A stretch of DNA of 64,000 bases from Patescibacteria group bacterium (lineage in GTDB: Bacteria > Patescibacteriota > Minisyncoccia > UBA6257 > 1-14-0-10-40-38). The notes below the pieces were generated by a model. The model saw nothing but the letters and a program-made list of their open reading frames with translations, was not told the DNA's origin and did no database searches. Shown here piece after piece: positions 1 to 64,000 of this stretch; positions within the stretch are counted from its first letter, which is position 1; each line of letters begins with the position of its first letter. Where the stretch lies: NCBI GenBank assembly GCA_038064975.1, contig JBBTRX010000006.1:79154-143153 (forward strand). Direction: 5' to 3'. A program made the position numbers and the translations under genes.

Positions 1-1352
1 ATAGTAGTGGCGTTATTTCCCGCGCGTACACGGATCTTGGAAAAAAAGTATATAAGGGCCAAGTACTCGCAGAATTAAATACTAAAGATCTATGGGCGGG
101 AGTGCGTTCCGCAGAGGCGAGCGTGAATATCCAAAAAGCTACCCTAGAAGGATTAAAAGCTGGCTCACGTCCGGAAGATATCGCTTCTTCCCAAGCCGCG
201 CTTGATAAGGCAAAACAGGATCTTGAAAATATGTATTCCGGTATTAGCGATACCTCGTTTGATAGCTATGCAAAAGCAAATGATTCCGTGCGCATCCAGC
301 TTGACCCATTCTTTTCCAATGCAGAAACGACGAACCCCCAGCTTACATATACGACAGCAGACTATCAGTCGGAGACGAAAGCTGAAAACTTGCGCTATCT
401 TGCAACCGTTGCGCTAAACGCCTGGCAGGAAAAGTTACTCAGCATCAGCACTACAAATACTGGCCTTGAAACGCTTGTACAAGAAGAGCTTACATATCTC
501 GCGACAGCTCGCGATCTCATAAATAGTGTTTCAAAAACTCTGGATCTCGCGCCAGGGCTTACTGCAACAACACTCGCAACGTACAAAGCCGCAGTGTCCA
601 CTGCACTAAGCCAAGTGAACACAGCGATAAAAAATTTAAATACCATTTCGCAAAATATCGCTTCGCAAAAATTAACCGTTTCGCAATTGCAGGCACAATT
701 AAATCTTAAGATCGCGGGCTCTCTCCCAACCGACATCGCAGCGCAAGAAGCACAAGTAGGGCAGGCACTCGCAAGTTTGGATAGCGCAATCGCAAAACTG
801 CAAAACGCCCAGATCGTAGCTCCTATTAGCGGCATCGTCACGCAATTTGATGCAAAAATTGGCCAGCAAGCCTCCCAAGGCACTATTCTTGTTTCTGTCA
901 TGGCAGAATCTGGCTACGAAGTGCACGCCGGTGTTTCTGAAACCGATGTAGGGAAAGTTACGGTCGGGGATAAAGTCGCAATGACATTGGATGCTTTCGC
1001 TGGCGAAACATTCAACGGCACTGTTTTCTATATCGCACCTGCGGAAACGAATACCCAGGGAGTCGTAAGCTACGCGATTAAAATCTCATTTGATAAAGGC
1101 GAACCTCGGCTTAAAAGCGGGCTCACGGCAAACATAACCATAGAAACGAATCGTAAGGATAATGTGCTCATCCTGCCCCAATACGCCATTCTCCAAAATG
1201 ACGAGGGGATATTCGTTCAAGTATTGGATAGAGAAACGGTTAAAGACGTTCCAGTCAAGCTCGGCATTCAGGATCAAAACGGCAATGTAGAAGTGGTCTC
1301 TGGTGTTAAGGAAGGGGATCAAGTGTTGAACATCGGCCTCAAATCGCAATGA
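1..1352 (+). CDS. HlyD-family periplasmic adaptor (MacA-like membrane fusion protein), 5' end truncated by the window
   Basis: The reading frame is open from nt 3 and continues upstream of the window (SSGVISRAYTDLGKKVYKGQVLAEL...). It has a coiled-coil region plus a C-terminal beta-barrel with HlyD-like motifs, and is directly followed by an ABC ATPase and an FtsX permease. Confidence 0.75.
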   Translation, partial: SSGVISRAYTDLGKKVYKGQVLAELNTKDLWAGVRSAEASVNIQKATLEGLKAGSRPEDIASSQAALDKAKQDLENMYSGISDTSFDSYAKANDSVRIQLDPFFSNAETTNPQLTYTTADYQSETKAENLRYLATVALNAWQEKLLSISTTNTGLETLVQEELTYLATARDLINSVSKTLDLAPGLTATTLATYKAAVSTALSQVNTAIKNLNTISQNIASQKLTVSQLQAQLNLKIAGSLPTDIAAQEAQVGQALASLDSAIAKLQNAQIVAPISGIVTQFDAKIGQQASQGTILVSVMAESGYEVHAGVSETDVGKVTVGDKVAMTLDAFAGETFNGTVFYIAPAETNTQGVVSYAIKISFDKGEPRLKSGLTANITIETNRKDNVLILPQYAILQNDEGIFVQVLDRETVKDVPVKLGIQDQNGNVEVVSGVKEGDQVLNIGLKSQ

Positions 1353-2062
1353 TCACTGTTGAGAGTCTAAAAAAGGAATATTTAGAAGAAGAAACTCCCA
1401 CCTTAGCTCTGCAGGGCGTAACCTTCACTATTAAGAAAGGCGAGTTCGTTTCTATCATGGGCCCTTCCGGCTCGGGCAAATCAACCCTGCTCCACATTTT
1501 AAGCTTTCTAGATCGGCCTACCTCGGGTTCATATAAATTCCAGGGCAAGAGTATGGACGACATGTCAGACGAGGAGCTCGCGCATGTTCGGAATAAAGAC
1601 ATGGGCTTTGTATTCCAGTCGTTCAATCTGCTTTCGCGCCTTAGCGTATACGACAATGTAGAAATTCCTCTCCTCTATGCGAACGGCATTCCGCCCGGAA
1701 AACGGAAAGCGTTAGTAGAAGAAGCCGTTATCTCCGTGGGCCTGGAAGACAAGCTATATATAGAAGCGGGCAAGCTCTCCGGTGGGCAAAAACAGCGCGT
1801 AGCTATAGCACGCGCACTTGTGGCAGACCCGAATGTTATTTTTGCGGACGAGCCAACCGGCAACCTGGATTCCAAATCCGGCTTACAAGTCATGGAAATA
1901 TTGGAATCATTGCACGACAAGGGTCGCACCATAATACTCGTCACACACGAAACACAAACAGCGGAATTCGCAAATCGCATTATTAAAATAAAAGACGGCA
2001 TGGTAGAGAGTGACGAGCTGATTGCCTCAAATCGCAAGCGTAGGAACGGCGACTTAAAATAA
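1349..2062 (+). CDS. ABC transporter ATP-binding protein (MacB/LolD type)
   Basis: Walker [13 protein letters not shown] signature [15 protein letters not shown], Walker [16 protein letters not shown] start/stop overlap with the upstream adaptor gene. Confidence 0.88.
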
Positions 2063-2065
2063 TTC

Positions 2066-3316
2066 ATGCTCTTGAGAGACGCATTCAAAACTGCTACACG
2101 AAGTTTAACGCACGGCAAGATGCGCTCTATTTTAACGATGTTGGGGATCGTAATCGGCATTTCGTCCGTGATCGTCCTTATGTCCATCGGGCAGTCGGCG
2201 CAGGATCTTATTCTGGGCGAAGTGGAAAGTATCGGCTCCAACCTTATTATCGTGACCCCGGGTGCGCCAAGCGGGGACGCCTTTGCTCCGCCTCCTTCCG
2301 CGCAGGGGATAGTCATCACAACACTCTTAGAAAGGGATATTAAGGCCTTAGAGCGCGAGCCTTCCATTAAAGGCGCGGCTCCTATGGTAAGCGGCCAAGC
2401 AGAAGTTGTGTATGGAAATAATAATAAAACCGTAAGCTACCAGGGCTCTACGGCAGAATTATTTGTCATACAGAATCTTGAACTCAAGAGCGGATTTGCG
2501 TTTACTAAGTCAGACGTAAATTCTGGCAATCACGTGGCGGTAATCGGGCCTGACCTTGCAGAGACCTTATTCGGCAAGTACGTTAATCCGTTAAATAAAA
2601 CGATTCGGGTTAAAAATATTTCGTTTCGTGTCGTCGGAGTTTTGGAGGCGAGCGGTACAGGTGCTTTTGGCGTAAACCAAGGCGATATGGTGATCATTCC
2701 GATCACAGTCGCGCAAAAGGAACTTTTAGGCATCATCTATTTCAACAACATTCTTGTACAGGCGAATCCGGAATACGAAATTGATTTTGCAAAATCGCGC
2801 CTCACGTTCGCGCTTCGCCAATCACACGGCATCACGGATCCGAAAAAAGATGATTTTATTATTCAAACGCAGGCAGACATATTGTCTATCTTGGGGAGCA
2901 TCACTTCTATTCTCACGCTATTCTTGGCAGCGATCGCATCCATTTCGCTTATCGTGGGTGGCATCGGGATCATGAACATCATGTTAGTCGCGGTCACCGA
3001 GCGCACGCGCGAAATTGGTCTCCGTAAAGCCGTGGGCGCAACAGACGGGGATATTTTAAAACAGTTTTTAATTGAGTCGGTCTTGCTCACGTTTATCGGT
3101 GGTGCGATAGGTATAGCGGTGGGGGCGGGCATCGTGGGGTTAATTTACTTTGTACTTACCACGTTCTTTGCATCCCTAGGGTGGGTATTCGCGTTTCCAA
3201 TATCAGCGGTGGTCCTAGGCTTTGCAGTGTCGGGTATAGCAGGGTTAGTGTTTGGTATCTACCCGGCTCGCCAAGCAGGGAAGAAGAATCCGATAGATGC
3301 GCTGAGGTATGAATAA
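2066..3316 (+). CDS. ABC transporter permease, FtsX/MacB family
   Basis: N-terminal TM helix, large periplasmic domain, and a C-terminal four-TM FtsX domain ([30 protein letters not shown]). Confidence 0.85.
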
Positions 3317-3497
3317 CTCTTGGAATTTCCCGCTGGAAATTCCACTGCGGAGGGAAAAAGCTTCTCCAAAAAGCCGCAAAATCCCCAGGGCTGGTGAGTG
3401 GGAATTAGGTCTTTGCGTCGTAGATAGAGGATGTGATTTTGACGCCCCCGCCTTGCAAGCAGGACTGTTTTTATTTGTAAAAATATACGGTACAATA

Positions 3498-3698
3498 ATG
3501 AATATGATAATAAAGAGAATTTGTTTGTGGGTAGTTGTTACATCAATTATTCTTTTTGCGGTGATCGCGCTTCTTGCGATCTGGGATGTGATCAAAGACA
3601 ATAGTTTCGTCTGGAAATCACTCACTTCACTTGCCGTGGTCTGCTTCAGCGGCCTCGTGGGCGTTGTGCTAAGCGATAGGATAAAACCGATACAATAA
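3498..3698 (+). CDS. small membrane protein (66 aa, two predicted TM helices)
   Basis: MNMIIKRICLWVVVTSIILFAVIALLAIWDV... The ORF extends upstream to 3309, but the hydrophobic core starts at this ATG. A terminator follows immediately. Confidence 0.3.
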   Translation: MNMIIKRICLWVVVTSIILFAVIALLAIWDVIKDNSFVWKSLTSLAVVCFSGLVGVVLSDRIKPIQ

Positions 3699-3700
3699 TA

Positions 3701-3730
3701 AAAACCGAGCCTACTAGGGCTCGATTTTTA
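3701..3730. terminator. bidirectional intrinsic terminator between convergent genes
   Basis: Stem cgagcc/ggctcg with loop tactag. It is flanked by AAAA on the 5' side and TTTTT on the 3' side. Confidence 0.6.
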
Positions 3731-3740
3731 TTTGTAAATT

Positions 3741-4667
3741 TTATTGAGAAGTTTTCTCAATGATCATAGCAGTGTTTTTCAGACAAGTTTCTTTCTTCCT
3801 TTCTTGTTCTATAAATTCACAAACCGAAATGTCTGGCAATAAAGCAGCAACCGAATCAAAACAGCCGTCTTTATCGGTAAGATTAGTAAGATTATTACAA
3901 AGAGATGGATCGTGTTCTTGTACTGCTAAGTTAATATAACAAGCGCGTATAGTATATTTCCCCACATTAAGACAAATGTCAGAGTTTTTAGTCTGCAGAG
4001 CCGCATTGTTATAACAAATACCTTGCCAAATTTCACCTTTTAATAATTTACACGCTTCAGAGTCGCCAGTATTTCTTACCACTTCAGAAACGCATTCGGG
4101 AAATGTAGCGCTACTAGAAGGGTCATGAATTTTAAAACACAAAGAAATGTCATTTTGCGCAATCGCTTTTTGTTGTAAAAGCTTACTTTCTTCAGATGTC
4201 TGATATGAAGTAATTGAAAAAATAATAAAAACAAATAAAATAACGGACAGAAAATAATTAAATATCTCAATATTAGGGCGACGTTCCTTTTGTCTGTGTA
4301 GTATGGAAACGATAATTATTGAAACAATTGCGACCAACAAAGCAGGGGTGGCAAACCATAACAACTCACGGAACGAAACAAGATCTGCTTCCGGCAAAGC
4401 AATTTTATTGTAAACAAGCGGAGAGATAAAAACCCATACCATAGGAGCAATCCAGAGCAGTATTTTAGTCCTATGATAAAGAAGAAGAGATGCTAAAAAT
4501 AAAAGAAAAAGAATTCCAAAATGAGCTATTCCATACGAATTAAGGGTTGCGAAAAATCTGCCCTGATAACGGTAATTCAGAATAAGTCTTGGCAGAAGAG
4601 TAATAAGGGATGAGCCAATAATAGCAAGAGCAATATTATGTAGTATTTTTCTTAATGTTGCGTTCAT
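3741..4667 (-). CDS. integral membrane protein with a C-terminal Cys-rich extracytoplasmic domain (hypothetical)
   Basis: Five or six predicted TM helices in the N-terminal 170 aa, followed by a domain with more than 12 Cys. The DNA is AT-rich (island). Confidence 0.5.
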   Translation of the reverse strand: MNATLRKILHNIALAIIGSSLITLLPRLILNYRYQGRFFATLNSYGIAHFGILFLLFLASLLLYHRTKILLWIAPMVWVFISPLVYNKIALPEADLVSFRELLWFATPALLVAIVSIIIVSILHRQKERRPNIEIFNYFLSVILFVFIIFSITSYQTSEESKLLQQKAIAQNDISLCFKIHDPSSSATFPECVSEVVRNTGDSEACKLLKGEIWQGICYNNAALQTKNSDICLNVGKYTIRACYINLAVQEHDPSLCNNLTNLTDKDGCFDSVAALLPDISVCEFIEQERKKETCLKNTAMIIEKTSQ

Positions 4668-4727
4668 ATATAAATTCTATCAGATATTTTCTAGGTTTGC
4701 AGAATTGGGCAAAAAGGGGCAGAATAA

Positions 4728-4847
4728 TTTGAAGTTACTATTCCTATAGAAATAGTTCGCGAACTCAAATGGAAAGAGAGGCAGCGCGTAGTCGTAACCA
4801 AGAAGGAAAAATCTTTGATTATTAAGGACTATACTCCGAAGAAGTAA
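4728..4847 (+). pseudogene. AbrB/MazE (SpoVT-AbrB swapped-hairpin) antitoxin-like remnant without a canonical start codon
   Basis: Frame 3 translates FEVTIPIEIVRELKWKERQRVVVTKKEKSLIIKDYTPKK*, which contains the IPxEIR and KxGDxV-like core of AbrB/MazE domains. No ATG, GTG or TTG start lies after the preceding TAA, and no toxin partner follows. Confidence 0.25.
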
Positions 4848-4912
4848 GAGGGTGTAAAGAGATTTCTTACAGGGATATTTGAGGCAAAGGTTTTTCTGCT
4901 ATTGATATATCT

Positions 4913-5530
4913 ATGAATATTTTTCAAAAAGGAAATTTTGAACCATTGTCTAATGAATTTAAACGATTAGGATTTTTAGCTTTGCAACAACTATCAAAAT
5001 TTCAAAAAAAATTTAATATTAGTGACACAGACACAACAATTAATTCTATTAGAGATACTATTGTTTCTAGTTATTTAGGCTTTGATCTTATTAATAAGAA
5101 CAAGCATGGTTTCGATGCAAAAAATAGTAGAACCGGAGAGTTTCTTGAAGTTAAGCAGTGTAGTTCGTCTGCAAAAAGATGGGGTGGCACATGGAATGAT
5201 ACGAATTTTGAAAAAGCAAAAGCTTTTTCAAATGCAAAATTATTTACAGCAGTTGCTGTCTGGAGTGGCGCCAGTGATCTTCAATTTATTGTTTTTGGTC
5301 AGAATAAAAAGTTAGGTTTATATTTACTGGATAGAGTAAAAAATAGAAAAAGCGGAAGTCGTTCAACACAAACTATTAGTATAGAAAAACTTATAGAGTG
5401 GGGGTTTATCGTTATTGTGCCTCCCGACAAAAAAGTAAACGCAGTATTGAAACAATTAGCTGTATATAAAAAGGGAGTATCTAAATATCTTAATTCTAAA
5501 AACATTAAGAAAGTAAATAATTTTAGATAA
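4913..5530 (+). CDS. putative type II restriction endonuclease (PD-(D/E)XK fold) of an R-M module
   Basis: HGFDAKNSRTGEFLEVKQ gives D-x10-E-V-K, a canonical PD-(D/E)XK catalytic spacing. AT-rich, basic, and convergent to a DNA methyltransferase gene. No other family signal was recognised. Confidence 0.4.
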   Translation: MNIFQKGNFEPLSNEFKRLGFLALQQLSKFQKKFNISDTDTTINSIRDTIVSSYLGFDLINKNKHGFDAKNSRTGEFLEVKQCSSSAKRWGGTWNDTNFEKAKAFSNAKLFTAVAVWSGASDLQFIVFGQNKKLGLYLLDRVKNRKSGSRSTQTISIEKLIEWGFIVIVPPDKKVNAVLKQLAVYKKGVSKYLNSKNIKKVNNFR

Positions 5531-5532
5531 AT

Positions 5533-6228
5533 ATGTTAATAGATAAATTTAATAAATTTCTAAAATCGATTGATCTTGAGGCTTATAGAAATCAATATAG
5601 GCCCGTTAAGATTGTAGAAATGGATTTATCCAAAGAGATACAAGCAATTGAAATGCTTTATGAAGTTTATTGGCATCAAAAAAGATTTTTGACGTTTGAA
5701 GAATTTTATGAAGAATATTTAAAAAGTAAGGGAAAAGAGATTGAAGTTTTTAGAAAAAAGACTACGATGTGCAAAGATTGTTTCTATAGAGGATTGCCTG
5801 CAAGAATTTATAGAACATGGGCTAGTATTATTACTCAAATACATGCAGGATATGTCGCTGAGTCTGTTTTTGGAACAGGGACAGTCTCTATGTCTATAGA
5901 ACTTGATCATAAAGGAGCGGATTTTCAGGTTGAATATATAAAGAGAATTTTAAATTATCAAGTAAAAAAGAAATCTCTTGGCAGAGAAGTTAGACAAGAA
6001 AAACCAAAATCAAAGAACCCGTTAAAAGGGGAATTTGTAGATATTAAATACGAAGTTCCTAGTAGTGATTATTTTGAAAATCCGAAAAAGAAGAATGGGG
6101 ATTATAAATTGCCATATGAAAGATTTAAAAACAATAAAGAATTAGAAAGATTTTCAAACGGCTTTGTTGTTTTTACTCCCTATGTTTTTCAGAAAAAGAA
6201 AAAGGAAATAGATGATACTTTAAAATAA
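5533..6228 (+). CDS. hypothetical protein, probable second component of the R-M-like module (nuclease or specificity subunit)
   Basis: Begins 3 nt after the preceding stop (operon). Contains ELDHKGADFQVEYIK acidic/Lys motifs. AT-rich island composition. No confident family assignment. Confidence 0.4.
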   Translation: MLIDKFNKFLKSIDLEAYRNQYRPVKIVEMDLSKEIQAIEMLYEVYWHQKRFLTFEEFYEEYLKSKGKEIEVFRKKTTMCKDCFYRGLPARIYRTWASIITQIHAGYVAESVFGTGTVSMSIELDHKGADFQVEYIKRILNYQVKKKSLGREVRQEKPKSKNPLKGEFVDIKYEVPSSDYFENPKKKNGDYKLPYERFKNNKELERFSNGFVVFTPYVFQKKKKEIDDTLK

Positions 6229-6229
6229 T

Positions 6230-7744
6230 TCAAGAAATATTTACACTAGATACTATCTTTTCGGCCATCCGTACGTAATCGGGATTAATCTCAAAACCGA
6301 TATACGATTGTCCTAATTCTTTTGCTGCGACACATTCTGAACCAGTTCCCACAAACGGGACGAGAACCACGCCGTCTTTATTCGGAATTGCTGACCTGAT
6401 AAGCCTTCTAGAAAGCTCAAGGGGTTTCTGTGTAGGATGTTTCATTATTTCATGTCCTTCGTGTTTCTGTAATTGTCGTGGCGCATGTACTTCGTCGCAG
6501 GTTTTGCATAAAAACCATCTTTCAATCATTCCTGCTCCACCAGCTAAAGCAGCGATTTTAATAACATCTCGGGGCAATGCTCCACCAGCATGAGCGTTGT
6601 AAATAGTCTCAGTCCCTCCTTTACTGAATCTTCCCACCGTTCCTTTTCTTACTTTTCCAGCAGCTCCATTTAAAAATCCTTCGGTATAGGGTTCCCTAAC
6701 GTCATCTCTATTAAAATTTGGCTTCTCTTTCCAAGCGCAAATAATTGATTCATGACTTCTCTGCCAAAAATTTAAAGAAGCAACATTTTTATTCGTATAA
6801 TGCCAAATTAACCAGCGTTTATTTATAGGGATTTCTACAGAGAGATGAGCTAAAATTTCACTAAATCCATATATAAACATTGTTCCCGCTGGTTTCATTA
6901 TCCTAATACTTTGATTGATCCATTCTTTGCACCACGAAACATATTCACTTAATTCTCGTTTATCAATGTTATTTCCAAAATCTTTACCGATATTATATGG
7001 AGGATCAATTATAATAACGTCGCAACTTTCTGACGGCAAATCTGATAATCCTTTTATTACATCACTTAATAATATTTTATTGAGTGGGAGTTTTTGATAT
7101 TTTTTCTCTTCCCTTTTGATTTTCGGCAAAACCGAAACATTTTGAGGATTTTCTTTAATCACATCAAGTACGATTCCTTGTATAGAAACATCACGATCAT
7201 CTCGTAATATGATCGGCTCCATGTTTTTATTTGCCGGCTGTAATCGTATATGATTTTTTTCTTTATAGAATTTTTTTAACGTTGCTTCTTGATTATCTAT
7301 TAATGCAACAACTTTTTCTCCATTGTTTGCCGTTGATTGATGTTTGACAAGAATGATGTCCCCATCATTTATATTTTCTTCAACCATACTATTGCCAATC
7401 ACGCGAAGCGCATAAACATCTCCAGAAAGGGGGATTCTGTTTTGCGGTACAGCAATCGTTTCTTTTTCTACGTCAAAAAGAGTAAGGGGTTGTCCTGCGG
7501 CAATGGCGCCCAAGAGGGGAACTTTCACTAATTTTTCTGATCTGGATATCGTTATACTGCGCGGCTTATTGATTTGTTTATTTAATAAACCCATTTCTTC
7601 TAATGCGCTTACGTGCTGGTGTACGGTAGAGACTGCTCGCAATTTGAAATGATGCTTAATTTCTTGGAGTGAAGGAGCGTACCCCTTTTTAGCGGTGGAA
7701 GCGATAACAAAGTCGTAGATTTGTTTTTGTTTCCTTGTGAGCAT
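6230..7744 (-). CDS. LexA repressor fused to a beta-class N4-cytosine/N6-adenine DNA methyltransferase
   Basis: The N-terminal 200 aa align along their whole length with LexA: LTRKQKQIYDFV winged HTH, the Ala-Gly cleavage site in PLLGAIAAGQP, catalytic Ser in GNSM and Lys in ATLKKF. The C-terminal 300 aa carry IIIDPPYNIG (motif IV DPPY), HPTQKPLEL and VLVPFVGTGSE (motif I); this order is typical of pfam01555-type MTases. Confidence 0.8.
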   Translation of the reverse strand: MLTRKQKQIYDFVIASTAKKGYAPSLQEIKHHFKLRAVSTVHQHVSALEEMGLLNKQINKPRSITISRSEKLVKVPLLGAIAAGQPLTLFDVEKETIAVPQNRIPLSGDVYALRVIGNSMVEENINDGDIILVKHQSTANNGEKVVALIDNQEATLKKFYKEKNHIRLQPANKNMEPIILRDDRDVSIQGIVLDVIKENPQNVSVLPKIKREEKKYQKLPLNKILLSDVIKGLSDLPSESCDVIIIDPPYNIGKDFGNNIDKRELSEYVSWCKEWINQSIRIMKPAGTMFIYGFSEILAHLSVEIPINKRWLIWHYTNKNVASLNFWQRSHESIICAWKEKPNFNRDDVREPYTEGFLNGAAGKVRKGTVGRFSKGGTETIYNAHAGGALPRDVIKIAALAGGAGMIERWFLCKTCDEVHAPRQLQKHEGHEIMKHPTQKPLELSRRLIRSAIPNKDGVVLVPFVGTGSECVAAKELGQSYIGFEINPDYVRMAEKIVSSVNIS

Positions 7745-7875
7745 ATACTAATTTTAACAATAAAATACCGAAAGAAAACCGAAACTTATCCCCAGATTGC
7801 TTTGTGCATTTTTAGAGAGTAAAATACTAATGTAAATTTAAGGTCCGACTTAGAAAAAGCACTTCGTTTCTTCCA

Positions 7876-7902
7876 AGCCGGGCTCCCGCCCGGTTTTGTT
7901 TA
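7876..7902 (+). terminator. orphan intrinsic terminator-like hairpin 18 nt upstream of the next start codon
   Basis: ccgggc-tccc-gcccgg followed by ttttgttt. No plus-strand gene lies upstream. Confidence 0.4.
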
Positions 7903-7919
7903 GAAAAAATTAACAGTAT

Positions 7920-8855
7920 ATGATCAATGCAATAGAACTTTACGGAACCCTAATTCTTACTTTACTTGGCTTTATTGTTCCCATTCTAACGATTCTACTT
8001 TCTTTATTTCCACAAGGTACAAAATCATTAGCACTTAAATATGAAAATGAAAGAAAGCAAAGTGAAGAAAATATTTCAAATGAAATTAAAAAGAAAGAAA
8101 CAGAAAAAGGACTAGATTACGATTCTCTTAAGGAGACGCTGAAAGGTTTAGAAAAAAAGAGGTCAGAAGCTAAATCAAAGCTTGAGTATTTACATCCAGG
8201 CAGCTTTCTTTTCAAAACAACGATCCCATTCATTGTTGCATTCATGGGCGTATTACTCATATTACTTGACATACCAATTTTTGAAACGATTATAGTATTA
8301 ATCTCTAGCATTTTTGCTTTCGTAGCCGGAGTTATGACTTTATTTACTAGCATATCTGTTCTATTTGAAGTAGGAGAAATCACTAACCAAGCAAAAAATT
8401 CTAACGAAGAAAAAATAATTGAACTCTTATCAATTTTAGTTGAAAACAGTGGAACAGATAACCTTTATTTAAAAGAAGACGAAATCAAAGTGAAATTCGG
8501 TGATAAAAATCTAAAAGAAAACGAGAAGTTTGATTTTTCAGTTAACACTCAACATAAAATATCCATTAGGGTCCATAACAGCGCAGACAAGATGGCAAAA
8601 AATATTGAAGTAGGCTTTGTCTTTCCTAAAGATGTTTTAATAGAGAAAACATCTAATCTATCTTCAATATTTACAGATGAATCAATTCAAATTGTAAGAT
8701 TCAAGAATGAAATAATTCAGGCACATGAAAGTAATGATAAAGGTGCTCTACGAATTACTTTTTTGAAACCCGGAGAGGTGTCAATAGATCTATTTATAAA
8801 AGGAGAAAACGTAAAATACAAAAGATTTTCTTTCAAACTTAATATAATAAACTAA
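7920..8855 (+). CDS. membrane protein with charged coiled-coil segment (hypothetical)
   Basis: Two TM pairs flank a KE-rich segment; the C-terminal domain is soluble. AT-rich island composition. Confidence 0.5.
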   Translation: MINAIELYGTLILTLLGFIVPILTILLSLFPQGTKSLALKYENERKQSEENISNEIKKKETEKGLDYDSLKETLKGLEKKRSEAKSKLEYLHPGSFLFKTTIPFIVAFMGVLLILLDIPIFETIIVLISSIFAFVAGVMTLFTSISVLFEVGEITNQAKNSNEEKIIELLSILVENSGTDNLYLKEDEIKVKFGDKNLKENEKFDFSVNTQHKISIRVHNSADKMAKNIEVGFVFPKDVLIEKTSNLSSIFTDESIQIVRFKNEIIQAHESNDKGALRITFLKPGEVSIDLFIKGENVKYKRFSFKLNIIN

Positions 8856-8880
8856 TATAGTTCTAGAAAAAATAATAAAA

Positions 8881-9294
8881 ATGGAAATAATAAAAGATAT
8901 TAAAGATCGCATTCAGTTCCTAGTAACCATTGAAATATTTTTTCTGACTTTGACTTACTCTTTCTTTAGATCTGTGGGAAGTGATGAGTTGGTGTCTAAC
9001 AAGAATGCTTTCGCATGGGGAATAGGTGTTGCTTTTTGTATAGTGAATTATCTTTTGATCGGAAATTTTACTGAATTTAAAAGTTCTTTTCTTAAGAAAA
9101 TTTGCTGGACTATATCTGCAAATATTTTCTTTTTTATTATACCGATTCTGATTTTCGCCTCCGCCATGAGCAATCCATTACCATCTTATTATAATTTACC
9201 ATTTTATCTTTCTCTCACGGGAACATTATGGATGCCCATTATAACGACTGCTTTTATGGTTATAGGAGGAACTTATTTTAAATTTAAAAAATAA
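8881..9294 (+). CDS. hypothetical integral membrane protein (4 TM)
   Basis: Hydrophobic 137-aa ORF. It is the last gene of the AT-rich island. Confidence 0.45.
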   Translation: MEIIKDIKDRIQFLVTIEIFFLTLTYSFFRSVGSDELVSNKNAFAWGIGVAFCIVNYLLIGNFTEFKSSFLKKICWTISANIFFFIIPILIFASAMSNPLPSYYNLPFYLSLTGTLWMPIITTAFMVIGGTYFKFKK

Positions 9295-9296
9295 TT

Positions 9297-9773
9297 ATGA
9301 GGATAAACAACACATTCAAGCTCATTATAGCCATTGTTGTTTCCGAACTCGCCGGGATCATTGGCTCGGTATTCACGATATCGTCCGTCGCTGGCTGGTA
9401 TGCAGGAATCGTGAAGCCGGCAATTAATCCTCCAGCGTGGGTGTTCGGACCGGTCTGGACGACGCTCTTTGCGCTCATGGGCATCGCCGCGTTCCTCGTA
9501 TGGAAGAAAGGATTGGATCGTAGGGATGTAAAAATTGCCCTCGGTATATTTCTCGGCCAGCTAATCCTGAACACGCTTTGGTCAATTATCTTTTTCGGTC
9601 TACGCAGTCCTGGCGGTGCATTGATTGAGATCGTATTCCTCTGGCTCGCCATTCTCGCTACTATCATCGCTTTTGCAAAAATCTCAAAACCGGCAGCTTG
9701 GCTTTTGGCGCCGTATATCCTTTGGGTTAGCTTCGCGATGTACTTAAACTACGCAATCTGGGCATTGAATTAA
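9297..9773 (+). CDS. tspO: TspO/MBR family tryptophan-rich sensory protein
   Basis: Five-TM architecture with conserved Trp/Pro patterns (PPAWVFGPVWTTLF, LWSIIFFG, APYILWVSFA). GC content returns to the genome average here. Confidence 0.85.
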   Translation: MRINNTFKLIIAIVVSELAGIIGSVFTISSVAGWYAGIVKPAINPPAWVFGPVWTTLFALMGIAAFLVWKKGLDRRDVKIALGIFLGQLILNTLWSIIFFGLRSPGGALIEIVFLWLAILATIIAFAKISKPAAWLLAPYILWVSFAMYLNYAIWALN

Positions 9774-9783
9774 AACATGAGTA

Positions 9784-9819
9784 CAACATTCCAACATTCT
9801 GCAGATTGTTGGAATGTTG
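9784..9819. repeat. palindromic repeat copy 1 (CCAACATTCTGCAGAATGTTGG family), one mismatch; candidate operator/promoter element
   Basis: caacattccaacattctgcag/attgttggaatgttg pairs at 17 of 18 positions about a CTGCAG centre. It is followed by TGTAAATAT, which looks like a -10 box. Confidence 0.7.
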
Positions 9820-9907
9820 TAAATATTGCGCAATATTATTAATCAAATCACATTTTGTGCGTAATAGCGTTCATATATATACTAGATACAGAAAATAAAA
9901 ACTAATT

Positions 9908-10672
9908 ATGCAAAAAACATTACTTTCAATTGGAGGCGTTCTCATCATTCTCGTCGTGGGGTTCTTTGTGCTGAATAGCTACATATACAATGAAAAGCAG
10001 GCGGGCTTTACCGCAGGGGATACGGTTTCGGCTACAGGCACCGTGCTTGCTATTGATTTGGAACAGGTAGCCTTTGATGGGCCATTCCTGATTACCTTAA
10101 AGCCTGAGGACGGCAAGCTCCTCACAATTGCCGTGCCTTCTATGGGACTGCAACTCTGTGAGGCGTATAAGGCGCTCAATATTGGTGACGTATCGCTCAT
10201 TAAAGTAGGCGACGAGTTTGAAGTGCGCGGAATCGTAGGCGAAGACGGCTCAATCGTCCCATGCGAATCCGCGGATCACTATCTGCGCCCCACGCCACTT
10301 ATTGTGGAGGACTTTGAAGGCGAAGCAGATCCTAAAGTCATGACACTCAACATGAAAACGTGGAATTGGATATATGCAATGAGTGGTGGAGAGGAAATTC
10401 AACCAAAAGCTCCAGGCATATTTACGCTCACATTTGGTGAAGAAAATAGATTTACCGCCACAACCGACTGCAACGCCATGTCCGGCAGCTACTCTGTAGG
10501 TACCTCCACGATTGCGTTCTCAAAAATCATCAGCACAAAAAAATTCTGCTCAAATTCCCAGGAATCTGATTTCGCATCCATCCTTCAAAAAGCAACCGGC
10601 TACCACTTCACCTCCCGCGGCCAACTCATTCTAGACTTCAAAACCCCCTCCGACACCGCAGAATTCAACTAA
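9908..10672 (+). CDS. membrane-anchored extracytoplasmic protein with C-terminal META/HslJ-like (DUF306) domain
   Basis: N-terminal signal-anchor MQKTLLSIGGVLIILVVGFF. The C-terminus reads ...FTLTFGEENRFTATTDCNAMSGSYSV...KFCSNSQESDFASILQKATGYHFTSRGQLILDF, which matches the META-domain pattern. Confidence 0.6.
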   Translation: MQKTLLSIGGVLIILVVGFFVLNSYIYNEKQAGFTAGDTVSATGTVLAIDLEQVAFDGPFLITLKPEDGKLLTIAVPSMGLQLCEAYKALNIGDVSLIKVGDEFEVRGIVGEDGSIVPCESADHYLRPTPLIVEDFEGEADPKVMTLNMKTWNWIYAMSGGEEIQPKAPGIFTLTFGEENRFTATTDCNAMSGSYSVGTSTIAFSKIISTKKFCSNSQESDFASILQKATGYHFTSRGQLILDFKTPSDTAEFN

Positions 10673-10720
10673 CCCTTACCTCACGACACTCCAACATTCT
10701 GCAGATTGTCGGAATGTTGT
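10670..10720 (+). repeat. 51-bp direct repeat, copy A (begins at the stop codon of the preceding gene and includes palindrome copy 2)
   Basis: taacccttacctcacgacactccaacattctgcagattgtcggaatgttgt is identical to 11599..11649. Confidence 0.85.
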
Positions 10721-10740
10721 AAATAGAGCAAAACAACATT

Positions 10741-11601
10741 ATGCAAAAAACGCTACCAATAATTATCATCATGATAATCATCGTGGGTTTTGGTGTAGCG
10801 TGGAAGTTCGTAAACAATGAAGCGCCGAGGGGTATGAGCACTGAATGCACGAAAGATTCCGATTGCCCCTCTCTACTATATCTCTGTGAGGAAACACAGG
10901 GTTCGGGAACGGTGTGCTCCAGCACCGACCCCACATGTGTTCCTACGCACACGACCATTGCAGGAGAATGCAAAGTAAAAGAAGGTAATCGTTGTACGCT
11001 GGATTCAGACTGCGCTTCCGGAAATATATGTAATAACAACCTTTGTACAAGTCCGATCGGAAGGGAATGCAGCGGACCAAGCGACACGAGCTGTCCCACG
11101 GATTTTGAATGCATACAAGGGTGCGGTTCGCCAGTTGGGTATCCAGGTGAGCCACCGCCTCCATACTTCTGTCAGCTTAAAGGCTATATTCGCTCGTGCC
11201 CTATTTGTCTTGCCAAACATACGTTAATTGATACGCCGCTTGGTGCGGTAGCAGTAGAAAATTTACAAAAAGGTACACCAGTGTGGACGGTGAGTAGTTC
11301 CGGCGAGCGCGTTTCCGGAGTAGTTACGCTGACGAGCAAAACGCCCGTTCCGTTAAGTCACAGGATGGTACAGCTTGTACTACAAGATGGGCGTACGCTT
11401 TCTGTTTCTCCAGGACACCCGACTACTGATGGACGCAAGGTAGGAAGCCTCACTCCAGGCGAGGTATATGACGGCGCTCGGATAATTTCTTCTCACCGAG
11501 TTGCCTACGGAGACGGATATACCTACGATCTTTTACCCTCGGGCGAAACCGGATTTTACTTCGCAAACGGGATTCTTCTTGATAGTACACTCCGCCCCTA
11601 A
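10741..11601 (+). CDS. secreted/membrane-anchored Cys-rich protein with C-terminal Hint (bacterial intein-like/Hedgehog-type) autoprocessing domain
   Basis: Signal-anchor MQKTLPIIIIMIIIVGFGV, a region with about 20 Cys, then Hint blocks. Block A is CLAKHTLIDTPLG, block B (TxxH) is LSVSPGHPTT, and blocks F/G are YTYDLLPSGETGFYFANGILL. There is no terminal HN and no C-extein. Confidence 0.65.
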   Translation: MQKTLPIIIIMIIIVGFGVAWKFVNNEAPRGMSTECTKDSDCPSLLYLCEETQGSGTVCSSTDPTCVPTHTTIAGECKVKEGNRCTLDSDCASGNICNNNLCTSPIGRECSGPSDTSCPTDFECIQGCGSPVGYPGEPPPPYFCQLKGYIRSCPICLAKHTLIDTPLGAVAVENLQKGTPVWTVSSSGERVSGVVTLTSKTPVPLSHRMVQLVLQDGRTLSVSPGHPTTDGRKVGSLTPGEVYDGARIISSHRVAYGDGYTYDLLPSGETGFYFANGILLDSTLRP

Positions 11602-11649
11602 CCCTTACCTCACGACACTCCAACATTCTGCAGATTGTCGGAATGTTGT
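11599..11649 (+). repeat. 51-bp direct repeat, copy B (includes palindrome copy 3)
   Basis: Identical to 10670..10720. The TGgTAATAT extended -10 sits immediately 3' of it, and the ArsR start codon is about 7 nt beyond that, implying a leaderless transcript. Confidence 0.85.
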
Positions 11650-11665
11650 GTGGTAATATAGAGAG

Positions 11666-11953
11666 ATGGACAAGACGAAATCACCAAAACAGATGGAACG
11701 TCATCTGAAGGGGATGGCGAATCATTATCGTATTGAGATACTTCTTCTTATCGCCGATCGCTCGAAAATAACGCTGGAGGAAATTACCGACATAGTTGGG
11801 GCAAACGAGAAAACCCTTAGTGAACACACAGGTAAACTCTATCAAGTTGGACTGATCAATAAAAAATACCGCGGCAGGTTTGTAGAACACTCCCTGTCGC
11901 CCTACGGCAAAACATTCGTCCGTTTCTTACAATCATTCCAAAACACGCAATAA
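11666..11953 (+). CDS. ArsR/SmtB-family winged-helix transcriptional regulator
   Basis: HLKGMANHYRIEILLLIADRSKITLEEITDIVGANEKTLSEHTGKLYQVGLINKKYRGRFVEHSL matches the ArsR HTH-wing pattern. It is flanked on both sides by the palindromic repeat. Confidence 0.75.
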   Translation: MDKTKSPKQMERHLKGMANHYRIEILLLIADRSKITLEEITDIVGANEKTLSEHTGKLYQVGLINKKYRGRFVEHSLSPYGKTFVRFLQSFQNTQ

Positions 11954-11998
11954 CATTCCAACATTCTGCAGAATGTTGGAATGTTATTGTTTTTGTTT
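11951..11998 (+). terminator. palindromic repeat copy 4: perfect 36-nt palindrome plus U-tract, an intrinsic terminator
   Basis: taacattccaacattctgcagaatgttggaatgtta has 18-bp perfect arms around TGCA, followed by ttgtttttgttt. It overlaps the ArsR stop codon. Confidence 0.75.
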
Positions 11999-12073
11999 GC
12001 AAATCTCATGCGGTAAGAGCAGAATTAGCTTTTCAAACCCATTAACTCATCAACTGTTTAACTCATTAACTAC

Positions 12074-13819
12074 ATGAAGCTCCTCTGGCAATACATTAAG
12101 CAACAGAAAAAGATACTTATCCTTGCGCTTGTTTTAGCGACGATTAACCAAGTTTTCTCTCTGCTTGATCCGCAGGTATTTCGGCTTATCGTTGATAGAT
12201 ACGCTACGAATGCATCCTCATTTACTGCTTCGGAGTTCGCCCGTGGGATTTTAGGATTACTCTTGTTATCTATGGGAGTAGCGTTTGTTTCTCGTGTCGC
12301 GAAGAATTTCCAAGATTATTATGTAAGCATCATTACTCAGCGAGTCGGCGCTAATCTTTATGCCCACAGCATCCATCATTCATTCTCTTTACCCTACGCA
12401 GCGTTTGAAGACCAGCGTTCAGGTGAATTGTTGTTGAAACTACAAAAAGCGCGTACGGACGCGCAAACACTCATTACGAGTTTTGTGGGAATTATATTCC
12501 TATCCACGGTAAGTATGGTCTTTGTGGTTGGCTATGCCTTTACTGTTAATTGGATTATTGGCACGGTGTATTTAGCTATTATTCCGATTGTCGGTACAGC
12601 ACAGTTTTATCTCTCGCGACGTATTAAAGGGGCTCAAAAAGAAATTGTCACGCAGACTGCATCCCTCGCTGGAGCTACAACAGAAACATTGCGGAACGTT
12701 GAGCTCGTGAAAAGTCTTGGGCTTGAAGCCCAGGAATCTGGACGATTGAACGACGTGAACGAAAAAATATTAGGTTTAGAATTACGAAAAATTCGGTTAA
12801 TTCGCGCACTAAGTTTTATCCAAGGAACAACGATCAACGCTATTCGCTCGGCGCTTCTTTTCCTTATGATGTGGCTTATCTTCAAGCAGGCGATAACGTT
12901 TGGAGAATTTTTCAGTCTTTATATTTATCTCTTCTTTATAATGGAACCGTTATCCAGCTTGGGTACGATTGCAAATACGTACCAGGAAACCCGCGCGAGC
13001 ATGGAGAAGCTTCAGCAAATTTTAGATACTCCTGCAGAAAAGAAACCGGAACATCCGCATACGATTGGTTCGCTAGACTCCATCACATTTAAAGACATGA
13101 GCTTTGCGTACAATGCGGGCAGCGAGCATTCTGCGAAGCAAATTAATCTCACGGTGGAAAAAGGGCAGACCGTAGCATTCGTAGGACCATCCGGATCTGG
13201 AAAGACTACAATGGTTAAAATTCTCCTTGGACTCTATAGGCCGACGAGCGGAAAGCTGCTCATGAATGGCGTGGACAGTGAATCTATTGATTACGACGCA
13301 CTCCGTAGGCGTATTGGTTATGTCTCACAGGACACGCAACTCTTTGCCGGTACGATTCGAGAAAACTTATTATTCGTAAATCCCGAAGCAAGCGATTCGG
13401 AATGTATGGAGGCATTACGGCATGCATCCGCTCTGCCTATTATTGAGCGCGGAGGAAAGGGACTCGAGACAAGGATCGGAGAAGGTGGAATTAAAATCTC
13501 GGGTGGAGAGCGCCAGCGCCTCGCGATTGCCCGCGCATTACTTAGGAATCCGGACCTCATTATTTTTGACGAAGCGACGAGCAGTCTTGATTCCCTGACG
13601 GAAAAAGAAATTTCGGATACTATTAAAAGTATCGGTATTACGCGGCCGAACTTGATGACGATCATGATCGCGCACCGGCTCTCTACGATTGCCCATGCGG
13701 ATACGATCTACGTTCTAGAACAAGGCAGGCTAGAAGAGCAGGGGACGCATAAGGGATTGCTGGAAAAGCGTGGTTTGTATGCAGCATTATGGAGAGAGCA
13801 GGGAGCAAACAGAGAATAG
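12074..13819 (+). CDS. ABC exporter, fused permease-ATPase (MsbA/MdlB-like)
   Basis: Six-TM N-terminal domain. C-terminal ABC domain with GPSGSGKTT, ISGGERQRLAIARAL and IIFDEATSSLD. Confidence 0.88.
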   Translation: MKLLWQYIKQQKKILILALVLATINQVFSLLDPQVFRLIVDRYATNASSFTASEFARGILGLLLLSMGVAFVSRVAKNFQDYYVSIITQRVGANLYAHSIHHSFSLPYAAFEDQRSGELLLKLQKARTDAQTLITSFVGIIFLSTVSMVFVVGYAFTVNWIIGTVYLAIIPIVGTAQFYLSRRIKGAQKEIVTQTASLAGATTETLRNVELVKSLGLEAQESGRLNDVNEKILGLELRKIRLIRALSFIQGTTINAIRSALLFLMMWLIFKQAITFGEFFSLYIYLFFIMEPLSSLGTIANTYQETRASMEKLQQILDTPAEKKPEHPHTIGSLDSITFKDMSFAYNAGSEHSAKQINLTVEKGQTVAFVGPSGSGKTTMVKILLGLYRPTSGKLLMNGVDSESIDYDALRRRIGYVSQDTQLFAGTIRENLLFVNPEASDSECMEALRHASALPIIERGGKGLETRIGEGGIKISGGERQRLAIARALLRNPDLIIFDEATSSLDSLTEKEISDTIKSIGITRPNLMTIMIAHRLSTIAHADTIYVLEQGRLEEQGTHKGLLEKRGLYAALWREQGANRE

Positions 13820-13834
13820 GGTTTAGGTCGAGGA

Positions 13835-14131
13835 GTGGGAGCGACGAAGATGTCGCAGTTTAATAAAACGCGACGTACTATTGAATCTATGTACTCCGTC
13901 TACATTCTAGAGTGTGCTGATAAAACTCTTTACATAGGGTCTACAAACGATTTAAAAAAGCGACTAAAGGCACATAACGGATTAAAGGGCGGGGCGCATT
14001 ACACAAAAATTCGCCGCCCGGTGACACTCAAGTATTCGGAAAATGTGAGAACCTTTGCAAAAGCCCGTAGTCGAGAAGCGGAATTAAAAAGATTATCCAG
14101 AGAAGAAAAATTAAAACTTATACAATTATGA
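13835..14131 (+). CDS. GIY-YIG nuclease superfamily protein (UPF0213-like); the real start may be the internal ATG at 13889
   Basis: MYSVYILECADKTLYIGSTNDLKKRLKAHNGLKGGAHYTKIRRPVTLKYSE matches the GIY-YIG consensus. Confidence 0.7.
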   Translation: MGATKMSQFNKTRRTIESMYSVYILECADKTLYIGSTNDLKKRLKAHNGLKGGAHYTKIRRPVTLKYSENVRTFAKARSREAELKRLSREEKLKLIQL

Positions 14132-14313
14132 AACTATTTACATCATATACATTCACGTGGTGGCAGATCGGTATTTTTAAATTAGCGCTCCTTTCAATCG
14201 GTGCTGCAATCGGTGCGTATTGCTCTGAGTTTTTCCAAGCCAATATGACTGCGGTTATTATTGTTGCGGTTGTCTCAACCGTGTACGTCCTCTACGTAGC
14301 TTTGAAACAATAA
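14128..14313 (+). CDS. small membrane protein (61 aa, 2 TM), translationally coupled
   Basis: ATGA overlap with the upstream gene. Hydrophobic. Confidence 0.35.
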   Translation: MKLFTSYTFTWWQIGIFKLALLSIGAAIGAYCSEFFQANMTAVIIVAVVSTVYVLYVALKQ

Positions 14314-14315
14314 TA

Positions 14316-14618
14316 ATGGAAAAGTACAATAAGCTCGTAAGAGATAATATTCCCGATATTTTGGATAAAAAGAATATCCCGTACGAAAAGAGGATCGCTT
14401 CGGAGAGTGAATATAAAACCGAACTTATTAAAAAACTGGATGAGGAAATGAAAGAATTTTCTATTGAAGGCAGTCCGGAGGAACTCGCTGACATTCTAGA
14501 AGTAGTTGAAGCGTTAAAAACGTTGCCAGAATATGAAACGGTGGAAAAAATAAAAAAAGAAAAACGTAAAGAAAAGGGTGGTTTTGAAAAGCGGATAATT
14601 CTCCAAGGAGAGAAATAA
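14316..14618 (+). CDS. MazG-like all-alpha nucleoside triphosphate pyrophosphohydrolase (house-cleaning NTP-PPase) family protein
   Basis: N-terminal KLVRDNIPDIL and an ELADILEVVEAL helix are typical of MazG/YpjD-like proteins. Confidence 0.5.
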   Translation: MEKYNKLVRDNIPDILDKKNIPYEKRIASESEYKTELIKKLDEEMKEFSIEGSPEELADILEVVEALKTLPEYETVEKIKKEKRKEKGGFEKRIILQGEK

Positions 14619-14649
14619 GGCTTATAAAACAGCGTTCTTTTGGGGGTCA

Positions 14650-14678
14650 TTGACAAAATAGAGATTTAGGAGTATCAT
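14650..14678 (+). promoter_or_regulatory. sigma70-type promoter of the cold-shock gene
   Basis: TTGACA, a 17-nt spacer, then TATCAT. The 5' UTR is about 55 nt long, typical of csp genes. Confidence 0.6.
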
Positions 14679-14737
14679 CGTCTTAAGCAATTAAGAGATG
14701 TGGTCGGATTTCTAAGAAGCAGAACAAAACAATTACC

Positions 14738-14935
14738 ATGACAGGAAAAATCAAAACACTCACAGAAAGAGGATTTGGATTCATTTCTCGCGAAGGCGAA
14801 GCAAAGGATCTATTCTTTCATTCTAAAGAGTTGGTTGGTGTTACCTTTGATGAACTCAGCGTTGGCGACGAAGTCACCTTCGAAGTTGCTGAGGGAGAAA
14901 AAGGTCCGAATGCCGTAAAGGTATCTCGCGCATAA
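14738..14935 (+). CDS. cspA: cold-shock protein (CspA family)
   Basis: GFGFISREGEAKDLFFHSKEL...GPNAVKV carries the RNP1/RNP2 motifs. Confidence 0.92.
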   Translation: MTGKIKTLTERGFGFISREGEAKDLFFHSKELVGVTFDELSVGDEVTFEVAEGEKGPNAVKVSRA

Positions 14936-14954
14936 GACACTAATTTAAATCAAA

Positions 14955-14986
14955 AACCGCTTAGCCATTTGGCCGAGCGGTTTTTG
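14955..14986 (+). terminator. intrinsic terminator after csp
   Basis: ccgcttagcc-attt-ggccgagcgg followed by ttttt. Confidence 0.6.
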
Positions 14987-15059
14987 ATTGTGTATATTCA
15001 TGAGCAGTTCACGGTATGATTATTACGGTAAAAAGGAGTAGAATGTAACTATTAAACAA

Positions 15060-15473
15060 ATGGCAAAAAATAAAACAACAGATGGAAAATATGTAGACGG
15101 ATTTGTGTTTGTAGTTTCCAAAAAGAAACTGGGAGAATATATTAAAATGGCGCAGTGGGGAAAAGAACTATGGATGAAACACGGCGCATTGGATTACAAA
15201 GAGTGTGTAGGCGATGATCTTCAAATAAAAGCAATGGGCGGAGTAAAGCCATTATCATTTTCTAAAATGGCTCAAGCTAAAGCCGGGGAGACGGTTTGTT
15301 TTTCTTTTATTGTTTTTAAGTCAAAACAGCATCGCGATAGTGTTAACGCGAAAGTTATGAAAGACCCAGTCATGAATGATCCCAAATATAAAGATATGCC
15401 AATGCCCTTTGATATGAGACGGATGGCGTACGGAGGATTTCAAGTAATGGTGGATGGGGGGAATAAAATATGA
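15060..15473 (+). CDS. DUF1428 (YbaA-like) family protein
   Basis: KYVDGFVFVVSKKKLGEYIKMAQ...HGALDYKEC...ETVCFSFIVFKSKQHRDSVNAKVMKDP...MPFDMRRMAYGGF matches my memory of the DUF1428 consensus. Confidence 0.55.
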   Translation: MAKNKTTDGKYVDGFVFVVSKKKLGEYIKMAQWGKELWMKHGALDYKECVGDDLQIKAMGGVKPLSFSKMAQAKAGETVCFSFIVFKSKQHRDSVNAKVMKDPVMNDPKYKDMPMPFDMRRMAYGGFQVMVDGGNKI

Positions 15474-15865
15474 ACAGAATTGTACATTTTGAAATTCAGG
15501 TGGAAAATCCTGAACGGGTAATAAAGTTTTATCGCGATGTTTTTGGCTGGGAATTTCCAAAGTGGGTTGAAGAACCGCCCTATTGGGCAGTAATGACTGC
15601 TCCAAAGGATAGTAAAGAGCCGGGTATTAATGGCGGACTACTTTTGCGTCCATGTCCTGCGCCTGCACTAGAACAGGGAACTAATGCATTTACATGTACA
15701 GTACAAGTTGATGATTTTGATTCGATAGCAGAAAAAATAGAAAAAGCTGGTGGTAAAGTCGCAATGCCGAAGTTCGCGCTTATGGGAGTTGCCTGGCAAG
15801 GATACTTTATAGACACTGAGGGAAATACATTTGGAGTCCATCAGGCGGATAGTAATGCAAAGTAA
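15470..15865 (+). CDS. VOC/glyoxalase-bleomycin resistance family protein
   Basis: MNRIVHFEIQVENPERVIKFYRDVFGWEF... and C-terminal ...GNTFGV. ATGA overlap with the upstream gene. Confidence 0.7.
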   Translation: MNRIVHFEIQVENPERVIKFYRDVFGWEFPKWVEEPPYWAVMTAPKDSKEPGINGGLLLRPCPAPALEQGTNAFTCTVQVDDFDSIAEKIEKAGGKVAMPKFALMGVAWQGYFIDTEGNTFGVHQADSNAK

Positions 15866-15867
15866 TA

Positions 15868-16269
15868 TTGAGCATCATCAATCAATGCATGCAAGATAAA
15901 AAATTTTCTATCGCACAACGGGCAAAGAGTATAACTCACGCGTGGCGGGGAATATGGCTATTCATGAAAACCACACACAACGCGTGGTTACATGTCGTAA
16001 GTCTTATCGTCGCAATAGCGATGGGGTTTTATTTTGAAATTTCTCGCGCTGAATGGATGGCGCTCATTCTTGCAGGAGGGTTCGTACTCGCGGCAGAGGC
16101 ATTTAATACCGCAATTGAAATTGATATGAATCTTACTTCTCCCGACTTCCACCCCTTTGCACGAGACGCGAAGGATGTTGCAGCCGGCGCCGTGCTTATT
16201 ACCTCTCTTGCAGCACTTGTTATTGGGATTTTTATTTTCTGGCCTTATATCTCCTTAAGCGTATTTTAA
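15868..16269 (+). CDS. dgkA: diacylglycerol/undecaprenol kinase DgkA family
   Basis: Three-TM protein with AEAFNTAIEIDMNL and an AAGAV motif. Confidence 0.72.
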   Translation: MSIINQCMQDKKFSIAQRAKSITHAWRGIWLFMKTTHNAWLHVVSLIVAIAMGFYFEISRAEWMALILAGGFVLAAEAFNTAIEIDMNLTSPDFHPFARDAKDVAAGAVLITSLAALVIGIFIFWPYISLSVF

Positions 16270-16276
16270 AAACCAT

Positions 16277-16780
16277 ATGATATTTAAAAATATACTTATT
16301 ATCGCGTTAGTCATCGTGGCACTCTTGGGGGCGGGATATTATTTGTATACTACGCAAGATGTAGGACAAGTCGCGTGTACTATGGAAGCTAGAGAGTGCC
16401 CTGATGGATCATTTGTGGGACGTGGTGGTCCAAAATGTGAATTTGCGGCGTGCCCTAACGAAGGAATGGGTGGAATCCGCGGAATCGTACTCTTAGGCCC
16501 GATCTGTCCAGTTGTCCAAAATCCGCCGGCCGCGGAATGTGCGGATAAGCCGTATTCAACCCGGCTTGCAGTTACTGCTCCCAATTCATCGCAAGTGATA
16601 CGGGAAGTTGAGTCGGATATCAATGGGAATTTTAGCGTTGCTCTTGCTCCGGGGAACTATGTTGTTGCCTCCGCCATTGCGGCAAATGTGCTTCCGTATT
16701 GTGCGGCGAGCGAGGTGATAACCGTGCAGGCAGGAATATATAAGAATGTTACGATCTTTTGCGATACCGGAATCAGGTAA
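16277..16780 (+). CDS. secreted hypothetical protein (signal peptide plus Cys-containing domain plus beta-sandwich-like C-terminus)
   Basis: N-terminal hydrophobic signal. No family assigned. Confidence 0.5.
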   Translation: MIFKNILIIALVIVALLGAGYYLYTTQDVGQVACTMEARECPDGSFVGRGGPKCEFAACPNEGMGGIRGIVLLGPICPVVQNPPAAECADKPYSTRLAVTAPNSSQVIREVESDINGNFSVALAPGNYVVASAIAANVLPYCAASEVITVQAGIYKNVTIFCDTGIR

Positions 16781-16821
16781 GTGTATTGGCAAAGCCATAA
16801 AAATATGTCACTATAAGAACT

Positions 16822-16846
16822 TCAAGCCGTTGGGCTTGATTTTCTT
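16822..16846 (+). terminator. hairpin plus U-tract ending one nt before the ABC-F start codon
   Basis: caagcc-gttg-ggcttg followed by attttctt. Confidence 0.5.
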
Positions 16847-18301
16847 ATGCCAAGCAACGACGTTATTTTACGATTTGATACCGTATCGTTTGATTACGGG
16901 CCAAACGCCCCCATTTTAGACGGGGTAAGTTTTTCTGTGCGTACCGGAGCTAAAGTTACTATCATGGGTCAGAACGGTGCGGGTAAGAGTACGATCTTTA
17001 AACTCATAACAAGCACGCTTACGCCGGAAGGAGGCAATATCCATATCGGGCAAAAGCTCACGATCGCGACCGCAAAGCAGGTAATTCCACGGGATGACAT
17101 GGAACTGACCGTGCGAGAATTTTTTGAAAAATGCTTCAGTAAAAAAGTATATGACATTGATCCGCGCATTGATGATGTACTTGAGGTAGTAAATCTCCAT
17201 GCACCCCATGAAAAACAAATTAAAACATTTTCCGGAGGCCAGCAGGCACGCCTTTTGCTCGCTTCGGCGCTTATTCAAAGTCCGGATATTCTCCTTCTAG
17301 ACGAGCCAACAAATAATTTGGATAAAGCGGGGATTGAACATCTTACTAAGTTTCTTATTGATTATAAAAAGACGGTTATCGTAATTTCCCACGATGCGGA
17401 ATTTTTGAATGCGTTTACGCAAGGAGTGTTATATCTTGATGTATTTACGAGAAAAGTTGAACAATATGCCGGTAATTATTTTGATTTGGTGAAAGAAATT
17501 TCCGCACGTATTGAAAAAGAAAATCGCAAAAATGCTCGGCTCGCGAAAGAGATTCAAGAAAATAAAGATAAAGCGAACTTTTTTGCTCACAAAGGAGGCC
17601 AGATGCGTTTAGTCGCAAAGAAAATGCGTGAGAAAGCGGAAGAATTGGAGGCATCTAAAGTAGATGTCCGCAAAGAGGATAAAACCATCCGCCCGTTTTT
17701 CATCCAATCCCAGCCGGAACTTATTGGAGAAGTCGTAGGTATTACTGCGTTTACGATTATGAAAAATCATAAACAGGTAAAGAAAGAAGCGAAAATTTCT
17801 CTACGCAAGAAGCAACGCCTTCTTCTTAGGGGTCCGAACGGTATTGGCAAAAGCTCTCTTTTGGAATCCATGGTAAAAGGCACTGCAAAAGGAGTGACGA
17901 TAGCTCCCAGAGTCCACATCGGCTATTACCGCCAAGATTTTTCTACGTTAAATTACGACCACACGGTTCGCGAATCACTCTTGGAAGACGTAAGTCCAGA
18001 CCAAACGGAACAAAGCTTCCGGTCCGTGGCTTCAGGATTCCTTTTGGACGACGATATTTTAAAAGCAAAAATTGGCACACTCTCCGAAGGACAGAAGGGA
18101 CTTGTTTCGTTCGCTCGGTTAGTACTGCAAAAACCAGGGCTTCTTATTCTTGATGAACCGACAAATCATATTAACTTTCGCCATATTCCGGTTATCGCAG
18201 CAGCGCTCAATAAATACGATGGTACGATGATTCTTGTAAGCCACGTTCCTGAATTTATCGCGCAGATTCATATTGATGAGATTTTAGATTTGGATAAATA
18301 G
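16847..18301 (+). CDS. ABC-F family ATPase (tandem ABC domains, EttA/Uup-like translation factor)
   Basis: Two nucleotide-binding domains: GQNGAGKST / FSGGQQARL and GPNGIGKSS / LSEGQKGLV. No TM domain. Charged inter-domain linker. Confidence 0.85.
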   Translation: MPSNDVILRFDTVSFDYGPNAPILDGVSFSVRTGAKVTIMGQNGAGKSTIFKLITSTLTPEGGNIHIGQKLTIATAKQVIPRDDMELTVREFFEKCFSKKVYDIDPRIDDVLEVVNLHAPHEKQIKTFSGGQQARLLLASALIQSPDILLLDEPTNNLDKAGIEHLTKFLIDYKKTVIVISHDAEFLNAFTQGVLYLDVFTRKVEQYAGNYFDLVKEISARIEKENRKNARLAKEIQENKDKANFFAHKGGQMRLVAKKMREKAEELEASKVDVRKEDKTIRPFFIQSQPELIGEVVGITAFTIMKNHKQVKKEAKISLRKKQRLLLRGPNGIGKSSLLESMVKGTAKGVTIAPRVHIGYYRQDFSTLNYDHTVRESLLEDVSPDQTEQSFRSVASGFLLDDDILKAKIGTLSEGQKGLVSFARLVLQKPGLLILDEPTNHINFRHIPVIAAALNKYDGTMILVSHVPEFIAQIHIDEILDLDK

Positions 18302-18520
18302 GCTCGGTCAAATATTCTCCGTCATCCGCTTCTTTCGTCCTGCGACTCACTCGCTTGTCCTCATCGGTTCAGTCGCTTTTAGCGACACCATGCTAAACCG
18401 ATTGCGTGGAATCCGGAGAAATATCCGACCTCGCTTGATGGAAGAAAAGGCAAGGATATAGAGTCTAGTTGCAGGGTATAGCCACTAGGGGCTAGGGTTT
18501 AAAAGAAAATAAAAAAATAT

Positions 18521-18790
18521 ATGGAAAAGAAAATATGGTTTAAGCGTAAACAATATGGATGGGGCTGGTACCCGGTAACGTGGCAAGGCTGGACGGTTAT
18601 CGCTGCGTATGTTTCGCTTATCTTCTTCTTTGCAGGAACAATTGATCGTAATTCTCCGGTTCGAGAAGTGGCTTTTACCTTTCTTATTCCTGTTGCTGCG
18701 CTTACCGTAATGCTTATACGCGTATGCTATCGCACAGGAGAGAAACCGAAATGGCAATGGGGAAGCTCTAAAGAAGAAAAAGAGAAGTAG
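18521..18790 (+). CDS. small Trp-rich membrane protein (hypothetical)
   Basis: 89 aa with two TM helices. Confidence 0.4.
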   Translation: MEKKIWFKRKQYGWGWYPVTWQGWTVIAAYVSLIFFFAGTIDRNSPVREVAFTFLIPVAALTVMLIRVCYRTGEKPKWQWGSSKEEKEK

Positions 18791-18853
18791 AGAATTGACT
18801 TCCACTCGTTTTTTAATGTATTATCCTGAAACCTCCCGCGCGGAGATTTTTAT

Positions 18854-20635
18854 ATGGAAATTAGAAATATCGCAATTATCGCCCACGTTGACCACGGAAA
18901 GACTACTCTTACCGATGCTTTACTTCGACAGACAGGTGCGGAGAGTGAAGGCGTTTCTATGGATTCAAACACGCTTGAACAAGAGCGCGGTATTACGATT
19001 TATTCAAAAAATGCAGCAGTCTATTATAAGGATACGAAAATTAACATCGTAGATACTCCGGGCCACGCGGATTTCGGTTCCGAAGTTGAACGCGTACTCC
19101 GCTCCATTGATTCCGTGCTTTTGGTTGTAGATGCACAGGAAGGTCCAATGCCGCAGACACGCTTTGTGCTGAAGAAGTCCTTGGAACTTGGAATAAAACC
19201 GATTGTTGTTATTAATAAAATTGATAAGCCAGCGGCAGATCCGCATCGCGCGGAGACGCAAGTGCTGGAACTTTTCTTGGAACTTGGTGCAAGCGATGAA
19301 CAAGCCGACTTTCCGATCGTATACGCTGTAGGACGCATGGGTATGGCAAAGAAAAAGCTCACTGATGAATCTAGCGATCTTACGCCACTTTTGGATACGA
19401 TTTTAGAGCACGTAGATCCGGCATCCGACAACGCACCGGAACTTCCGCTAAAGTTTCAGCCATTCAATTTAGGATACGACAACTTTCTTGGGCGTCTTGC
19501 AGTAGGCCGTGTGTACGAAGGTACTATCGCGGCAGGACAGGATATTTTTATTAAAAAACCGCACGGCGAAACACGCAAAGGGAAAATAGCGAAGATTTTT
19601 GGATTCAAAGGGCTGCATAAAATAGAAACTGAAAAGGCTTTTGCCGGAGACATCGTTATGGTTGCAGGGCTTCCTGATATTGATATTGGAGAAACAGTAA
19701 CCACAAATCCGGATATTCATCCATTGCCAGCGATTGCAATTGACGCGCCGACTATCGTACTTAGTTTTCTTATTAATAATTCTCCGTTTGCCGGAAAGGA
19801 AGGAAAGTTTGTAACATCTCGCCAACTGCGTGACCGTTTGGAGCGCGAACTGGAAGTGAACGTCGGGCTTCGCGTTGAATTTAATGCTAACGATATGTTT
19901 GCAGTCTACGGCAGAGGAGAGCTCCATATTTCAATCCTTTTGGAGAATATGCGCCGCGAAGGATTTGAACTCCAGGTTTCCCAGCCACAAGTTATTATCA
20001 AAGAAGAACACGGCGTAAAAGTAGAGCCGTTTGAAGAAGTTATTATTGATACGCCAGGCGAATACCAAGGCGCTATTATTGAGAGGCTGAGTATGCGCGG
20101 ATTTGTGATGCAAAACTTGGAACCAATCGGCGAAGGTGTGCGTCTTACATTTGAAGGACCAACTCGCGGACTCTTGGGTTATCGCAGCCAGTTCGTTATT
20201 GATACGCGTGGAGAGGGAATACTTTCGTCCCGGGTTATCGGTTTCCGTAAACATGTAGGGGATATCCGCAAACGCGTTGTAGGATCAATGACATCTATGG
20301 TTGGCGGAAAAGTTTTGGGCTATGCCTTATGGAATTTACAAGAACGCGGCATGTTGTACGTTGCACCAGGTACTAACGTATATGAAGGTATGGTTATTGG
20401 TAATACATCCAAGGGCGAAGAAATGGCGGCAAATCCGACGAAAGGAAAACAGCTTTCTAACATGCGCGCATCCGGTTCGGACGATGCTATTGAACTCGTT
20501 CCTCCGTATGAACTCTCTGTTGAACGCGGACTTGAAGTGATGGCAGAGGATGAATATTTAGAAATTACTCCAAAGAGTATTCGATTACGCAAAAAATATC
20601 TGACGGAAAGCGAACGCTCCAAACACAAAAAATAA
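18854..20635 (+). CDS. typA: translational GTPase TypA/BipA
   Basis: [31 protein letters not shown]; about 593 aa with an EF-G-like domain order. Confidence 0.92.
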
Positions 20636-20678
20636 AAAGTAGCTCGCATTCTTTTCAAAAAGCTATCAGAGTTACTCG

Positions 20679-20723
20679 TATGCTCTTCACAAAGCTATCA
20701 GAATGACCTTTGTGAAGAGCATA
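20679..20723. repeat. perfect 16-bp inverted repeat with 13-nt loop (hairpin), flanked by AAAGCTATCAGA direct repeats
   Basis: tatgctcttcacaaag ... ctttgtgaagagcata. It lies between the convergent typA and a small membrane protein gene and is a possible bidirectional terminator without a clean U-tract. Confidence 0.5.
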
Positions 20724-20823
20724 TTCGCTTAGATTATGAAAAGATTTGAAAAAATACTCGCTTAGAATGACATAAGGTACGCGAGTAGTTCTCAAAAAGA
20801 ACCCTCGCTGAGAGTGGTTTAAA

Positions 20824-21072
20824 CTAGAGTTTCTGAATCTCTTTCAAGTCTTTATCAGGGAGATACAGTAGGGCAAAACCCAAAATAATGCCACCCAAGG
20901 AACTAAAATAATGGTTACCGCCGAAAAACATGCGGTCAAAACCATCTAGCATGAGCCAAATGTCTCGCCAGATCAGGACGAGGGCGATAACGATGACTAG
21001 ATTGTCGGCAAAATATTTGAACACATTTCGTTTCTTTTTCATACGCAATAAATCAATTATACTGGAGAGCAT
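20824..21072 (-). CDS. small membrane protein (hypothetical)
   Basis: 82 aa with two TM helices. Confidence 0.35.
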   Translation of the reverse strand: MLSSIIDLLRMKKKRNVFKYFADNLVIVIALVLIWRDIWLMLDGFDRMFFGGNHYFSSLGGIILGFALLYLPDKDLKEIQKL

Positions 21073-21088
21073 CCAATATTAAAAGATT

Positions 21089-21430
21089 ATGCATTCCTCC
21101 CGGGGGTTCCATGACTATATTGTGCATGATTTATGCCAGCATATCGCCGGCATAACGTCTCGTAAAATGTTTGGCGGGTATGGTATTTATAAAAAGGGGA
21201 TTATCTTCGCGATCATTGTAGATGGAAAACTCTTTTTTAAAGTCGGGGATACAAATAAGAATGATTATGAAAGCCGCGGACTCAAACCATTTACCTATGA
21301 AGGGCGCGGTGGCAAGCGATATGCGATGTCATACTTCGAAGTTCCTGAAGATGTTTTGGAACAGCAGGAGCTTTTTAGTGAATGGGTAGAAAAAGCTGTT
21401 CGAGTAAACCGTGAGAATAAAAAGACATGA
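21089..21430 (+). CDS. TfoX/Sxy N-terminal domain protein
   Basis: RKMFGGYGIYKKGIIFAIIVDGKLFFKVGD...YFEVPEDVLEQQELFSEWVEKAV matches the TfoX_N pattern. Confidence 0.6.
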   Translation: MHSSRGFHDYIVHDLCQHIAGITSRKMFGGYGIYKKGIIFAIIVDGKLFFKVGDTNKNDYESRGLKPFTYEGRGGKRYAMSYFEVPEDVLEQQELFSEWVEKAVRVNRENKKT

Positions 21431-22134
21431 GAAATCTTGCATCGCTTCGAAAAGAGCTTTACGGGCACGCAAATAAGGGGAAGGCAAAGATCCTATCCGG
21501 CTTTTTTAAGACCGGAAAAGGAGAATATGGCGAGGGGGATATTTTTATTGGTGTAACCGTGCCGCAATCCCGCGCCATCGCAAAGAAATTCCATCATCTT
21601 GAAATCCGCGACATCGGGAAACTATTGCGATCTAAAATCCACGAAGAGCGCCTCGTCGCCATACTTTTACTAGTTCATAGATTTATGGACGGCGGGAACA
21701 AGGCTCGAAAGGAAACATATGATTTTTATCTCAAGAATACAAAATATATTAACAACTGGGATCTTGTAGACCTTTCTGCAGACAAAATCGTCGGAGCATA
21801 TCTTTTAGATAGGAATACGGATATTCTCCACAAGCTTACGCGTTCAAAAAATATCTGGGAGCGGAGAATAGCCGTAATCGCAACATTCCAATTTATTAAA
21901 AATTATCATTATAACGAAACAATACGGGTTTGTAGTAATCTTTTAGAAGACGACCATGATCTTATCCATAAAGCGGCTGGCTGGATGCTTCGCGAAGTAG
22001 GCAAGCGATCACTAGCAACAGAAGAACTCTTTCTTAAAAAGAAGTATAAAAAAATGCCCCGCACTATGCTCCGCTACGCGATTGAACGATTTCCGGAGAA
22101 AAAGAGAAAGGAATATTTAGAAGGAAAACTATAA
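21427..22134 (+). CDS. DNA alkylation repair enzyme (AlkD-like HEAT-repeat family, pfam08713-like)
   Basis: HEAT-like repeats, a GWMLREVGKR motif and a typical length of about 230 aa. ATGA overlap with the tfoX-like gene. Confidence 0.65.
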   Translation: MRNLASLRKELYGHANKGKAKILSGFFKTGKGEYGEGDIFIGVTVPQSRAIAKKFHHLEIRDIGKLLRSKIHEERLVAILLLVHRFMDGGNKARKETYDFYLKNTKYINNWDLVDLSADKIVGAYLLDRNTDILHKLTRSKNIWERRIAVIATFQFIKNYHYNETIRVCSNLLEDDHDLIHKAAGWMLREVGKRSLATEELFLKKKYKKMPRTMLRYAIERFPEKKRKEYLEGKL

Positions 22135-22189
22135 AAAAGAAGAGCCCCGAGCGCGTGTGCGCCCGAGGCTGTGACTGTTGTGCTTGTGA

Positions 22190-22642
22190 CTAGCAGAGAA
22201 CCGGCTCTCTCTTGTCGTTGACACCGATGACGGCCATGCAGGCCGGATCAGATTTTTCCGCCGCAAGCGTACACCGTGTTCCCGGAGGCAGTTCTTGGAA
22301 ATCCGTCGGCAAGAACTCGGTTTGCAAATCGCGGACACCATCGTTCCAAGCGGCGACTACATTCATTGCCCAAGTGTGAGGAACGAAGATGCCGTCTTGG
22401 AATTCCTTGGGAGTCGGTGTTCTATCTCTCACAGTTTGACTCTCAAGACTCGGAGTCCACAGGAGAATGCCTTTGAATCCATTGCCTTCCGAACCGGACG
22501 CGAGACGGAAGAAGCGATCGAACACTTCTTGTGAGCTGATACCGCAGGTCTCTGCAAGTTCAGAGAGAGAAACCCACGCACGTCCCTGCGGACCCCAATA
22601 GCTTGCCGGAGCGAACTTATTGCCTTGTTTCATGTTGTGCAC
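22190..22642 (-). CDS. hypothetical protein on a high-GC insert (probable recent horizontal acquisition)
   Basis: GC about 55-60% against about 45% in the flanks. It has the only strong SD in the window (GGAGGTG 6 nt before ATG) and its own TTGACT-17-TATACT promoter. Confidence 0.5.
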   Translation of the reverse strand: MHNMKQGNKFAPASYWGPQGRAWVSLSELAETCGISSQEVFDRFFRLASGSEGNGFKGILLWTPSLESQTVRDRTPTPKEFQDGIFVPHTWAMNVVAAWNDGVRDLQTEFLPTDFQELPPGTRCTLAAEKSDPACMAVIGVNDKREPVLC

Positions 22643-22692
22643 CTCCTCGATGCCTTTTCAGGAGCTTGAAGAAAGAATGAAGTACTGAAATA

Positions 22693-22721
22693 AGTATATC
22701 ATACTTCAAACTTAAAGTCAA
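22693..22721 (-). promoter_or_regulatory. sigma70-type promoter of the high-GC gene
   Basis: On the minus strand: TTGACT, 17 nt, then TATACT. Confidence 0.5.
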
Positions 22722-22796
22722 GCATATACTCGTTATCCACATATCAATTCGTGAAAAAATAGGGTATGATTGCATATAGAAATTAGATACAAAAAA

Positions 22797-22822
22797 ACGG
22801 TGCGTGAGGCGCCGTTTTTTTG
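22797..22822. terminator. bidirectional intrinsic terminator downstream of the VIT gene
   Basis: aaaaaaa-cggtgcgtgaggcgccg-ttttttt. Confidence 0.6.
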
Positions 22823-22828
22823 TTGTGT

Positions 22829-23323
22829 CTATGAAGCGAGCTGGCCAACTCCAATACCAACGAGAATTGCGATGCCTCCCACAACTGCCATACGAAGCGC
22901 ACTCCGCCACGGGTTAATATGTGATGCTTTTCCACCAACCGCTCCTAAAATGAAGAGTGTGACAATGGAAGCCGAAACTGAAATAAAGAAAGCGCGTTCT
23001 ATAGTGAAAAGAAAATATGGAAAAAGGGGAATAAATCCAAAGATAAAATACGAGAAAAACATGACGACTGCGTTTACCGAAGGATTTTTAGAAGACCGAC
23101 GCCGATGAGTAGTAAGTTCTTCGGCTGATGATTCGGAAAGGAAACTTCCTGCGCCCATAGAAAAGGCTTCTACAAAAATTAGCACGATCCCCGTAAGAAA
23201 TATTTCAGTGCGCGGAATACCTGCGATTGCGATTCCTGAGAGAAGTCCGACGGTTGAGACGAGACTATCCTCAACGCCAAATACAAAATTACGATAACGG
23301 GCTGCTCGGATATTCTCTGACAT
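22829..23323 (-). CDS. VIT1/CCC1-family (DUF125) metal (Fe/Mn) transporter
   Basis: VFGVEDSLVSTVGLLSGIAIAG... plus a C-terminal TM bundle. The start codon sits 22 nt after a leader terminator. Confidence 0.7.
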   Translation of the reverse strand: MSENIRAARYRNFVFGVEDSLVSTVGLLSGIAIAGIPRTEIFLTGIVLIFVEAFSMGAGSFLSESSAEELTTHRRRSSKNPSVNAVVMFFSYFIFGFIPLFPYFLFTIERAFFISVSASIVTLFILGAVGGKASHINPWRSALRMAVVGGIAILVGIGVGQLAS

Positions 23324-23344
23324 AGTTCAAGTATATCATTATAT

Positions 23345-23529
23345 AAAAAAACCGCCGGGAAGGACCAATGTCCTAACCGGCGGAGGGACCAGCGTATGCG
23401 GGACGCTGAAGGCTCAAAGCGAGAGCACGGACCATCGCTGAACCGAGAAACATACGGCGTGTGGAGAATCGGAAAGGGAAACGTACGCTCCTCTCCCTTT
23501 TGCGAAAACGAAAGAGCTGATCACAAGCA
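23345..23529 (-). ncRNA. cis-regulatory leader RNA of about 185 nt ending in an intrinsic terminator; resembles a yybP-ykoY Mn riboswitch
   Basis: The minus-strand transcript contains AAAGGGAGAGGAGCG (compare the L1 consensus AAAGGGGAGUAGCG), a CGUAUG...CAUACG stem, and ...GGUCCCUCC. It ends with ccgccgg...ccggcgg followed by UUUUUUU directly upstream of a metal transporter gene. Confidence 0.35.
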
Positions 23530-23536
23530 CTCTCGT

Positions 23537-23565
23537 ACTCTAGCGCAGAAACCGTAATTTGTCAA
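23537..23565 (-). promoter_or_regulatory. sigma70-type promoter driving the leader RNA and VIT gene
   Basis: On the minus strand: TTGACA, 17 nt, then TAGAGT. Confidence 0.55.
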
Positions 23566-23571
23566 CTCAAT

Positions 23572-24687
23572 TTATGAAGAAGATGGCTTCGTTAAATGCT
23601 CAATGAGCGCTATTTCTAAGGGAATAGTTTGAAAGGGAGAATATCTCATATCGCTATAGCTTTTAATAAGAGCTTGAATGAGTCTAATATGTTCAGGATT
23701 TCTTATGAGATCTGCATGGCGAGAAAGCTGTTCCAATTCTCGATCCGTTAATTCTTTTTTTAATAATTCTTTAATCTTGGGATCAAATTTAAGCGTAATT
23801 GCACGGCGTAAATAATTAATCAGTTCTTTTGTGAGATCAATGGGGTTATATCCACCTTCATTTATTTCTGTGACGTATGTGAGCGCATCATCTAATTTGC
23901 CATTTAAAATCATTCCAGCGAACTCAGCGACCTTCTCGAAACCAACTTTCCCGATAATCTGTTCAACTGTTTCCACAGTAACTTCGTCTTCTAGTGAAGT
24001 GAGTTGGTCTAAGAGGGCTTCTGCATCGCGCAAACTACCTTCAGCTCCCGCGGCGATGAGTTCCAAGGCTTCATCCTGAACCTGTAATTTTTCTGCGGTC
24101 ACCACCATCGTTAATTTAGCGACAATTTCCGCGAGCGTAAGTTTACGTAAATGAAATCGCTGAGTGCGTGAGGCGATCGTTGCGGGAACTTTTTCATATT
24201 CCGTTGTCGCGAGGATAAACATCGCGTGCGCCGGAGGTTCTTCTAGAGTTTTTAAAAGCGCGTTGAATGCTTCTTTCGTAAGCTGGTGCGTTTCATCAAT
24301 AATAAAAACTTTAAAAGGATACGAAGAAGGAGAAAGCTTAATCGTTTCACGGAGAGAACGTATTTCATCTATGCCGCGGTTTGAGGCGGCATCAATTTCT
24401 ACGACATCCATACCACGCCCTGCGTCAATTTCCGTGCACGGTTTGCAGGTATTACAGGGTTCGCCTTTGGCATGGAATTTTTTATCTGTTCTTCGCGTTT
24501 CGCAATTCGCGATTTTTGCGACAATACGGGCAATAGTTGTCTTTCCGGTTCCCCGGGGACCATAAAAAAGATAAGCATGAGCAAGCCGGTCCTCACGCGC
24601 CGCGTTGCGGATGATTTCAGAAATATGTGTTTGACCAACGATATCCCCAAGCGTTCTCGGACGGTATTTTCGATAGAGAGCATTCAT
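23572..24687 (-). CDS. dnaX: DNA polymerase III subunit gamma/tau (short form)
   Basis: MNALYRKYRPRTLGDIVGQ, GPRGTGKTT, and a zinc-module CETRRTDKK..CNTCKPC. The ORF can be extended to 24714, but the conserved start is here. Confidence 0.85.
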   Translation of the reverse strand: MNALYRKYRPRTLGDIVGQTHISEIIRNAAREDRLAHAYLFYGPRGTGKTTIARIVAKIANCETRRTDKKFHAKGEPCNTCKPCTEIDAGRGMDVVEIDAASNRGIDEIRSLRETIKLSPSSYPFKVFIIDETHQLTKEAFNALLKTLEEPPAHAMFILATTEYEKVPATIASRTQRFHLRKLTLAEIVAKLTMVVTAEKLQVQDEALELIAAGAEGSLRDAEALLDQLTSLEDEVTVETVEQIIGKVGFEKVAEFAGMILNGKLDDALTYVTEINEGGYNPIDLTKELINYLRRAITLKFDPKIKELLKKELTDRELEQLSRHADLIRNPEHIRLIQALIKSYSDMRYSPFQTIPLEIALIEHLTKPSSS

Positions 24688-24752
24688 AATAGAAAAATTG
24701 TAGCATAAATTCATTAATTACTGATTTTAGTACTATTGTTCTCACTTTTTCA

Positions 24753-26084
24753 TTGTTCATTATTTATTTCTTATTGTTCATTATTGAATTCTTGACTACA
24801 ATTGAGCATATGCGATTCAGAATTGGCCTTACAATATTTCTTCTTGCCGGACTTGTGAGTTCGTTTGTTCTTTTTTTATTTGCAACCGGCATTTTAACTC
24901 GAGTGAGTACATTTACCATAATCATTTCCGACTCTTCGGATATTAATCTCCCTCCCAAAACACTCGTAGTGAGTTCGCCAACTTCCAGCAAACTAGGTAC
25001 GGGCTTTACAGATATTCCTCCGCAGAGTCCGCTTGCAAATCCGCCAGAAATTATCAAAGCCATATATGCCACAAGCTGGTCCGCAGGAAGTAAAACAAAG
25101 ATGGACTATCTTATTGATCTCATAGCAAAGACGGAATTGAACGCAATAGTGATTGATGTAAAAGATTTTTCCGGTTTTATTACGTACGACACAACATTAC
25201 CTCAAGTATTAGAGTATGGTGCACGGGAAATACGCATCGGAAAAATAAACAGTCTTGTAAAACGACTGCATGATGAGGGGATTTATGTAATCGGCCGCGT
25301 TTCCGTTTTCCAAGATGAACGGCTTGCGACGGCACGCCCTGATCTTGCTGCAGTAAGCAGTACGACACAAACAATTTGGCATGACCGAAAAGGACTACCA
25401 TGGATCGATCCCAATTCTAAAGATGCATGGGATTATAATATTGCCATAGCAAAGGATGCGCTTGCACGAGGATTTGATGAAATTAATTTTGATTACATCC
25501 GCTTCGCCTCCGACGGAAATTTGAAAGACATCGTCTACCCGCATTGGGACGGGAAAACATTCCACGCAACCGTAATCCATAACTTTTGGAAATATGTCCG
25601 TGAGCAAATTCCCGACCGACCAATTTCCGCAGATCTCTTTGGACTCACAACCGTGAATTATGATGACCTCGGCATCGGACAAAAACTGGAGAACGCCATT
25701 CCTTATTTTGATGCGATTGCACCGATGGTGTACCCATCACATTACTATCCAGGATCTTTTGGACTCCAAAAACCAGCACTCTATCCTTATGAAGTAGTAA
25801 AAAAGTCCATGGATGTTGCCGTCACGCGTTTAATAGAGAAAAGCAGGCAAGTTACTGGGAATTTCAGTACCACAACTCCCGTTATACCCATCTCAACCTT
25901 CCGGCCATGGCTACAAGACTTTAATCTTGGTGCCGACTATACGGCAGAAATGGTGCGTGCCCAGATTCAAGCGACCTATGATGCAACGGCGGACTATCCG
26001 GGAACACTCTCCGGCTGGATGCTTTGGAACCCTTCCAATAACTATACGAAAGGTGCATTATTAGGGCCTGAAGCGGAGGAATAG
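24753..26084 (+). CDS. membrane-anchored putative glycoside hydrolase-like TIM-barrel protein (DUF4015/GHL family)
   Basis: AIYATSWSAGSK...LNAIVIDVKDFSG...GIYVIGRVSVFQD...GFDEINFDYIRF matches my recollection of the pfam13200-like pattern. Confidence 0.5.
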   Translation: MFIIYFLLFIIEFLTTIEHMRFRIGLTIFLLAGLVSSFVLFLFATGILTRVSTFTIIISDSSDINLPPKTLVVSSPTSSKLGTGFTDIPPQSPLANPPEIIKAIYATSWSAGSKTKMDYLIDLIAKTELNAIVIDVKDFSGFITYDTTLPQVLEYGAREIRIGKINSLVKRLHDEGIYVIGRVSVFQDERLATARPDLAAVSSTTQTIWHDRKGLPWIDPNSKDAWDYNIAIAKDALARGFDEINFDYIRFASDGNLKDIVYPHWDGKTFHATVIHNFWKYVREQIPDRPISADLFGLTTVNYDDLGIGQKLENAIPYFDAIAPMVYPSHYYPGSFGLQKPALYPYEVVKKSMDVAVTRLIEKSRQVTGNFSTTTPVIPISTFRPWLQDFNLGADYTAEMVRAQIQATYDATADYPGTLSGWMLWNPSNNYTKGALLGPEAEE

Positions 26085-26091
26085 GATTCGT

Positions 26092-26841
26092 ATGACAACT
26101 ACGCGGTACAGCGTTACCTTAGAGCAGTTTTCGGGCCCTCTGGATAAGCTCCTTGAGCTTATTGAAGCACAACATCTTGATATTACGGATGTAAGCCTTG
26201 CTGCCGTTACGATCGATTTTTTAGAGTACATTAAAAAACTTGAATCCGAAATTCATCCAGCGATTCTCGCCGATTTTTTATCTGTTGCAGCAAAGCTGAT
26301 GCTTATTAAATCAAAAATCCTTTTGCCAGATATTACACTTACGGAAGACGAAGAAAGCGACATTAAAGATTTAGAATCACGCCTCACAATCTACAAACTT
26401 TTTGCGGCGCGAAGCGGCCCGGCAAGTTTAGGACTCCAGGAACTCTGGAATAAAGGACTTACGATGTATTCGCGGCCACTTTTTACTGAACTCGGAGATA
26501 CGACAATTTTTTATCCCCCGAAGACACTGACTGCAGGGGATTTGGTATCGGCACTCCAAAATGTGCTTGCAGCAGTTGAGGAAATTACTCCTCCGGACAA
26601 AGGTAAGGTAAAAAGTATTCTCGTTACGCTTGAAGAAAAAGTGCAGGAACTTATCCATCGTTTTACCCAAGCGGCACGGCAAAGCTTTTCGGAGCTCCGA
26701 GAAAACAAATCTAAATCAGAAATTGTCGTTCTATTTTTGGCGATTCTGCATCTCATGCGACAGAAAGAAATACGTGTTGAACAAGAGGGAGCATTCAATG
26801 ATATAATTATGGAACGCGAAAGTAAGAATATTCATGAATAA
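26092..26841 (+). CDS. scpA: segregation and condensation protein A
   Basis: LDKLLELIEAQHLDITDVSLAAVTIDFLEYI matches the ScpA N-terminus. It is followed by scpB. Confidence 0.8.
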   Translation: MTTTRYSVTLEQFSGPLDKLLELIEAQHLDITDVSLAAVTIDFLEYIKKLESEIHPAILADFLSVAAKLMLIKSKILLPDITLTEDEESDIKDLESRLTIYKLFAARSGPASLGLQELWNKGLTMYSRPLFTELGDTTIFYPPKTLTAGDLVSALQNVLAAVEEITPPDKGKVKSILVTLEEKVQELIHRFTQAARQSFSELRENKSKSEIVVLFLAILHLMRQKEIRVEQEGAFNDIIMERESKNIHE

Positions 26842-27400
26842 TCCGGCTGAACAACCAGAAAACGTAACGGCACGCCTTGAAGCGCTTCTTTTTTCATATG
26901 GGGAGCCAATTTCCCATAAAAAAATCGCCGTCTTTTTAGGCATTGAGGAAGGCAGAGTTGCGGAACACGTTACGGTACTTCGAACAGAACTTATAAACAG
27001 TAATCGCGGTATTGTGCTGGTGGAGGAGGATAATCGCGTCCAGATCGCGACGAAGCCGGAATTCGGAACAATGATGCAGAGTATTATGAAAGAAGAGTTT
27101 TCGGAAAATCTTACTCCAGCAGCGCTTGAAACACTGGCGATTGTGGCTTACGCGGGACCAATACCCAGAAGTTCAATAGATTACGTGAGGGGAGTAAATT
27201 CTAGTTTTATTTTGAGAACATTAATGCTCCGAGGACTTATTGAACGTAATTCCGCTCCGGAAAAAGGTAATGTATTTGTCTACTCTCCCAGTTTTGATTT
27301 TTTGCGCCACCTTGGCCTTTCCAAAAAAGAAGATATGCCGGAATTTGAACGGCTGAGCGGCGCACTACAAAAACTGCAAGGAACGCCTTCACTACAATAA
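26834..27400 (+). CDS. scpB: segregation and condensation protein B
   Basis: Tandem winged-helix repeats with LEALLFSYGEPIS... It overlaps the scpA stop. Confidence 0.8.
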   Translation: MNNPAEQPENVTARLEALLFSYGEPISHKKIAVFLGIEEGRVAEHVTVLRTELINSNRGIVLVEEDNRVQIATKPEFGTMMQSIMKEEFSENLTPAALETLAIVAYAGPIPRSSIDYVRGVNSSFILRTLMLRGLIERNSAPEKGNVFVYSPSFDFLRHLGLSKKEDMPEFERLSGALQKLQGTPSLQ

Positions 27401-28375
27401 ATGTCTCGAACAAATTACCAAAGTCTGCTATTTGCTTTACTCGTCCTCGGTTTTGCGTTGGTTCAAAAAACCGAATCCGGTGCAGAAGAATTTCGTAACC
27501 AACAAGGATTAAAGCTATATGATCCGACGTTTGCTGCAGAAACGATACCCACCACTCGTGAAGCAAATATTATAAACACGGTTCCTCAGGGGAAAAAAAT
27601 GATGGGAAGTGCTCAATCAGTAAGGTTTGTACCCCAAGGAGAGGAGCGGCGGATAACCATGCCGAATTTGAGCGCACAAGCAGTTTTTGCGCGCGATTTA
27701 GGAGGGCCTCGCATCTATGCGGCGAAAGCAAGCGATACCGTGTGGCCAATTGCCTCTATAACGAAACTCATGACTGCTGTGATCGCCGAAGAAATGCTGA
27801 ATGAGGAAAATCTCATCACCTTAAGTGAAACAGCGATAGCGACGGAAGGATTCTCTGGTGACTTTGCACTTCACGACATGTATGCGCTTTCCGATATGAT
27901 TTCTGCGATGTTGGTAATTTCTAGCAACGATGCGGCGTACGCGATCGCGGAATATATGGGATATGATACTTTCGTCGCGGAAATGAATAAAAAAGCGGGC
28001 GTTCTCGGGATGGCACGAACATCGTATGCCGATCCGACAGGACTTTCTCCAATCAATACGTCCACACCGGAAGATATTGAGAAATTAGTAAGCTATATTC
28101 TTGTACATCATCCACATATTTTTGAAATCACAAAACAACCCTCTATTACAGTGCGTGAATTAACGAAAAATCGTGAGCACGTTATCATAAACAATAACGC
28201 TTTTTCCGGACGCCGCGATTTTCTGGGGGGTAAAACCGGTTATCTTGATGAATCGCTTGGAAACCTTATCTCCCTTTTTACCTTTGGGGAAAAACAATAT
28301 CTTATCATTCTTTTTGGATCACAAAGCAGATTTAACGATACGGAAAAAATATATAATGCCATCAGGCAGATTTAG
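27401..28375 (+). CDS. D-alanyl-D-alanine carboxypeptidase (PBP5/6 family, serine-type)
   Basis: SxxK ASITKLMTA, SxN SSND, KTG GKTGY. N-terminal signal peptide. Confidence 0.8.
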   Translation: MSRTNYQSLLFALLVLGFALVQKTESGAEEFRNQQGLKLYDPTFAAETIPTTREANIINTVPQGKKMMGSAQSVRFVPQGEERRITMPNLSAQAVFARDLGGPRIYAAKASDTVWPIASITKLMTAVIAEEMLNEENLITLSETAIATEGFSGDFALHDMYALSDMISAMLVISSNDAAYAIAEYMGYDTFVAEMNKKAGVLGMARTSYADPTGLSPINTSTPEDIEKLVSYILVHHPHIFEITKQPSITVRELTKNREHVIINNNAFSGRRDFLGGKTGYLDESLGNLISLFTFGEKQYLIILFGSQSRFNDTEKIYNAIRQI

Positions 28376-28381
28376 CGGACT

Positions 28382-29431
28382 ATGACAATTCTTTTACTTG
28401 AAGCCATCAAGGTTCTTACGCTCTCTATGGTCGCGTTTATCATAGCGCTCGCGATAACGCCCGTCGTCGCTAATATGCTCACGCGCATGAAGGCGGGGAA
28501 GCAGATTAGAGCAAGCGGTGAGACTCCTATCTATACACGCCTCCATAGCGCGAAAGCAGGTACTCCAACCATGGGAGGAATAATCGTGTGGGGGACCGTT
28601 GCCTTACTCGCGTTTATTATTTTTATTTTTCACGCAATATTTGACGGATTCTGGAGTTATATTAATTTCATTGACCGCGCGGAAACATATCTTCCATTTG
28701 CAGCGATGATTCTTGCGGGAACAATTGGACTCATTGATGACGCACTCGGTATTTTACGCATTGGTCCAAATAACGGCGGCATCTCAGTGCGTCAAAAACT
28801 CGTCGCGTATTTCTTAATCGCTGTTATCGGAGCATTATGGTTTTATTATCGTCTTGATTGGGACACGCTTACGATTCCGCTCGTGGGAAGCATCTCTATA
28901 GGCTGGCTCTATATACCTCTTTTTATATTCGTCATCGTTGCGAGCGCTTTTTCTGCCAATGAAACGGATGGTTTAGACGGTCTTGCGGGAGGCGTTATGC
29001 TTTTCGCTTTTATTGCACTCACAATCGTTGCTTTTGCGCTGGGACGATACCATCTTGCTACGTTCGGAGGAGTAACAATCGGAGCATTGCTCGCATTCTT
29101 GTGGCACAACATTTATCCAGCTCGGTTTTTTATGGGAGACACTGGATCAATGGCGCTCGGCATCACGATGGGAATGATTGCAATGTTTACAAACACTACG
29201 CTCCTACTGCCGTTTTTTGCTCCCATTCTCGTGCTGGAATCCTTATCGGTTGTCATTCAGATCGCAAGCAAGAAATGGCGAGGCAAGAAAGTATTTCTTT
29301 CAACGCCAATTCATCACCACTTTGAGGCTCTAGGATGGCATGAAACCAGAATTACTATGCGTTTTTGGATTATTTCCGCTATCGCTTCCATTTTCGGACT
29401 CGCTATTTTCTTTCTGGACCGCTTACTTTAA
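28382..29431 (+). CDS. mraY: phospho-N-acetylmuramoyl-pentapeptide transferase
   Basis: NETDGLDGLAGG, GDTGSMALG, about 10 TM. Confidence 0.9.
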   Translation: MTILLLEAIKVLTLSMVAFIIALAITPVVANMLTRMKAGKQIRASGETPIYTRLHSAKAGTPTMGGIIVWGTVALLAFIIFIFHAIFDGFWSYINFIDRAETYLPFAAMILAGTIGLIDDALGILRIGPNNGGISVRQKLVAYFLIAVIGALWFYYRLDWDTLTIPLVGSISIGWLYIPLFIFVIVASAFSANETDGLDGLAGGVMLFAFIALTIVAFALGRYHLATFGGVTIGALLAFLWHNIYPARFFMGDTGSMALGITMGMIAMFTNTTLLLPFFAPILVLESLSVVIQIASKKWRGKKVFLSTPIHHHFEALGWHETRITMRFWIISAIASIFGLAIFFLDRLL

Positions 29432-29467
29432 ACAATAGTACTTTCTTAAAATGGTATAATTAAGCCA

Positions 29468-30958
29468 ATGATTTTGATTCGTGGCGGAGTAATTGTTGAC
29501 GGAACCGGCGCTAAACCTTTTACAGGAGATGTAGCGATAAAACACAATCGCATTGTTGCCGTGGGAGAAAAATTTCCACGCGAACATGCTGAAGTTATTA
29601 TTGATGCTAAAGGAGGATACGTTTTTCCGGGTTTTATTGATATTAATACGGAATCAGATCACTATCTCACGCTTTTTACCGAACCGGCGCAAAAAACATT
29701 CCTTCTCCAAGGCGTTACTACAATTATCGGAGGGAATTGCGGCACATCTCTTGCTCCAATCCTTTCAGGGACACTTGAACCGTTTAAAAAATGGACGAGT
29801 ACCGACAAAATAAATATAGGATGGCATTCGGTAAAGGAATTATTAAATATACTTCGAAAACAAAAGCTGGGCGTCAATTTCGGAACGCTTGTGGGATACG
29901 ATACTGTCCGTCATGAGATTGCAGGAGATGATTCGCGAGACCTTACGGAAAAAGAACTCGCTGTGGTCCAAAAATTAGTAGAGAGCGGCCTTAAGGATGG
30001 GGCATTCGGACTCTCTGCGGGTTTAGGCCATGTGCCAGGCAAATTTGTTCCCTACGGAGAACTCGCAAAGATATTAGAGAGCGTTCGCGAAGTAAAGGGA
30101 ATTTTTTCTATCCATCTTCGCAACGAAAAGGAAAAACTTTTTGAATCCATGCGGGAAGCAATCCGTTTTGCCGATGAAACGCGCGTCACCACGCTCGTCA
30201 GCCATTTTCGCCCACTGAAAGGTTTTGATTCTGAATTTAATAAAGCATTGAAGGCAATAGAATTTGCGAGTAAGCGCTTGCAACTCTATTTTGACACCTA
30301 TCCATTTGATACGGCACTCGTTCCGATTTCAGGATTGCTTCCCGAGTGGGCACGGCACAGTACGCTTCGTGAGATGTTGTTCCATCTTTCAAGCCATGAA
30401 ACGGCAAAAAAGATTATGGATTCGTTTCCAGCGTATAGCGCAAAAGATATCACTATTATTCATGCAGATAGCGCACCGTATGCAATTCATAAAACAATCG
30501 GAGAATTTGCAGAAAGCAGGGGGCTCACGATTTCCGAAGGGATTATTGAGCTCATGAAAGTCACGAAACTACGTGCCGCAGTCTTAGTGCGGAGCGTTCA
30601 TATGGATCTCGCGATCCAAAGCATGGCAAGCTCTCGAGCTATTATTGCATCCCACGCCCCAAGTTTTCATGATTCAGAGCACTACGCGAGACTTTCATCC
30701 ACGTTCCCTACGTTTATTGAAATCATGGAAAAAACGGGGATTATGAAGGTTGAGTCAGCTATTCAAAAGATAACATCATTGCCGGCGAAACTTCTCAACA
30801 TTCACGACAGGGGAACTATCGCAGTAGAGAAAAAAGCGGATGTTACGGTGATGCAAAACGGAAAAATCTCCCACGTCATTGTGAACGGTACTCTAGCTGT
30901 GGAAGACGGCACGTCTTTGGGAACCCTTAAAGGAACAATTCTTGAACACGAATCATGA
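29468..30958 (+). CDS. amidohydrolase-superfamily protein, N-acyl-D-amino-acid deacylase (D-aminoacylase)-like with a degenerate HxH metal site
   Basis: MILIRGGVIVDGTGAK...AIKHNRIVAVG...GYVFPGFIDINTESDHY: the canonical HTHxD is replaced by NTESD. GGNCGTS, SIHLRNE and VSHFRP are retained. Confidence 0.7.
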   Translation: MILIRGGVIVDGTGAKPFTGDVAIKHNRIVAVGEKFPREHAEVIIDAKGGYVFPGFIDINTESDHYLTLFTEPAQKTFLLQGVTTIIGGNCGTSLAPILSGTLEPFKKWTSTDKINIGWHSVKELLNILRKQKLGVNFGTLVGYDTVRHEIAGDDSRDLTEKELAVVQKLVESGLKDGAFGLSAGLGHVPGKFVPYGELAKILESVREVKGIFSIHLRNEKEKLFESMREAIRFADETRVTTLVSHFRPLKGFDSEFNKALKAIEFASKRLQLYFDTYPFDTALVPISGLLPEWARHSTLREMLFHLSSHETAKKIMDSFPAYSAKDITIIHADSAPYAIHKTIGEFAESRGLTISEGIIELMKVTKLRAAVLVRSVHMDLAIQSMASSRAIIASHAPSFHDSEHYARLSSTFPTFIEIMEKTGIMKVESAIQKITSLPAKLLNIHDRGTIAVEKKADVTVMQNGKISHVIVNGTLAVEDGTSLGTLKGTILEHES

Positions 30959-32070
30959 TATTTTTCTCTCCACGCAGAACGGGCAGGCATGTTGATTATC
31001 TTATCGTCGCCATTCTCGCGATTTTGGTTATTTTTGGCTTGGTCATGCTGGGAAGCGCTTCGTCTCATCTGGGAGAAACAAGATATCAGGATTCATATTA
31101 CTATCTGAAACACCAAATTATGAGTGGTCTTATTGTAGGAATAGTCGGATTTTTTTTAGGATTAATAATCAACTATACCCTGTATCGAAAAATAGCCCTG
31201 CCGGCACTCCTTATTTCTATTGCGCTTCTTGCGCTCGTTTTCACACCGCTTGGTGTTGACGCAAATAACGCAACGCGGTGGGTGAAGTTAGGCCTCATTA
31301 CGTTTCAGCCCGCCGAAATTCTAAAAATTACCCTCATTATCTATCTCGCAAGTTGGCTTGCAAATTCAAAATCCGAACGCCAGAGAAGCATTACAAAAGG
31401 ATTCATTCCACTTCTTATTGTTCTCGGCGTGGTTGGAGGAATGTTAATCAAACAGCCGGCAACGAGCATCGTTGTAGTCCTTCTTGGGACGGGAATGGCT
31501 ATGTATTTTACGAGCGGAGCAAAGATGACTCATGTGCTTAGTATTATAGGAATCGGAGTGGGAGCAATAGCACTTGTTATTGCTTTAGGGGGAGGATATC
31601 GATTAAATCGAATAAAAGCATTTTTAAATCCGGAACAAAACGCACAAGGATCAGCGTTTCACATTAATCAAGCGCTCATCGCCGTGGGATCGGGTCAAAT
31701 GTATGGAGTAGGATACGGAGAGTCCACAACGAAGCTACAATATCTTCCGGAGCCTATGGGAGATTCTATTTTTGCAATTATCGCCGAAGAGTTCGGTTTT
31801 GTAGGAGCCATTACGTTAGTCGGACTATTTCTCACGCTCGTGATTAGAGTATTTATTCTGGCATGGCGCGCTCCCAGCCGCTTTGCGTCGCTTCTCCTTA
31901 TTGGATTTGCAACGTTAATAGCGGTCCAATCATTTATCCATATTGGCGCAATTTCAGGTATCATTCCTTTAACGGGAATGCCGCTTCCGTTTATCAGCTA
32001 CGGAGGTACTGCGCTCGCGGTATTTATGACTATCGGAGGAATTATTGTTAATATTTCAAAACACGCATAA
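30955..32070 (+). CDS. ftsW: SEDS-family peptidoglycan glycosyltransferase FtsW/RodA
   Basis: Ten-TM protein with SEDS motifs (QPAEILK, GYGESTTKLQYLPEPMGDSIFAII). It lies between mraY and murG. Confidence 0.85.
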   Translation: MIFFSPRRTGRHVDYLIVAILAILVIFGLVMLGSASSHLGETRYQDSYYYLKHQIMSGLIVGIVGFFLGLIINYTLYRKIALPALLISIALLALVFTPLGVDANNATRWVKLGLITFQPAEILKITLIIYLASWLANSKSERQRSITKGFIPLLIVLGVVGGMLIKQPATSIVVVLLGTGMAMYFTSGAKMTHVLSIIGIGVGAIALVIALGGGYRLNRIKAFLNPEQNAQGSAFHINQALIAVGSGQMYGVGYGESTTKLQYLPEPMGDSIFAIIAEEFGFVGAITLVGLFLTLVIRVFILAWRAPSRFASLLLIGFATLIAVQSFIHIGAISGIIPLTGMPLPFISYGGTALAVFMTIGGIIVNISKHA

Positions 32071-32071
32071 C

Positions 32072-33241
32072 ATGGCTCGTGTAAAAAAAATAAAAATTCT
32101 GTTCGCAGGAGGAGGTACGGGAGGGCATATTTTTCCCCTTATCGCAGTAGGGGAACATCTCATGCATCGTATTACGGATGAAGGACTTGTTCCCGATATC
32201 CGCTATTTCGGCTCACCGGGAACGTTCCGCGGGGCGCTTGAAGAAAGCAATATCCGCGTCACTCCAATTGCATCCAGTAAATGGCGAAATTATGTATCAA
32301 TTCTTAACATTCTGGATATTTTTAAATTTGCGATTGGACTCATCCAGTCGTTTTGGAAAGTGTATTGGTTTATGCCGCATGCAGTTTTTACGAAAGGGGG
32401 ACCGGGAACCGTTCCTATTATCTACGCGTGCCGTTTTTATACTATTCCAATTATCGTCCATGAATCAGATGCTATTCCGGGACGCGCAGTACGTATTGCA
32501 GCGAAGCGAGCAAGACGCATAGAACTTTCCTTTCCTGATGCTGCCCCATATTTCCCCAACAACATCCCCTCTCAAGTAACCGGAAATCCCGTGCGTTCAG
32601 ATATTGTTAAGCGCTCCGGCACGACAACAAAAGACGGAGTACGTGCTTCAAAACTAGAATTTGGTTTTAATCCCGATGAACCTGTTGTTTTAGTAATAGG
32701 AGGATCTCAAGGAGCCGCGAAACTCAATGAATTTGTTTTAGAAAATCTTTCCGAACTGCTCGTCCAATTTCAAGTACTTCATCAAACGGGGCTAGAACAA
32801 TTTACGGGGTACAACCAAGAATATTCTTTTATGCACAAAGGAATGAGCGATGAGACGAAGCGCAGATATCATGTTGTGCCATTTTTTAGCCACAATATCG
32901 CATCCGCGTATGAAGCCGCAGATATTGTTATCGCGCGTGCAGGATCAGGGCTTATTTTTGAAATAGCTGCAATGAGAAAACCGGCAATTTTGATACCGCT
33001 GGAGAATTCCGCTCACGATCACCAAAAAATAAACGCGTATGCCTACGCCAAGTTGGGAGGAGCGAGTGTCGTAGAAGAAGATAATATGCTGGGAGGTATT
33101 CTTATTACTGCAATTCAGAAAATTCTTTCTCACGAAGAAATAAAACAAAATATGGCAAATGCCGCCGAAGGATTTTTCCGTCCTGACGCCGCTATGAAGA
33201 TTGGAGACGACATTGTTTCAGTTATTGCGAACGAGAAATAA
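32072..33241 (+). CDS. murG: undecaprenyldiphospho-muramoylpentapeptide beta-N-acetylglucosaminyltransferase
   Basis: KILFAGGGTGGHIFPLIAV and a C-terminal GT-B domain. The ORF could start at 32045, but 32072 avoids overlap with ftsW and matches the conserved N-terminus. Confidence 0.85.
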   Translation: MARVKKIKILFAGGGTGGHIFPLIAVGEHLMHRITDEGLVPDIRYFGSPGTFRGALEESNIRVTPIASSKWRNYVSILNILDIFKFAIGLIQSFWKVYWFMPHAVFTKGGPGTVPIIYACRFYTIPIIVHESDAIPGRAVRIAAKRARRIELSFPDAAPYFPNNIPSQVTGNPVRSDIVKRSGTTTKDGVRASKLEFGFNPDEPVVLVIGGSQGAAKLNEFVLENLSELLVQFQVLHQTGLEQFTGYNQEYSFMHKGMSDETKRRYHVVPFFSHNIASAYEAADIVIARAGSGLIFEIAAMRKPAILIPLENSAHDHQKINAYAYAKLGGASVVEEDNMLGGILITAIQKILSHEEIKQNMANAAEGFFRPDAAMKIGDDIVSVIANEK

Positions 33242-33246
33242 AAAAA

Positions 33247-33282
33247 GGCTACTTCGATCCAATAAGATCGTAGTAGCCTCGT
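33247..33282 (-). terminator. intrinsic terminator of the minus-strand Zn-ribbon gene
   Basis: aggctacttcgatc-caataa-gatcgtagtagcct with a U-tract on the minus strand. Confidence 0.55.
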
Positions 33283-33298
33283 TAATGACTGACTGGTG

Positions 33299-33952
33299 CT
33301 AGGCGATTGTCTCCTGTGCTGCTTCAAGTATCTTGCGTCGTGTGCAGACAGAAATACCCAGATTCCTACGGAATTTCCCGATGGCCTTTGCTGTAAGTCC
33401 AGAGACTTCAGCAATGATCGTATCAGGAAGCCGGCCCAAGAAAGGTGTGAGTTTTTCCATAGGATCAGTGAGTTCTGTATAGAAATAATCAATTCCAATC
33501 TTTGAGAAGGCATTTCTTAGCGTTCCATAGTGAGCCAGGGCGCTATGGTAAACAGCAGAATACTTACGCTCGAACTCTTGAGGATCGAAGTGTCCTCCAA
33601 TTCGTTCCATTTGAGCAATGGTCTGAGAGGCACAATAGAAAGCAAGCTCTACAGATCCTCCACCGCTTCGCCAAATGAGTTTCGGTGTAAAGCGTGTGGA
33701 GCAGCGAGGGCAAGATGTGCTGTAATCGTTGGGATCAGCATTGAAGCCCTGGAGGATTTCCAAAGCAGTCAGCCGTCGACTGCACTTCGGGCAGGTTCCT
33801 TCAGGCTTATAGCTAGCATTACTTCCCACGGTCCCGTGAAGAACGGCAACCAGTTCCAGTCGCAACCCAATGGTTTGTTGGGCCAAGGATTGTCTCTGTT
33901 CGGTAGACAGCCGTTGTTCAAGATGCTGGCGTTGACGTAGACCAAAACCCAT
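33299..33952 (-). CDS. hypothetical protein with Gln/Leu-rich N-terminus, C4 zinc ribbon and C-terminal HTH-like KxR motif, on a GC-richer insert
   Basis: LRQRQHLEQRLSTEQRQSLAQQTIGLRLEL; CPKC...CPRC; LTAKAIGKFRRNLGIS. GC is higher than the flanks, and a 500-bp noncoding gap lies upstream. Confidence 0.45.
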   Translation of the reverse strand: MGFGLRQRQHLEQRLSTEQRQSLAQQTIGLRLELVAVLHGTVGSNASYKPEGTCPKCSRRLTALEILQGFNADPNDYSTSCPRCSTRFTPKLIWRSGGGSVELAFYCASQTIAQMERIGGHFDPQEFERKYSAVYHSALAHYGTLRNAFSKIGIDYFYTELTDPMEKLTPFLGRLPDTIIAEVSGLTAKAIGKFRRNLGISVCTRRKILEAAQETIA

Positions 33953-34468
33953 GACTTTCTCCTGGTAAAGAACTGATTAGAAGAGACTCTCATAGAGAGT
34001 GGAAATATGATAACTTATTTTTATAAAAAGTCAAACTATAGCTCCGTGGATTGCGAACGGAAAATAAAAAAAGACCCCCCGACCGCGCAGTATGCGTGGA
34101 CGGAGGGGGAGAAAAGCCGATGATGCTGATTTTTTCGTGGGCGTATTGGGACACCACTAGGCTTCCTTCAAAGCCAGAATCAACACCATCGGTAGTAATC
34201 GTAAGCAGAGAGTGCCAGTATCCCTGCAGTGGCGAAATACCGAGTAGCCACCATCGTTCTACTATTGAGTGAAAATTGTCCCGTCTTTTCACTCTCTTAG
34301 AGGTAAGGACCTTCTGAGGAAGGAGACTCTAAGTTAGTAGCTCGGCGTCTTTCGAAAAGAGCTAACCCCATAACTGTTCTAAGTATAGCATATCCATAGA
34401 TATTGTCAAGTTTCACCACAAGATATCCAAAAAAGCCATAAAACAAGGTATTATAGAGGAATACACAT

Positions 34469-35884
34469 ATGTCCCCAGAACGTCATATACGGGTGCGAAT
34501 AGCGCCTAGCCCAACAGGATCCCTCCATATCGGAACGGCGCGTACAGCGCTGTTTAACTGGCTTTACGCGCAAAAGCACGGCGGGACGATGATTTTACGC
34601 ATTGAAGATACCGACCGCGAAAGATCCAAACCGGAATTTGAGCAGGACATTATAGAAAGTTTAAAATGGCTAGGTATAACAATTGACGAAGGACCAATCC
34701 GCCAAAGCGACCGAACGGATCTCTATCGGATACGTTTAGAAGAACTTCTTACATCCGGCCATGCCTATTATTGTTTTTGCTCTAAAGAAGAGTTGGAAGG
34801 CGAACGGGCAAGTATGATGTCTCAAGGCATGCCGCCACGCTATTCAGGAAAATGTCGAGCACTTACCCAGCCCGAGGTGCGCGAAAAATTAAGAACCCAT
34901 GCTAAATCAGTTATCCGTTTTAAAATGCCAGAAACCCGCATTTCATTCACGGATATAATTCGCGGGAAAATAGAGTTTGACCTTGGACTGATCGGCGACA
35001 TAGCTATCGCAAAAAATATTGAAGAACCGCTTTATAATTTCGCGGTTGTTATTGATGATCACGATATGCGCATTTCACACGTTATACGAGGGGAGGATCA
35101 TCTCGCTAATACGCCGAAACAAATAGCGATTCAGCGGGCTTTTGGCTTTCCTGATATGCACTATGCACATCTTCCCTTAATTCTTGATAAAGATCGCAGT
35201 AAAATGTCAAAACGCAACGCGGCGACCGCAATTCGTGAATATCGTGAAGCCGGTTACTTGCCCGAGACGATAATCAATTTCATTGCCTTTCTCGGATGGC
35301 ATCCGCAGGACGATAAAGAAATTTTTTCCGCTCGCGAACTTGTCGCGGCATTTAACCTGGAACGCGTACAAAAAGCGGGCGCGGTTTTTAACGTTGAGAA
35401 ACTAGATTGGTTAAGTGGGCAATATATTCGCAGTTTGGCTCCGGAAGAATTAGCAATCCGTATCCAAGAGCATCTTAAACTTGATGCTGATATGGAAAAA
35501 ATAATTCAAGCACTGGGACTTGTCCAAGAACGAATGAAGCGACTCAATGATTTTTCAGATCTCGCGCAATTTCTATTTGAACGGGAAACGTATCACTCGG
35601 AAATACTCGTATGGAAAGAGGGGACGCCTACAGAAACAAAGGATAATCTGGAGGCAATGATAGAAGTATTAGAAACTCTTGCCGAAAAGGCATTTACCCG
35701 CGAAAATATACAAGCGGCACTAGAAACTCTTACGACTGAACGGGGACGTGGCAACGTATTATGGCCGCTTCGCGCCGCACTTTCAGGAAAAGAGGCATCT
35801 CCCGGGCCGTTTGAGATAGCCGAGATCTTAGGTAAGAAGGAATCTCTGGAGAGAATTAATATCGCAATTCGTAAATTAGAATAA
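34469..35884 (+). CDS. gltX: glutamate--tRNA ligase
   Basis: HIGH motif PSPTGSLHIGTART and KMSKS KMSKR. Class I GluRS length. Confidence 0.9.
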   Translation: MSPERHIRVRIAPSPTGSLHIGTARTALFNWLYAQKHGGTMILRIEDTDRERSKPEFEQDIIESLKWLGITIDEGPIRQSDRTDLYRIRLEELLTSGHAYYCFCSKEELEGERASMMSQGMPPRYSGKCRALTQPEVREKLRTHAKSVIRFKMPETRISFTDIIRGKIEFDLGLIGDIAIAKNIEEPLYNFAVVIDDHDMRISHVIRGEDHLANTPKQIAIQRAFGFPDMHYAHLPLILDKDRSKMSKRNAATAIREYREAGYLPETIINFIAFLGWHPQDDKEIFSARELVAAFNLERVQKAGAVFNVEKLDWLSGQYIRSLAPEELAIRIQEHLKLDADMEKIIQALGLVQERMKRLNDFSDLAQFLFERETYHSEILVWKEGTPTETKDNLEAMIEVLETLAEKAFTRENIQAALETLTTERGRGNVLWPLRAALSGKEASPGPFEIAEILGKKESLERINIAIRKLE

Positions 35885-35889
35885 AAATA

Positions 35890-37158
35890 ATGAAGAAGTA
35901 TTTTCGCAATCACAAATTCATGCGCGTTCTTGCCGTTTGCGGCATAAGCATGGTTTTTGTTCTTTTTGGATTTTCTACACTCCATGCGCAGACTCCGGAC
36001 GATCTTAAAAAATCCATAGAGCAAAAAGCAAAAGAACTGCAGGAAGTGAATCAAAAGATCCAAGAAACCCAGCAAAGTCTTACGACAACTACGGCAAAAT
36101 CAAAAACATTAAACCAAGAGATTAAAAAGATTGATTATCAGATCAGTCAGCTTAATTTGGGTGTAAAATCCAGCGAATTGAAACTGGAAAAACTCAAGCT
36201 GGAAATTGATTCCATAAGTTATGAAATAGCGGAAAAAGAAGAGGAAATCTCTCTCAAAAAAGGAGCGATTACGGAATTTTTACGACAATTGCAGGAAAAG
36301 GATAAAGAAGGGGTATTACTTATCTTTTTGAAGAACCAAAGCCTTGCGGATAGCTTATTTGAGTCCGAAACTATCCGCCAGCTGAATAGCGAGCTATCCT
36401 ATGAGGTAACAGCACTCTTTAACGTTCGTGAAGCGCTCGCTGCGGCTAAAAGTTCTGCCGATCAAAAGAAAAACGATACTCAAATTGAAAACAAAGTTTT
36501 AATAAACAAGAAGACGATCGTTGAAGACCAAAAAGATAATAGGAAACAGCTCCTTACCGAGACTAAGAATCAGGAAAAACTTTACCAGGCGCAACTCACT
36601 GATCTTGAAAAGAAGCAGAGAGAGATTGGAGCGGAGATTGATAATATTGAAACCGAACTCCGCAAAAACTTTGATGATAGCTCATTACCAATTAAACGAC
36701 CCGGTGTTTTAGGTATTCCGATCTTGTCACCAATACTCACGCAGAGTTATGGCGCTACAACGTTCGCGCAAAAAGCATATTCGTCAAAATTTCATAACGG
36801 TCTTGATTTCGGAGCACCGATTGGAACTCCTATTATTGCGTCGCGCGAAGGAAAAATTATGACGGTAGGGAACAACGGGAAGTATCAGTACGGAAAATAT
36901 GTCGTTATTGAGCACGATAACGGCTTAAGCACGCTGTATGCCCATATGTCTAAACAGGTAGTAACCGGAGGTCAAACAGTCTCTCGCGGCGATATTATTG
37001 GATATATCGGTAATACCGGCTATTCCTTTGGAGCTCATCTTCATTTTACGGTGTATTGGACGCCAAGTTTATTATTAAAATCTTTGCCAGCATGCAATTG
37101 CGGCTTAGTTCCTGTCGGCGTGACGATCAATCCTATTGAATACATGGATAATATTTAA
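35890..37158 (+). CDS. M23-family peptidoglycan endopeptidase with N-terminal coiled coil (EnvC-like)
   Basis: Signal or TM anchor, a long coiled coil, and a C-terminal HNGLDFGAPIGTPI...YAHMS...GNTGYSFGAHLHF. Confidence 0.8.
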   Translation: MKKYFRNHKFMRVLAVCGISMVFVLFGFSTLHAQTPDDLKKSIEQKAKELQEVNQKIQETQQSLTTTTAKSKTLNQEIKKIDYQISQLNLGVKSSELKLEKLKLEIDSISYEIAEKEEEISLKKGAITEFLRQLQEKDKEGVLLIFLKNQSLADSLFESETIRQLNSELSYEVTALFNVREALAAAKSSADQKKNDTQIENKVLINKKTIVEDQKDNRKQLLTETKNQEKLYQAQLTDLEKKQREIGAEIDNIETELRKNFDDSSLPIKRPGVLGIPILSPILTQSYGATTFAQKAYSSKFHNGLDFGAPIGTPIIASREGKIMTVGNNGKYQYGKYVVIEHDNGLSTLYAHMSKQVVTGGQTVSRGDIIGYIGNTGYSFGAHLHFTVYWTPSLLLKSLPACNCGLVPVGVTINPIEYMDNI

Positions 37159-37208
37159 TGAATGATAGACAATAAGAACTAGCAACTTATAACTGATAAC
37201 TTACGACG

Positions 37209-37236
37209 AAAACGACCCATACGGGTCGTTTTTATG
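37209..37236 (+). terminator. intrinsic terminator after the M23 peptidase gene
   Basis: acgaccc-ata-cgggtcgt followed by tttta. Confidence 0.65.
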
Positions 37237-37562
37237 GATTATGAGGCCTAGGAGAGCCTTAGGACGTGTAAAACAGCCTGAAACATGTGAAACACAATCT
37301 AGGTAGAATCTAGTAGCTAGAATCTAAAAAATAGAAGTTCAGAGAGAGATAATAAATAAAGAAAATAACTCATAACGCACAGTGGAGATGTAGTAGAAAA
37401 ATAATTAATTACAGATAAATATATTAGGGAATAGAGGACAAACAGAATAAATTATTATCCATTGTACATTGTTTATTATTTACAGAATCAAACAATTCGA
37501 GAGTTAAATACTATATATGTCGTAAAAGGTATATTGTGCGACATATCTAAATAATAAGAAAC

Positions 37563-37597
37563 CGGCAGAAGGATTTACATCCCCTGCCGGATAGTAG
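37563..37597 (-). terminator. intrinsic terminator of minus-strand gene 37601..38095
   Basis: ccggcag...ctgccgg with a T-rich tract on the minus strand. Confidence 0.55.
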
Positions 37598-37600
37598 GCT

Positions 37601-38095
37601 TTACGCAAGACTGCTTGCGATATCGCCTACGGGTTGAGCTTTTTCGTCAATAACTGCGATTGTATCTCCTTTGGGAGCCCTTGAAAGTTCTACTGCAAAT
37701 CTTTTCCGCGACCGAGTCTCTTGAACAATACCAACCCATTTTTCTTCTGCCTTCGCAACGTCGAGGTCAAGATCCTCAGGAAGAAGACTCCCCGACCCGG
37801 GAATAGTACAGCCAGCAAGCACTTGATACGAAACTCCCTTTTCCAGTCTGGTAATAGAATCAAGTGTCCCTTTTTCTCTCTTTGTGGTGATAATATCTGT
37901 AAGTATTATCGAACCCGCAGCTGTTACAATTGCTAGTAGGGACCCGAAGAAAAAAATCATGCTACTTTCATCCGCAAAGATTCCGCTGATCAATGCGAAA
38001 ATAAGTGACAAAATAACAAGACCGGGTACTCGTAGCACATGACCTCCTTGCGGTTCGTGGGAAAGAGCAGAAAAACCTTCAATAACATATAGCAT
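37601..38095 (-). CDS. membrane protein with C-terminal soluble beta-rich domain (hypothetical, possibly NfeD-like)
   Basis: Three TM helices in the N-terminal 100 aa, then a soluble tail. No confident family assignment. Confidence 0.4.
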   Translation of the reverse strand: MLYVIEGFSALSHEPQGGHVLRVPGLVILSLIFALISGIFADESSMIFFFGSLLAIVTAAGSIILTDIITTKREKGTLDSITRLEKGVSYQVLAGCTIPGSGSLLPEDLDLDVAKAEEKWVGIVQETRSRKRFAVELSRAPKGDTIAVIDEKAQPVGDIASSLA

Positions 38096-38155
38096 GCATT
38101 CATAGGAAACGTCAAATATGAATTGTTATAAGTTGTTTCTATTTTAAGTGGTATA

Positions 38156-38941
38156 ATGTCTTTTAATATGGATTGGTTTAAAGATGAAAAAGAATTTATG
38201 GAAGCGTGCGGATACGATATCGACGGCAAGTGGTATCCCCGCGTGACAAAGATTATCTCTATTAAGGCAAAACCCGCGCTCTATAGATATTACGGCGAGG
38301 CTGCGAGCTATAAGGCGGCGCAAGAAAGCACTCAAAAGTCCGCCGAAGAAGGAACCCTTATGCATGAAGTGGTTCAAAAAATAATGGTCGGGGAAAGCCC
38401 TGAAGTCCCCCCTTCTATCGCTCCGGCAGTTAAAGAGACAATTGATATATTGGAACGCCGCAACATCCAAATAGATCCGGAATCCATTGAGCGCCGTATC
38501 GTTAACTTTAATGAGCGCTATGCCGGCACAATAGACGCTACGGCCCTTATTGACGGCCGATTTGGAGTTCTAGACATCAAGACCTCACAAGCGATATATA
38601 GAGATTATAATTTGCAGACTTCGGCGTATATGGACCCTTTGAGCCGTGAGCGCGCTCACGTGCAAAGCCGATGGATATTGCGTATTGATCAGAATCAGAT
38701 ATGTAATCGCTGCAGTGCTACGCTCCGAACAAAAGGAGGAAGGGCAAAGCTAAAAAAAGCATATGGTAATGGCAAACGGGCATGTCCTGACGAAAGCCAT
38801 GAATGGTCCGAAATGCGTGGAGTTGTAGAACTAAAAGAATTCCCCTACTGGAAAACAGATTATGAGGCATTTCTTTCGGCAAAAAAATTGTGGGAGTGGG
38901 AAAATGATTATTGGCTAAGAAGGATTGGATATCTAAGTTAA
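38156..38941 (+). CDS. PD-(D/E)XK nuclease superfamily protein (RecB/Cas4-like exonuclease fold) with Cys4 insertion
   Basis: YPRVTKIIS, LMHEVVQK and GTIDATALIDGRFGVLDIKTS give a D..D-I-K catalytic motif. CNRC...CPDESH forms a zinc ribbon. Confidence 0.55.
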   Translation: MSFNMDWFKDEKEFMEACGYDIDGKWYPRVTKIISIKAKPALYRYYGEAASYKAAQESTQKSAEEGTLMHEVVQKIMVGESPEVPPSIAPAVKETIDILERRNIQIDPESIERRIVNFNERYAGTIDATALIDGRFGVLDIKTSQAIYRDYNLQTSAYMDPLSRERAHVQSRWILRIDQNQICNRCSATLRTKGGRAKLKKAYGNGKRACPDESHEWSEMRGVVELKEFPYWKTDYEAFLSAKKLWEWENDYWLRRIGYLS

Positions 38942-38974
38942 ATTTAACTTAATTATTTTTCGCATCAGCATAAA

Positions 38975-39300
38975 AAAAGACCCCAGCTCTCGTAGAACGA
39001 GATCAGGGGTGGAGGAACCAGCGAAAGCATTCTGGGATGTCGGTCTCTCAAAGCTTTAGCTCAAACAACTAGGAAACGTGGGGAAGAGTGACCACGTCAG
39101 ACCCGGAAAGAGGAAGTCCGGTTCTTAGTTGAAGCACCGAGCAAAGAGAGAACTGTGCAATTCCTTTCACTTCTTTGAGCGAGAGATTTTACACAGCCCA
39201 TCCGACTAACGCCAGCGCTTTCGCCGGTCACGGAAACAAGAAACTGGCAAAAGGGAAAAACCCGCGACAGGACACGCGTCATCCACTAAAGCCAAGTACA
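38975..39300 (-). ncRNA. candidate stand-alone noncoding RNA of about 325 nt (unknown family)
   Basis: Bounded by a TTGACA-16-TAATAT promoter (39306..39333) and a terminator (38975..39012: cccctgatctcg...cgagagctgggg followed by UCUUUUUUU). There is no convincing ORF or RBS. It contains a GACCCGGAAAGAGGAAGUCCGG hairpin. Confidence 0.3.
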
Positions 39301-39305
39301 ATATG

Positions 39306-39333
39306 TGCTGCCGTAATATTACCTTCTCACGCT
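39306..39333 (-). promoter_or_regulatory. sigma70-type promoter of the candidate ncRNA
   Basis: On the minus strand: TTGACA, 16 nt, then TAATAT. Confidence 0.45.
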
Positions 39334-39409
39334 ACGATGTCAAGGGGTAGATGTATTCCCATAATTAGTTATGGTTATACACAATAAATACTGTTCTAAG
39401 CTTCTACTC

Positions 39410-40078
39410 TTAAAAATGAAAAATTTGTGAAAGCTCTCCCCCCTGAAGTACTACCTTTTGTTTAGGTTCGAAAATATGATATGAAAATTGGTCAATAAAA
39501 TCTTCGTTTTTAACGCGAACCGCTTTAAAATTCTTAAATGATTGGGCGGCGGTGTCAAAAACCTCTCTTGCCCGAAAGGGAGTATTCGCGCTCGTTACGA
39601 GGCGCATATTCATAGCACTCCCCCGCTTTTCCGGCTTGGATATGACTTGAAATGAAGCGGATTCTCCCAAAAGTTCTACCGTAGAAAGTTCTTTTGCCAT
39701 GCGCGAAAATGCTGTCATTTCTCCCGATGCCTCTGTAGTTTTATTTTTAGGCACAAGATAACCTGCTTCCACGGCATGACCCACAGAAAAAAGATTGTAG
39801 TCGTGCATGGCATACATCTCCGTTCCGGGCAGAGCTTTTTTAAGATTATGTTCTATGAGCGGGTACACAGAAATAGGCATGGCCATATACCATGCGATTT
39901 CTTTACCAAAATTATGAACTGCTGCTTCTAACGTGAATGGAATTCGCGAGCGTTCTAGAGTGTCGTAGAACTCCGCGGCTTTCCCCGGATACCCCATTCT
40001 AAACACAGTTGGAGTTTTAACGGTAAAAAGTTGGACGCGTTCAAGGTGTCGTGAAAAATACTGAAATGGGTTTTGCAT
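39410..40078 (-). CDS. hypothetical protein (222 aa)
   Basis: Clean ORF with normal composition. No family recognised. Confidence 0.5.
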   Translation of the reverse strand: MQNPFQYFSRHLERVQLFTVKTPTVFRMGYPGKAAEFYDTLERSRIPFTLEAAVHNFGKEIAWYMAMPISVYPLIEHNLKKALPGTEMYAMHDYNLFSVGHAVEAGYLVPKNKTTEASGEMTAFSRMAKELSTVELLGESASFQVISKPEKRGSAMNMRLVTSANTPFRAREVFDTAAQSFKNFKAVRVKNEDFIDQFSYHIFEPKQKVVLQGGELSQIFHF

Positions 40079-40088
40079 TATAGAGACG

Positions 40089-41087
40089 CTATGCTGAATG
40101 CTTTATCAGTATAACATCTCCATCTTTCATGCGATATTCTTTTCCCTCGGTGTGGATAAGTCCTTTGCGTTGCGCCTGCGTCCATCCGCCCGCGTGAAGT
40201 AAAACATTCCATGCCACGACATCCGCGCGAATAAATTTCTTTTCAAAATCAGAATGAATAGCTCCGGCAGCCTGTGGCGCGGTAGATCCATCCACGATAA
40301 TCCAACTGCGCGTTTCTTCCGGTCCTGTCGTAAAAAAACTAATAAGGCCGAGCTCCCGATACGCAGCCTTTACCAACTCCCCGATATCAGTATCTGATCC
40401 GAGATCCGCGATAATACTCGCTCCCCCTAGGGAGGTAATAGCGCTCTTTAATGCCTCTGGCACATGGCTCTCTTTTCCGTTCAAAAGATAAATCTGTTTT
40501 TTTGCCGTTAGAAGCTGAAGTTCTTTAATAAGCGGTTCGTTAGCAAAAGCAATCACAAGCTTACCTTTCAAAAGTTCTTCCCGAACCTGATTTCCAACCT
40601 CAAGATTTTTTTTAGCATCCTTATCTCCCGATCGAGCCTCCGCTTCAAGTTTTTTTATACGCTTCTCAAGAATATCTAAATCCTTCAAAATAAGCTCCGT
40701 GTTAATAATTTCCATGTCCCGAAGCGGATCAATAGATTCTTCCACATGGATAATAGACTCATCGGAAAAGCACCGCAAAACCTGGACAATGATTTGAGTT
40801 TCGCGGATATGCGTCAAAAATTGATTACCTAATCCTTCTCCCTTATTTGCTCCCCGCACGAGTCCGGCTATGTCATAGAACTCAACAACCGCAGGGATTT
40901 TCTTCGCCGATTCAGAAAGTTTAGCAAGGTTGTCTACGCGTTCATCCGGAACAGGAACAATACCTACATTAGGATCAATAGTGCAGAAAGGATAGTTCGC
41001 GATATTTACATCATTATTAGTGATGAGATGGAAGAGCGTTGATTTGCCGACATTCGGGAGACCAACAATGCCTACGGAAAGTTTCAT
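40089..41087 (-). CDS. ychF: ribosome-binding ATPase YchF
   Basis: MKLSVGIVGLPNVGKSTLF, ANYPFCTIDPNVG and a C-terminal TGS domain (FFTTGPEETRSW...GKEYRMKDGDVI). The 95 codons upstream in the ORF are not conserved and were treated as spurious. Confidence 0.85.
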   Translation of the reverse strand: MKLSVGIVGLPNVGKSTLFHLITNNDVNIANYPFCTIDPNVGIVPVPDERVDNLAKLSESAKKIPAVVEFYDIAGLVRGANKGEGLGNQFLTHIRETQIIVQVLRCFSDESIIHVEESIDPLRDMEIINTELILKDLDILEKRIKKLEAEARSGDKDAKKNLEVGNQVREELLKGKLVIAFANEPLIKELQLLTAKKQIYLLNGKESHVPEALKSAITSLGGASIIADLGSDTDIGELVKAAYRELGLISFFTTGPEETRSWIIVDGSTAPQAAGAIHSDFEKKFIRADVVAWNVLLHAGGWTQAQRKGLIHTEGKEYRMKDGDVILIKHSA

Positions 41088-41116
41088 ATTCAAAATAGTA
41101 TACTTTGATTTACTAT

Positions 41117-41157
41117 AAAAAAGAAGAGCCCCACGGCAACCGAAGTTGCCGTGGGGC
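41117..41157 (-). terminator. intrinsic terminator (perfect 13-bp stem) of the upstream minus-strand operon
   Basis: gccccacggcaac-cgaa-gttgccgtggggc with a U-tract on the minus strand. Confidence 0.7.
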
Positions 41158-41376
41158 GGGAGTCTTTGAAATCGTCGTTGCTCGAGGAGCGATCGTCTCA
41201 CTGGCTTCCATATCGAGAAGAAGTCGAAGGATAGGGAGCGCCGTCTGATCGAGGAACTAGAGTTCCTCGAAATCAGCTCGATGTGTTCGCGGAGGGTGTA
41301 AGGAGTACGAAGAGGTGGCGTAGTTTTTCCCCCACAAGCGACAGAGAAGAGAGCGAAATGAACCTCAAGCACTATC

Positions 41377-41790
41377 TTACCTCTTTTGTGCTCTCTTCGC
41401 TTTCAATGACTCGCTTTCCCCATTATGTATCATGTTTAAATTAATGTCAAGCTCCTCAAGAATATCTTGCGGTATAGGAATAGCATTTCCTGGCTTTGAA
41501 ATTCCCGGATAGCGCCACGCGGAAATCATGAGAACTTTCCCTGCTTTTGACTGAAAACGATCTGCTTTTTTCTTAGGCATAAACATAACCCAAATTTCTT
41601 CGGGATTTTTTCTCTGTTTGCTTTTCTGCATTACCGCGGAAGTTTGCTCGGCCACGCCTTCCTCTAAGCGATCGGGAGACTTCATAACTCTCCGTATTCG
41701 CTGTTCACTAAGCCCATAGAAGAGCATTTTATTTTTAATATGCCGTGTCCACGCAAACTGCCGGTCGTCCTTGGGAAAAGAAAATCTCAC
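41377..41790 (-). CDS. hypothetical protein (137 aa)
   Basis: ORF only. Confidence 0.45.
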   Translation of the reverse strand: MRFSFPKDDRQFAWTRHIKNKMLFYGLSEQRIRRVMKSPDRLEEGVAEQTSAVMQKSKQRKNPEEIWVMFMPKKKADRFQSKAGKVLMISAWRYPGISKPGNAIPIPQDILEELDINLNMIHNGESESLKAKRAQKR

Positions 41791-41795
41791 GATAA

Positions 41796-42575
41796 TTAGA
41801 GTTCTTTTACGTAGAGTTTGCCTTCTACCCTGCCATCAATATATTGGATACGATTCGCTTTTGTTTGATTAAAAACTTTTTCCATAGCGGCGAGTGTTTC
41901 CTGAGGATCAAAACGAAGACTGAATAATAAACTTTTTCCTCCCGGAAGAGTGGCTGTTACTTCGTATGAACTTCTCTCTACAAGAAAAGCCGTGGTCGCG
42001 ATCTGCATCTCCCCTACTCCATGAACAATATCTCGTAAACGAACATATTCTTCGCTAGGTAAAATAATTCTGCCGAGACCGAGATTTGCATCCTCCTTAT
42101 CAAGGATTTTAGGGATTAATCCACCATCAGGAACAAGTGCTTCTTCAAAGGCAAACCCATGCCCCTCGTCAATCCAAAGACAGGATTTTAAAGACTCATC
42201 ACACCATACTGCGAAAAGACTGTATTCCGTTATATTAATAGTTACCGTACGTCGGATCCAATTTTTAGTTATAGAAGCTTCTTTAAAGAAAGGCAAACTG
42301 ATTGTTCCCTTTTTCCAAAACAACATATTTTCAGGACCCACAAGATTCAAAAAACTGTCATCCACCATTTGAGCGCGAATATTTGTCATCACGATATCAG
42401 CATTCCCTGAAAACTCACGCAGAGTAACATCAGTCACCCGAAAGAAACCCGATTCACGAATAAAAAAGATGAATGCTACGCCAGCGAGCACTAAACAACA
42501 AAACACGATATATGTCATAGCGCGTTTTTTAAAGCCTCGCTTCAGCCGTAAAAGATGCATTGAGGAGGGCTGCAT
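41796..42575 (-). CDS. FtsQ/DivIB-like cell division protein (TM plus POTRA)
   Basis: Single TM near the N-terminus followed by a POTRA-like beta-alpha domain. Adjacent to alr. Confidence 0.45.
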   Translation of the reverse strand: MQPSSMHLLRLKRGFKKRAMTYIVFCCLVLAGVAFIFFIRESGFFRVTDVTLREFSGNADIVMTNIRAQMVDDSFLNLVGPENMLFWKKGTISLPFFKEASITKNWIRRTVTINITEYSLFAVWCDESLKSCLWIDEGHGFAFEEALVPDGGLIPKILDKEDANLGLGRIILPSEEYVRLRDIVHGVGEMQIATTAFLVERSSYEVTATLPGGKSLLFSLRFDPQETLAAMEKVFNQTKANRIQYIDGRVEGKLYVKEL

Positions 42576-42585
42576 ATGAAAAAAA

Positions 42586-43731
42586 TTATACTACGACGCG
42601 CAAAATAAGGGGGTTAATGCACGTTACTACTTCATAATGAGTGGTGCCCATTTTTTCGGCCAAAGATTCCGCACGAATTTCTTCCTTACCCTGTTTTCCG
42701 ATAAGCGTCGCAATATCTCCTGGTTTGCAAGAAATCCCAGTCACATCTAAGGTCACGAGATCCATAGAAACCCGTCCAATAACGCGGGCGTATTTACCGT
42801 TTACAAGAGCTTGTCCGGTATGCGAAAGCTTCCTATTAAAGCCATGCCAATATCCAATAGGAAGAATTGCGATATCCGTAGGTCTTATAGTACGTTCCGC
42901 AAGGTCATATCCTATAAATGAACCCTTAGGGATATGCTTTGTCTCACTAATAACAGCATGCCATGAGAGAACTGGCCGCAAATCAAATTGCTCGCCGAGC
43001 TGTGCCTCAAGTTCCTTTGAAGGCCACATCCCATAGAGTCCAATACCGACACGAATAGCATCCCGATGATATTCAGAGGAAACCATCATTCCTCCCGTAG
43101 CGGCAAGATGTTCTAAAATCTTTTGCTTTACCCCACCTTTACGAAGATTTTCTATAGCCGTATCAAACGCGATAACCTGCATGTCAGTGAATGTTGGATA
43201 ATTAATGTCCTTAGCCGCCGCAAAGTGAGTAAATATTCCGGAGAGCATTGCCTGAAATTCTTCACCTGCTTTTACAATAGTTTCTCCTACTTTTTTCATA
43301 TCGCCGGGATCAAAACCCTGGCGATGCATGCCGGTATCAATCTTGAGTTGAAACGGAACTTTTAGCTTTGTCGCTATCAAACGCTCTAATGCTTCGTGCG
43401 AAGAAATAGAAAGCTGGAGATTATATTCCGCAGCAGCCTCAATAAGATCTTGAGTAAGAGTAGGGCCGATGACAAGAATATTTTTAACGATTTTGCCATC
43501 ACGTAATTTTACTCCTTCAATAACGCTATCTACACAAAAACCATCTACACCCGCCTGCTCCGCGATTTGAGAAAACTGGAGCAAGCCGTGGCCATACGCG
43601 TTAGACTTTACTACTGCGAATAACTGCGTTGTCGGACGAAGCTTTGATTTGATTAGCCTTATGTTATGCTCGGCATTCGCCCGATTAATCTCAATCCAAA
43701 CTTTTTTCTGAAAGTTTTGAGTTTTATTCAT
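42586..43731 (-). CDS. alr: alanine racemase
   Basis: PLP-lysine motif AVVKSNAYGHG and a C-terminal beta domain. Confidence 0.85.
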   Translation of the reverse strand: MNKTQNFQKKVWIEINRANAEHNIRLIKSKLRPTTQLFAVVKSNAYGHGLLQFSQIAEQAGVDGFCVDSVIEGVKLRDGKIVKNILVIGPTLTQDLIEAAAEYNLQLSISSHEALERLIATKLKVPFQLKIDTGMHRQGFDPGDMKKVGETIVKAGEEFQAMLSGIFTHFAAAKDINYPTFTDMQVIAFDTAIENLRKGGVKQKILEHLAATGGMMVSSEYHRDAIRVGIGLYGMWPSKELEAQLGEQFDLRPVLSWHAVISETKHIPKGSFIGYDLAERTIRPTDIAILPIGYWHGFNRKLSHTGQALVNGKYARVIGRVSMDLVTLDVTGISCKPGDIATLIGKQGKEEIRAESLAEKMGTTHYEVVTCINPLILRVVV

Positions 43732-44954
43732 CTTCGTATTACATCAAAGCCGGTATACGATCGGAGGGCTTTAGGAATCGTGACTGATCCGTCAGATTGG
43801 GAATGATTTTCCAAAATCGCGATAATAATTCTACCAATTGCAATTGCAGTCGCATTCAACATATGGACGTATGCTGGCTTGCCATCCGCAGCACGATATT
43901 TCGTTCCAATACCGCGAGCTTGGTAGTCCCCCGTATTTGAAGCGGAATTTGTTTCCCTATACCTGTTCTCACTAGGCATCCAAGTTTCAAGATCAAATTG
44001 CCGTATATCACCGAACCCCATATCCCCCGTCACAACCTCCACCACTCTATAAGGCAGTTCTAGTCCCTGTAACAACGATTCTTGGAGCGCTACGAGCCCT
44101 CCATGCTCCTTATCAGACTCCTCGGGCTTTACGAAGGCAAATAACTCAACCTTATCAAACTGGTGAACACGAAGAATGCCACGAGTATCTTTACCATACG
44201 ATCCCGCCTCTCTCCTAAAACACGTAGAAAAGCCGACATATTTTTTCGGCATATCATTGTCATCAAAAACCTCATCCGCATGCATTGGCCCAATCGTGTG
44301 CTCAGAACTCCCCGCAAGGTAAAGATTATCTTTTTCTAAAAAGAAAGCGTCTTCGTCTTTGATAAATTTTTGTTTACCCATACCCACAAGCATTTCAGGC
44401 TTAACGAGTACCGGCGGGACAACGGGGATAAATCCCTTCGCCATGGCCATATCTAAAGCGTAACGGACAAGAGCGAATTCAAGAATAACAGCTTCGTTTT
44501 TTAAATAGCCAAATCGGCTTCCCGCAACTTTTCCGGCACGGTTGATATCAATAAGATCCATCCGTTCCGCTATCTCAAGATAATCCGCTTTCTTAGCATT
44601 TGGTTCTCCGTGTACGCGAATGACAACATTGTCCACTTCAGATTTTCCAATAGGAGCGGATTCAGAAGGAATATTGGGTAATTCTTTAAGCCGAGTATTT
44701 CGTTCCACCGTGAGCGTACGAAGAGCTTCTTCTCCTGTTTTTATTTTAATTTTAACGGCTTTTGCAGCTTCAATATTTCTTTCCTTGCTTAAACGGTTTA
44801 ATTCCGCACGCAACGTATCAACTTCGTTTATAACCTCCCGCCACGCGTTATCAACGCGCAAAAAAGCTTCCGCAAGATCGGAGTCCATGTTCCGATTTTT
44901 AAGGGCGCTTTTTAATGCTTCTGGATTTTCGCGGATACGCTGTGGATCAAGCAT
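43728..44954 (-). CDS. serS: serine--tRNA ligase
   Basis: N-terminal coiled-coil arm and class II motifs 1-3. Confidence 0.9.
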   Translation of the reverse strand: MLDPQRIRENPEALKSALKNRNMDSDLAEAFLRVDNAWREVINEVDTLRAELNRLSKERNIEAAKAVKIKIKTGEEALRTLTVERNTRLKELPNIPSESAPIGKSEVDNVVIRVHGEPNAKKADYLEIAERMDLIDINRAGKVAGSRFGYLKNEAVILEFALVRYALDMAMAKGFIPVVPPVLVKPEMLVGMGKQKFIKDEDAFFLEKDNLYLAGSSEHTIGPMHADEVFDDNDMPKKYVGFSTCFRREAGSYGKDTRGILRVHQFDKVELFAFVKPEESDKEHGGLVALQESLLQGLELPYRVVEVVTGDMGFGDIRQFDLETWMPSENRYRETNSASNTGDYQARGIGTKYRAADGKPAYVHMLNATAIAIGRIIIAILENHSQSDGSVTIPKALRSYTGFDVIRR

Positions 44955-44957
44955 AGT

Positions 44958-45350
44958 TTATGGATTGTGGTGTTGATTTTTTTCGCTCGCCGTAAGCACT
45001 ACAATTTCGGGATGGATTCCAGCATAAGGAATAGCATCTCTAATTTCTTGTTCAAGAATACTCTGATTCGCGGCGCACGTGATAACATCCGGCTTATATT
45101 GCTTAATGAGTTGTATCGGTGGCATATCAACATTACCAATAACCACCTTCACAACACCGTCATTCTTTTTAAGTTCCTCAAAGCGGAGAGCGAGATTAGC
45201 GTGCGGCAGGCGTCCCAATAAATGCTCCACAACATGATCCTGAGCTACGACGACAATAAGCTCATCGCCATGTTCCCGTGCTTCAGTAATAAGAGCTTTA
45301 TGCTCCTCATGCTCGCCGTCAAAAATACCGAAAAGAAGTACGCGTCTCAT
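44958..45350 (-). CDS. HIGH-superfamily nucleotidyltransferase (cytidylyltransferase-like) domain protein
   Basis: LLFGIFDGEHEEH is a variant of the (T/H)xGH motif. Rossmann-like, 130 aa. Confidence 0.4.
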   Translation of the reverse strand: MRRVLLFGIFDGEHEEHKALITEAREHGDELIVVVAQDHVVEHLLGRLPHANLALRFEELKKNDGVVKVVIGNVDMPPIQLIKQYKPDVITCAANQSILEQEIRDAIPYAGIHPEIVVLTASEKNQHHNP

Positions 45351-45355
45351 GACAG

Positions 45356-46804
45356 TTATTTTTTTCTTACCAAGGGGAATATCACGGTTTCTCGTACCGG
45401 TTTATCCATAAGGATAGCAAAAAAACGTTCCGATACCCCAAATCCAGCCGTAGGAGGCATGCCATATTCCATCGCCTCAAGATAATCCTCGTCAATCATC
45501 TGCGCTTCTTTATCCCCCCTTTCACGAAGTGCCATTTGATCCTCAAATCGTTTTCGCTGATCTAACGGATCATTTAATTCTGAAAATCCTTTTCCTAATT
45601 CTGTCCCGCACGCAACAATTTGGAAACGTTCTACACGATTCGAATCTTCTTCGCTTCGTTTTGCGAGCGGCTCGAGAGTGAGAGGAGGATTAATCAAAAA
45701 TGCAGGCTGTATAAGCGTGTGACGGACCGTATGCTTGAAAAGGAGATCAATAAGCCGGCCTTCTCCCATTTCTCGGGAAACGCCAGGAATATTAAGTGAC
45801 ATAGCCTTTGCAAGCAATGCCTCATGCGTAGTAGTAGAGAGATCAATGCCGGTCCCCTTCTTGAAGAGGGTATAGTAATCAAGGCGAGGCCATTTTTTGC
45901 CCCAGGCGATGGTTTTGCCGTCGCGCACAGTCACGAGTTTGCCGCACGTTTCTTTAATGGCAGATTTCAGTGTTTTTTCCAAAAACTTCATGAGTCCATG
46001 ATAATCCTGATACGCCCAATACATTTCCATCTGCGTATAATCCTGAAGATGTTCAGCATCAATGCCTTCATTTCTAAATATACGCCCGATTTCAAATACT
46101 TTTTCAAAACCCGCAACCATAAGTCGCTTCAAGGGAAGTTCAAGAGAAATACGCAAATAGAAATCCTGATTTAGTGCGTTGTGATGAGTAACAAATGGTT
46201 CGGCTTCTGCACCGCCGGGAATCGTTTCTAAAACCGGAGTCTCAACTTCAAGAAATCCTTCGCCCAAAAGAGATCTGCGAATTGAATTCCAAAAAGCAGC
46301 TTTTTTCTCAAAAAGTTTTTTAGTTTCCGAATTGAAAAGAATATCAAGATACCGTTTACGAAATCTTGTTTCCGCGTCAGTTAGCCCATGCCACTGAGAG
46401 GGTAAGGGTAGAAGGCTTTTTGAGAGCATCGCCATTTTCTTAACAGCTAAACTCTTTTCTCCGCGTTTCGTTTCAAAAACAGTTCCGAATGCGTTTAAAA
46501 AATCGCCGATATCAAGCGCATCATAAAATAAAGTAAATTCCGAAAAATCTTCTTTTTTAACAACCAACTGCAGAGATCCGCTTTCGTCTTCCAGATCCGC
46601 AAAAATAAGCGAACCCTGTTTACGGAGACCGCGCACTCTTCCCACGATTGCAATTCGCTTTTTTGATTTTACAAGGATCCCAAAACTATCCCGCACATCT
46701 CCTATGCGATGTGTTCTGGTAAGACGGGCCGGATATGGATCTTTCCCCGCTGACTTTAAAAGTTCGAGTTTTTTTACCCTCTCATTGCGAAGTTCATCAA
46801 GCAT
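45356..46804 (-). CDS. lysS: lysine--tRNA ligase (class II)
   Basis: N-terminal OB anticodon-binding domain plus class II catalytic domain (GGAEAEPF, ELGKGFSELNDP). Confidence 0.9.
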   Translation of the reverse strand: MLDELRNERVKKLELLKSAGKDPYPARLTRTHRIGDVRDSFGILVKSKKRIAIVGRVRGLRKQGSLIFADLEDESGSLQLVVKKEDFSEFTLFYDALDIGDFLNAFGTVFETKRGEKSLAVKKMAMLSKSLLPLPSQWHGLTDAETRFRKRYLDILFNSETKKLFEKKAAFWNSIRRSLLGEGFLEVETPVLETIPGGAEAEPFVTHHNALNQDFYLRISLELPLKRLMVAGFEKVFEIGRIFRNEGIDAEHLQDYTQMEMYWAYQDYHGLMKFLEKTLKSAIKETCGKLVTVRDGKTIAWGKKWPRLDYYTLFKKGTGIDLSTTTHEALLAKAMSLNIPGVSREMGEGRLIDLLFKHTVRHTLIQPAFLINPPLTLEPLAKRSEEDSNRVERFQIVACGTELGKGFSELNDPLDQRKRFEDQMALRERGDKEAQMIDEDYLEAMEYGMPPTAGFGVSERFFAILMDKPVRETVIFPLVRKK

Positions 46805-46816
46805 AAGAGAACGCTC

Positions 46817-47269
46817 CTATTCAATTTTGGTAATAGTATATACGCGAACGCCGTTGGGAGTTTTTACAGAAACCTTGTCTCCTTCCTTCTTTTCTAAAAA
46901 TGCTTTTCCGATGGGAGATTCATTGGAAATTTTTCCTGCATCAGGAGCTGCTTCGTTTGATCCTACGATAGCAAACACACGTTCCGTTCCATTACATTCA
47001 GCACTCACGGTTGATCCCACTTGCACGCTAGAATGTGTCTTCGGCTTAGTAATAATAACGGCATCTTTGAGCATTTGCTCGATATCATAAATCCTGCGCT
47101 CAACTTGGCGCTGTTCGTCCCGTGCTTCCGCGTATTCTGCATTTTCAGAAAGATCACCGAGCTCTTTCGCCCGCTTGAGACGTTTCGCAACCTCAATACG
47201 TCTTGTTGTTTGTAAATATTCTAATTCCACCTTTAATTCCTCAATACGCTCTTTGCTTAGATATTCCAT
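46817..47269 (-). CDS. greA: transcription elongation factor GreA
   Basis: Coiled-coil N-terminal domain with DLSENAEY and an FKBP-like C-terminal domain. Confidence 0.85.
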   Translation of the reverse strand: MEYLSKERIEELKVELEYLQTTRRIEVAKRLKRAKELGDLSENAEYAEARDEQRQVERRIYDIEQMLKDAVIITKPKTHSSVQVGSTVSAECNGTERVFAIVGSNEAAPDAGKISNESPIGKAFLEKKEGDKVSVKTPNGVRVYTITKIE

Positions 47270-47320
47270 AAATGATATGTGTTCGGTTTACGGGTTTTTT
47301 ACTTTTCAATAACCTTAATA

Positions 47321-48067
47321 CTATACGGCGTTTGAGGGCATCTCTTCTACTCGGCTTTTCCGCCGAAGCTGCCACCAGATTGTAGCGGTTTCACGGCCTG
47401 TTTGCAAGTATGAAATAGGGTTTTTCTGCGATTTAATTACCATAGAAACGGGAATCTCTTCAATCCTGTAGCCTAGCGCCGTGCCACGAGTAACCGCTTC
47501 ACACAAATAGCCGAAGTCTTGAGATTGCATACGTGAGAAAATAGGATCTACAATTTCTTCGGAAACACATAAAAATGGAGTCAAAACGTCTCTCACGGAC
47601 GATTTATGCGCAAGACGAAACGCTATATTCATCCCCCCCTCTATTAATCTCCTCATGATTGGCATGCCTTTTACGCTTGATTCGGGATGACTGCGCGAAG
47701 CAATAAACATATGGGTATTTTCCCGGGGCGCAATGCGAGGAATAAGGGCGGCGAACTCCGCAACAGAAATTGATTCATAAGGATCAGTAACAAGCCGCCA
47801 TACCCCTTTACTTGTAAGAACTCCAATTTTCACCGCGGTTCCAATACCTCTCGTTCCTGCATTTTGGATAATTTTAAGATTTTTAACGGTAGGCACTAGA
47901 GCATTTACTGCCGCAGCAGTCCTATCTTCCGATCCATCATCAACCACCAAGATCTCATAGGAGAATTTCTTTTCACGGAGATAGCGATCAACATCAAGAA
48001 GCATGAGAGAAATAGTTTCTCCATTATCGCGCGTTGGAATAATTACAGAGAGGTAAGGCTTTGCCAT
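47321..48067 (-). CDS. family 2 glycosyltransferase (dolichyl/polyprenyl-phosphate sugar transferase-like)
   Basis: LSVIIPTRDNGETI and VVDDGSEDRT (DXD). Confidence 0.8.
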   Translation of the reverse strand: MAKPYLSVIIPTRDNGETISLMLLDVDRYLREKKFSYEILVVDDGSEDRTAAAVNALVPTVKNLKIIQNAGTRGIGTAVKIGVLTSKGVWRLVTDPYESISVAEFAALIPRIAPRENTHMFIASRSHPESSVKGMPIMRRLIEGGMNIAFRLAHKSSVRDVLTPFLCVSEEIVDPIFSRMQSQDFGYLCEAVTRGTALGYRIEEIPVSMVIKSQKNPISYLQTGRETATIWWQLRRKSRVEEMPSNAV

Positions 48068-48074
48068 GGAATTC

Positions 48075-48839
48075 TTATAATAGCGGCGTGAGTATTTCCG
48101 GCAGTGTTTTGGTTACGAGAACGGTATGCTCAAAATGTGCGCTCAAACTTTTATCTTTCGTCCCATAACTTTCATCTTCTTTTTGGATGATCTCTCCCGA
48201 CCCAACGGTAAACATCGGTTCAAGAGCAAAAACCATTCCCGCTTCAAGCTTGCGACCCTTTCCCTTATCCGCCTCATTCCAAACTGGAGGATCTTCGTGA
48301 AGCCGAGATCCGATAGCATGGCCTGTGAGTCCTTTGGCAACCGAAAATCCATACGCCCTAGCGATTGATTGTATCTCGTATCCAACGTCTCCCAATGTAT
48401 TTCCTGGAACCATTTTTTTAATAGCGCGAGCAAGACCCTCTTCAGTTGCAGTAATTAATTTTTGCGCCGTCTCGGAAACCACATCAATAGGAACGGTAAC
48501 TGCAGCGTCGGCATGATATCCTTCCCAAATAACACCAAGGTCAATTTTAAGAATATCCCCTTTTTTGAGCGCATAGCCGCTTGGCACGCCATGGACGATT
48601 GTATCGTTAACAGAAGCACACAGAGTCGCCGGGTACGGCCGTGTAGCACCGTCAGGACGATACCCAAGAAACGATGGCCTTGCACCAGCGTCTTGGATCA
48701 TCCGAAATGCTATCCGATCAAGATCAATAAGACGAATACCTGGTTTCGCTTCTTTTTTTAAAATTGACAAAACGGCACCTAGTAAGGCACCAGCTTTTCT
48801 CATCTTATTGATTTCTTGTTCGGTTTTTATGAGAGCCAT
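48075..48839 (-). CDS. map: type I methionine aminopeptidase
   Basis: Pita-bread fold; the conserved Asp/His/Glu ligands are present. Confidence 0.9.
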   Translation of the reverse strand: MALIKTEQEINKMRKAGALLGAVLSILKKEAKPGIRLIDLDRIAFRMIQDAGARPSFLGYRPDGATRPYPATLCASVNDTIVHGVPSGYALKKGDILKIDLGVIWEGYHADAAVTVPIDVVSETAQKLITATEEGLARAIKKMVPGNTLGDVGYEIQSIARAYGFSVAKGLTGHAIGSRLHEDPPVWNEADKGKGRKLEAGMVFALEPMFTVGSGEIIQKEDESYGTKDKSLSAHFEHTVLVTKTLPEILTPLL

Positions 48840-49519
48840 GCGTCAATTGCCTGAAAAACTTGATATGGCTTTAGCGCTCCATTTACGGTATGCATATTAT
48901 ATCCTTTTTCTTCTAACGTGCGGATAACAGGAAGCGTTTCCTCTTTAAATATCTCATATCGATGCTTAATGACGCGAGGAACATCCAACTTTCTCTTTCT
49001 TAGTTTGCCTCGACAGACCGCACAGGACGTAACGCCGGGCATAGCAGACGCTCCACACACCGAGCAGATTTTCCGTTTAGAATTTCTAGTGATGGATTCT
49101 TTTTCAGAAACCGCAATATGGAAAAAATATAGGTTCTCTTTCCCATAGAGGTTTACAAGAAGATCTAACACTCCTTCTCCATGAGGCTTATCAAATGTCT
49201 CTTCTTTAGTACGAAGCGATCCGCTTAAAATAATACCCATACCACACTTCGCAAAATATTTAATTTCTTGAAGGAAAATCTTAAGTACCCAGTCAGGATC
49301 GCATAATTCGCCGCCGTCAAAGCGCTTGCGCTGTTCTTGAATGAAAGCGTCATTTTTATTTTTCGGATCGTGCACAATAGACTCCAAAATTGATCCGGTA
49401 TCAATATTATTGAGCCCTCTTTTTTTGCCCAATAAATACGCTTGAGTTCCCTTTCCTGAACCTGGAGGCCCATACAATATGACAGCGTTGTTCTGCATTT
49501 TTGGATTATAACATATCAA
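48827..49519 (-). CDS. adk: adenylate kinase with Cys4 zinc lid
   Basis: GPPGSGKGTQA, and a lid CSVCGAS...CAVCRG. Confidence 0.85.
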   Translation of the reverse strand: MICYNPKMQNNAVILYGPPGSGKGTQAYLLGKKRGLNNIDTGSILESIVHDPKNKNDAFIQEQRKRFDGGELCDPDWVLKIFLQEIKYFAKCGMGIILSGSLRTKEETFDKPHGEGVLDLLVNLYGKENLYFFHIAVSEKESITRNSKRKICSVCGASAMPGVTSCAVCRGKLRKRKLDVPRVIKHRYEIFKEETLPVIRTLEEKGYNMHTVNGALKPYQVFQAIDAWLS

Positions 49520-49653
49520 GGAGCTCGAGGAGCGAAGAGCGTCGAGGAGTGAAGAACGACGAAGATACTAAGCTTAGCAAAGCGGAGTGATACATTACTT
49601 GTTTCGTCGTAGTTTAGCAAAACGCGACGAACCTTATTGTTTTTCGCATCGGT

Positions 49654-49690
49654 ATAAAAAAAGTTCCCACCAACGGATTCGTTGGTGGGA
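49654..49690 (-). terminator. intrinsic terminator after the 100-aa ORF (end of the secY transcription unit)
   Basis: cccaccaacg-gatt-cgttggtggg with a U-tract on the minus strand. Confidence 0.65.
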
Positions 49691-49712
49691 GCGTAGTAGA
49701 GTCTTCCCTGTA

Positions 49713-50015
49713 TTACTCCAAATTGCGACCCATTCTCTCAAGAACAGCATTTGCTCTATGAATGATGGTAGTCTGCCCCATCCTGTATTCTTTCGCCGCC
49801 GCGGCAAGTTCACTTGCCTCCGTGCCGTGGTCAGCAACCAATCTCAAAATTCTTTCTTCTGATTCCCTGATCCCCGTCTCACGCCAGGCACGTTCCACTT
49901 TCTCCCGCTCCGCTAGCGAAACCACCTTCCCATTTGCGAGATCTGGGAATCGCACCGGAATAATCCTCCACAGGATTGCCACGTTCCCCTTCTCCACTGC
50001 GGTACTTACTTGCAC
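49713..50015 (-). CDS. hypothetical 100-aa protein between secY and adk
   Basis: Charged alpha-helical composition; directly followed by its own terminator. Overlapping ORFs on both strands (local GC-rich composition) lower the confidence. Confidence 0.35.
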   Translation of the reverse strand: MQVSTAVEKGNVAILWRIIPVRFPDLANGKVVSLAEREKVERAWRETGIRESEERILRLVADHGTEASELAAAAKEYRMGQTTIIHRANAVLERMGRNLE

Positions 50016-50154
50016 ACCGTCCTCCTCTTTAGGTCTCTTAAAGGAAAAACATCAACTCAAGAGCGGGTTGATGTTACCTTTCACGGAATCATATTCCTAT
50101 CCGAAATTATTAGCAAGCCCTCTTAACTTTCTAAAAGTTGGGAGAGTAAATACC

Positions 50155-51426
50155 CTATTGTATTCCCTCGTATTCGCGAAGAATGAGCTGAGAATCAATC
50201 TGTTGCATCGTTTCAAGAGCAACTGCAACAACAATAAGGAGCGCAGTGCCACCGATCGTAAGTACTTGGACTTGAGTAATAAGCTGAGTGACGTTCGGAA
50301 GAACCGCTACGATACCAAGAAATACTGCACCGAAGAACGTAATGCGCTTCGTTAATTTTCCCAAAAATTCACCGGAGGGTTCGCCCGGGCGGATACCAGG
50401 AATAAATCCGCCGCTCCGCTGGAGATTTTGTGAAATCTTTTTCGTATCAAAGGTAATCGCGGTATAAAAATACGTAAATACAACAACGAGCGTGAAATAG
50501 ATAATACTGTAAATAATCTGATTATTAAGAAATCCGTTCACGAATGCGAACGCGCGACTAGAAAGTCCAGGAGAAATAATTGCAATGATCTGCGCCAGAA
50601 ATTGCGGAAAGAGTAAAATAGAAATAGCGAAGATAATAGGAATTACTCCTGCCTGGTTAACGCGAAGCGGAAGATAGCTTGTAGAACCTCCATACATTCT
50701 ATTGCCGCGCACCCGCTTTGAATATGAAATAGGAACCTTGCGCTCTCCTTGATTAACGAAGACAACTCCGGCGATAATCACCACGCTCAAAACTAAGAAA
50801 GCGATGTATGTCGGAAGAAGTGATGAGTTATACGAAATAAATGCCTGGCGAATTGACGTCGGAATTCCAGAAACGATACCGGCGAAGATAAGGAGCGAGA
50901 TACCATTACCGATTTTATACTCGCTGATAATTTCTCCGATCCACATAAGAACGATGGATCCTGCGACAATAACCGCGATATTTGAAAGTAAAGACGCGGT
51001 TGAAAGATGCGTAATAACATTCTGGCTCTCTAAAAGCTTCAAGAAGCTGTATCCCTGCAAGAAGGCAAGCGGAACCGTAAGGTAGCGGGAATACCGGTTG
51101 AACTTTGCCTTTCCCATTTCTCCTTCCTCGTAGTACATAGCTTTCATCGCAGGAAAAATCATCGTCAAAAGCTGCATGATAATGGTCGCCGTGATATACG
51201 GTCCAACGCCCAACATCATAATAGAGAGGTTAGAAAACGCCCCTCCTGAAAATAGGTTCAAAAAGCCAAAAAGCTGGTTCCCTTCCAAGAAAGCGCGAAG
51301 CTGTGCAGCATCTACTCCTGGAATTGGAATTACGGCTAGTAAACGAAAAATGCCCAACCAGAGCAAGACCATAAAAATTTTCTTGCGAAGGTCGGGAATT
51401 TTGAAGATTTGCAGAAATTTACCCAT
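50155..51426 (-). CDS. secY: preprotein translocase subunit SecY
   Basis: Ten TM helices and a conserved plug/hinge. It follows rplO. Confidence 0.92.
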   Translation of the reverse strand: MGKFLQIFKIPDLRKKIFMVLLWLGIFRLLAVIPIPGVDAAQLRAFLEGNQLFGFLNLFSGGAFSNLSIMMLGVGPYITATIIMQLLTMIFPAMKAMYYEEGEMGKAKFNRYSRYLTVPLAFLQGYSFLKLLESQNVITHLSTASLLSNIAVIVAGSIVLMWIGEIISEYKIGNGISLLIFAGIVSGIPTSIRQAFISYNSSLLPTYIAFLVLSVVIIAGVVFVNQGERKVPISYSKRVRGNRMYGGSTSYLPLRVNQAGVIPIIFAISILLFPQFLAQIIAIISPGLSSRAFAFVNGFLNNQIIYSIIYFTLVVVFTYFYTAITFDTKKISQNLQRSGGFIPGIRPGEPSGEFLGKLTKRITFFGAVFLGIVAVLPNVTQLITQVQVLTIGGTALLIVVAVALETMQQIDSQLILREYEGIQ

Positions 51427-51429
51427 GAT

Positions 51430-51864
51430 TTATTTTATATCAGAAACAATTTTTCCGCCCGCGGCCTCAATTTTCTTTCTCGCTTCAGCAGAAACCGGAA
51501 TGTTATGAATAGTAACTGCGCTTTTGATTTCCCCGTCTCCCAAGATCTTAACCATTTGATCCCGTTTCGTAATGAGTCCAATCTCCTGGAGCGTCGAGAT
51601 ACTCACTTGTCCTCCGGAAAACTTTTTACCAATAATTCCGACGTTGAGCGCAATGATTTTAGTACGAAGATTTCTATTCTTAAAACCACGCAATTTTGGA
51701 ATGCGTTGGATCATGTCCCGCTCCGCAGGGCGAATACGCCGTCCCGATCGGGATTTTTGTCCCTTTGTTCCTTTGCCGGATGTTGTACCACGCTTACCTC
51801 CTCGGCCAACGCGAGTTTTCTTTTCCTTTCGGGCGTGATGCGATGTAAGTTTGTGCAATTGCAT
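51430..51864 (-). CDS. rplO: 50S ribosomal protein L15
   Basis: GRGGKRGTTSGKGTKGQKSRSG. Confidence 0.88.
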   Translation of the reverse strand: MQLHKLTSHHARKEKKTRVGRGGKRGTTSGKGTKGQKSRSGRRIRPAERDMIQRIPKLRGFKNRNLRTKIIALNVGIIGKKFSGGQVSISTLQEIGLITKRDQMVKILGDGEIKSAVTIHNIPVSAEARKKIEAAGGKIVSDIK

Positions 51865-51865
51865 A

Positions 51866-52372
51866 TTAGTCGTTTAAAATTCTTACTCCCACATACGCTT
51901 TCGCGCCATGAAGTTGTTTTAACGCTTCAATAGTAGCGAGAGCATTCGTAAGTTTATTCGGAGTGCGTCCGACGCACTTCGCACTGATATCCTTCACTCC
52001 CGCGAGTGAGAGCACCACACGCGCTGCTCCTCCGGCAATAAGTCCGTGTCCGGTTTTCGCAGGCTTTAAGCGGATCTTTGCCGCGCTAAATTTCGCCTCA
52101 ACTTCATGAGGAATCGTTCTCCCCTTGAGAGGAATAGAAATTAAATTGCGTTTTGCGTTTGAACGGGCTTTTTGGATAGTCGTTTGAACATCAAGTCCTT
52201 TTGCAACTCCTGCTCCTACTTTTCCTTTTTCATCGCCAATAACTACCGTAGCGCGAAAACGGAACCGTTTGCCTCCTTTTGTAACACGAGAAACACGGCG
52301 CAAATCAAGCAATGCGTCTTTGAATTCATCCTTTTTAACTTGCGGGCGTCCTCCCCGTTGTTGAGGTCTCAT
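51866..52372 (-). CDS. rpsE: 30S ribosomal protein S5
   Basis: S5 dsRBD plus a C-terminal domain. Start chosen at MRPQQRGG. It abuts rplO directly, with no rpmD (L30) in between. Confidence 0.85.
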   Translation of the reverse strand: MRPQQRGGRPQVKKDEFKDALLDLRRVSRVTKGGKRFRFRATVVIGDEKGKVGAGVAKGLDVQTTIQKARSNAKRNLISIPLKGRTIPHEVEAKFSAAKIRLKPAKTGHGLIAGGAARVVLSLAGVKDISAKCVGRTPNKLTNALATIEALKQLHGAKAYVGVRILND

Positions 52373-52376
52373 AATG

Positions 52377-52727
52377 TTATATCGTAATTCCGGCCTTGCG
52401 CACGCCATCTGCCAAGCTTTTTACTCTGCCGTGGTATTTATATGCTCCTTTATCAAGAACCAAGGCCTTTACTCCCTTTTCTTGAGCTTTCTTCGCCAAA
52501 TCACCTCCAAGCTTCTCCGCTTGTTCGGCTTTCTTCTTCGGCGATTTCATACCACGAGTTGATCCGCTTGCGAGAGTAACACGAGCGTCGTCATTAATAA
52601 TCTGCGCATGCAGATAGCGATTACTGCGAAAAATCGTAAGACGCGGACGTTCGTTCGTGCCCCTGATTTTTGCGCGAATCCTTGCTTTGCGCCGATCTCT
52701 AATTTGTACAATAGTCTTCTTTTTCAT
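52377..52727 (-). CDS. rplR: 50S ribosomal protein L18
   Basis: Conserved RLTIFRSNRYLHAQIIDD. Confidence 0.88.
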   Translation of the reverse strand: MKKKTIVQIRDRRKARIRAKIRGTNERPRLTIFRSNRYLHAQIINDDARVTLASGSTRGMKSPKKKAEQAEKLGGDLAKKAQEKGVKALVLDKGAYKYHGRVKSLADGVRKAGITI

Positions 52728-52732
52728 ATCCG

Positions 52733-53281
52733 TTATGCTGCGCCAGCGCCTGCAACTTTCTTACCGGCCTTGCGGCGGACAGCTTCTCCGGTGTAGCGAA
52801 TACCCTTACCTTTATATGGCTCCGGCTTTTTAACTTTACGGATAGTCGCAGCAACTTGGCCTACTATCGCCTTATCAATTCCCGTAACCGTAATGGTGTT
52901 TTTCTCTACAGTAACCGAGGCACCTGGGACCGAGTCTACTTTAATTGAGTGGGAAAATCCAACATTCAAAAGAAGCTTATCTCCTTCCATACTTGCTTTG
53001 TAGCCGACGCCTTCAACTTCAAGTTTCTGCGTATATCCTTCCGTTACCCCTATAAAAGCATTCTTCACTAAAGCAGTGACCGTTCCTACGTTGGAGCGTG
53101 CCTGCTTCGTAAAACCATTGGTAGAAATCATGATCGCATTATCTTTGATCTCTGCAGCAATAGATTGGAGTACTGGAATGGTAAGTTCTCCTTTCGCGCC
53201 CTTAATCAAAAGCTTGCCATCTCCTTTAGTGATGGTTACTCCCTGCGGTATCGCAATTGGTTTTCGTGCAAGTTTGCTCAT
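52733..53281 (-). CDS. rplF: 50S ribosomal protein L6
   Basis: Tandem L6 domains. Confidence 0.88.
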   Translation of the reverse strand: MSKLARKPIAIPQGVTITKGDGKLLIKGAKGELTIPVLQSIAAEIKDNAIMISTNGFTKQARSNVGTVTALVKNAFIGVTEGYTQKLEVEGVGYKASMEGDKLLLNVGFSHSIKVDSVPGASVTVEKNTITVTGIDKAIVGQVAATIRKVKKPEPYKGKGIRYTGEAVRRKAGKKVAGAGAA

Positions 53282-53291
53282 AGGATTCTAT

Positions 53292-53672
53292 TTACCAAAT
53301 TTCAAATAATACTTCGCCGCCCAACTTTTTAGCGCGAGCATCTTTATTCGTCATGATGCCCTGTGGAGTGGAAATAACCATCATGCCGTAGCCCTGTTTA
53401 ATGGCACGGATATCACGGTAGCCCACGTATTTCCGAAGTGACGGTTTGCTGACGAACTTAACACCGCGAATAGCGCCTCTGCCTTCTTTATAGTTGAGGC
53501 CAATTTCAATAATGCGCTTAGAAGTACGTCCTTTCTTTTCAGCGCCAGCAATATACTTGTTTGCCGCGAGCACTTCAGCAACCGCAAAATCCATGTTGGA
53601 ATACGGAGCTTTTACAGAGTCCCGTTTTACCGCTTGCGCATTTTTAATTCTAGTTAAGAGATCAATATACAT
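53292..53672 (-). CDS. rpsH: 30S ribosomal protein S8
   Basis: MYIDLLTRIKNAQAVKR. Confidence 0.88.
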   Translation of the reverse strand: MYIDLLTRIKNAQAVKRDSVKAPYSNMDFAVAEVLAANKYIAGAEKKGRTSKRIIEIGLNYKEGRGAIRGVKFVSKPSLRKYVGYRDIRAIKQGYGMMVISTPQGIMTNKDARAKKLGGEVLFEIW

Positions 53673-53676
53673 ATAA

Positions 53677-53862
53677 TTACCACGATGCTTTTTTTACTCC
53701 TGGAATTTCGCCTTGGGATGCAAGTTCACGGAAACAAATTCTGCAAACGTTAAACATGCGCATATAGCCATGACGCCTTCCGCAGCGAAAACAGCGCCGG
53801 ACGATTCTGCTGGAAAATTTCGGTTTCTTTTTCGCTCGCGCTATGGTAGATTTCTTTGCCAT
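53677..53862 (-). CDS. rpsN: 30S ribosomal protein S14 type Z (zinc-binding)
   Basis: 61 aa, [10 protein letters not shown]...CRIC. Confidence 0.88.
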
Positions 53863-53864
53863 AA

Positions 53865-54407
53865 TTATGCTTTTTTGAGCGGAATGCTAAGCGACCGATA
53901 AAAACCAATTGCCGCCTCCCTCGTCATGCGTGATTTGGGAACGATAGTAATCTGAAGTCCAAACCCCGTTCGTGCGACATCAGGCATGATTTCCGGAAAA
54001 ACTATAGTTTCTTTAATGCCTACAGTCAAATTACCATTCTCATCAACAGTAGAAAGCGCGATGCCTTGGAAATCTTTAATACGAGGAAAAACGATAGCAA
54101 CGAGGCGCTCCAAGAAATGCTGCATGCGACGTCCGCGAAGCGTTGTTTTAAGACCAATCGTCATCCCCTCACGGAGCTTGAAGTTTGCAATAGATTTCTT
54201 CGCTGGACATGGAGCCGGTCTCTGTCCGGTAATCGCAGCAACGTCCTCAATAAGATTAGGGAGGATTTTGTCCTCAAAATGCGCTTGTGCCGTAGCAAGG
54301 CGGCCAAAACCCACATTGACGACAATTTTATCAATGCGCCGAAGAAGCTCGTCGGGGAGCATGAATCCTTTCTCTTTATGATCCTTATGTTTTGCCTCGG
54401 TAGTCAT
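53865..54407 (-). CDS. rplE: 50S ribosomal protein L5
   Basis: L5 fold; position in the spc operon. Confidence 0.88.
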
Positions 54408-54414
54408 GGTTTCG

Positions 54415-54729
54415 TTATGAGCTGATTACTTTACCACACTTTTTACAAACACGGGAGAGGCTACCTTTTTCGCCTCCCATACCGACGCGAACTCCCTTTT
54501 TGCACGAAGAGCAATACGGCAAAACTTTTGCAGCATTAAGCGGTCGTGCGAGCGAAACAATCTCCCCTTTTTGACCTTCCTTTTTGGGGCGCACGTTCTT
54601 TTTGTACATATTAATACCGTCAACAAGAACCATGTTGCGTTCTGTGTCTACGGAAATAACCTTGCCGGTCTTTCCCTTATCTTTTCCGGCAATAATCTGT
54701 ACAGTATCGTTTTTTTTGATTCTCATCAT
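54415..54729 (-). CDS. rplX: 50S ribosomal protein L24 with C-terminal Cys4 zinc-ribbon extension
   Basis: MRIKKNDTVQIIAGKDKGKTGKV, then a tail CSSCKKG...CKKCGKV. Start chosen at the conserved Met, since the longer ORF overlaps rplN. Confidence 0.8.
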   Translation of the reverse strand: MMRIKKNDTVQIIAGKDKGKTGKVISVDTERNMVLVDGINMYKKNVRPKKEGQKGEIVSLARPLNAAKVLPYCSSCKKGVRVGMGGEKGSLSRVCKKCGKVISS

Positions 54730-54733
54730 AAAT

Positions 54734-55102
54734 TTAGACAATTTCTTCGGCAAGTGAAAATACTCCTTCATATCCCTTCTCTTTTACTTCGCGAGGGATA
54801 GGACCAAAAACGCGGGTTCCTTTCGGATTCTTTTTTTCATCAATGATCACAACCGCATTTTCATCAAAACGGATCCGAGTGCCATCCCCTCTCCGAATTG
54901 CGTCCTTACTGCGCACAACCACCGCTTTCACGATATCCTTCTTTTTCAAACCCTTCCGAGGTTCGGCAACTTGGACTGAAGCAATAACAACATCGCCAAC
55001 GCCCGCGTAACGTTTGCGGCTTCCGCCGAGCACTCTAAAACAGCGGACGATTTTCGCTCCGGAATTATCGGCAACTTTTAAAATTGATCGTTCTTGTACC
55101 AT
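54734..55102 (-). CDS. rplN: 50S ribosomal protein L14
   Basis: MVQERSILKVADNSGAK. Confidence 0.9.
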   Translation of the reverse strand: MVQERSILKVADNSGAKIVRCFRVLGGSRKRYAGVGDVVIASVQVAEPRKGLKKKDIVKAVVVRSKDAIRRGDGTRIRFDENAVVIIDEKKNPKGTRVFGPIPREVKEKGYEGVFSLAEEIV

Positions 55103-55103
55103 A

Positions 55104-55352
55104 TTACTGTTCTACTTGTTTTACCGCTTCGCGGGAAACCACTTTCCAGCGCTTCTCCCGACTCATCGGACGAGATTCTTGGATAACGACGGTATCTCCA
55201 ATCTTGCATTCATTGTTTTCATCATGAGCCTTAAACCGCGTCGTAACCTGGTACGGCTTTCCATACTGTTTGTGTTTCTTAATCGTTGAGACAACGACGA
55301 CGACAGTCTTATTCATTTTGTCTGAGGCAACAATGCCAGTAAGTTTTCTCAT
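55104..55352 (-). CDS. rpsQ: 30S ribosomal protein S17
   Basis: OB fold, 82 aa. Confidence 0.85.
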   Translation of the reverse strand: MRKLTGIVASDKMNKTVVVVVSTIKKHKQYGKPYQVTTRFKAHDENNECKIGDTVVIQESRPMSREKRWKVVSREAVKQVEQ

Positions 55353-55356
55353 AAAT

Positions 55357-55551
55357 TTATTTAGTATTCAAAATGGTAAGAATGCGCGCGATATCATGCT
55401 TAACTTGCTTAATTTCGCTCACATTTTTTACCTTCCCGGACGCGAGATCGGTTTTTAAATTCCACAAACGATCCTGCTGAGCTTTCAGTTCCTTAGAAAG
55501 CTCATCGGGCGTCGCGTTTTTCATTTTTTTAATAATTTCTTTTCCTTTCAT
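55357..55551 (-). CDS. rpmC: 50S ribosomal protein L29
   Basis: 64-aa helical hairpin; operon position. Confidence 0.8.
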   Translation of the reverse strand: MKGKEIIKKMKNATPDELSKELKAQQDRLWNLKTDLASGKVKNVSEIKQVKHDIARILTILNTK

Positions 55552-55557
55552 ATATTT

Positions 55558-55971
55558 CTATTCTCCTCCGACAACGCGGGTCCGTACAGGAAGCTTGAAT
55601 CCGGCAAGACGAAGCGCCGCTTTTGCGGTCTCGGGCGAAAGGCCATCCACCTCAAACAATATCCTTCCTGGTTTTACCGGGAAAACATAGTGGTCAACTG
55701 CTCCTTTTCCTCCTCCCATAGTAACTTCCGGTGGGCGTGAAGTAACCGGTTTGTCGGGGAAAACTCGGATCCAAATACGTCCTTGGCGTTTTGCAAAGTT
55801 AGTAATTGCGCGACGGCCCGCTTCAATCTGGCGGGAAGTAACCCATGCAGCGCTTTCAGATTTCAATCCAAAATTTCCATACGCAAGGCGGGTACCGCGT
55901 GTTTCAACAAGGCGCTTACGTGAGCGTCCTTTATGCCATTTGCGATGTTTTACTTTTTTTGGAATTAACAT
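55558..55971 (-). CDS. rplP: 50S ribosomal protein L16
   Basis: MLIPKKVKHRKWHKGR. Confidence 0.9.
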   Translation of the reverse strand: MLIPKKVKHRKWHKGRSRKRLVETRGTRLAYGNFGLKSESAAWVTSRQIEAGRRAITNFAKRQGRIWIRVFPDKPVTSRPPEVTMGGGKGAVDHYVFPVKPGRILFEVDGLSPETAKAALRLAGFKLPVRTRVVGGE

Positions 55972-55980
55972 ACGATTTGT

Positions 55981-56667
55981 TTATTTTCTTTCTTCTCGAG
56001 TATCAAAAACTTCGCCTTTATATACCCACACCTTAATACCAACTGATCCATAGGTATTGTGGGAAGTAACTTGGCCGTAATCAATATTAGCGCGGAGCGT
56101 CTGGAGTGGGAGCTTACCTTTAGAGAGCGTTTCGCGGCGGGCGATTTCGTTGCCGTCAATGCGTCCTGAAACTAGGATTTTTCCACCTTCAACGTCGCGG
56201 TTCTGCATAACCAGATCAAGATACTTCTTAATCGTTCTGCGTGTACCAATACGTTTTTCAATATCCCATGCGATAGATTGGGCAATATACTGTGCGGAAA
56301 TTTCTGTCCGCTTCAACTCTTCTACGTTTAAATTTACGGAGATTTTTTGAGTGAAGTTATGGCGGGCGAAATAGAGTTTATGGAGCGCCTTAATAACCGT
56401 TTTAGAAAGTTCTTCAATCCCCTTTCCTCCATGGCCGATAACAAGTCCCGGGCGAGCAACTTTAAGGGTGATACGATGAGCGTTATCCGCGCCGCGTTCA
56501 ATATCAATGCGAACAATGCCAGCAAGTGTGGCATATTTCTGGATAACACGGCGAATCAAAACATCCTCTTCGAGTTGTTCCCGATAGTTCTTTTTTGGCC
56601 ACCATCTGCTTCTCCAATTTTCGATGATGCCAAGACGAAGTGAATTTGGTCTAATTTTCTGTCCCAT
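55981..56667 (-). CDS. rpsC: 30S ribosomal protein S3
   Basis: KH domain plus the S3 C-terminal domain. Confidence 0.9.
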   Translation of the reverse strand: MGQKIRPNSLRLGIIENWRSRWWPKKNYREQLEEDVLIRRVIQKYATLAGIVRIDIERGADNAHRITLKVARPGLVIGHGGKGIEELSKTVIKALHKLYFARHNFTQKISVNLNVEELKRTEISAQYIAQSIAWDIEKRIGTRRTIKKYLDLVMQNRDVEGGKILVSGRIDGNEIARRETLSKGKLPLQTLRANIDYGQVTSHNTYGSVGIKVWVYKGEVFDTREERK

Positions 56668-56672
56668 ACTAT

Positions 56673-57209
56673 TTAGATAGTCTTGCGTCTAAACATTTTC
56701 CTAAGTACGCCGTCGCCTTTTCCTTTAACCGGTTCTGCTTTGCGCGGAGCGTCAGTCGCCTTTTTCTGCGGTTCGTCGTGATCTTCTTTTTTCTGGATCT
56801 TTTTCTCTGTTTTATTCGGAGCATCTTTCTTTTTCTTTTCCGGAAGCTGGATGATAAAACGTTCCGCTCTTCCCTTACTTTCATGAAGCACGATAGTAAC
56901 GTGGCTCATTTTTTTCTGGATCGGCGTAGCGCGGCCCATGGCGCGCGGAAGGAAACGCTTAAGCATCGGGCCTTGGTCAACAAAAATTCTTCCAACAATA
57001 AGTTTATCAGGATCAAGCTTATGATTCTGTTTTGCATTCGCGATAGCGGAACGGAGTAATTTTAAAAGCGGCTTTGAACTCCGCTGAGGGCGAAGCAAAA
57101 GCTGTGCTTCCGCTTCCTGGGCGGATAAGCCTTTAAGAGTATTAGCAACAAGCCGGACCTTACGGGGAGCAATATGCAGATAATTCAATTTTGCGACCTG
57201 TTGCTTCAT
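56673..57209 (-). CDS. rplV: 50S ribosomal protein L22 with about 60-aa Lys-rich C-terminal extension
   Basis: L22 core up to about aa 115, then a KKKKDAPNKTEKKIQKK... tail. Confidence 0.85.
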   Translation of the reverse strand: MKQQVAKLNYLHIAPRKVRLVANTLKGLSAQEAEAQLLLRPQRSSKPLLKLLRSAIANAKQNHKLDPDKLIVGRIFVDQGPMLKRFLPRAMGRATPIQKKMSHVTIVLHESKGRAERFIIQLPEKKKKDAPNKTEKKIQKKEDHDEPQKKATDAPRKAEPVKGKGDGVLRKMFRRKTI

Positions 57210-57214
57210 AAGGA

Positions 57215-57553
57215 TTATTTCTTAGCTGGTTCAGGTTTAACTGCCTTAGCTTTTTCAACCTCAGCTGCTTTTGCTGCAGCTTCAAGTTGTTTTTGCATTT
57301 TTCCTCCGTGGCGAACAAATTTGCGCGTTTGTGCAAATTCACCAAGGCGATGGCCCACCATTTCTTCGCGAATCATGACGGAAATAAAATCTTTGCCGTT
57401 ATGGACGCCAAATGTGTATCCGACCATCTCAGGAGCTATCGCAGACTGGCGAGCCCATGTCTTAATAGGCTCCGTGTTTCCGGGCTGAAATTTCTTAAGC
57501 TTCCTCTCAATGCGAGGATCAATATAAGGGCCTTTTCGAGATGATCGTGTCAT
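57215..57553 (-). CDS. rpsS: 30S ribosomal protein S19 with short Ala/Lys-rich C-terminal tail
   Basis: MTRSSRKGPYIDPRIERKLKKF...GHRLGEF. The ORF can be extended 5' into rplB, so the conserved Met was chosen. Confidence 0.82.
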   Translation of the reverse strand: MTRSSRKGPYIDPRIERKLKKFQPGNTEPIKTWARQSAIAPEMVGYTFGVHNGKDFISVMIREEMVGHRLGEFAQTRKFVRHGGKMQKQLEAAAKAAEVEKAKAVKPEPAKK

Positions 57554-57602
57554 GATGATGCGTATAAGCGCGATAGATTCTATCACAAACGCTTTTTCTG
57601 CG

Positions 57603-58445
57603 CTACTTTCCTTTGCGCTTCGGGCGGCGCTGTAATATAAGGTTCCGCGACCATTTCTTCTTATTGCGGGTTTTTCTGCCTCCGGTGACTTTACCCCACA
57701 TAGTTTTAGGCCGTTTTGTACCTCTTGGTTGTACGCCTTCTCCTCCTCCATATGGGTGGTCAACAGGGTTCATAGCAGTTCCTCGTACGGTTGGACGAAT
57801 ACCAAGCCAGCGGGACCGTCCTGCTTTTCCAAGATTTACCAAGCTGTAATCCGGGTTAGACATCTGCCCGATAGTGGCCAAGCTCATAACCGGAACTTTT
57901 CTCGTTTCTTTAGAAGCAAGTCGAATAATCGCATACGTTCCTTCGTGCGATAAAATTTCTACTGACGAACCTGCCGAGCGAGCAAACTTGCCGCCGCTTC
58001 CCGGACGATTCTCCACATCTGATACCTGCGTTCCCACCGGAATACTCTTCAAAGGAAGGCGGTTGCCAATCGTAAGTGGAGCCGTTTCAGAGGTAATAAT
58101 AGTCTGCCCTACTTCTAATCCTTTCTGAGCAAGTACGTATGTCCGTTCTCCGTCGGCATAAATAATACGAGCAAGAAAACCGCTACGATACGGATCGTAT
58201 TCAATAGCCTCAACAATTGCCGGCACGTTCATTTTAGAACGGGCGAAATCAACAACGCGATAGAGTTTCTTGACGCCTCCCGATTGATGGCGAGTAGTGA
58301 TGACTCCACGATTGTTTCTTCCTGCATGCGTTTTCAATCGCAAGAGCTTTGCTTTGAGAGGTTTTGTGTTCGGTGTTAAGAATAGCCGGTATTCTATTCC
58401 GGTCATTCCTCTTCGCGATGGAGTTGTGGGTTTATATTTTTTCAT
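57603..58445 (-). CDS. rplB: 50S ribosomal protein L2
   Basis: KPTTPSRRGMT and a His-containing C-terminal domain. Confidence 0.9.
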   Translation of the reverse strand: MKKYKPTTPSRRGMTGIEYRLFLTPNTKPLKAKLLRLKTHAGRNNRGVITTRHQSGGVKKLYRVVDFARSKMNVPAIVEAIEYDPYRSGFLARIIYADGERTYVLAQKGLEVGQTIITSETAPLTIGNRLPLKSIPVGTQVSDVENRPGSGGKFARSAGSSVEILSHEGTYAIIRLASKETRKVPVMSLATIGQMSNPDYSLVNLGKAGRSRWLGIRPTVRGTAMNPVDHPYGGGEGVQPRGTKRPKTMWGKVTGGRKTRNKKKWSRNLILQRRPKRKGK

Positions 58446-58451
58446 ACAGGC

Positions 58452-58733
58452 TTATGCGTGCGGGAGAATATCAAGCTGTTCCCCTGCTTGAAGGCGCACC
58501 ATCGCTTTTTTATATCCCGGCTTTATGCCGATACTACGTCCCAATACTCTGGTTTTTGGTTTTGTATTTAAAACACGAACTGCATCAACATGCACTTTAT
58601 AGATAGCTTCAATCGCTTTTCTAATTTCTGGCTTTGTGGATTTTGAATCAACTAAAAATACGTACGTTCCTAAAGATCCGCTCGTTGTGGATTTCTCACT
58701 GATAATAGGTTTTTTAATAAGAAACTTATTCAT
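58452..58733 (-). CDS. rplW: 50S ribosomal protein L23
   Basis: KKPIISEKST. Start trimmed to the conserved Met. Confidence 0.82.
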   Translation of the reverse strand: MNKFLIKKPIISEKSTTSGSLGTYVFLVDSKSTKPEIRKAIEAIYKVHVDAVRVLNTKPKTRVLGRSIGIKPGYKKAMVRLQAGEQLDILPHA

Positions 58734-58734
58734 A

Positions 58735-59358
58735 TTATGGAATGAATTCAATAGCGTTTTTATCAATTAAGACGTTTTTATACTGAATAACATCTTTAAC
58801 GTTGATTGATTTCGCATCTAAACTTTTAACCTTAGGAATATTTGCAGAAGCGCGATAAATATTTTTTGAATCCGGTCCCGCGATAATGAGCGCTGAAGGC
58901 ACTCCGATTTTCCCGCCAAAAAATCCTGTAAGAGTTTGGAAAAGTTCTTTTGTTTTTGGTTCTTTAGGAGACAACGAATCAACGATCCTAAGCTCCTGAT
59001 CTTTTAATTTTTTTGAAAGGGCGCTATAGAGTGCAGCACGACGCATCTTTTTATTAATTTTTACTTCAAACTTCTTGTCATTGCGTGGACCATGGGAAAC
59101 ACCGCCTCCTACCCAAAGAGGAGAACGTGTAGATCCGTGACGAGCGCGGCCCGTTCCTTTTTGGCGCCATGGCTTTTTACCTCCTCCGCGAACTTCTCCG
59201 CGCATCTTAGTATGAGCAACTGGCTTGCGAATAGCGAGTTCTTGAGCACGCACGGCTTGTGTTACGAGATCAGCATTCCAGCGTGCATCAAAAATAGCAT
59301 CGGAAAGATTAATTTCCCCTACTTCTTTGCCTTGTACATTATAGACTGGAGCTTTCAT
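58735..59358 (-). CDS. rplD: 50S ribosomal protein L4
   Basis: L4 fold; operon position. Confidence 0.88.
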   Translation of the reverse strand: MKAPVYNVQGKEVGEINLSDAIFDARWNADLVTQAVRAQELAIRKPVAHTKMRGEVRGGGKKPWRQKGTGRARHGSTRSPLWVGGGVSHGPRNDKKFEVKINKKMRRAALYSALSKKLKDQELRIVDSLSPKEPKTKELFQTLTGFFGGKIGVPSALIIAGPDSKNIYRASANIPKVKSLDAKSINVKDVIQYKNVLIDKNAIEFIP

Positions 59359-59375
59359 AACAATAGTGGTGCTTT

Positions 59376-59870
59376 TTAGAAGTGAACGAGAACGCGGCTG
59401 TGATTTGTGCCGGGAACCGATCCTTCCACGAAAAGTATTTTTTTCTGCGTATCAACATCAGCGACGCTCAAATTTTTAACCGTAACGCGCACACCGCCCA
59501 TGCGGCCTGCCATTTTTTTTCCCGGTACAACACGCTGAGGAGCAGTACTACCGATTGATCCCGGAGCGCGATAGCGGTTCTTTTGTCCGTGCGTTTTTGG
59601 TCCACCATGGAAGCCATGGCGTTTTACAACTCCTTGAAATCCGTGGGATTTCGTAATGCCGCTTACAGCAATCAAAGTCCCCTCTTTTAACTCAGGAAGT
59701 TCAATTTCCGCATCAAACTGAAGAGGCGTAACCCCTATTGCGCGGTCTTGCTTGAAAATCTGAGTCATCTTTAATTTTTTTGCGTTGCCTTTTATTTTCT
59801 TCATAAGAAAGTATCTAACAAAAACTGCCAGGGGATTTGTCCTAGCAGCTTTCGCGGCCAAAACCCTCAA
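59376..59870 (-). CDS. rplC: 50S ribosomal protein L3 (compact form; conserved start may be at 59804)
   Basis: KKLKMTQIF...PGSIGSTAPQRVVPGKKMAGRMG. About 60 aa shorter than E. coli L3. Confidence 0.8.
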   Translation of the reverse strand: MRVLAAKAARTNPLAVFVRYFLMKKIKGNAKKLKMTQIFKQDRAIGVTPLQFDAEIELPELKEGTLIAVSGITKSHGFQGVVKRHGFHGGPKTHGQKNRYRAPGSIGSTAPQRVVPGKKMAGRMGGVRVTVKNLSVADVDTQKKILFVEGSVPGTNHSRVLVHF

Positions 59871-59880
59871 GGGTTATATA

Positions 59881-60207
59881 CTATACCATCTTTATCTCAA
59901 TGTCTACTCCCGCCGGCAGATTGAGTCTGGAGAGGGATTCTACGATACCCTGATTGGGATTTACGATGTCAACGAGGCGTTTATGCACCCGAAGTTCAAA
60001 CTGCTCACGGGAATTCTTATGCACAAATGTGGAGCGATTTACCGTATAGCGCTTGATTTCGGTCGGAAGCGGAATCGGTCCGATAACTTCCGCATCATGG
60101 CGCATCGCAGTCTCAATAATCTGCTTGCAAGAGTTATCAATCAGCTTATGATCGTACGCTCGAATGCGAAGGCGAAGTTTTTCTTTTTCAATATCCTTTT
60201 TTGCCAT
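59881..60207 (-). CDS. rpsJ: 30S ribosomal protein S10
   Basis: [15 protein letters not shown]. Confidence 0.9.
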
Positions 60208-60223
60208 GTGCGCAGTTCGCTTG

Positions 60224-61426
60224 TTACGCGATAATCTTAGTTACTACGCCAGCGCCAACCGTGCGTCCGCCTTCGCGGATAGCAAAACGCTGTCTCTCTT
60301 CAATAGCAATCGGGTTGATGAGTTTCACTTTAAAGGTAATCGTGTCACCTGGCATAACCATCTCGGTTCCTGCAGGAAGTTCAACTTCTCCGGTAACATC
60401 CGTAGTACGGATATAAAATTGCGGTTTATATCCTTTAAAGAACGGTGTATGACGTCCACCTTCCTCTTTAGAAAGGACATACACTTCTGCTTCAAATTCA
60501 TTACGAGGTTTGAGTGATCCCGTTTTTGAGAGCACTTGTCCGCGTTCCACATCTTCTTTCTTAACACCGCGAAGAAGAATACCAACGTTATCGCCGGCTT
60601 TTCCTTCGTCAAGAAGCTTATTGAACATTTCAATACCCGTCACAACTGTTTTAACAGTCGGGCGAATACCAACTATTTCAATTTCTTCGTTCAATTTTAC
60701 AATACCGCGCTCAATCCTTCCCGTTACCACTGTTCCACGGCCTTCAATAGAGAAGATGTCCTCAATAGGCATAAGAAATGGCTTTGCGATGTCGCGTTCC
60801 GGCTCCGGAACATGACTATCAAGTGCGGCGAGAAGTTCTTTAATAGCATTCGTTCCTTCGTCAGTCGCAGTTTTTGCTTCAAGAGCTTTAGTTGCTGAAC
60901 CACGAATAATCGGAGTCTCGTCGCCTGGGAAATCATATTTCTTAAGCAACTCTCGGATTTCAGTTTCAACGAGTTCAATAAGTTCCGGATCATCAACGAG
61001 GTCAACTTTGTTCAAGAAGACAACGATAGAAGGAACACCAACCTGGCGCGCGAGCAAAATGTGTTCACGAGTTTGAGGCATTGGGCCGTCTGCAGCGGAA
61101 ACGACGAGAATAGCTCCATCCATTTGCGCAGCGCCCGTGATCATGTTTTTAACAAAGTCCGCGTGCCCTGGGCAGTCAATGTGGGCATAGTGGCGTTTAT
61201 CGCTTGAATATTCAACGTGTGAAAGCGAGATGGTAACCGTTTTCGTTGCGTCACGAACCGTACCTCCTTTAGTAATTTCAGCATAGGATTTCTCCTTTGC
61301 ATTTCCCATGAGCGAAGCAACATGGACGATAGCCGCAGTGAGCGTGCTTTTTCCGTGGTCGATGTGACCGATGGTTCCCACGTTAACGTGAGGTTTTACG
61401 CGTTCAAATTTTTCTTTTTCAGCCAT
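60224..61426 (-). CDS. tuf: elongation factor Tu
   Basis: [21 protein letters not shown]. Confidence 0.95.
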
Positions 61427-61509
61427 AGATTGATGAGCTTATTAATAATTAATAATAATTGGTTGTTTTTTATGATTATCGCCTTTTCGACGCGGAAACA
61501 GTAACTCTG

Positions 61510-61539
61510 ATTTTATGCTATAGCAGACACCCTTGTCAA
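61510..61539 (-). promoter_or_regulatory. internal sigma70-type promoter for tuf between fusA and tuf
   Basis: On the minus strand: TTGACA, 18 nt, then TAAAAT, with a 5' UTR of about 95 nt. Confidence 0.5.
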
Positions 61540-61543
61540 GAAC

Positions 61544-63673
61544 TTACTTCTTCCCCTCGGCTATTTCCTTCGCGATATTGCCTGGAACCTCCTCATAACT
61601 GGAAAATTCCATCGTAAAATTGCCGCGACCTTGGGTCATAGACCGAAGCTTGGTGGCATATCCGAACATTTCGGAGAGCGGAACCAAAGCGTCAATCACT
61701 TTTGTATTCATGCGATCAGTCATTTCTTCAATGCGTCCCCGCTTGGAAGATATGTCTCCCGTGATATCACCCAAGAAATCTGGCGGAATGAGTACCTGTA
61801 CTTTCATGATTGGCTCAAGTACAACCGGCTTTGCCATTTTTGCGCCTTCCTGGAATGCCATTGATCCTGCGATCTTGAACGCCATTTCAGAAGAGTCAAC
61901 TTCGTGGAACGATCCGTCATAGAGCGTCACCTTAATGTCGGTCATTTGGAATCCGGCAACAACACCCTTACTCATAGATTCCTTGATACCTTTTTCAGCC
62001 GGAGCGATAAATTCATTTGGAATAGAACCGCTCTTAATCGCATTAACAAATTCAAATCCTTTACCCCGTTCCATGGGTTCTAACCGAATGCGTACGTGTC
62101 CGTATTGTCCTTTACCTCCTGATTGGCGGATATATTTTCCTTCAGCCTCCGAATTGGTCTTAATAGTTTCTTTGTAGGCAACCTGCGGTCGGCCAACATT
62201 TGCTTCAACGTTGAATTCCCGCTTCATGCGGTCCACAATAACGTCTAAATGCAGTTCTCCCATGCCAGCAATAAGCGTTTCTCCCGTATCTTGGTTGGAC
62301 GAAACTCTAAACGTTGGATCTTCTTCCGCGAGACGGTGGAGCGCAAGACCCATTTTTTCCTGGTCAGCTTTTGTTTTCGGTTCAATGCGAATCGCGATAA
62401 CCGGTTCAGGGAATTTAATTTTTTCTAAAATAATAGGATGTTCAATATCGCAGAGTGTGTCCCCCGTTGTCGTGTCCTTGAGTCCAACGATTGCCGCGAT
62501 ATTCCCAGCATCAACTTCGTCCACTTCTTCACGATGGTTTGCATGCAAGCGTACGATACGCCCGACGCGCTCTTGAATATTCTTTGTTGAATTTAAAATA
62601 TAACTGCCGCGTTTTAAGACCCCAGAATATACACGGAAAAAGGTAAGCGCACCCACAAACGGATCCGCGGCAACTTTAAATGCGAGAGCGGCAAGTGGCT
62701 CATCTTTATGCGGTTTGCGTTCAATCGGCTGATCAGTTTCCAAATCAAGTCCTTTTGTTGGAGGCAAATCCGCCGGCGACGGCAAGTAATCCACTACGCC
62801 ATCTAGCACGAACTGAGTACCCTTGTTTTTAAGAGCAGAACCGGTAAATACCGGGATGATATCCAGATTAATCGTAGCTTTGCGAAGAATCTTTTTAAGC
62901 GTCGCAAGATCCGGCTCTTTGCCTTCTAAATAGGCAGTAAGAAGCGTATCGTCTTGTTCAACGATTTTTTCAATTAACGTATGCCGGCGAGCTGCAACTT
63001 CACTTTTCAAATTTTCTGGAATGGGTATCTCAATAATGTTTTCCCCTCGCTCCCCTTCAAAGTGATATGCCTTCATCTCTAAGAGATTAACCAACCCTTC
63101 GAAATTCCCTTCAATGCCGATTGGAATCTGAACCGCAATTGCGTTCGGGTTCAACCGGTCTTGGATAGAAGCCAAGCTTTTTTCAAAATTTGCTCCCATG
63201 CGATCAAGTTTATTAATAAAACAAATACGAGGAACATGATATTCGTCCGCGTAACGCCAGTTGGTTTCCGATTGCGGCTCAACACCCGCTACGCCATCAA
63301 AAACCACGACTGCGCCGTCTAAAACGCGCATAGATCGTTTCACCTCAACAGTGAAGTCAATGTGACCTGGAGTATCAATGAGGTTAATTCTGTGTTCGTA
63401 CAGTTTCTTTATCTCATCTTTATTTTTTTCTCCTTCGCGGCGATAGGTAGGAATCCAGAAACAGGTCGTTGCGGCAGATGTAATAGTAATACCACGCTCG
63501 CGTTCCTGTTCCATCCAGTCCATAACGGTGTCTCCCGTGTGCACTTCGCCGATTTTGTGCGCGACTCCAGTATAAAAAAGAATACGCTCAGAAACTGTAG
63601 TTTTTCCGGCATCAATGTGAGCAATGACACCAATGTCTCTTATTTTCTCAATTGGGTATGTAGCTTTTTCCAT
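61544..63673 (-). CDS. fusA: elongation factor G
   Basis: [17 protein letters not shown]; 709 aa with five domains. Confidence 0.95.
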
Positions 63674-63740
63674 TTTGAAACAAAGAAAATTCCCTAGCCC
63701 CTACCTATTTTCTAGTGGCTAGTATTAGTTAATCCTTCCT

Positions 63741-64000
63741 TTACCACTTAAAGTGAGCGAATGCCCGATTTGCTTCCGCCATGCGATGCATGTCCTGTTT
63801 TTTCTTGATTGCGATTCCTTCGTTGTTCGCTGCAGAAAGGAATTCTTCCGCAAGCTTCATCGCCATCGGCTTTCCCTTTTTTGAACGGGCAGCGTCAATG
63901 ATCCAGCGGCATGCAAGCATGAACTTGCGTTCCGGTCGCACTTCGCGGGGAACCTGGTAGTTAGCACCTCCCACTCTTCGGGAAGCAACCTCAACGGTAG
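63741..64000 (-). CDS. rpsG: 30S ribosomal protein S7 (3' part; gene continues beyond window end)
   Basis: The S7 C-terminal region ...NRAFAHFKW* lies directly upstream of fusA. Confidence 0.85.

Follow-up and report, generated by a model that had tools for sequence, protein, structure and literature searches.

The segment at 3724-9329 of the window, the whole 64,000-nucleotide stretch of DNA that was analysed, is a small variable region ('islet') in a Patescibacteria (CPR) chromosome, bordered on one side by the macAB efflux operon with a small membrane-protein gene behind it and on the other by tspO. The overall explanation that fits best, and which is considered fairly probable, is an islet built up by separate acquisitions around a LexA-regulated restriction-modification (R-M) core with TCGA as its site. 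The probable functional core is a Type II R-M module at 4913-7744, in which two nuclease genes stand beside a gene for a methyltransferase fused to a LexA protein. The islet as such is ordinary. The features of the region are listed in the table.

The block was delimited by a maximal-scoring-segment test over the 64 kb, in which 3724-9329 was the best AT-rich segment (5,606 bp, 32.8% GC versus 44% elsewhere), with a log-likelihood ratio (LLR) of 150 compared with a maximum of 14.1 in 200 shuffles and 18.5 for the next-best segment of the window. A fall in GC content had been noted in a sequence-only reading of the interval 3330-9295 and is borne out, as this interval has 33.6% GC and the remaining window 44.2%; the stretch 5041-5100, for which about 22% had been counted, has 21.7%. 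The lowest-GC 6-kb window in the whole 64 kb begins at about 3401. The six contiguous genes at 3741-9294 have values of 0.19-0.29 for GC at the third codon position (GC3), the six lowest of 78 ORFs, while the other 72 ORFs have a minimum of 0.30 and typically 0.36-0.46. The GC and tetranucleotide analysis that the same reading had proposed as a check shows that the composition is not uniform: in tetranucleotides the block has the lowest correlation with the remaining window (r = 0.675, about 0.93 being typical), and its dinucleotide difference of 68 is the highest (others about 20-30). The block is compositionally foreign both at its synonymous sites and in its oligonucleotide signature.

These data bear on an alternative in which the block is old and native, the R-M genes were inherited vertically, and the AT richness follows from the type of gene: defence genes that are toxic or expressed at a low level, and membrane proteins with a high content of Ile, Lys, Asn and Phe. 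The deficit lies at third codon positions, beyond amino-acid usage, and is seen in six unrelated genes that stand side by side and in no other gene of the window; the oligonucleotide signature differs as well, and the right flank has REP-like hairpins that the block lacks. Further evidence on this alternative is given below with the TCGA data.

Table. Features of the islet and its edges (positions in the window; +, forward strand; -, reverse strand;., no strand assigned)
Feature	Position	Strand	Remarks
Perfect 10-bp hairpin, TGGAATTTCC-CGCT-GGAAATTCCA	3321..3344	.	5 nt past macB stop
Small membrane-protein gene, 66 aa	3498..3698	+	Native composition; inside the earlier interval
Terminator hairpin, CGAGCC-TACT-AGGGCTCG, then T-run	3706..3733	.	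Left compositional junction at about 3724
Membrane-anchored protein with Cys-rich repeats, 308 aa	3741..4667	-	GC3 0.26
Frameshifted MazE/AbrB-type (SpoVT/AbrB fold) antitoxin-like remnant	4705..4847	+	PF04014
orf205, candidate Type II restriction endonuclease, PvuII-like PD-(D/E)XK fold	4913..5530	+	First gene of two-nuclease operon
TaqI-family restriction endonuclease, 231 aa	5533..6228	+	PF09573
LexA-methyltransferase fusion, 504 aa	6230..7744	-	Convergent with nuclease operon
Conserved TG(T/G)GGATAA motif, candidate regulatory site	7786..7794	-	Upstream of LexA-methyltransferase start
GC-rich hairpin, CCGGGC-TCCC-GCCCGG, then TTTTGTTT	7878..7901	+	Read directly; absent from consensus terminator scan
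Membrane protein, helical/coiled-coil N-terminal half and Ig-like beta-sandwich C-terminal domain, 311 aa	7920..8855	+	
Four-helix membrane protein, 137 aa	8881..9294	+	GC3 0.28
tspO, right flank	9297..9773	+	Native composition, GC3 0.58

The inverted repeat at 3322-3343, which had been taken as the left boundary, exists, but it does not mark the edge. The DNA around the hairpin to which it belongs is native in composition (about 50% GC), the compositional edge lies about 400 bp further in, and the first ~400 bp of the earlier interval are native. Perfect gene-end hairpins of this kind occur at about 9 distinct sites in the window versus 1.6 in shuffles. The sequence GGAAATTCC was found at 3335 alone, and no second copy of the hairpin is present near the right edge. 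The repeat is the gene-end hairpin of macB and not an island boundary. The ORF at 3309-3698, which encloses the small membrane-protein gene, has a GC of 0.43 and a GC3 of 0.45; the 66-aa product matches no Pfam family. As this gene is native, the left edge is placed at its terminator, which looks usable on both strands. The right boundary had been set at the start of tspO, which is correct to within about 35 nt: the compositional switch is located at about 9329, some 33 nt inside the gene. The tspO gene begins 2 nt past the gene for the four-helix protein and lacks a native upstream region, and from this tight junction the last island gene could be an old neighbour of tspO.

The possibility was considered that the block is an artefact of assembly or binning, a chimeric join of DNA from an organism of lower GC content. 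The window comes from a metagenome-assembled genome, its GC steps are sharp, and the per-run contigs break in the conserved methyltransferase domain (about 6968-6995) and in tspO (about 9466-9473). However, five sequencing runs, which belong to two projects, gave contigs that are 100% identical to the window and cover 1-6995 and 6968-9473, so that both junctions are spanned, the macB-to-island junction by L001 and the island-to-tspO junction by L183-L187. The block is not a chimera, because separate assemblies from five runs reproduce both junctions; a depletion of TCGA is moreover common to the block and its flanks. For practical purposes an artefact is refuted.

The product of the gene at 5533-6228 was assigned to the TaqI family with 121.9 bits (PF09573, cut-off 26.1) over profile positions 2-219 of 229, and it matches PADLOC REase_II (E = 9e-32). 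It is 72-75% identical to nucleases encoded beside LexA-methyltransferase genes in three other loci (L083, L086 and L170), in which the pairing of the two genes is kept. In the islet the two genes are 1 nt apart, and the methyltransferase matches PF01555 and PADLOC MTase_II. The stop codon of orf205 lies 2 nt ahead of the start codon of the TaqI-family gene. Its product had been regarded as unassignable, an assessment that does not hold: although covered by no Pfam family, it is a second restriction endonuclease candidate. Residues D68, E79 and K81, which form a D...ExK catalytic motif, are invariant, and the structural model (pLDDT 90.4) has its best PDB matches in PvuII (1PVI, 1PVU and related entries; TM-score 0.52-0.68, probability 1.0, sequence identity 14-17%). 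The structural matches include the methyl-dependent enzymes DpnI, NhoI and Eco15I, so the fold by itself leaves the mode of action unfixed. Like PvuII, orf205 partners PF01555 methyltransferases and has the same fold and motif; it differs in its low sequence identity and presumably in its specificity, which would be TCGA and not CAGCTG, the PvuII site.

In Ignavibacteria (L174) the orf205 family provides the sole nuclease partner of a plain PF01555 methyltransferase, and in L177-L179 it is the sole, direct partner of the LexA-methyltransferase. Whichever nuclease is the partner, identity in the methyltransferase domain is about 82%. Since other genomes carry either nuclease alone with the same methyltransferase, the presence of both in the islet appears to be a snapshot of the in-place replacement of one by the other. 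A small separate helix-turn-helix controller gene, as in C-protein-type control, was not found in the window; the module of L083 has an extra 81-aa HTH_3 gene beside the nuclease.

The LexA part of the fusion protein comprises a winged-helix DNA-binding domain and a self-cleaving S24 domain; a variable linker and a DNA methyltransferase of the beta class (N6/N4) make up the rest. The S24 domain contains A83-G84, S119 and K157, and the methyltransferase contains the motifs DPPY and FxGxG. Residues 2-198 score 179.6 bits with TIGR00498, the NCBI lexA equivalog (cut-off 110.95), and align with E. coli LexA (structures 1JHH and 3JSO) across the A-G cleavage site, Ser119 and Lys156. Unlike E. coli LexA, the fusion carries about 300 residues of DNA methyltransferase at its C-terminus, and its gene is embedded in an R-M module. 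The four residues A83, G84, S119 and K157 do not vary in any of 120 fused homologues, among which the DNA-binding domain is about 51% identical. The invariance of the self-cleavage residues suggests that control by the fusion is tied to the DNA-damage (SOS) response. No recA gene is present within the 64-kb window.

The DnaA-box consensus, as its reverse complement, gives the TG(T/G)GGATAA motif upstream of the fusion gene, after which comes a direct repeat, TTTCGGT-N4-TTTCGGT. Each of the five distinct loci examined has the motif, 45-75 nt ahead of the start codon. The upstream regions of the LexA-methyltransferase genes contain direct repeats spaced by 11 nt, and no palindromic box is definable in them, this comparison covering five distinct regions only, of at least two types.

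TCGA is the most depleted 4-bp palindrome in the window, with 68 sites observed versus 208 expected over 64 kb (observed/expected 0.33; z = -9.7), and it is depleted in every 8-kb bin. The loci that carry the module have observed/expected ratios of 0.31-0.55, the median over 120 loci being 0.96. The three-fold depletion here, and that in every other module locus, points to TCGA as the specificity of the module; the methyltransferase would then methylate TCGA and both nucleases would cut the unmethylated site. Some CPR loci (L005, 0.37; L006, 0.27) are depleted of TCGA and have no module within the 11-14 kb fetched. The cognate methyltransferase of TaqI is of a different class from the beta-class PF01555 enzyme. 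TaqI itself recognises TCGA (PMC5587805), in agreement with the site avoided here and with a nuclease score far above the family cut-off. Unlike the TaqI system, the islet has a beta-class methyltransferase fused to LexA and a second, unrelated nuclease directly upstream, and its specificity is deduced.

The uniform depletion of TCGA over 64 kb indicates that the lineage has long been under TCGA-specific restriction, which argues against a simple or very recent acquisition of this specificity. Given such long exposure, the R-M module could be an old resident that is AT-rich for other reasons. The alternative of an old and native block is favoured by the same window-wide depletion and by the absence of TCGA from the non-R-M island DNA (0 sites versus 4.9 expected, P = 0.008), both of which imply long co-residence. 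It is also favoured by the fusion protein, which occurs very widely in CPR and is strongly conserved there, by the tight packing of the last island gene against tspO, and by the module of L170, the GC content of which rises with that of its host and suggests long residence there. On the other side, the nearest MacB relatives, L003 and L004, are not depleted of TCGA (0.99 and 0.94), and both the R-M pair and the coiled-coil gene occur elsewhere as sharply AT-rich inserts in unrelated contexts. Together with the codon and oligonucleotide data, this makes a native origin of the whole block unlikely, and separate acquisition is retained as the preferred explanation.

The remaining genes of the block agree with what had been stated of its content, the cargo consisting of the R-M module, a decayed MazE/AbrB fragment and membrane proteins with no or sporadic relatives. 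The 308-aa Cys-rich protein has no close relatives; its similarity to other proteins (25-35% identity) is limited to the repeats in the C-terminal part, about residues 140-305. The MazE/AbrB fragment scores 24.6 bits with PF04014 when its two frames are joined (cut-off 24.7) and 22.2 bits with the intact frame alone. Its frame is interrupted, no toxin gene is located nearby, and it is a decayed remnant. The hairpin at 7878-7901 is terminator-like on the + strand, yet no + strand gene is located upstream of it; it may have been left over from a previous context or may insulate the gene that follows. That gene, for the 311-aa coiled-coil/Ig-like protein, belongs to a 45-member family scattered across CPR lineages and is a single AT-rich gene in both other contexts examined (L180 and L181). 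The 137-aa four-helix protein matches no family. The Cys-rich, coiled-coil/Ig-like and four-helix membrane proteins are putative surface or membrane accessory genes.

The distribution of the parts was followed in other genomes. Similarity to L083, L086, L170 and L177 is limited to 5530-7744 and ends at the edges of the R-M genes, and the R-M pair lies in a different neighbourhood each time. The module is lower in GC than its flanks in L177 (37.3% versus 46.2%) and L170 (46%/38% versus about 49%), and the gap is small in the low-GC L083 (36.6%/33.3% versus 37.9%). The coiled-coil membrane gene differs in the same direction from its surroundings in L180 (36.6% versus 53.6%) and L181 (27.7% versus 43.8%). 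The island proteins are all singletons at 90% identity, and the closest genomes found have the macAB operon alone in common with the window (MacB identity 66-73%).

Horizontal acquisition had been proposed in the form of a single island carrying the LexA-methyltransferase system. The foreign composition supports acquisition, but the parts circulate separately, and the single island is not sustained. Insertion as a unit, by one integrative mobile element (a prophage remnant, integrative island or transposon) with the repeat at 3322-3343 as one end, would account for a block that is sharp-edged, contiguous and uniformly low in GC3 and that carries defence-type cargo. The search of the flanks for integrase remnants and att-like repeats, suggested earlier, gave none: no integrase, recombinase or transposase is present in the block or in the flanking genes scanned (102-3316 and 9297-18301), neither tRNA nor tmRNA genes occur anywhere in the 64 kb, and the only repeat pairs are short, low-identity, AT-rich chance pairs, none of them at both edges. 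Viral contigs gave two weak matches only, and phage and plasmid records gave no full-length match. With the supposed end a gene-end hairpin outside the edge and partnerless on the right, and the parts found separately in other genomes, this explanation is largely refuted and very improbable. The islet is better understood as the result of several separate acquisitions from a shared AT-rich CPR accessory pool than as one self-mobile element. Acquisition is here deduced from the composition and the distribution of the parts, and was not observed, because no close genome was found in which the macB-tspO interval lacks the block. Recombination of taken-up DNA is the likely route, as integrase, tRNA and att site are all missing.

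Compared with a classical genomic island, the islet has the deviating composition and codon usage and lacks the tRNA, att repeats and mobility gene. Genomic islands with R-M systems have been described in Patescibacteria, one of them with a full Type I R-M system (PMC12455944). Like these, the islet is a segment of atypical composition with R-M genes in a streamlined CPR genome; it differs in its size of only 5.6 kb, in being of Type II and not Type I, in having no mobility genes, tRNA or repeats, and in being a mosaic of independently distributed parts. In that work most of the reported transfers linked one Patescibacteria genome with another, in agreement with the spread of the islet parts across CPR.

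The control of the module can be compared with known R-M regulators. SsoII-type enzymes repress their own gene via an N-terminal helix-turn-helix domain. Self-repressing Type II methyltransferases and the control of R-M systems by controller (C) proteins have been reviewed (PMC3874152; PMC2647307). As in these systems, a DNA-binding module is attached, physically or genetically, to the R-M genes of the islet and should govern when, and in what proportion, methyltransferase and nuclease are expressed. Unlike in C-protein or SsoII-type control, the regulator is a full LexA, with winged helix and S24 domain and with its catalytic residues conserved. In the literature searched, no LexA-methyltransferase fusion was found, nor an R-M regulator that DNA damage could switch off irreversibly. 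The LexA part probably binds the promoter region of the module itself and would hold the expression of the methyltransferase down. DNA breaks, including those from self-restriction and phage attack, would activate RecA, upon which the fusion would cut itself at A83-G84; the DNA-binding domain would be freed from the S24-methyltransferase body and the balance of methylation to restriction would shift. With a full LexA and conserved catalytic residues, the regulator of this R-M module could be irreversibly switched off by DNA damage.

The sequence-only reading described an AT-rich region at 3330-9295, between macB and tspO, and this was borne out by tests of GC, GC3, tetranucleotides and dinucleotides, which agree. 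The segment 3330-9295 has a G+C content of 33.6%, compared with 44.2% for the remaining window, and the 60-mer at 5041-5100, which had been put at about 22% GC, measures 21.7%. A maximal-scoring-segment test (AT 0.68 versus 0.558; 200 shuffles, top shuffle value 14.1) delimited a block of 5,606 bp at 3724-9329 with 32.8% GC and a log-likelihood ratio of 150.4. The GC3 values of the six contiguous genes at 3741-9294 are, in order, 0.26, 0.19, 0.21, 0.29, 0.23 and 0.28; the other 72 ORFs of the window never fall below 0.30 and mostly lie at 0.36-0.46. Because the six block genes have the lowest GC3, the drop in GC is not merely a matter of amino-acid content. In sliding windows of 5.6 kb, tetranucleotide correlation with the remaining window is minimal at the block (0.675 versus about 0.93) and the dinucleotide relative-abundance difference is maximal there (about 68 versus about 20-30). 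The compositional anomaly is confirmed and highly significant.

The runner-up AT-rich segment (37126-37561) is a 436-bp intergenic stretch with 29.8% GC and a log-likelihood ratio of 18.5, which comes after a terminator-like hairpin at about 37209-37232 and has no Rfam match in a whole-window scan at the gathering threshold. A milder low-GC stretch (36-40% GC) at 13835-15473 may be another small accessory patch.

The features of the block and its flanks are listed in the table below. The Cys-rich membrane-anchored protein is without close relative, its repeats alone matching other proteins at 25-35% identity. The product of orf205 gave no match in Pfam, NCBIfam or PADLOC; its family has 213 members, in which the motif HGFD...LE(V/I)K is invariant. 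The AlphaFold model of this protein (pLDDT 90.4) has PvuII as its top structural match (TM-score 0.52-0.68, probability 1.0), and the structural matches also include DpnI, NhoI and Eco15I. No match was found for the 4-helix protein among PADLOC, NCBIfam and Pfam profiles. On the plus strand at 7878-7901, between the divergent LexA-methyltransferase fusion gene and coiled-coil membrane gene, a GC-rich hairpin and its T-run look like an intrinsic terminator; no plus-strand gene lies upstream of the hairpin, which may be a relic of a former gene arrangement. The REP-like hairpins come after four successive genes of the right flank (tspO, META, Hint and ArsR), with 10 matches versus 2.0 expected at no more than one mismatch, and none is located within the AT-rich block. 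The Hint gene, also in the right flank, is of native composition.

Features of the AT-rich block, its edges and selected neighbouring stretches
Feature	Position	Strand	Remarks
Perfect 10-bp stem TGGAATTTCC-CGCT-GGAAATTCCA	3321-3344		begins 5 nt past macB stop; local GC about 50%
Membrane-protein gene, 66 aa	3498-3698		native composition; enclosing ORF 3309-3698, GC3 0.45
Membrane-anchored protein, C-terminal Cys-rich repeats	3741-4667	-	
MazE/AbrB-type fragment, frameshifted	4705-4847	+	PF04014, 24.6 bits (cut-off 24.7), two frames joined
orf205	4913-5530	+	candidate nuclease
TaqI-family endonuclease	5533-6228	+	PF09573, 121.9 bits
LexA DNA-binding domain, S24 peptidase and PF01555 beta-class DNA methyltransferase (fusion gene)	6230-7744	-	504 aa
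TG(T/G)GGATAA	7786-7794	-	other loci: L083 9929; L086 9918; L170 8560 and 8628; L177 10175
Helical membrane/coiled-coil half and Ig-like beta-sandwich	7920-8855	+	
4-helix membrane protein	8881-9294	+	
REP-like palindromic hairpins TTCCAACATTC...GAATGTTGGAA	9782-9821, 10689-10722, 11618-11628, 11956-11981		
Cys-rich N-terminal half and Hint (intein-like) domain	10741-11601		Hint 27.6 bits (Pfam cut-off 28.4)
GIY-YIG protein, 98 aa	13835-14131		in low-GC stretch 13835-15473
Unassigned ORF, 132 aa	within 13835-15473	-	
DUF1428 protein	within 13835-15473		

The inverted repeat that had been taken as the left boundary exists, but the AT-rich edge lies at about 3724, and the native 66-aa gene separates this hairpin from the block. 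The left compositional junction falls at that gene's own terminator (3706-3733). Perfect hairpins of the same kind occur at about 9 distinct sites in the window, versus 1.6 in shuffles, and a second copy of the hairpin is absent from the right edge of the block. The right boundary had been placed correctly at the tspO start: the 4-helix gene stops at 9294, tspO starts at 9297 and composition changes about 33 nt inside tspO. Both junctions are real, since separately assembled contigs from five sequencing runs of two projects match at 100% identity over 1-6995 and 6968-9473. The window belongs to a metagenome-assembled genome of the Patescibacteria (Candidate Phyla Radiation, CPR). Exact-protein look-ups (MacB, TspO, META protein, fusion and 4-helix protein) returned the same organism only; they confirm the assembly and are not a strain comparison. 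The per-run assemblies of all five runs (L001, L183-L187) break at the same two spots, about 6968-6995, within the conserved methyltransferase domain, and about 9466-9473, within tspO. These shared break points suggest assembly-graph branching, caused perhaps by near-identical methyltransferase sequence in co-occurring organisms or by tspO strain variation.

Neither an integrase nor a transposase was found in the block or the flanking genes scanned, and a tRNA scan of the window found no tRNA. Att-like repeats and integrase remnants, suggested earlier as marks to look for at the flanks, are absent, the repeat search yielding only chance AT-rich pairs. No Rfam family was detected over the island at a permissive threshold or, at the gathering threshold, anywhere in the window, and viral contigs gave just two distant matches (40-42% identity). 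Of the classical signs of a genomic island the block shows the composition and lacks the tRNA, the repeats and the mobility gene. Relatives free of the island were sought by comparing MacB with 185,579 species genomes and with JGI metagenome contigs. The best matches have 73%, 69% and 66% identity in the species genomes and 55% in the metagenome collection; the nearest relatives are CPR genomes, and synteny with the best matches is restricted to the macAB operon. At 90% identity the island proteins are all singletons, save that a 127-aa fragment clusters with the TaqI-family protein.

Translated comparison with loci carrying homologues of the fusion gene showed similarity limited to 5530-7744, i.e. 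the TaqI-family nuclease and the fusion gene. The neighbourhoods of three such loci differ wholly from that of the window: the module stands between a HEPN/DUF5343 pair and pilus genes in L083, in L086 it is surrounded by small hypothetical genes and a gene for a YafQ toxin, and in L170 a block of AT-rich small genes lies on one side of it and a Fic/HTH pair on the other. Its GC is well under that of the flanks in higher-GC hosts, and the gap is small in the low-GC L083. Where the CPR host has about 54% GC (L170 6500-8500; L171 1000-3000), the module adjoins small hypothetical genes with 31-36% GC, and a YdjM-family gene (faint Pfam match) lies just past this AT-rich small-gene block; LexA-methyltransferase modules seem to be located repeatedly in AT-rich variable regions. 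A TspO gene near the fusion gene in L170 was considered as a sign of conserved synteny and rejected, the TspO pair being 38% identical and the intervening genes unrelated. A 118-aa gene divergent from the fusion gene is conserved in two unrelated hosts (L083 9551-9907; L086 9540-9896), with a faint GIY-YIG match in L083. This gene, which the window lacks, may be one more optional component of the module; the GIY-YIG gene that the window does have, at 13835, was rejected as its relative for want of any similarity.

The orf205 gene has a distribution of its own. An Ignavibacteria contig carries an orf205 homologue with a plain PF01555 methyltransferase as a two-gene system, and in three CPR loci (L177-L179) an orf205-type gene is the sole nuclease, directly convergent with the fusion gene. 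Among the loci examined the window alone has both nucleases, their genes in tandem and 2 nt apart. With either nuclease as partner, the methyltransferase domain shows about 82% identity, and for this reason the orf205 product and the TaqI-family nuclease most likely share one specificity. The coiled-coil/Ig-like family has 45 members scattered across CPR lineages; in the two contexts examined the gene stands alone, without R-M genes, at 36.6% GC versus 53.6% (L180) and 27.7% versus 43.8% (L181). Because the R-M pair, orf205 and the coiled-coil gene are each distributed separately, the block is a mosaic, pieced together from at least three AT-rich units that circulate separately and from genes without close relatives, and no single mobile element.

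Residues 2-198 of the fusion score 179.6 bits against the NCBI lexA equivalog (cut-off 110.95). In an alignment to E. coli LexA, the A-G cleavage site, Ser119 and Lys156 correspond to A83-G84, S119 and K157 of the fusion. The closest 120 homologues are all three-domain proteins, except the N-terminally short P0032, with 69-75% overall identity to the window protein; their names are CPR where given, with one labelled Pacearchaeota. A83, G84, S119, K157, the DPPY motif and the F-G-G core of FxGxG are invariant in all 120, and the mean identity to the window protein is 51% for the DNA-binding domain, 65% for S24, 34% for the linker and 81% for the methyltransferase. Well over a hundred protein clusters, drawn from several CPR lineages, keep the fusion at about 70% identity; its partner is one or the other of two unrelated nucleases, both of them present in the window. 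The conservation of the cleavage machinery implies that the predicted self-cleavage is used. A full-length counterpart was absent from 50,697 phage and 72,556 plasmid records, which gave separate LexA or methyltransferase matches only, and no description of such a fusion was found in the literature searched.

In all five distinct loci examined, the motif TG(T/G)GGATAA is found 45-75 nt upstream of the fusion start; it is the DnaA-box consensus TTATCCACA read in reverse complement. L170 has a second, inverted copy abutting the start codon, and in some loci direct repeats with 11-nt spacing come after the motif. The motif could be an operator or a DnaA site, or could mark where conserved module DNA ends; the five upstream regions are too few to define an operator of the LexA domain.

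TCGA is depleted far more strongly than any other 4-bp palindrome of the window, with 68 sites observed versus 208 expected in a maximal-order Markov model (ratio 0.33, z = -9.7; next-lowest ratio 0.72). It is depleted in all eight 8-kb bins (0.12-0.44) and within the island. The median ratio is 0.96 for the 120 fetched loci that are 8 kb or longer, while the fusion-gene loci (L083-L086, L170-L173, L177-L179) all lie at 0.31-0.55. The loci of the nearest MacB relatives are at 0.99 (L003) and 0.94 (L004), and TCGA is likewise not depleted in L007, L011 and L039; L005 and L006 are depleted, though the stretch fetched shows no module. TaqI cuts TCGA (PMC5587805), and the depletion in carriers together with the TaqI-family nuclease supports TCGA as the probable recognition site of the module. 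The loss of two thirds of the sites indicates that the lineage has been under TCGA restriction for long. In the non-R-M parts of the island there are 0 TCGA sites versus 4.9 expected (P = 0.008). A simple recent import is hard to square with such depletion. It is most economical to suppose that TCGA systems of this family have long accompanied many CPR lineages, the local copy and its neighbours having been renewed from a shared AT-rich pool; that the block is an old resident which has remained AT-rich is a less likely alternative. Of the earlier interpretation as a horizontally acquired island carrying the LexA-methyltransferase system, the foreign composition stands; the piecemeal mosaic, the lack of mobility hallmarks and a restriction specificity old in the lineage speak against the remainder.

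Small AT-rich variable regions or genomic islands with R-M cargo have already been described in Patescibacteria (PMC12455944), so the islet is an ordinary kind of feature. By gene content the R-M module is a predicted Type II system. It resembles systems with a self-repressing methyltransferase and C-protein-controlled systems (PMC3874152, PMC2647307), but differs in having a complete LexA, self-cleaving to judge by its conserved residues. The LexA part, as a dimer, would bind the promoter region of the module and restrain methyltransferase expression. RecA activated by DNA breaks, arising from self-restriction or from phage DNA, would induce self-cleavage of the fusion and so detach the DNA-binding domain from the enzyme. 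Either the methyltransferase would then be derepressed and the chromosome rescued from self-restriction, or it would be destabilised or lost and the nucleases would kill the infected cell. A tentative proposal, to which we give rather less than even credence, is that the fusion is a damage-gated R-M switch common across CPR, perhaps the sole SOS repressor where a stand-alone lexA is lacking, and that the tandem nucleases are a non-orthologous replacement caught in the act.

A methyltransferase fused to LexA and accompanied by two unrelated nucleases is apparently an undescribed variant of R-M control. The islet is a clean, well-bounded example of piecemeal assembly in genomes without obvious mobility genes, and TCGA avoidance in module carriers offers a ready genomic marker for uncultured lineages living with the system. 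If self-cleavage is functional, the fusion would connect restriction control directly, at the molecular level, with the DNA-damage response; were it also the sole SOS repressor, the DNA-damage response of these reduced genomes would be tied to a selfish R-M module.

Follow-up and report, generated by a model that had tools for sequence, protein, structure and literature searches.

The window, by which we mean the whole 64,000-nucleotide stretch of patescibacterial DNA analysed here, probably harbors a TCGA-specific type IIP restriction-modification (R-M) module, in which a single LexA-fused methyltransferase (MTase) is combined with two unrelated restriction endonucleases (REases) and in which the SOS response would induce protection of the host DNA. 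Type II R-M systems are textbook, and if this one merely comprised TCGA isoschizomers with simple autoregulation, it would amount to a tidy annotation and not to a discovery. The module consists of three ORFs, which are present at exactly the positions given in a first-pass annotation of this DNA. The type II R-M module proposed there is upheld, with changes to its details. Three further parts of that interpretation, namely a nuclease pair, LexA acting as the C-protein and damage-inducible restriction, are not supported, and the identity of g2 had been missed.

Gene content and layout of the module

4731..4848, + strand: start-less remnant of MazE/AbrB (SpoVT) type, in the region upstream of g1
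4913..5530, + strand: g1, ORF of 205 aa
5533..6228, + strand: g2, ORF of 231 aa
6230..7744, - strand: g3, ORF of 504 aa, LexA-S24-MTase fusion
6233..7081, - strand: MTase half of g3 (aa ~222-504), beta-class, with DPPY at aa 246-249
7160..7519, - strand: S24 autoprotease/dimerisation domain of g3 (aa 76-195)
7550..7744, - strand: LexA winged-HTH of g3 (aa 1-65), with the recognition helix ...VSTVHQHVSAL...

The g1 and g2 genes are co-directional, with 2 nt between the g1 stop codon and the g2 ATG. Both nuclease genes had been described as abutting the MTase gene, tail to tail and 2 nt apart. Convergent abutment is observed for g2, although the spacer between its stop codon (6226-6228) and that of g3 (6230-6232) is a single nucleotide (6229). 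As g1 sits upstream of g2, g2 alone abuts the MTase gene. The module is contained in a low-GC island (~4000-9300; 30-36% GC vs ~45% elsewhere), in which no mobile-element signatures were found on scanning for Rfam matches, tRNAs and flanking repeats. A second MTase (motif IV) or a second lexA is absent from the 64 kb window.

The 245-nt region upstream of g1 contains nothing but the MazE/AbrB-like remnant. This matches the Pfam MazE_antitoxin profile at positions 10-44 of 48 (E=1.3e-4; 22.3 bits), below the gathering score of 24.7, and its frame lacks an ATG, GTG or TTG start. Judging from these features, it is probably a pseudogene and not a C-protein. Furthermore, a consensus scan found no convincing promoter for g1-g2.

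A LexA-MTase fusion protein

The g3 product contains the Pfam domains LexA_DNA_bind (aa 2-62; E=2.3e-12), Peptidase_S24 (aa 76-192; E=1.4e-28) and N6_N4_Mtase (aa 242-496; E=1.3e-37), and exceeds the equivalog cut-off of the NCBIfam lexA model (TIGR00498; 179.6 vs 110.95 bits). The S24 domain matches a LexA structure in the PDB (3k2z; E=3.5e-32), while all 14 aligned fusions retain the predicted cleavage site A82-G83 (nt 7496-7501) and the catalytic residues S118 and K156. The MTase half belongs to PF01555 and its PDB relatives are beta-class MTases. The DPPY motif is invariant in the fusion alignment, and an insert with the pattern C412-x2-C415...H427-x2-H430 is conserved. On the basis of its sequence, g3 probably encodes an N6-adenine MTase, with TCGA as the predicted modification site. 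Such a LexA-MTase fusion is encoded by 181 or more species-level CPR genomes. A search of one literature collection on the fusion, on CPR TaqI systems and on CPR methylomes retrieved nothing relevant, and the fusion or the motif may have been described before; a 2017 study by Sanchez-Osuna et al. is reportedly the key work on the SOS network of the Patescibacteria.

The g2 gene encodes a probable TaqI-family nuclease

The g2 product, which was left unassigned in the first-pass annotation, is readily recognised as a nuclease of the Pfam RE_TaqI family (PF09573; E=3.5e-35; 121.9 bits vs a gathering score of 26.1; profile positions 2-219 of 229), and its core is of the PD-(D/E)XK type, as is that of g1. 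It is a probable TaqI-family type II restriction endonuclease with TCGA as its predicted site, where members of this family at ~30% identity could differ in the site recognised. The TaqI system of Thermus aquaticus has the specificity T^CGA with m6A modification, and M.TaqI is a gamma-class MTase. Both the TaqI system and the window module are type IIP systems with separate R and M genes, g2 belongs to the same REase family as the TaqI enzyme, and TCGA is both the strongly avoided word at the window module and its predicted specificity. The window MTase differs from M.TaqI in being a beta-class enzyme (PF01555) with a Zn-like insert and a LexA fusion, and, unlike the TaqI system, the window module holds a second, unrelated REase.

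The g1 gene encodes a candidate nuclease of a new sequence family

The PD-(D/E)XK signature previously noted in g1 is confirmed (HGFD68-AKNSRTGEFL-E79-V-K81, i.e. D-x10-E-x-K). D68, E79 and K81 are each retained in at least 90% of 38 members of the g1 family, with identities down to 20-30%, and conservation across so diverse a set places the motif beyond chance. Comparison of g1 against Pfam, NCBIfam, PADLOC and the PDB sequences gave zero matches, and as such it represents a new sequence family within the PD-(D/E)XK superfamily. With sequence searches blank, its identity was resolved by structure prediction alone, the very confident model having a restriction-endonuclease-like α/β core which superposes on PvuII, followed among the fold neighbours by the methyl-dependent NhoI, Eco15I-N and DpnI. 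The model suggests that g1 is a candidate type IIP restriction endonuclease with a PvuII-like PD-(D/E)XK fold and the triad D68/E79/K81.

The likeness to PvuII is one of fold, with only ~16% sequence identity and no sequence-level match of g1 to a Pfam REase family. The PvuII system (R.PvuII, beta-class M.PvuII and C.PvuII) cuts CAGCTG, whereas the site of the window module is probably TCGA; in contrast to the former, the latter has no C gene, and the DPPY motif of its MTase suggests N6-adenine and not N4-cytosine methylation. The g1 family comprises ~126 clusters at 50% identity from several phyla, and its proteins are compact (about 205 aa). Longer members (345-689 aa) were searched for informative fusions and proved uninformative, one carrying a C-terminal MarR/TrmB-like HTH and the others being domain-free.

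Two alternative nucleases beside one MTase

A census covered 80 loci at species level in which the LexA-S24-MTase fusion is encoded, and ~70 of them retain an REase gene beside the MTase gene. A TaqI-like gene alone is located tail to tail with the fusion gene in ~62/80 loci, while a homolog of g1 alone occupies that slot in 6/80, with more g1-only loci recovered in further searches. The g1+g2 tandem is restricted, among ~95 loci, to the window organism, where it is identical in three independent assemblies. Given that either enzyme stands alone in the slot in other CPR genomes, the window unites both alternatives. The two genes had been taken for a functional pair. In other genomes, however, MTases of this family are accompanied by one of the two without the other, and g1 and g2 therefore represent alternative REases. 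The constant co-occurrence that marks heterodimeric two-gene REases (BbvCI/Bpu10I-like) is likewise not observed, g1 and g2 being separate in all other loci examined. The recognition region of the MTase shows a conservation of 0.83 between and 0.84 within REase classes, with zero class-specific columns, and this comparison suggests that a single methylation specificity is common to both classes.

Avoidance of TCGA and the probable recognition site

The check for palindrome under-representation proposed in the first-pass annotation, when run on the window, identified TCGA as the most depleted 4-mer palindrome (68 observed vs 209 expected; O/E 0.33; z=-9.7). Over 842 kb of TaqI-type loci its O/E is 0.40 (z=-28.5), and it ranks first in 40/66 of these loci. 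Values of 0.48 and 0.24 were obtained for six g1-only loci and for four more, respectively, and TCGA is again the palindrome with the lowest O/E in the non-CPR locus L001, where g1 is accompanied by a different MTase. Fusion loci without an adjacent REase gene are depleted too (O/E 0.44), and the depletion in CPR loci may be partly lineage-wide. Together, family membership and avoidance point to TCGA as the probable site of the module. GATC was considered as the g1 site, its depletion equalling that of TCGA in some g1-only loci, and was rejected on its O/E of 0.94 in the window and on the lead of TCGA in the additional g1-only loci.

This depletion of GATC, the methyl-dependent fold neighbours listed after PvuII and the low identity (~25%) between the g3 MTase and the partner MTase of g1 in non-CPR genomes (Ignavibacteria) would all be in keeping with a g1 that is not isospecific with the window MTase, being either methylation-dependent (type IIM/IV-like) or a type II enzyme whose site is a different one, protected by an MTase elsewhere in the genome. 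We regard this as unlikely. Homologs of g1 always lie directly beside an N6_N4 MTase gene, which they overlap in L001 and L002, and they occupy the exact slot of the TaqI-like gene. One adjoins an unfused 306-aa MTase that shares 73% identity with the MTase domain of g3, and this g1 homolog and its MTase partner co-vary, at identities of 71% and 73%. The ranking of TCGA in the further g1-only loci and L001, and the undepleted GATC of the window, also argue against it, while a methyl-dependent g1 would be self-toxic beside an active MTase if it recognised that mark.

It is quite unlikely, too, that only one nuclease is functional here and that the other gene is displaced, silent or decaying mid-replacement. 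The confinement of the tandem to one lineage, the functional redundancy of the two enzymes, the lack of a clear promoter upstream of g1 and the lack of the C gene that accompanies half of the relatives of g2 could be read in this way. Both ORFs are, however, full-length and free of frameshifts and truncations, with all family-invariant residues present, and the operon-like 2 nt spacing and the identity of both genes across the three assemblies also speak for two intact genes.

A candidate LexA operator at the fusion promoter

7751..7759, - strand: extended -10-like element TGTTAAAAT, read from the sequence, its end 7 nt upstream of the ATG of g3
7767..7784, - strand: candidate LexA operator TTTCGGT-N4-TTTCGGT, a direct repeat with an 11-bp period which overlaps the g3 core promoter
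7786..7794, + strand: DnaA-box-like element TTATCCCCA (consensus TTATCCACA; 1 mismatch), directly upstream of the operator and promoter

The candidate operator is the sole match to this repeat in the window at up to one mismatch, with two-mismatch matches at chance level. An equivalent direct repeat is found at the matching promoter position in most of 82 fusion loci, and in two of them (L015 and L062) it reads literally GTTCGGT-N4-GTTCGGT. When kinship among the loci is ignored, the operator word tracks the LexA recognition helix, with CTA where the helix has F and CGG-type words where it has Q/E. The alphaproteobacterial LexA box, GTTC-N7-GTTC, is also a direct repeat, and its period matches the 11 bp of the candidate operator of g3 (PMC8565304). 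The g3 system has the full LexA architecture and this period in common with the LexA SOS repressors of the Alphaproteobacteria, and its candidate operator is similarly placed for autoregulation; unlike in those repressors, the LexA of g3 is covalently joined to a DNA MTase within an R-M module.

An N-terminal autoregulatory DNA-binding region is a feature of the SsoII/Ecl18kI-type, EcoRII and MspI MTases. The likeness of g3 to these enzymes lies in an N-terminal HTH which is predicted to repress its own promoter and so to set the M:R balance without a C-protein. It differs from them in the 11-bp-period direct-repeat operator, in the lack of a shared divergent R promoter and in an N-terminus which is a complete LexA with its autoprotease, so that RecA* and DNA damage would be expected to lift the repression. 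Inverted-repeat operators were also sought upstream of g3 and of the REase genes, where only AT-rich -10-like dyads were found, and the direct repeat was preferred. The palindrome AGTTCGCGAACT (~4763-4774) upstream of g1 was rejected as a Cheo-box-like LexA site, as it lies inside the MazE-like remnant with its half-sites in the wrong order; no other g1 or g2 gene has a counterpart in its upstream region.

The operator repeat is confined to the fusion promoter and is absent upstream of the REase genes, both in the window and in ~66 sister loci, and no further operator or regulon member was found within the 64 kb. In locus L004, a uvrD-like gene is the divergent neighbour of the fusion gene. 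The lack of a separate C-protein in the window, as previously claimed, is borne out by tblastn with five sister-locus C-proteins, which gave no match. An Xre-type C gene (HTH_3 E=6e-16) is, by contrast, located directly upstream of R in 28/55-56 TaqI-type sister loci with contig room. With the candidate operator at the fusion promoter only and a C-protein in about half of the TaqI-type sisters, damage-inducible methylation is likelier than damage-inducible restriction, and the gene anatomy predicts that the MTase, and not restriction, would be induced by damage.

The model of the first-pass annotation, in which g1 and g2 form a two-subunit PD-(D/E)XK endonuclease and the LexA of the MTase replaces the C-protein and represses the nuclease operon, rendering restriction damage-inducible, could draw on the close spacing and shared direction of g1 and g2, their PD-(D/E)XK-type cores, the missing C gene and a LexA that appears cleavage-competent, but it is very improbable and largely refuted by the census. 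In dozens of genomes this MTase has a homolog of g1 or of g2, and not both, as its partner, and neither gene thus requires the other. In addition, no REase gene in ~66 loci is preceded by an operator-like repeat, and a canonical C gene accompanies half of the TaqI-type systems in sister loci.

Proposed mechanism and its significance

In the mechanism that we infer, the MTase half of g3 would methylate the TCGA sites of the host, while g1 and g2 would both cut unmethylated TCGA in incoming DNA, g1 possibly at a sub-site containing TCGA. The tandem REases may act redundantly, as a 'double lock', or may mark a stage in the replacement of one REase by another. The LexA half would bind TTTCGGT-N4-TTTCGGT over its own promoter and repress g3, until DNA damage leads to RecA*-stimulated LexA self-cleavage and de-repression, raising the levels of both MTase and LexA. 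Induced transcription of g3 would moreover run convergently into the REase genes. The outcome would be SOS-induced protection, or restriction alleviation, and not SOS-induced restriction. Type I R-M systems are subject to DNA-damage-induced restriction alleviation, which is ClpXP-dependent. The proposed behaviour of the window module would resemble this in moving the balance after damage toward the protection of unmethylated host DNA. It would differ in being transcriptional, with M freed from LexA repression and R possibly impeded by convergent transcription, and in belonging to a type II system without R-subunit proteolysis.

The g1 family thus represents a candidate new enzyme with a probable 4-bp site, and the module a clean example of a single MTase shared by REases that are not homologous. 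A two-nuclease locus offers a route to studying the replacement of restriction genes without a lethal gap in protection. In organisms whose regulatory repertoires are minimal, the LexA-fused MTase connects DNA modification with the SOS response, and it makes the survival of hosts of type II systems during DNA repair experimentally approachable.

A bolder reading, which we put forward tentatively as the less likely outcome, is that these reduced-genome bacteria use the fusion as their SOS repressor and that it doubles as the modification subunit in their main R-M system, such that damage directly reprogrammes self-protection, with the MTase providing a 'socket' for swapped isospecific nucleases. 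Were the fusion the SOS repressor, its self-cleavage would de-repress the MTase, free it from DNA and alleviate restriction while repair proceeds. Should the cleaved MTase instead be degraded, damage or phage could trigger a suicide switch in which two stable nucleases are unleashed. Were the 'socket' reading true, TaqI-type or PvuII-fold nucleases would be swapped beside a conserved MTase, and the two nucleases of the window would represent an intermediate of such a swap or a double lock deployed deliberately against anti-restriction proteins.

Additional elements of the fusion promoter

The extended -10-like element TGTTAAAAT was not called by the consensus promoter scan. Given its position, the g3 mRNA would be leaderless or near-leaderless. 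The DnaA-box-like element has counterparts in the sister loci, TGTGGATAA(C) being present at the equivalent position in 59/82 fusion promoters.

Organization of the LexA-MTase module

The three genes listed below, whose coordinates match the first-pass annotation exactly, are predicted to constitute a type IIP restriction-modification (R-M) system.

4913..5530, + strand: g1, candidate PD-(D/E)XK restriction endonuclease (REase), 205 aa
5533..6228, + strand: g2, TaqI-family REase, 231 aa
6230..7744, - strand: g3, fusion of LexA and a beta-class methyltransferase (MTase), 504 aa

The window derives from a Patescibacteria (CPR) MAG, as established by an exact protein match. The g1 and g2 genes are separated by 2 nt, and g2 and g3 have their stop codons 1 nt apart. 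The g3 product combines LexA_DNA_bind, Peptidase_S24 and N6_N4_Mtase domains, and its score of 179.6 bits exceeds the 110.95-bit NCBIfam cut-off for the LexA equivalog. In all 14 fusions aligned, the A82-G83 cleavage site of LexA, its catalytic residues S118 and K156 and the DPPY motif of the MTase are invariant, as is a C412-x2-C415...H427-x2-H430 insert in the MTase (aa 412-430; window ~6440-6510). This insert, which is also found in the unfused MTase homolog of sister locus L088, is possibly a zinc-binding element in the target-recognition region. The best 120 fusion matches all share the three-domain architecture (69-75% identity), and the fusion is encoded in at least 181 species-level genomes. 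In its predicted action it may be likened to the self-regulating MTases of the SsoII/EcoRII type, but uses instead a complete, cleavable LexA.

The g2 product belongs firmly to the TaqI family. In its predicted action g1 can be likened to PvuII, but at the sequence level it lies outside every described family, with Pfam, NCBIfam, PADLOC and PDB sequences all giving no match. The g1 family is nevertheless conserved, comprising 213 clusters at 90% identity (~126 at 50%) from Parcubacteria, Bacteroidota and Ignavibacteria MAGs, annotated as 'hypothetical' throughout. A beta-class MTase gene adjoins every g1 homolog examined, in three arrangements: an operon of two overlapping genes on the same strand, in which the partner is a plain MTase of 340-351 aa (Ignavibacteria and another non-CPR contig), a convergent LexA-MTase fusion (CPR genomes), and, in one Paceibacterota lineage, a convergent unfused 306 aa MTase sharing 73% identity with the g3 MTase domain. 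No description of the fusion, the g1 family or the two-REase/one-MTase arrangement was found in the literature searched.

Several g1-family members (P0125, 559 aa; P0127, 550 aa; P0203; P0239) are long proteins in which a g1-like stretch occurs twice or further regions are added, and P0127 carries a C-terminal MarR/TrmB-like HTH. In one Parcubacteria lineage (loci L004-L006, L073 and L087) the g1 homolog lies ~33 nt past the housekeeping rpoD in a dnaG-rpoD-g1 array. A gene for a 979 aa UvrD-helicase/PDDEXK protein is divergent from the fusion gene in the same loci, and is plausibly a second LexA target via a common intergenic operator.

Alternative nucleases and probable target specificity

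A census was taken of 80 loci from the fusion-encoding genomes. A TaqI-like gene is located tail-to-tail with the fusion gene, 10-35 nt away, in ~62 of these, while a g1 homolog occupies the same slot in six. Neither REase gene is present in five loci where the contig runs beyond the slot, and in three the contig ends too early to score it. Both REase genes occur together only in the window. An assembly artefact is ruled out, as three assemblies, produced independently and from separate sequencing runs, contain the identical g1-g2-fusion tandem. Because the slot, where filled, otherwise holds either one or the other, g1 and g2 are, as judged from gene content, alternative nucleases serving one MTase rather than two subunits, as the 'pair' of the first-pass annotation might suggest.

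Against a maximal-order Markov expectation, no 4-mer palindrome of the window is nearly as under-represented as the TaqI site TCGA (68 observed vs 209 expected; O/E 0.33; z=-9.7). TCGA is also depleted across 842 kb of TaqI-type loci (O/E 0.40; z=-28.5; first-ranked in 40/66 loci), in the six g1-only loci (O/E 0.48; z=-10.5) and in four further g1-only loci (O/E 0.24), where it is the most depleted palindrome, as it also is in the non-CPR locus L001, which has a different MTase (O/E 0.51). A caveat is that fusion loci without an adjacent REase deplete TCGA too (0.44), and that the CPR loci compared are all system-bearing. Over the target-recognition region of the MTase (aa 301-432), similarity between g1- and TaqI-associated fusions (83.1%) equals that within each class (83.8-83.9%), with no column of the alignment separating the two. 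One methylation specificity must therefore protect against both nucleases, and the simplest reading is that both would cut TCGA, or that g1 would cut a sub-site containing it.

Some g1-only loci are poor in GATC as well, but its undepleted state in the window (O/E 0.94) argues against it as the g1 site. Strong GATC avoidance in several g1-type CPR genomes (L004-L006, L035, L073, L087 and L088; 6 observed vs 36 expected in L004) implies that these genomes encode a further system, of DpnII/MboI-like type, at another location.

Proposed regulation of the fusion gene

The architecture 5′ of the fusion gene is conserved in 59/82 loci, in the order TGTGGATAAC, a -35-like TTGAYT, an 11-bp-period direct repeat filling the spacer, and a -10 element. 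The window harbors the following counterparts.

7786-7794: DnaA-box-like TTATCCCCA, at the position equivalent to that in the 59 loci
7767-7784: candidate LexA operator TTTCGGT-N4-TTTCGGT, directly upstream of the extended -10-like element
Ending 7 nt 5′ of the g3 ATG: extended -10-like TGTTAAAAT

Direct-repeat LexA boxes of 11-bp period are known from Alphaproteobacteria (GTTC-N7-GTTC; PMC8565304). The repeat word is lineage-dependent, its two copies changing together (TTTCTAT, TTTCGGT, GCTCGGG, TTTAGG and GTTCGGT among the variants), and follows the LexA recognition helix, with '...STAHFH...' accompanying CTA words and '...HQH/HEH...' CGG-type words. Reverse-complemented, TGTGGATAAC gives the DnaA-box consensus TTATCCACA, which occurs in perfect or near-perfect form ~8-12 nt upstream of the -35 in these 59 of the 82 loci (L004-L086) across CPR lineages. 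This element remains constant while the adjoining operator word varies between lineages, suggesting that another conserved regulator, for example DnaA, may act at the promoter, or that the gene may be linked to the cell cycle.

At ≤1 mismatch, the candidate operator has no second match in the window. Across ~66 loci the repeat is confined to the fusion promoter and never found upstream of REase genes, and the proposal that LexA controls restriction is thus not supported. Of the 55-56 TaqI-type loci with enough contig to score it, 28 carry a canonical gene for a 72 aa Xre-type C-protein (HTH_3; e-value: 6e-16), which terminates 3-8 nt upstream of the TaqI-like gene (among L010-L083, e.g. L016, L022 and L046), and these systems thus combine a C-protein for the REase with a LexA domain on the MTase. 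Together, the confinement of the repeat to the fusion promoter and the C genes preceding the REase genes favor a predicted autoregulation of the MTase gene by LexA.

No C gene occurs in any g1-type locus, nor in the window, as had been noted; g1 there takes its position. The region upstream of g1, as far as the membrane-protein gene, contains only a start-less, truncated MazE/AbrB (SpoVT) ORF remnant (4731-4848, + strand; MazE_antitoxin e-value: 1.3e-4, just below the gathering score). A perfect palindrome, AGTTCGCGAACT, lies within this remnant at ~4763-4774.

At steady state, the fusion would dimerise through its S24 domain and bind the direct repeat, capping its own synthesis, while the MTase domain would maintain TCGA methylation and invading DNA with unmethylated TCGA would be cut by g1 and g2. 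After DNA damage, RecA* would provoke cleavage at A82-G83 and vacate the operator, and g3 transcription would rise and run convergently into g2-g1, since no terminator lies between the adjacent stop codons. Methylation is thus predicted to increase and restriction possibly to decrease, a functional analogue of restriction alleviation and the opposite of the damage-inducible restriction proposed earlier, with the candidate operator located only at the MTase promoter. Alternatively, the cleaved MTase might be destabilised and restriction thereby unleashed.

Additional features of the window

The module is housed in a low-GC island (~4000-9300; 30-36% GC vs ~45% elsewhere), in which the R-M genes are flanked by three unannotated genes for multi-pass membrane proteins.

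3741-4667, - strand: multi-pass membrane protein
7920-8855, + strand: multi-pass membrane protein
8881-9294, + strand: multi-pass membrane protein

Two of the three show weak SLATT-type matches (PADLOC RTasSLATT, e-value: 0.007; NCBIfam SLATT_1, e-value: 0.064), and together with the R-M genes they could form a small defence island. At 7878-7901 (+ strand), in the interval from the g3 promoter to the 7920 gene, reading by eye revealed a GC-rich hairpin (CCGGG-CTCCCG-CCCGG) with TTTTGTTT directly after it; the hairpin has no + strand ORF upstream, was not called by the consensus scan and has no counterpart in Rfam. The cumulative GC skew of the window peaks near 39-40 kb and falls steadily afterwards. 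Two DnaA boxes in the window are perfect, and one of them lies at 40151-40159; the region ~39000-40200 may represent a replication terminus or origin.

Follow-up and report, generated by a model that had tools for sequence, protein, structure and literature searches.

A complete LexA repressor fused to the methyltransferase of a Type II restriction-modification module in Patescibacteria

We analyzed a 64-kb stretch of DNA (64,000 nucleotides, hereafter the window) from a Patescibacteria group bacterium. A gene at 6230..7744 encodes, in a single open reading frame of 504 amino acids plus a stop codon, a LexA winged helix-turn-helix (HTH) domain, an S24 autopeptidase domain, a linker of about 30 amino acids and a beta-class DPPY DNA methyltransferase (MTase). 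The gene starts with ATG and is on the minus strand, which corrects the initial annotation of this region. Convergent with it on the plus strand, with the two stop codons 1 bp apart, lies a gene for a TaqI-like Type II restriction endonuclease (REase) of 231 amino acids (5533..6228; PF09573 RE_TaqI, 3.5e-35; PADLOC REase_II, 9e-32). This gene forms an operon with a second endonuclease gene on the plus strand, which we call orfX (4913..5530; 205 amino acids) and which a fold search assigned to the PvuII-fold PD-(D/E)XK nucleases. PDB sequence searches with both nucleases returned nothing useful, and the fold search solved orfX alone. Neither recA nor another lexA gene was found in the window or its flanks, and tblastn searches of the same sequence with approximate queries for E. 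coli RecA and DnaA domain IV gave no matches.

Pfam searches of the 504-residue protein matched LexA_DNA_bind (PF01726; residues 2-62, 7559..7741; 47 bits), Peptidase_S24 (PF00717; residues 76-192, 7169..7519; 99 bits) and N6_N4_Mtase (PF01555; residues 242-496, 6257..7021; 130 bits against a gathering threshold of 26.7) in that order, all on the minus strand. The NCBIfam lexA equivalog model TIGR00498 scored 179.6 bits over residues 2-198, where its cutoff is 110.95 bits. A phmmer search of the PDB aligned the whole of residues 2-198 with structures of LexA (3k2z and 1jhh) and the part that follows with beta-class MTases. The single reading frame and these Pfam, NCBIfam and PDB matches bear out the in-frame fusion of a full-length LexA to a beta-class MTase that the initial annotation had proposed, and all of the motifs it had quoted (LLGAIAAGQP, VIGNSM, EATLKKF, IIIDPPYNIG, HPTQKP and FVGTGSE) are present in the translation. 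The two parts are joined by a variable linker (residues ~198-226; 7067..7153, minus strand) that has the lowest mean pairwise identity in the protein, 47%. In an AlphaFold2 model of the whole fusion, built from a 34-sequence alignment, pLDDT fell below 50 at residues 200-227; the mean pLDDT was 58.5, with confident prediction for the HTH only, and the model was too poor for inter-domain geometry or RecA access to be read from it.

The winged-HTH domain, with recognition helix VSTVHQHV, is the most variable of the domains, its mean pairwise identity across the family alignment being 55%, compared with 72% for the S24 core. The codons of Ala83 and Gly84, the predicted LexA-type self-cleavage bond, lie at 7493..7498, and those of the S24 catalytic dyad lie at 7388-7390 (Ser119) and 7274-7276 (Lys157), all on the minus strand. 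These four residues are invariant in 34 of 34 aligned family members, and the equivalents of E. coli A84, G85, S119 and K156 are present in all 43 LexA heads that we found fused to beta, gamma, D12 or C5 MTases. The initial annotation had described the cleavage site and both catalytic residues as intact, and this holds well beyond this one protein. With its winged HTH followed by an S24 domain, its TIGR00498 score above the cutoff, its Ala-Gly scissile bond and its Ser-Lys dyad, the head of the fusion belongs to LexA and is apparently a self-cleavable repressor. The bulky C-terminal MTase might hinder docking of this head into the RecA filament.

In the MTase core, also matched by PADLOC MTase_II, motif IV (DPPY) is followed by a target-recognition region with a CxxC...HxxH arrangement and then by motif I (FVGTGSE). 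DPPY (residues 247-250), FVGTGSE (residues 464-470) and the four residues C413, C416, H428 and H431 of the target-recognition region are all invariant in the family alignment, and the mean pairwise identity of the core is 83%. The position of motif IV N-terminal to motif I with the target-recognition region between them, the PF01555 score above threshold and the closest solved relatives all place the protein among beta-class N6A/N4C MTases, as had been proposed. Because motif IV reads DPPY, adenine methylation is suggested. A TCGA target is hinted at by the TaqI-like partner and by the depletion of TCGA, which is the most depleted palindromic 4-mer at an observed/expected ratio of 0.33 in the window and 0.43 over about 840 kb of loci, both ratios being measured on module-carrying sequence only. 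Judged from these sequence features, the module probably recognizes TCGA and makes m6A.

The association of the MTase gene with a nuclease gene is conserved across genomes. The TaqI-like REase gene is convergent with the LexA-MTase gene and directly downstream of it in 65 out of 77 loci; orfX occupies the REase slot in seven loci, and a third nuclease-slot gene does so in four further loci. This linkage identifies the LexA-MTase gene as the modification (M) gene in a bona fide Type II restriction-modification (R-M) module. Upstream neighbors of the modules show no conservation across loci, and many modules adjoin tRNA genes; that the module is horizontally mobile is part of the overall explanation that we favor below with moderate confidence. 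In 26 related loci, the R gene has its own C protein, an HTH_3 protein of 72-81 amino acids, with C-box palindromes upstream. The window contains no C-protein open reading frame between 4668 and 4912 or upstream of R, so its module falls outside the C-protein-controlled class. A search across loci for a LexA-type direct repeat upstream of R, orfX or C yielded chance 5-mer sharing only.

The M promoter is overlain at its -35 region by a predicted operator, the direct repeat TTTCGG-ttttc-TTTCGG with an 11-bp period (7768..7784, minus strand). The exact sequence TTTCGG-N5-TTTCGG occurs once in the window, at this promoter, and looser matches numbered seven against 12 expected by chance. Across nearly all loci compared, a direct repeat of 11-bp period overlies the M promoter, and its unit changes with the recognition helix of the LexA head. 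Helices of the form x-H-[F/Y/H]-[H/Y] pair with TTCTA units, without exception in the 51 loci whose repeat could be detected; H-[Q/E]-H helices pair with TTCGG or TTTCG units, T/A-H-[E/Q]-H helices with GCTCG units, and VHYH helices with TTCGA units in three different MTase families. Only about six specificity classes contribute to the covariation, and they partly follow clades; few independent events therefore underlie it. Because the operator unit covaries with the recognition helix across loci, autorepression is indicated, and the pattern indicates a predicted private direct-repeat operator for the LexA head at the M promoter. The inverted repeat TTTCGG-ttttg-CCGAAA in the linker region (7121-7137) was considered as a second operator and rejected, being not conserved across loci; a unit near +600 inside the gene was seen in a few TTTCGG-class loci only.

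Directly upstream of the operator is a DnaA-box-like element, TGGGGATAA (7786..7794, minus strand), which has one mismatch to TGTGGATAA, the reverse complement of TTATCCACA. The exact 9-mer TGTGGATAA occurs at positions -110..-30 in 57 out of 79 loci, where the background frequency is 0.026 per kb, and it is also found in the cassettes of other MTase families. Binding of DnaA at the M-promoter box is a guess from consensus identity, and the box in the window carries a mismatch. A probable extended -10 element read by eye, TGtTAAAAT (7751..7759, minus strand), ends 6 nt before the ATG, so the M mRNA is probably leaderless. Other short-leader loci have TGnTATAAT about 6 nt before the ATG, an arrangement that the window matches. 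A generic sigma-70 scan of the window did not call the M promoter, returning ten matches against 12 expected.

The initial annotation had suggested a search of CPR and other genomes for the same fusion. We found it in more than 5,000 proteins and in 294 species-level genomes, almost all from Patescibacteria; the latter count reflects 294 stretches in species-representative genomes that encode a relative. The best 120 database matches are all about 506 amino acids long, with the same three domains and 69-75% identity, and the identical 504-residue protein is recorded on three contigs (NCBI and ENA). The LexA head, with its promoter cassette and in most cases a consensus DnaA box, is fused to beta, gamma, Dam-like (D12) and C5 MTases, and unfused lexA-like genes with the same promoter cassette also exist directly upstream of MTase genes. 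The heads fused to MTases group in a clade separate from the stand-alone LexAs, and nearly every member of that clade is joined to an MTase or encoded next to one. A single contig has two LexA-MTase genes that differ in specificity. Among viral contigs and GenBank phages no fused version turned up; the matches there were relatives of the MTase core at about 55% identity and separate LexA-like sequences.

The architecture had been flagged as potentially novel, a view that stands in part. The fusion is not rare, because it belongs to a very large family whose members NCBI names 'transcriptional repressor LexA', but we found no published description of it. No paper combining LexA, Patescibacteria and methyltransferase turned up in the literature searched, and reviews of R-M regulation made no mention of the architecture; coverage stopped short of the primary study of the Patescibacteria SOS network (Sanchez-Osuna et al. 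2017), which might mention these fusions or the motif. On the evidence of these sequences and searches, the LexA-headed MTase design appears to be absent from the literature searched, whereas self-repressing MTases as such are already known.

The fused architecture, its linkage to R-M genes, the conserved catalytic residues, the predicted private operator and the helix-operator covariation are all established computationally, and from them we favor with moderate confidence a model in which the protein is an SsoII-like self-repressing MTase of a mobile, TCGA-type Type II R-M module, its LexA head being removable by SOS-triggered autocleavage so that methylation rises. The head would dimerize through the S24 domain and bind the 11-bp-period direct repeat over its own promoter; repression of its own gene would make the MTase level self-limiting. 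Damage to DNA, including any breaks that the module's own endonucleases introduce, would produce activated RecA, upon which the Ala83-Gly84 bond would be cut. The cut would free the DNA-binding domain, whose new C-terminus (...IAA) would resemble the degron that ClpX recognizes in cleaved E. coli LexA, and would leave the S24-MTase part intact, the M promoter derepressed and MTase output increased. DNA that had just been synthesized or repaired would be protected by the raised output, in a Type II equivalent of restriction alleviation, and the DnaA-box-like element beside the operator may add a replication-linked input. A broader reading, which we hold only tentatively, is that a portable cassette found throughout Patescibacteria wires Type II MTases, drawn from four or more unrelated catalytic families, to activated RecA (damage) and DnaA (replication initiation). 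Such a cassette would consist of the DnaA box, the direct-repeat operator, the promoter and the cleavable LexA head, fused or adjacent, and its operator and helix specificities would have diversified to keep co-resident systems insulated from one another.

The direction of the effect could be the reverse. Were cleavage to destabilize or inactivate the MTase, methylation would lapse and the endonucleases would attack the chromosome or incoming DNA, giving SOS-triggered restriction or suicide of an abortive-infection-like kind. The strict conservation of the cleavage machinery fits this scenario, R lacks a LexA operator and would stay expressed, and E. coli degrades both fragments of its cleaved LexA by proteolysis; if the S24-MTase fragment were degraded in this way, the net effect could be opposite to that of our model. 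Against it, cleavage leaves the MTase domain covalently intact while derepressing its promoter, and for this reason more methylation and a protected host fit the data better. Methylation already in place persists as well, and protection normally extends to hemimethylated DNA; a brief lapse would therefore not be lethal, especially with replication stalled, and the unfused operons of lexA-like and M genes show that the head can act purely as a transcriptional repressor. We consider SOS-triggered restriction quite unlikely. Unlikely, too, is real independence from DNA damage, in which the S24 domain would mainly mediate dimerization or act, through slow self-cleavage independent of RecA, as a timer that sets repressor lifetime and the kinetics of R-M establishment in a new host. 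The C-terminal domain of LexA dimerizes, beta-class MTases are often dimers, the operator layout needs two heads in tandem, and the window and flanks yielded no recA to support a host RecA-LexA SOS system. Dimerization alone, however, needs neither the Ala-Gly bond nor the Ser-Lys dyad, and all four residues are kept in every one of the fused heads and family members compared.

It is very unlikely that the fusion is the organism's only LexA, a master repressor of the SOS response that happens to carry an MTase, and that the operator is a host SOS box. The score above the equivalog cutoff, the name given by NCBI and the lack of another lexA in the window speak for this possibility, and work cited in PMC7739468 reportedly describes a LexA motif of the direct-repeat type in Patescibacteria. 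Within 64 kb, however, the operator occurs nowhere but at the gene's own promoter, and its specificity, like that of the helix, differs between modules that are otherwise about 70% identical. The gene travels with an endonuclease gene in variable, often tRNA-adjacent contexts, and the contig with two LexA-MTase genes of different specificities and the separate clade of fused heads are likewise at odds with a host SOS repressor. The initial annotation had also allowed for a frameshift or sequencing error joining two genes, or for loss of the cleavage residues; we found no frameshift or two-gene split, and the Ala-Gly site, Ser and Lys are conserved as described above. The three records of the identical protein come from two sources, thousands of homologues of the same length and domain order come from independent assemblies, and the linker is in frame in all 34 aligned members, which makes a sequencing, assembly or gene-calling artefact a negligible prospect.

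Type II R-M systems are toxin-antitoxin-like modules in which the balance between R and M needs tight control. Known controllers of this balance are C proteins, antisense RNAs and the short HTH heads on some C5 methyltransferases. If our model is correct, a self-cleavable LexA controller ties methylation capacity to the SOS signal, including the signal from breaks made by the system's own nuclease, and provides Type II systems with a built-in feedback or alleviation that has so far been a matter of Type I systems only, by an unrelated route. The tentative cassette reading, if true, would amount to a previously unrecognized damage-responsive restriction-alleviation circuit for Type II systems. 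The design is widespread, extending from one family of more than 5,000 proteins, present in the 294 species-level genomes, to at least four MTase classes. For the CPR bacteria with this design, CRISPR systems are reported to be largely missing, and R-M may therefore carry greater weight in their defence. The annotation 'transcriptional repressor LexA' can mislead reconstructions of Patescibacteria SOS regulons and hides many methyltransferases. The helix-operator pairs may constitute a natural set of orthogonal, damage-inducible repressor-operator parts.

Among known systems, the closest in design are the MTases of the SsoII/Ecl18kI/EcoRII type, which have an N-terminal DNA-binding domain, a flexible linker and an operator at their own promoter, M being self-limiting (PMC3978073, PMC2760811, PMC12707154). 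The comparison with this type made in the initial annotation is apt: the head is fused N-terminally through a linker to a Type II MTase and has a predicted operator at its own promoter, which would place the protein among dual-function MTase-repressors. By contrast, the heads of SsoII, Ecl18kI and EcoRII are HTH domains of about 70 residues without a peptidase and sit on C5 MTases, whereas the window encodes a complete LexA of about 200 residues with an intact S24 domain, and LexA heads are found on beta, gamma, D12 and C5 MTases. R and M of the SsoII/Ecl18kI/EcoRII type are usually divergent pairs, and the SsoII and Ecl18kI heads also control R; in the LexA-MTase module the genes are convergent, the operator is a direct repeat and R is without an operator. 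The module thus has neither an operator shared with R nor a short SsoII-homologous HTH: it would work like the SsoII/Ecl18kI class but is not a member by homology, because its head is LexA.

The protein shares with the LexA SOS repressors of TIGR00498 its domain order, the Ala-Gly bond, the Ser-Lys dyad, predicted autoregulation and a score above the equivalog cutoff, and direct-repeat LexA motifs are precedented in some LexA lineages (PMC4951493, PMC7739468). It differs from them in being fused to an enzyme, in its place on a probably mobile R-M module and in having its predicted operator at its own promoter alone within 64 kb. C-protein R-M systems with convergent genes (Esp1396I, PvuII-type) likewise have a dedicated regulator that times and limits R-M expression, but the window has no C gene, and its M gene would be under the fused LexA-type repressor. 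In Type I R-M systems, restriction is alleviated after DNA damage through degradation of HsdR by ClpXP (PMC12707154). There, as in our model, the R/M balance shifts to protection when damage or repair makes unmodified DNA, but the mechanism is host proteolysis of a restriction subunit; the reviews of R-M regulation contain no description of Type II alleviation driven by a LexA-type switch. Lambda CI and SetR of SXT-type ICEs are RecA-cleavable S24 repressors that read the host SOS state for a mobile element. These repressors stand alone and control lysogeny or transfer, whereas the LexA head described here is part of the very enzyme that it would control.

A single open reading frame of 504 aa on the minus strand spans window positions 6230..7744, and its translation contains every LexA and methyltransferase (MTase) motif quoted in the initial annotation. 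Pfam matched all three expected domains, LexA_DNA_bind (residues 2-62), Peptidase_S24 (residues 76-192) and N6_N4_Mtase (residues 242-496), and the NCBIfam lexA equivalog scored 179.6 bits over residues 2-198 (cutoff, 110.95). The same residues 2-198 aligned over their full length with LexA proteins of known structure, the remainder with beta-class methyltransferases. Because the reading frame, domain matches and structure alignments agree, the fusion is real in the window sequence: as proposed, a whole LexA is joined in frame to a beta-class MTase. An invariant CxxC...HxxH cluster in the MTase target-recognition region (C413, C416, H428 and H431; residues 413-431; window 6452-6508, minus strand) suggests a small zinc-binding element.

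We looked for the fusion in CPR and other genomes, as the initial annotation had advised, and obtained 5,561 database matches (E<=1e-3), together with 294 stretches encoding a relative when one genome per species was searched. The best 120 relatives, from Patescibacteria/CPR assemblies, are all ~506 aa long, with three domains identical in kind and 69-75% identity. These same-domain relatives and the 294 stretches rule out an artefact. In an alignment of 34 family members, A83-G84, S119 and K157 (A84-G85, S119 and K156 in E. coli LexA) were invariant, bearing out the claim that the Ala-Gly site and the catalytic Ser and Lys are intact; DPPY and the FxGxG region were likewise invariant. Mean pairwise identity was 83% for the MTase, 72% for the S24 core, 55% for the HTH and 47% for the linker. 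Several sources label such relatives 'transcriptional repressor LexA'; the NCBI pipeline does so for fusions of 504-508 aa (database proteins P0001, P0008, P0057, P0058, P0066 and others). The NCBI name conceals the methyltransferase, and SOS-regulon reconstructions in Patescibacteria could be contaminated.

The fusion serves as M gene in a Type II restriction-modification (R-M) module. A TaqI-family endonuclease gene, R (5533..6228, plus strand; PF09573, 3.5e-35; PADLOC REase_II), is convergent and directly downstream of the fusion, an arrangement found in 65 of 77 loci; upstream genes showed no conservation across these loci, and tRNA genes adjoin many of the modules. In 26 loci, a small HTH_3 C protein dedicated to R is encoded upstream of it, together with C-box palindromes. 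The endonuclease slot is filled in 7/77 loci by a homologue of orfX (4913..5530, plus strand; 205 aa; PvuII-like fold in a confident model), which in the window stands in tandem with the TaqI-like gene, 2 bp apart. All ~213 members of the orfX family are labelled 'hypothetical' and lack a Pfam match, and they share the invariant signature D68...E79-x-K81. A third, unrelated protein of ~210-250 aa, presumably a further isospecific nuclease family, occupies the slot in four more loci (L044 7547-8200; L057 7520-8266 region; L071; L078), convergent and just after the fusion; its signature is '...ISAKSG...SSxRLTxF...KMSNQLW...IPL', and its loci have neither the TaqI-like gene nor orfX. Among palindromic 4-mers, depletion was strongest for TCGA, the TaqI site, whose O/E was 0.33 in the window and 0.43 across ~840 kb of related loci; GTCGAC ranked lowest of the 6-mers over all loci. 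Taken with the DPPY motif, the TCGA depletion would point to a TCG(m6A) system.

Nearly all fusion genes are preceded by a direct repeat of 11-bp period that lies over a sigma-70-like promoter. In the window, the predicted operator TTTCGG-ttttc-TTTCGG (7768-7784, minus strand) is followed 8 bp downstream by an extended -10 element, TGtTAAAAT, and 6 nt later by the ATG. Repeat unit and LexA recognition helix varied together between loci: x-H-[F/Y/H]-[H/Y] (e.g., STAHFH) was paired with TTCTA in 51/51 such loci with a detectable repeat, H-[Q/E]-H (STVHQH in the window) with TTCGG or TTTCG, (S)T[T/A]H[E/Q]H with GCTCG, STV[S/D]xY with TTCTAG, and VHYH, across three different MTase families, with TTCGA. 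The exact window operator occurs once in 64 kb, looser matches within the window were not above chance, and no LexA-type direct repeat was found upstream of R across the loci. From the covariation, the unique operator and the lack of a repeat before R, we conclude at the sequence level that the LexA head would repress its own (M) promoter. LexA operators of direct-repeat type have precedents (PMC4951493, PMC7739468).

In VHYH-helix cassettes (L086 ~330-350; L077; L088), the operator unit TTCGA(A) contains TCGA, and the fused enzyme of locus L086 is M.TaqI-like, with a TaqI_C domain; methylation of the operator could therefore act back on repression there. An inverted repeat sharing the operator hexamer, TTTCGG-ttttg-CCGAAA, lies in the linker-coding region (7121-7137, minus strand); a unit near +600 recurs only in a few TTTCGG-class loci (L065, L079), and the inverted repeat could have arisen by chance or serve as a secondary site. 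GTCAA/AAGTCAA is conserved 1-25 nt before the fusion ATG in 44/79 loci, compared with 1.5% of background windows, and is absent from the window; it is unlike a Shine-Dalgarno sequence and in some loci repeats the -35 TTGACTT in inverted orientation.

An exact copy of TGTGGATAA, which is the DnaA-box consensus TTATCCACA in reverse complement, was present between -110 and -30 relative to the fusion start in 57 of 79 loci (background, 0.026 per kb); with <=1 mismatch, a box is present in the 160 nt upstream in 71/79. The window copy is TGGGGATAA (7786-7794, minus strand). Boxes also accompany cassettes of other MTase families and an unfused version, and further boxes lie near promoters at 22733-22741 (minus strand) and 40151-40159 (plus strand); matches with <=1 mismatch are enriched in the window (26 vs 13.9 expected). 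Because it spans cassette types and occurs near other promoters, the box looks like a binding site for a host-wide factor, for which DnaA would be the obvious candidate. An unrelated 150-aa gene (22190-22642, minus strand) has a TTGACT-N17-TATACT promoter, and the box at 22733-22741 precedes this promoter by 11 bp.

When the LexA part alone was searched against all 1.84 billion cluster representatives, the great majority of its nearest relatives were proteins of 390-890 aa that carry LexA N-terminally, and ordinary ~200-aa LexAs appeared only below ~45% identity. All 20 long representatives scanned were LexA+S24 fused to a DNA methyltransferase, of beta N6_N4, Dam-like D12, gamma N6_Mtase/Eco57I/TaqI_C or C5 type. 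Ala-Gly, Ser and Lys were kept in 43/43 fused heads, 42 of which fell into a single clade of an NJ tree. The few short members of this clade are unfused: the lexA-like gene either lies 11 bp ahead of an N6_N4 methyltransferase gene or overlaps it (directly upstream at L089 136-1613, overlapping at L092 1155-2671); at least L092 has the complete DnaA-box/GCTCGG-repeat/TATAAT cassette, as in fused versions. Contig L065 carries two LexA-MTase systems that differ in MTase family, helix and operator type. The second comprises a LexA-methyltransferase gene (630 aa; 2916-4808, plus strand), a convergent endonuclease (4805-5461, minus strand) and a C protein (5511-5732, minus strand), and its promoter combines a TTTCTA-N5-TTTCTA repeat with a TGTGGATAA box placed after the -10. 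The fused form was not found on viral contigs or in GenBank phages. Headless MTase cores (residues ~220-500, 51-59% identity) are common on viral contigs (IMG/VR, L093-L172), many carriers being giant-virus MAG contigs.

The best-supported reading is a self-repressing methyltransferase whose repressor head would be removable through LexA-type autocleavage. Cleavage at Ala83-Gly84 would release the HTH with a new C-terminus, ...IAA, resembling the degron that is uncovered when E. coli LexA is cut. The S24-MTase part would stay whole and the M promoter would be derepressed; DNA damage, self-inflicted breaks included, would then raise methylation. Less well supported is the opposite course, loss of methylation followed by self-restriction, to be set beside the predicted survival of the enzyme part. 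An S24 domain acting only as dimeriser or timer ranks lower too, next to cleavage residues kept in all 43 fused heads, as does a fusion protein serving as SOS master regulator of the host, next to a single exact operator in the window.

The initial annotation flagged the architecture as potentially novel, and nothing in the R-M regulation reviews or literature searched says otherwise: LexA-headed methyltransferases go unmentioned in these broad reviews, and no publication was found that brings LexA, Patescibacteria and methyltransferase together, the directly relevant Sanchez-Osuna et al. 2017 lying outside coverage. Methyltransferases with a fused autoregulatory domain are known already, and the LexA-headed form is widespread. 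If cleavage is confirmed, it would be a new signal input for such enzymes. The fusion resembles SsoII-type methyltransferases in function, through self-repression, but not by homology.
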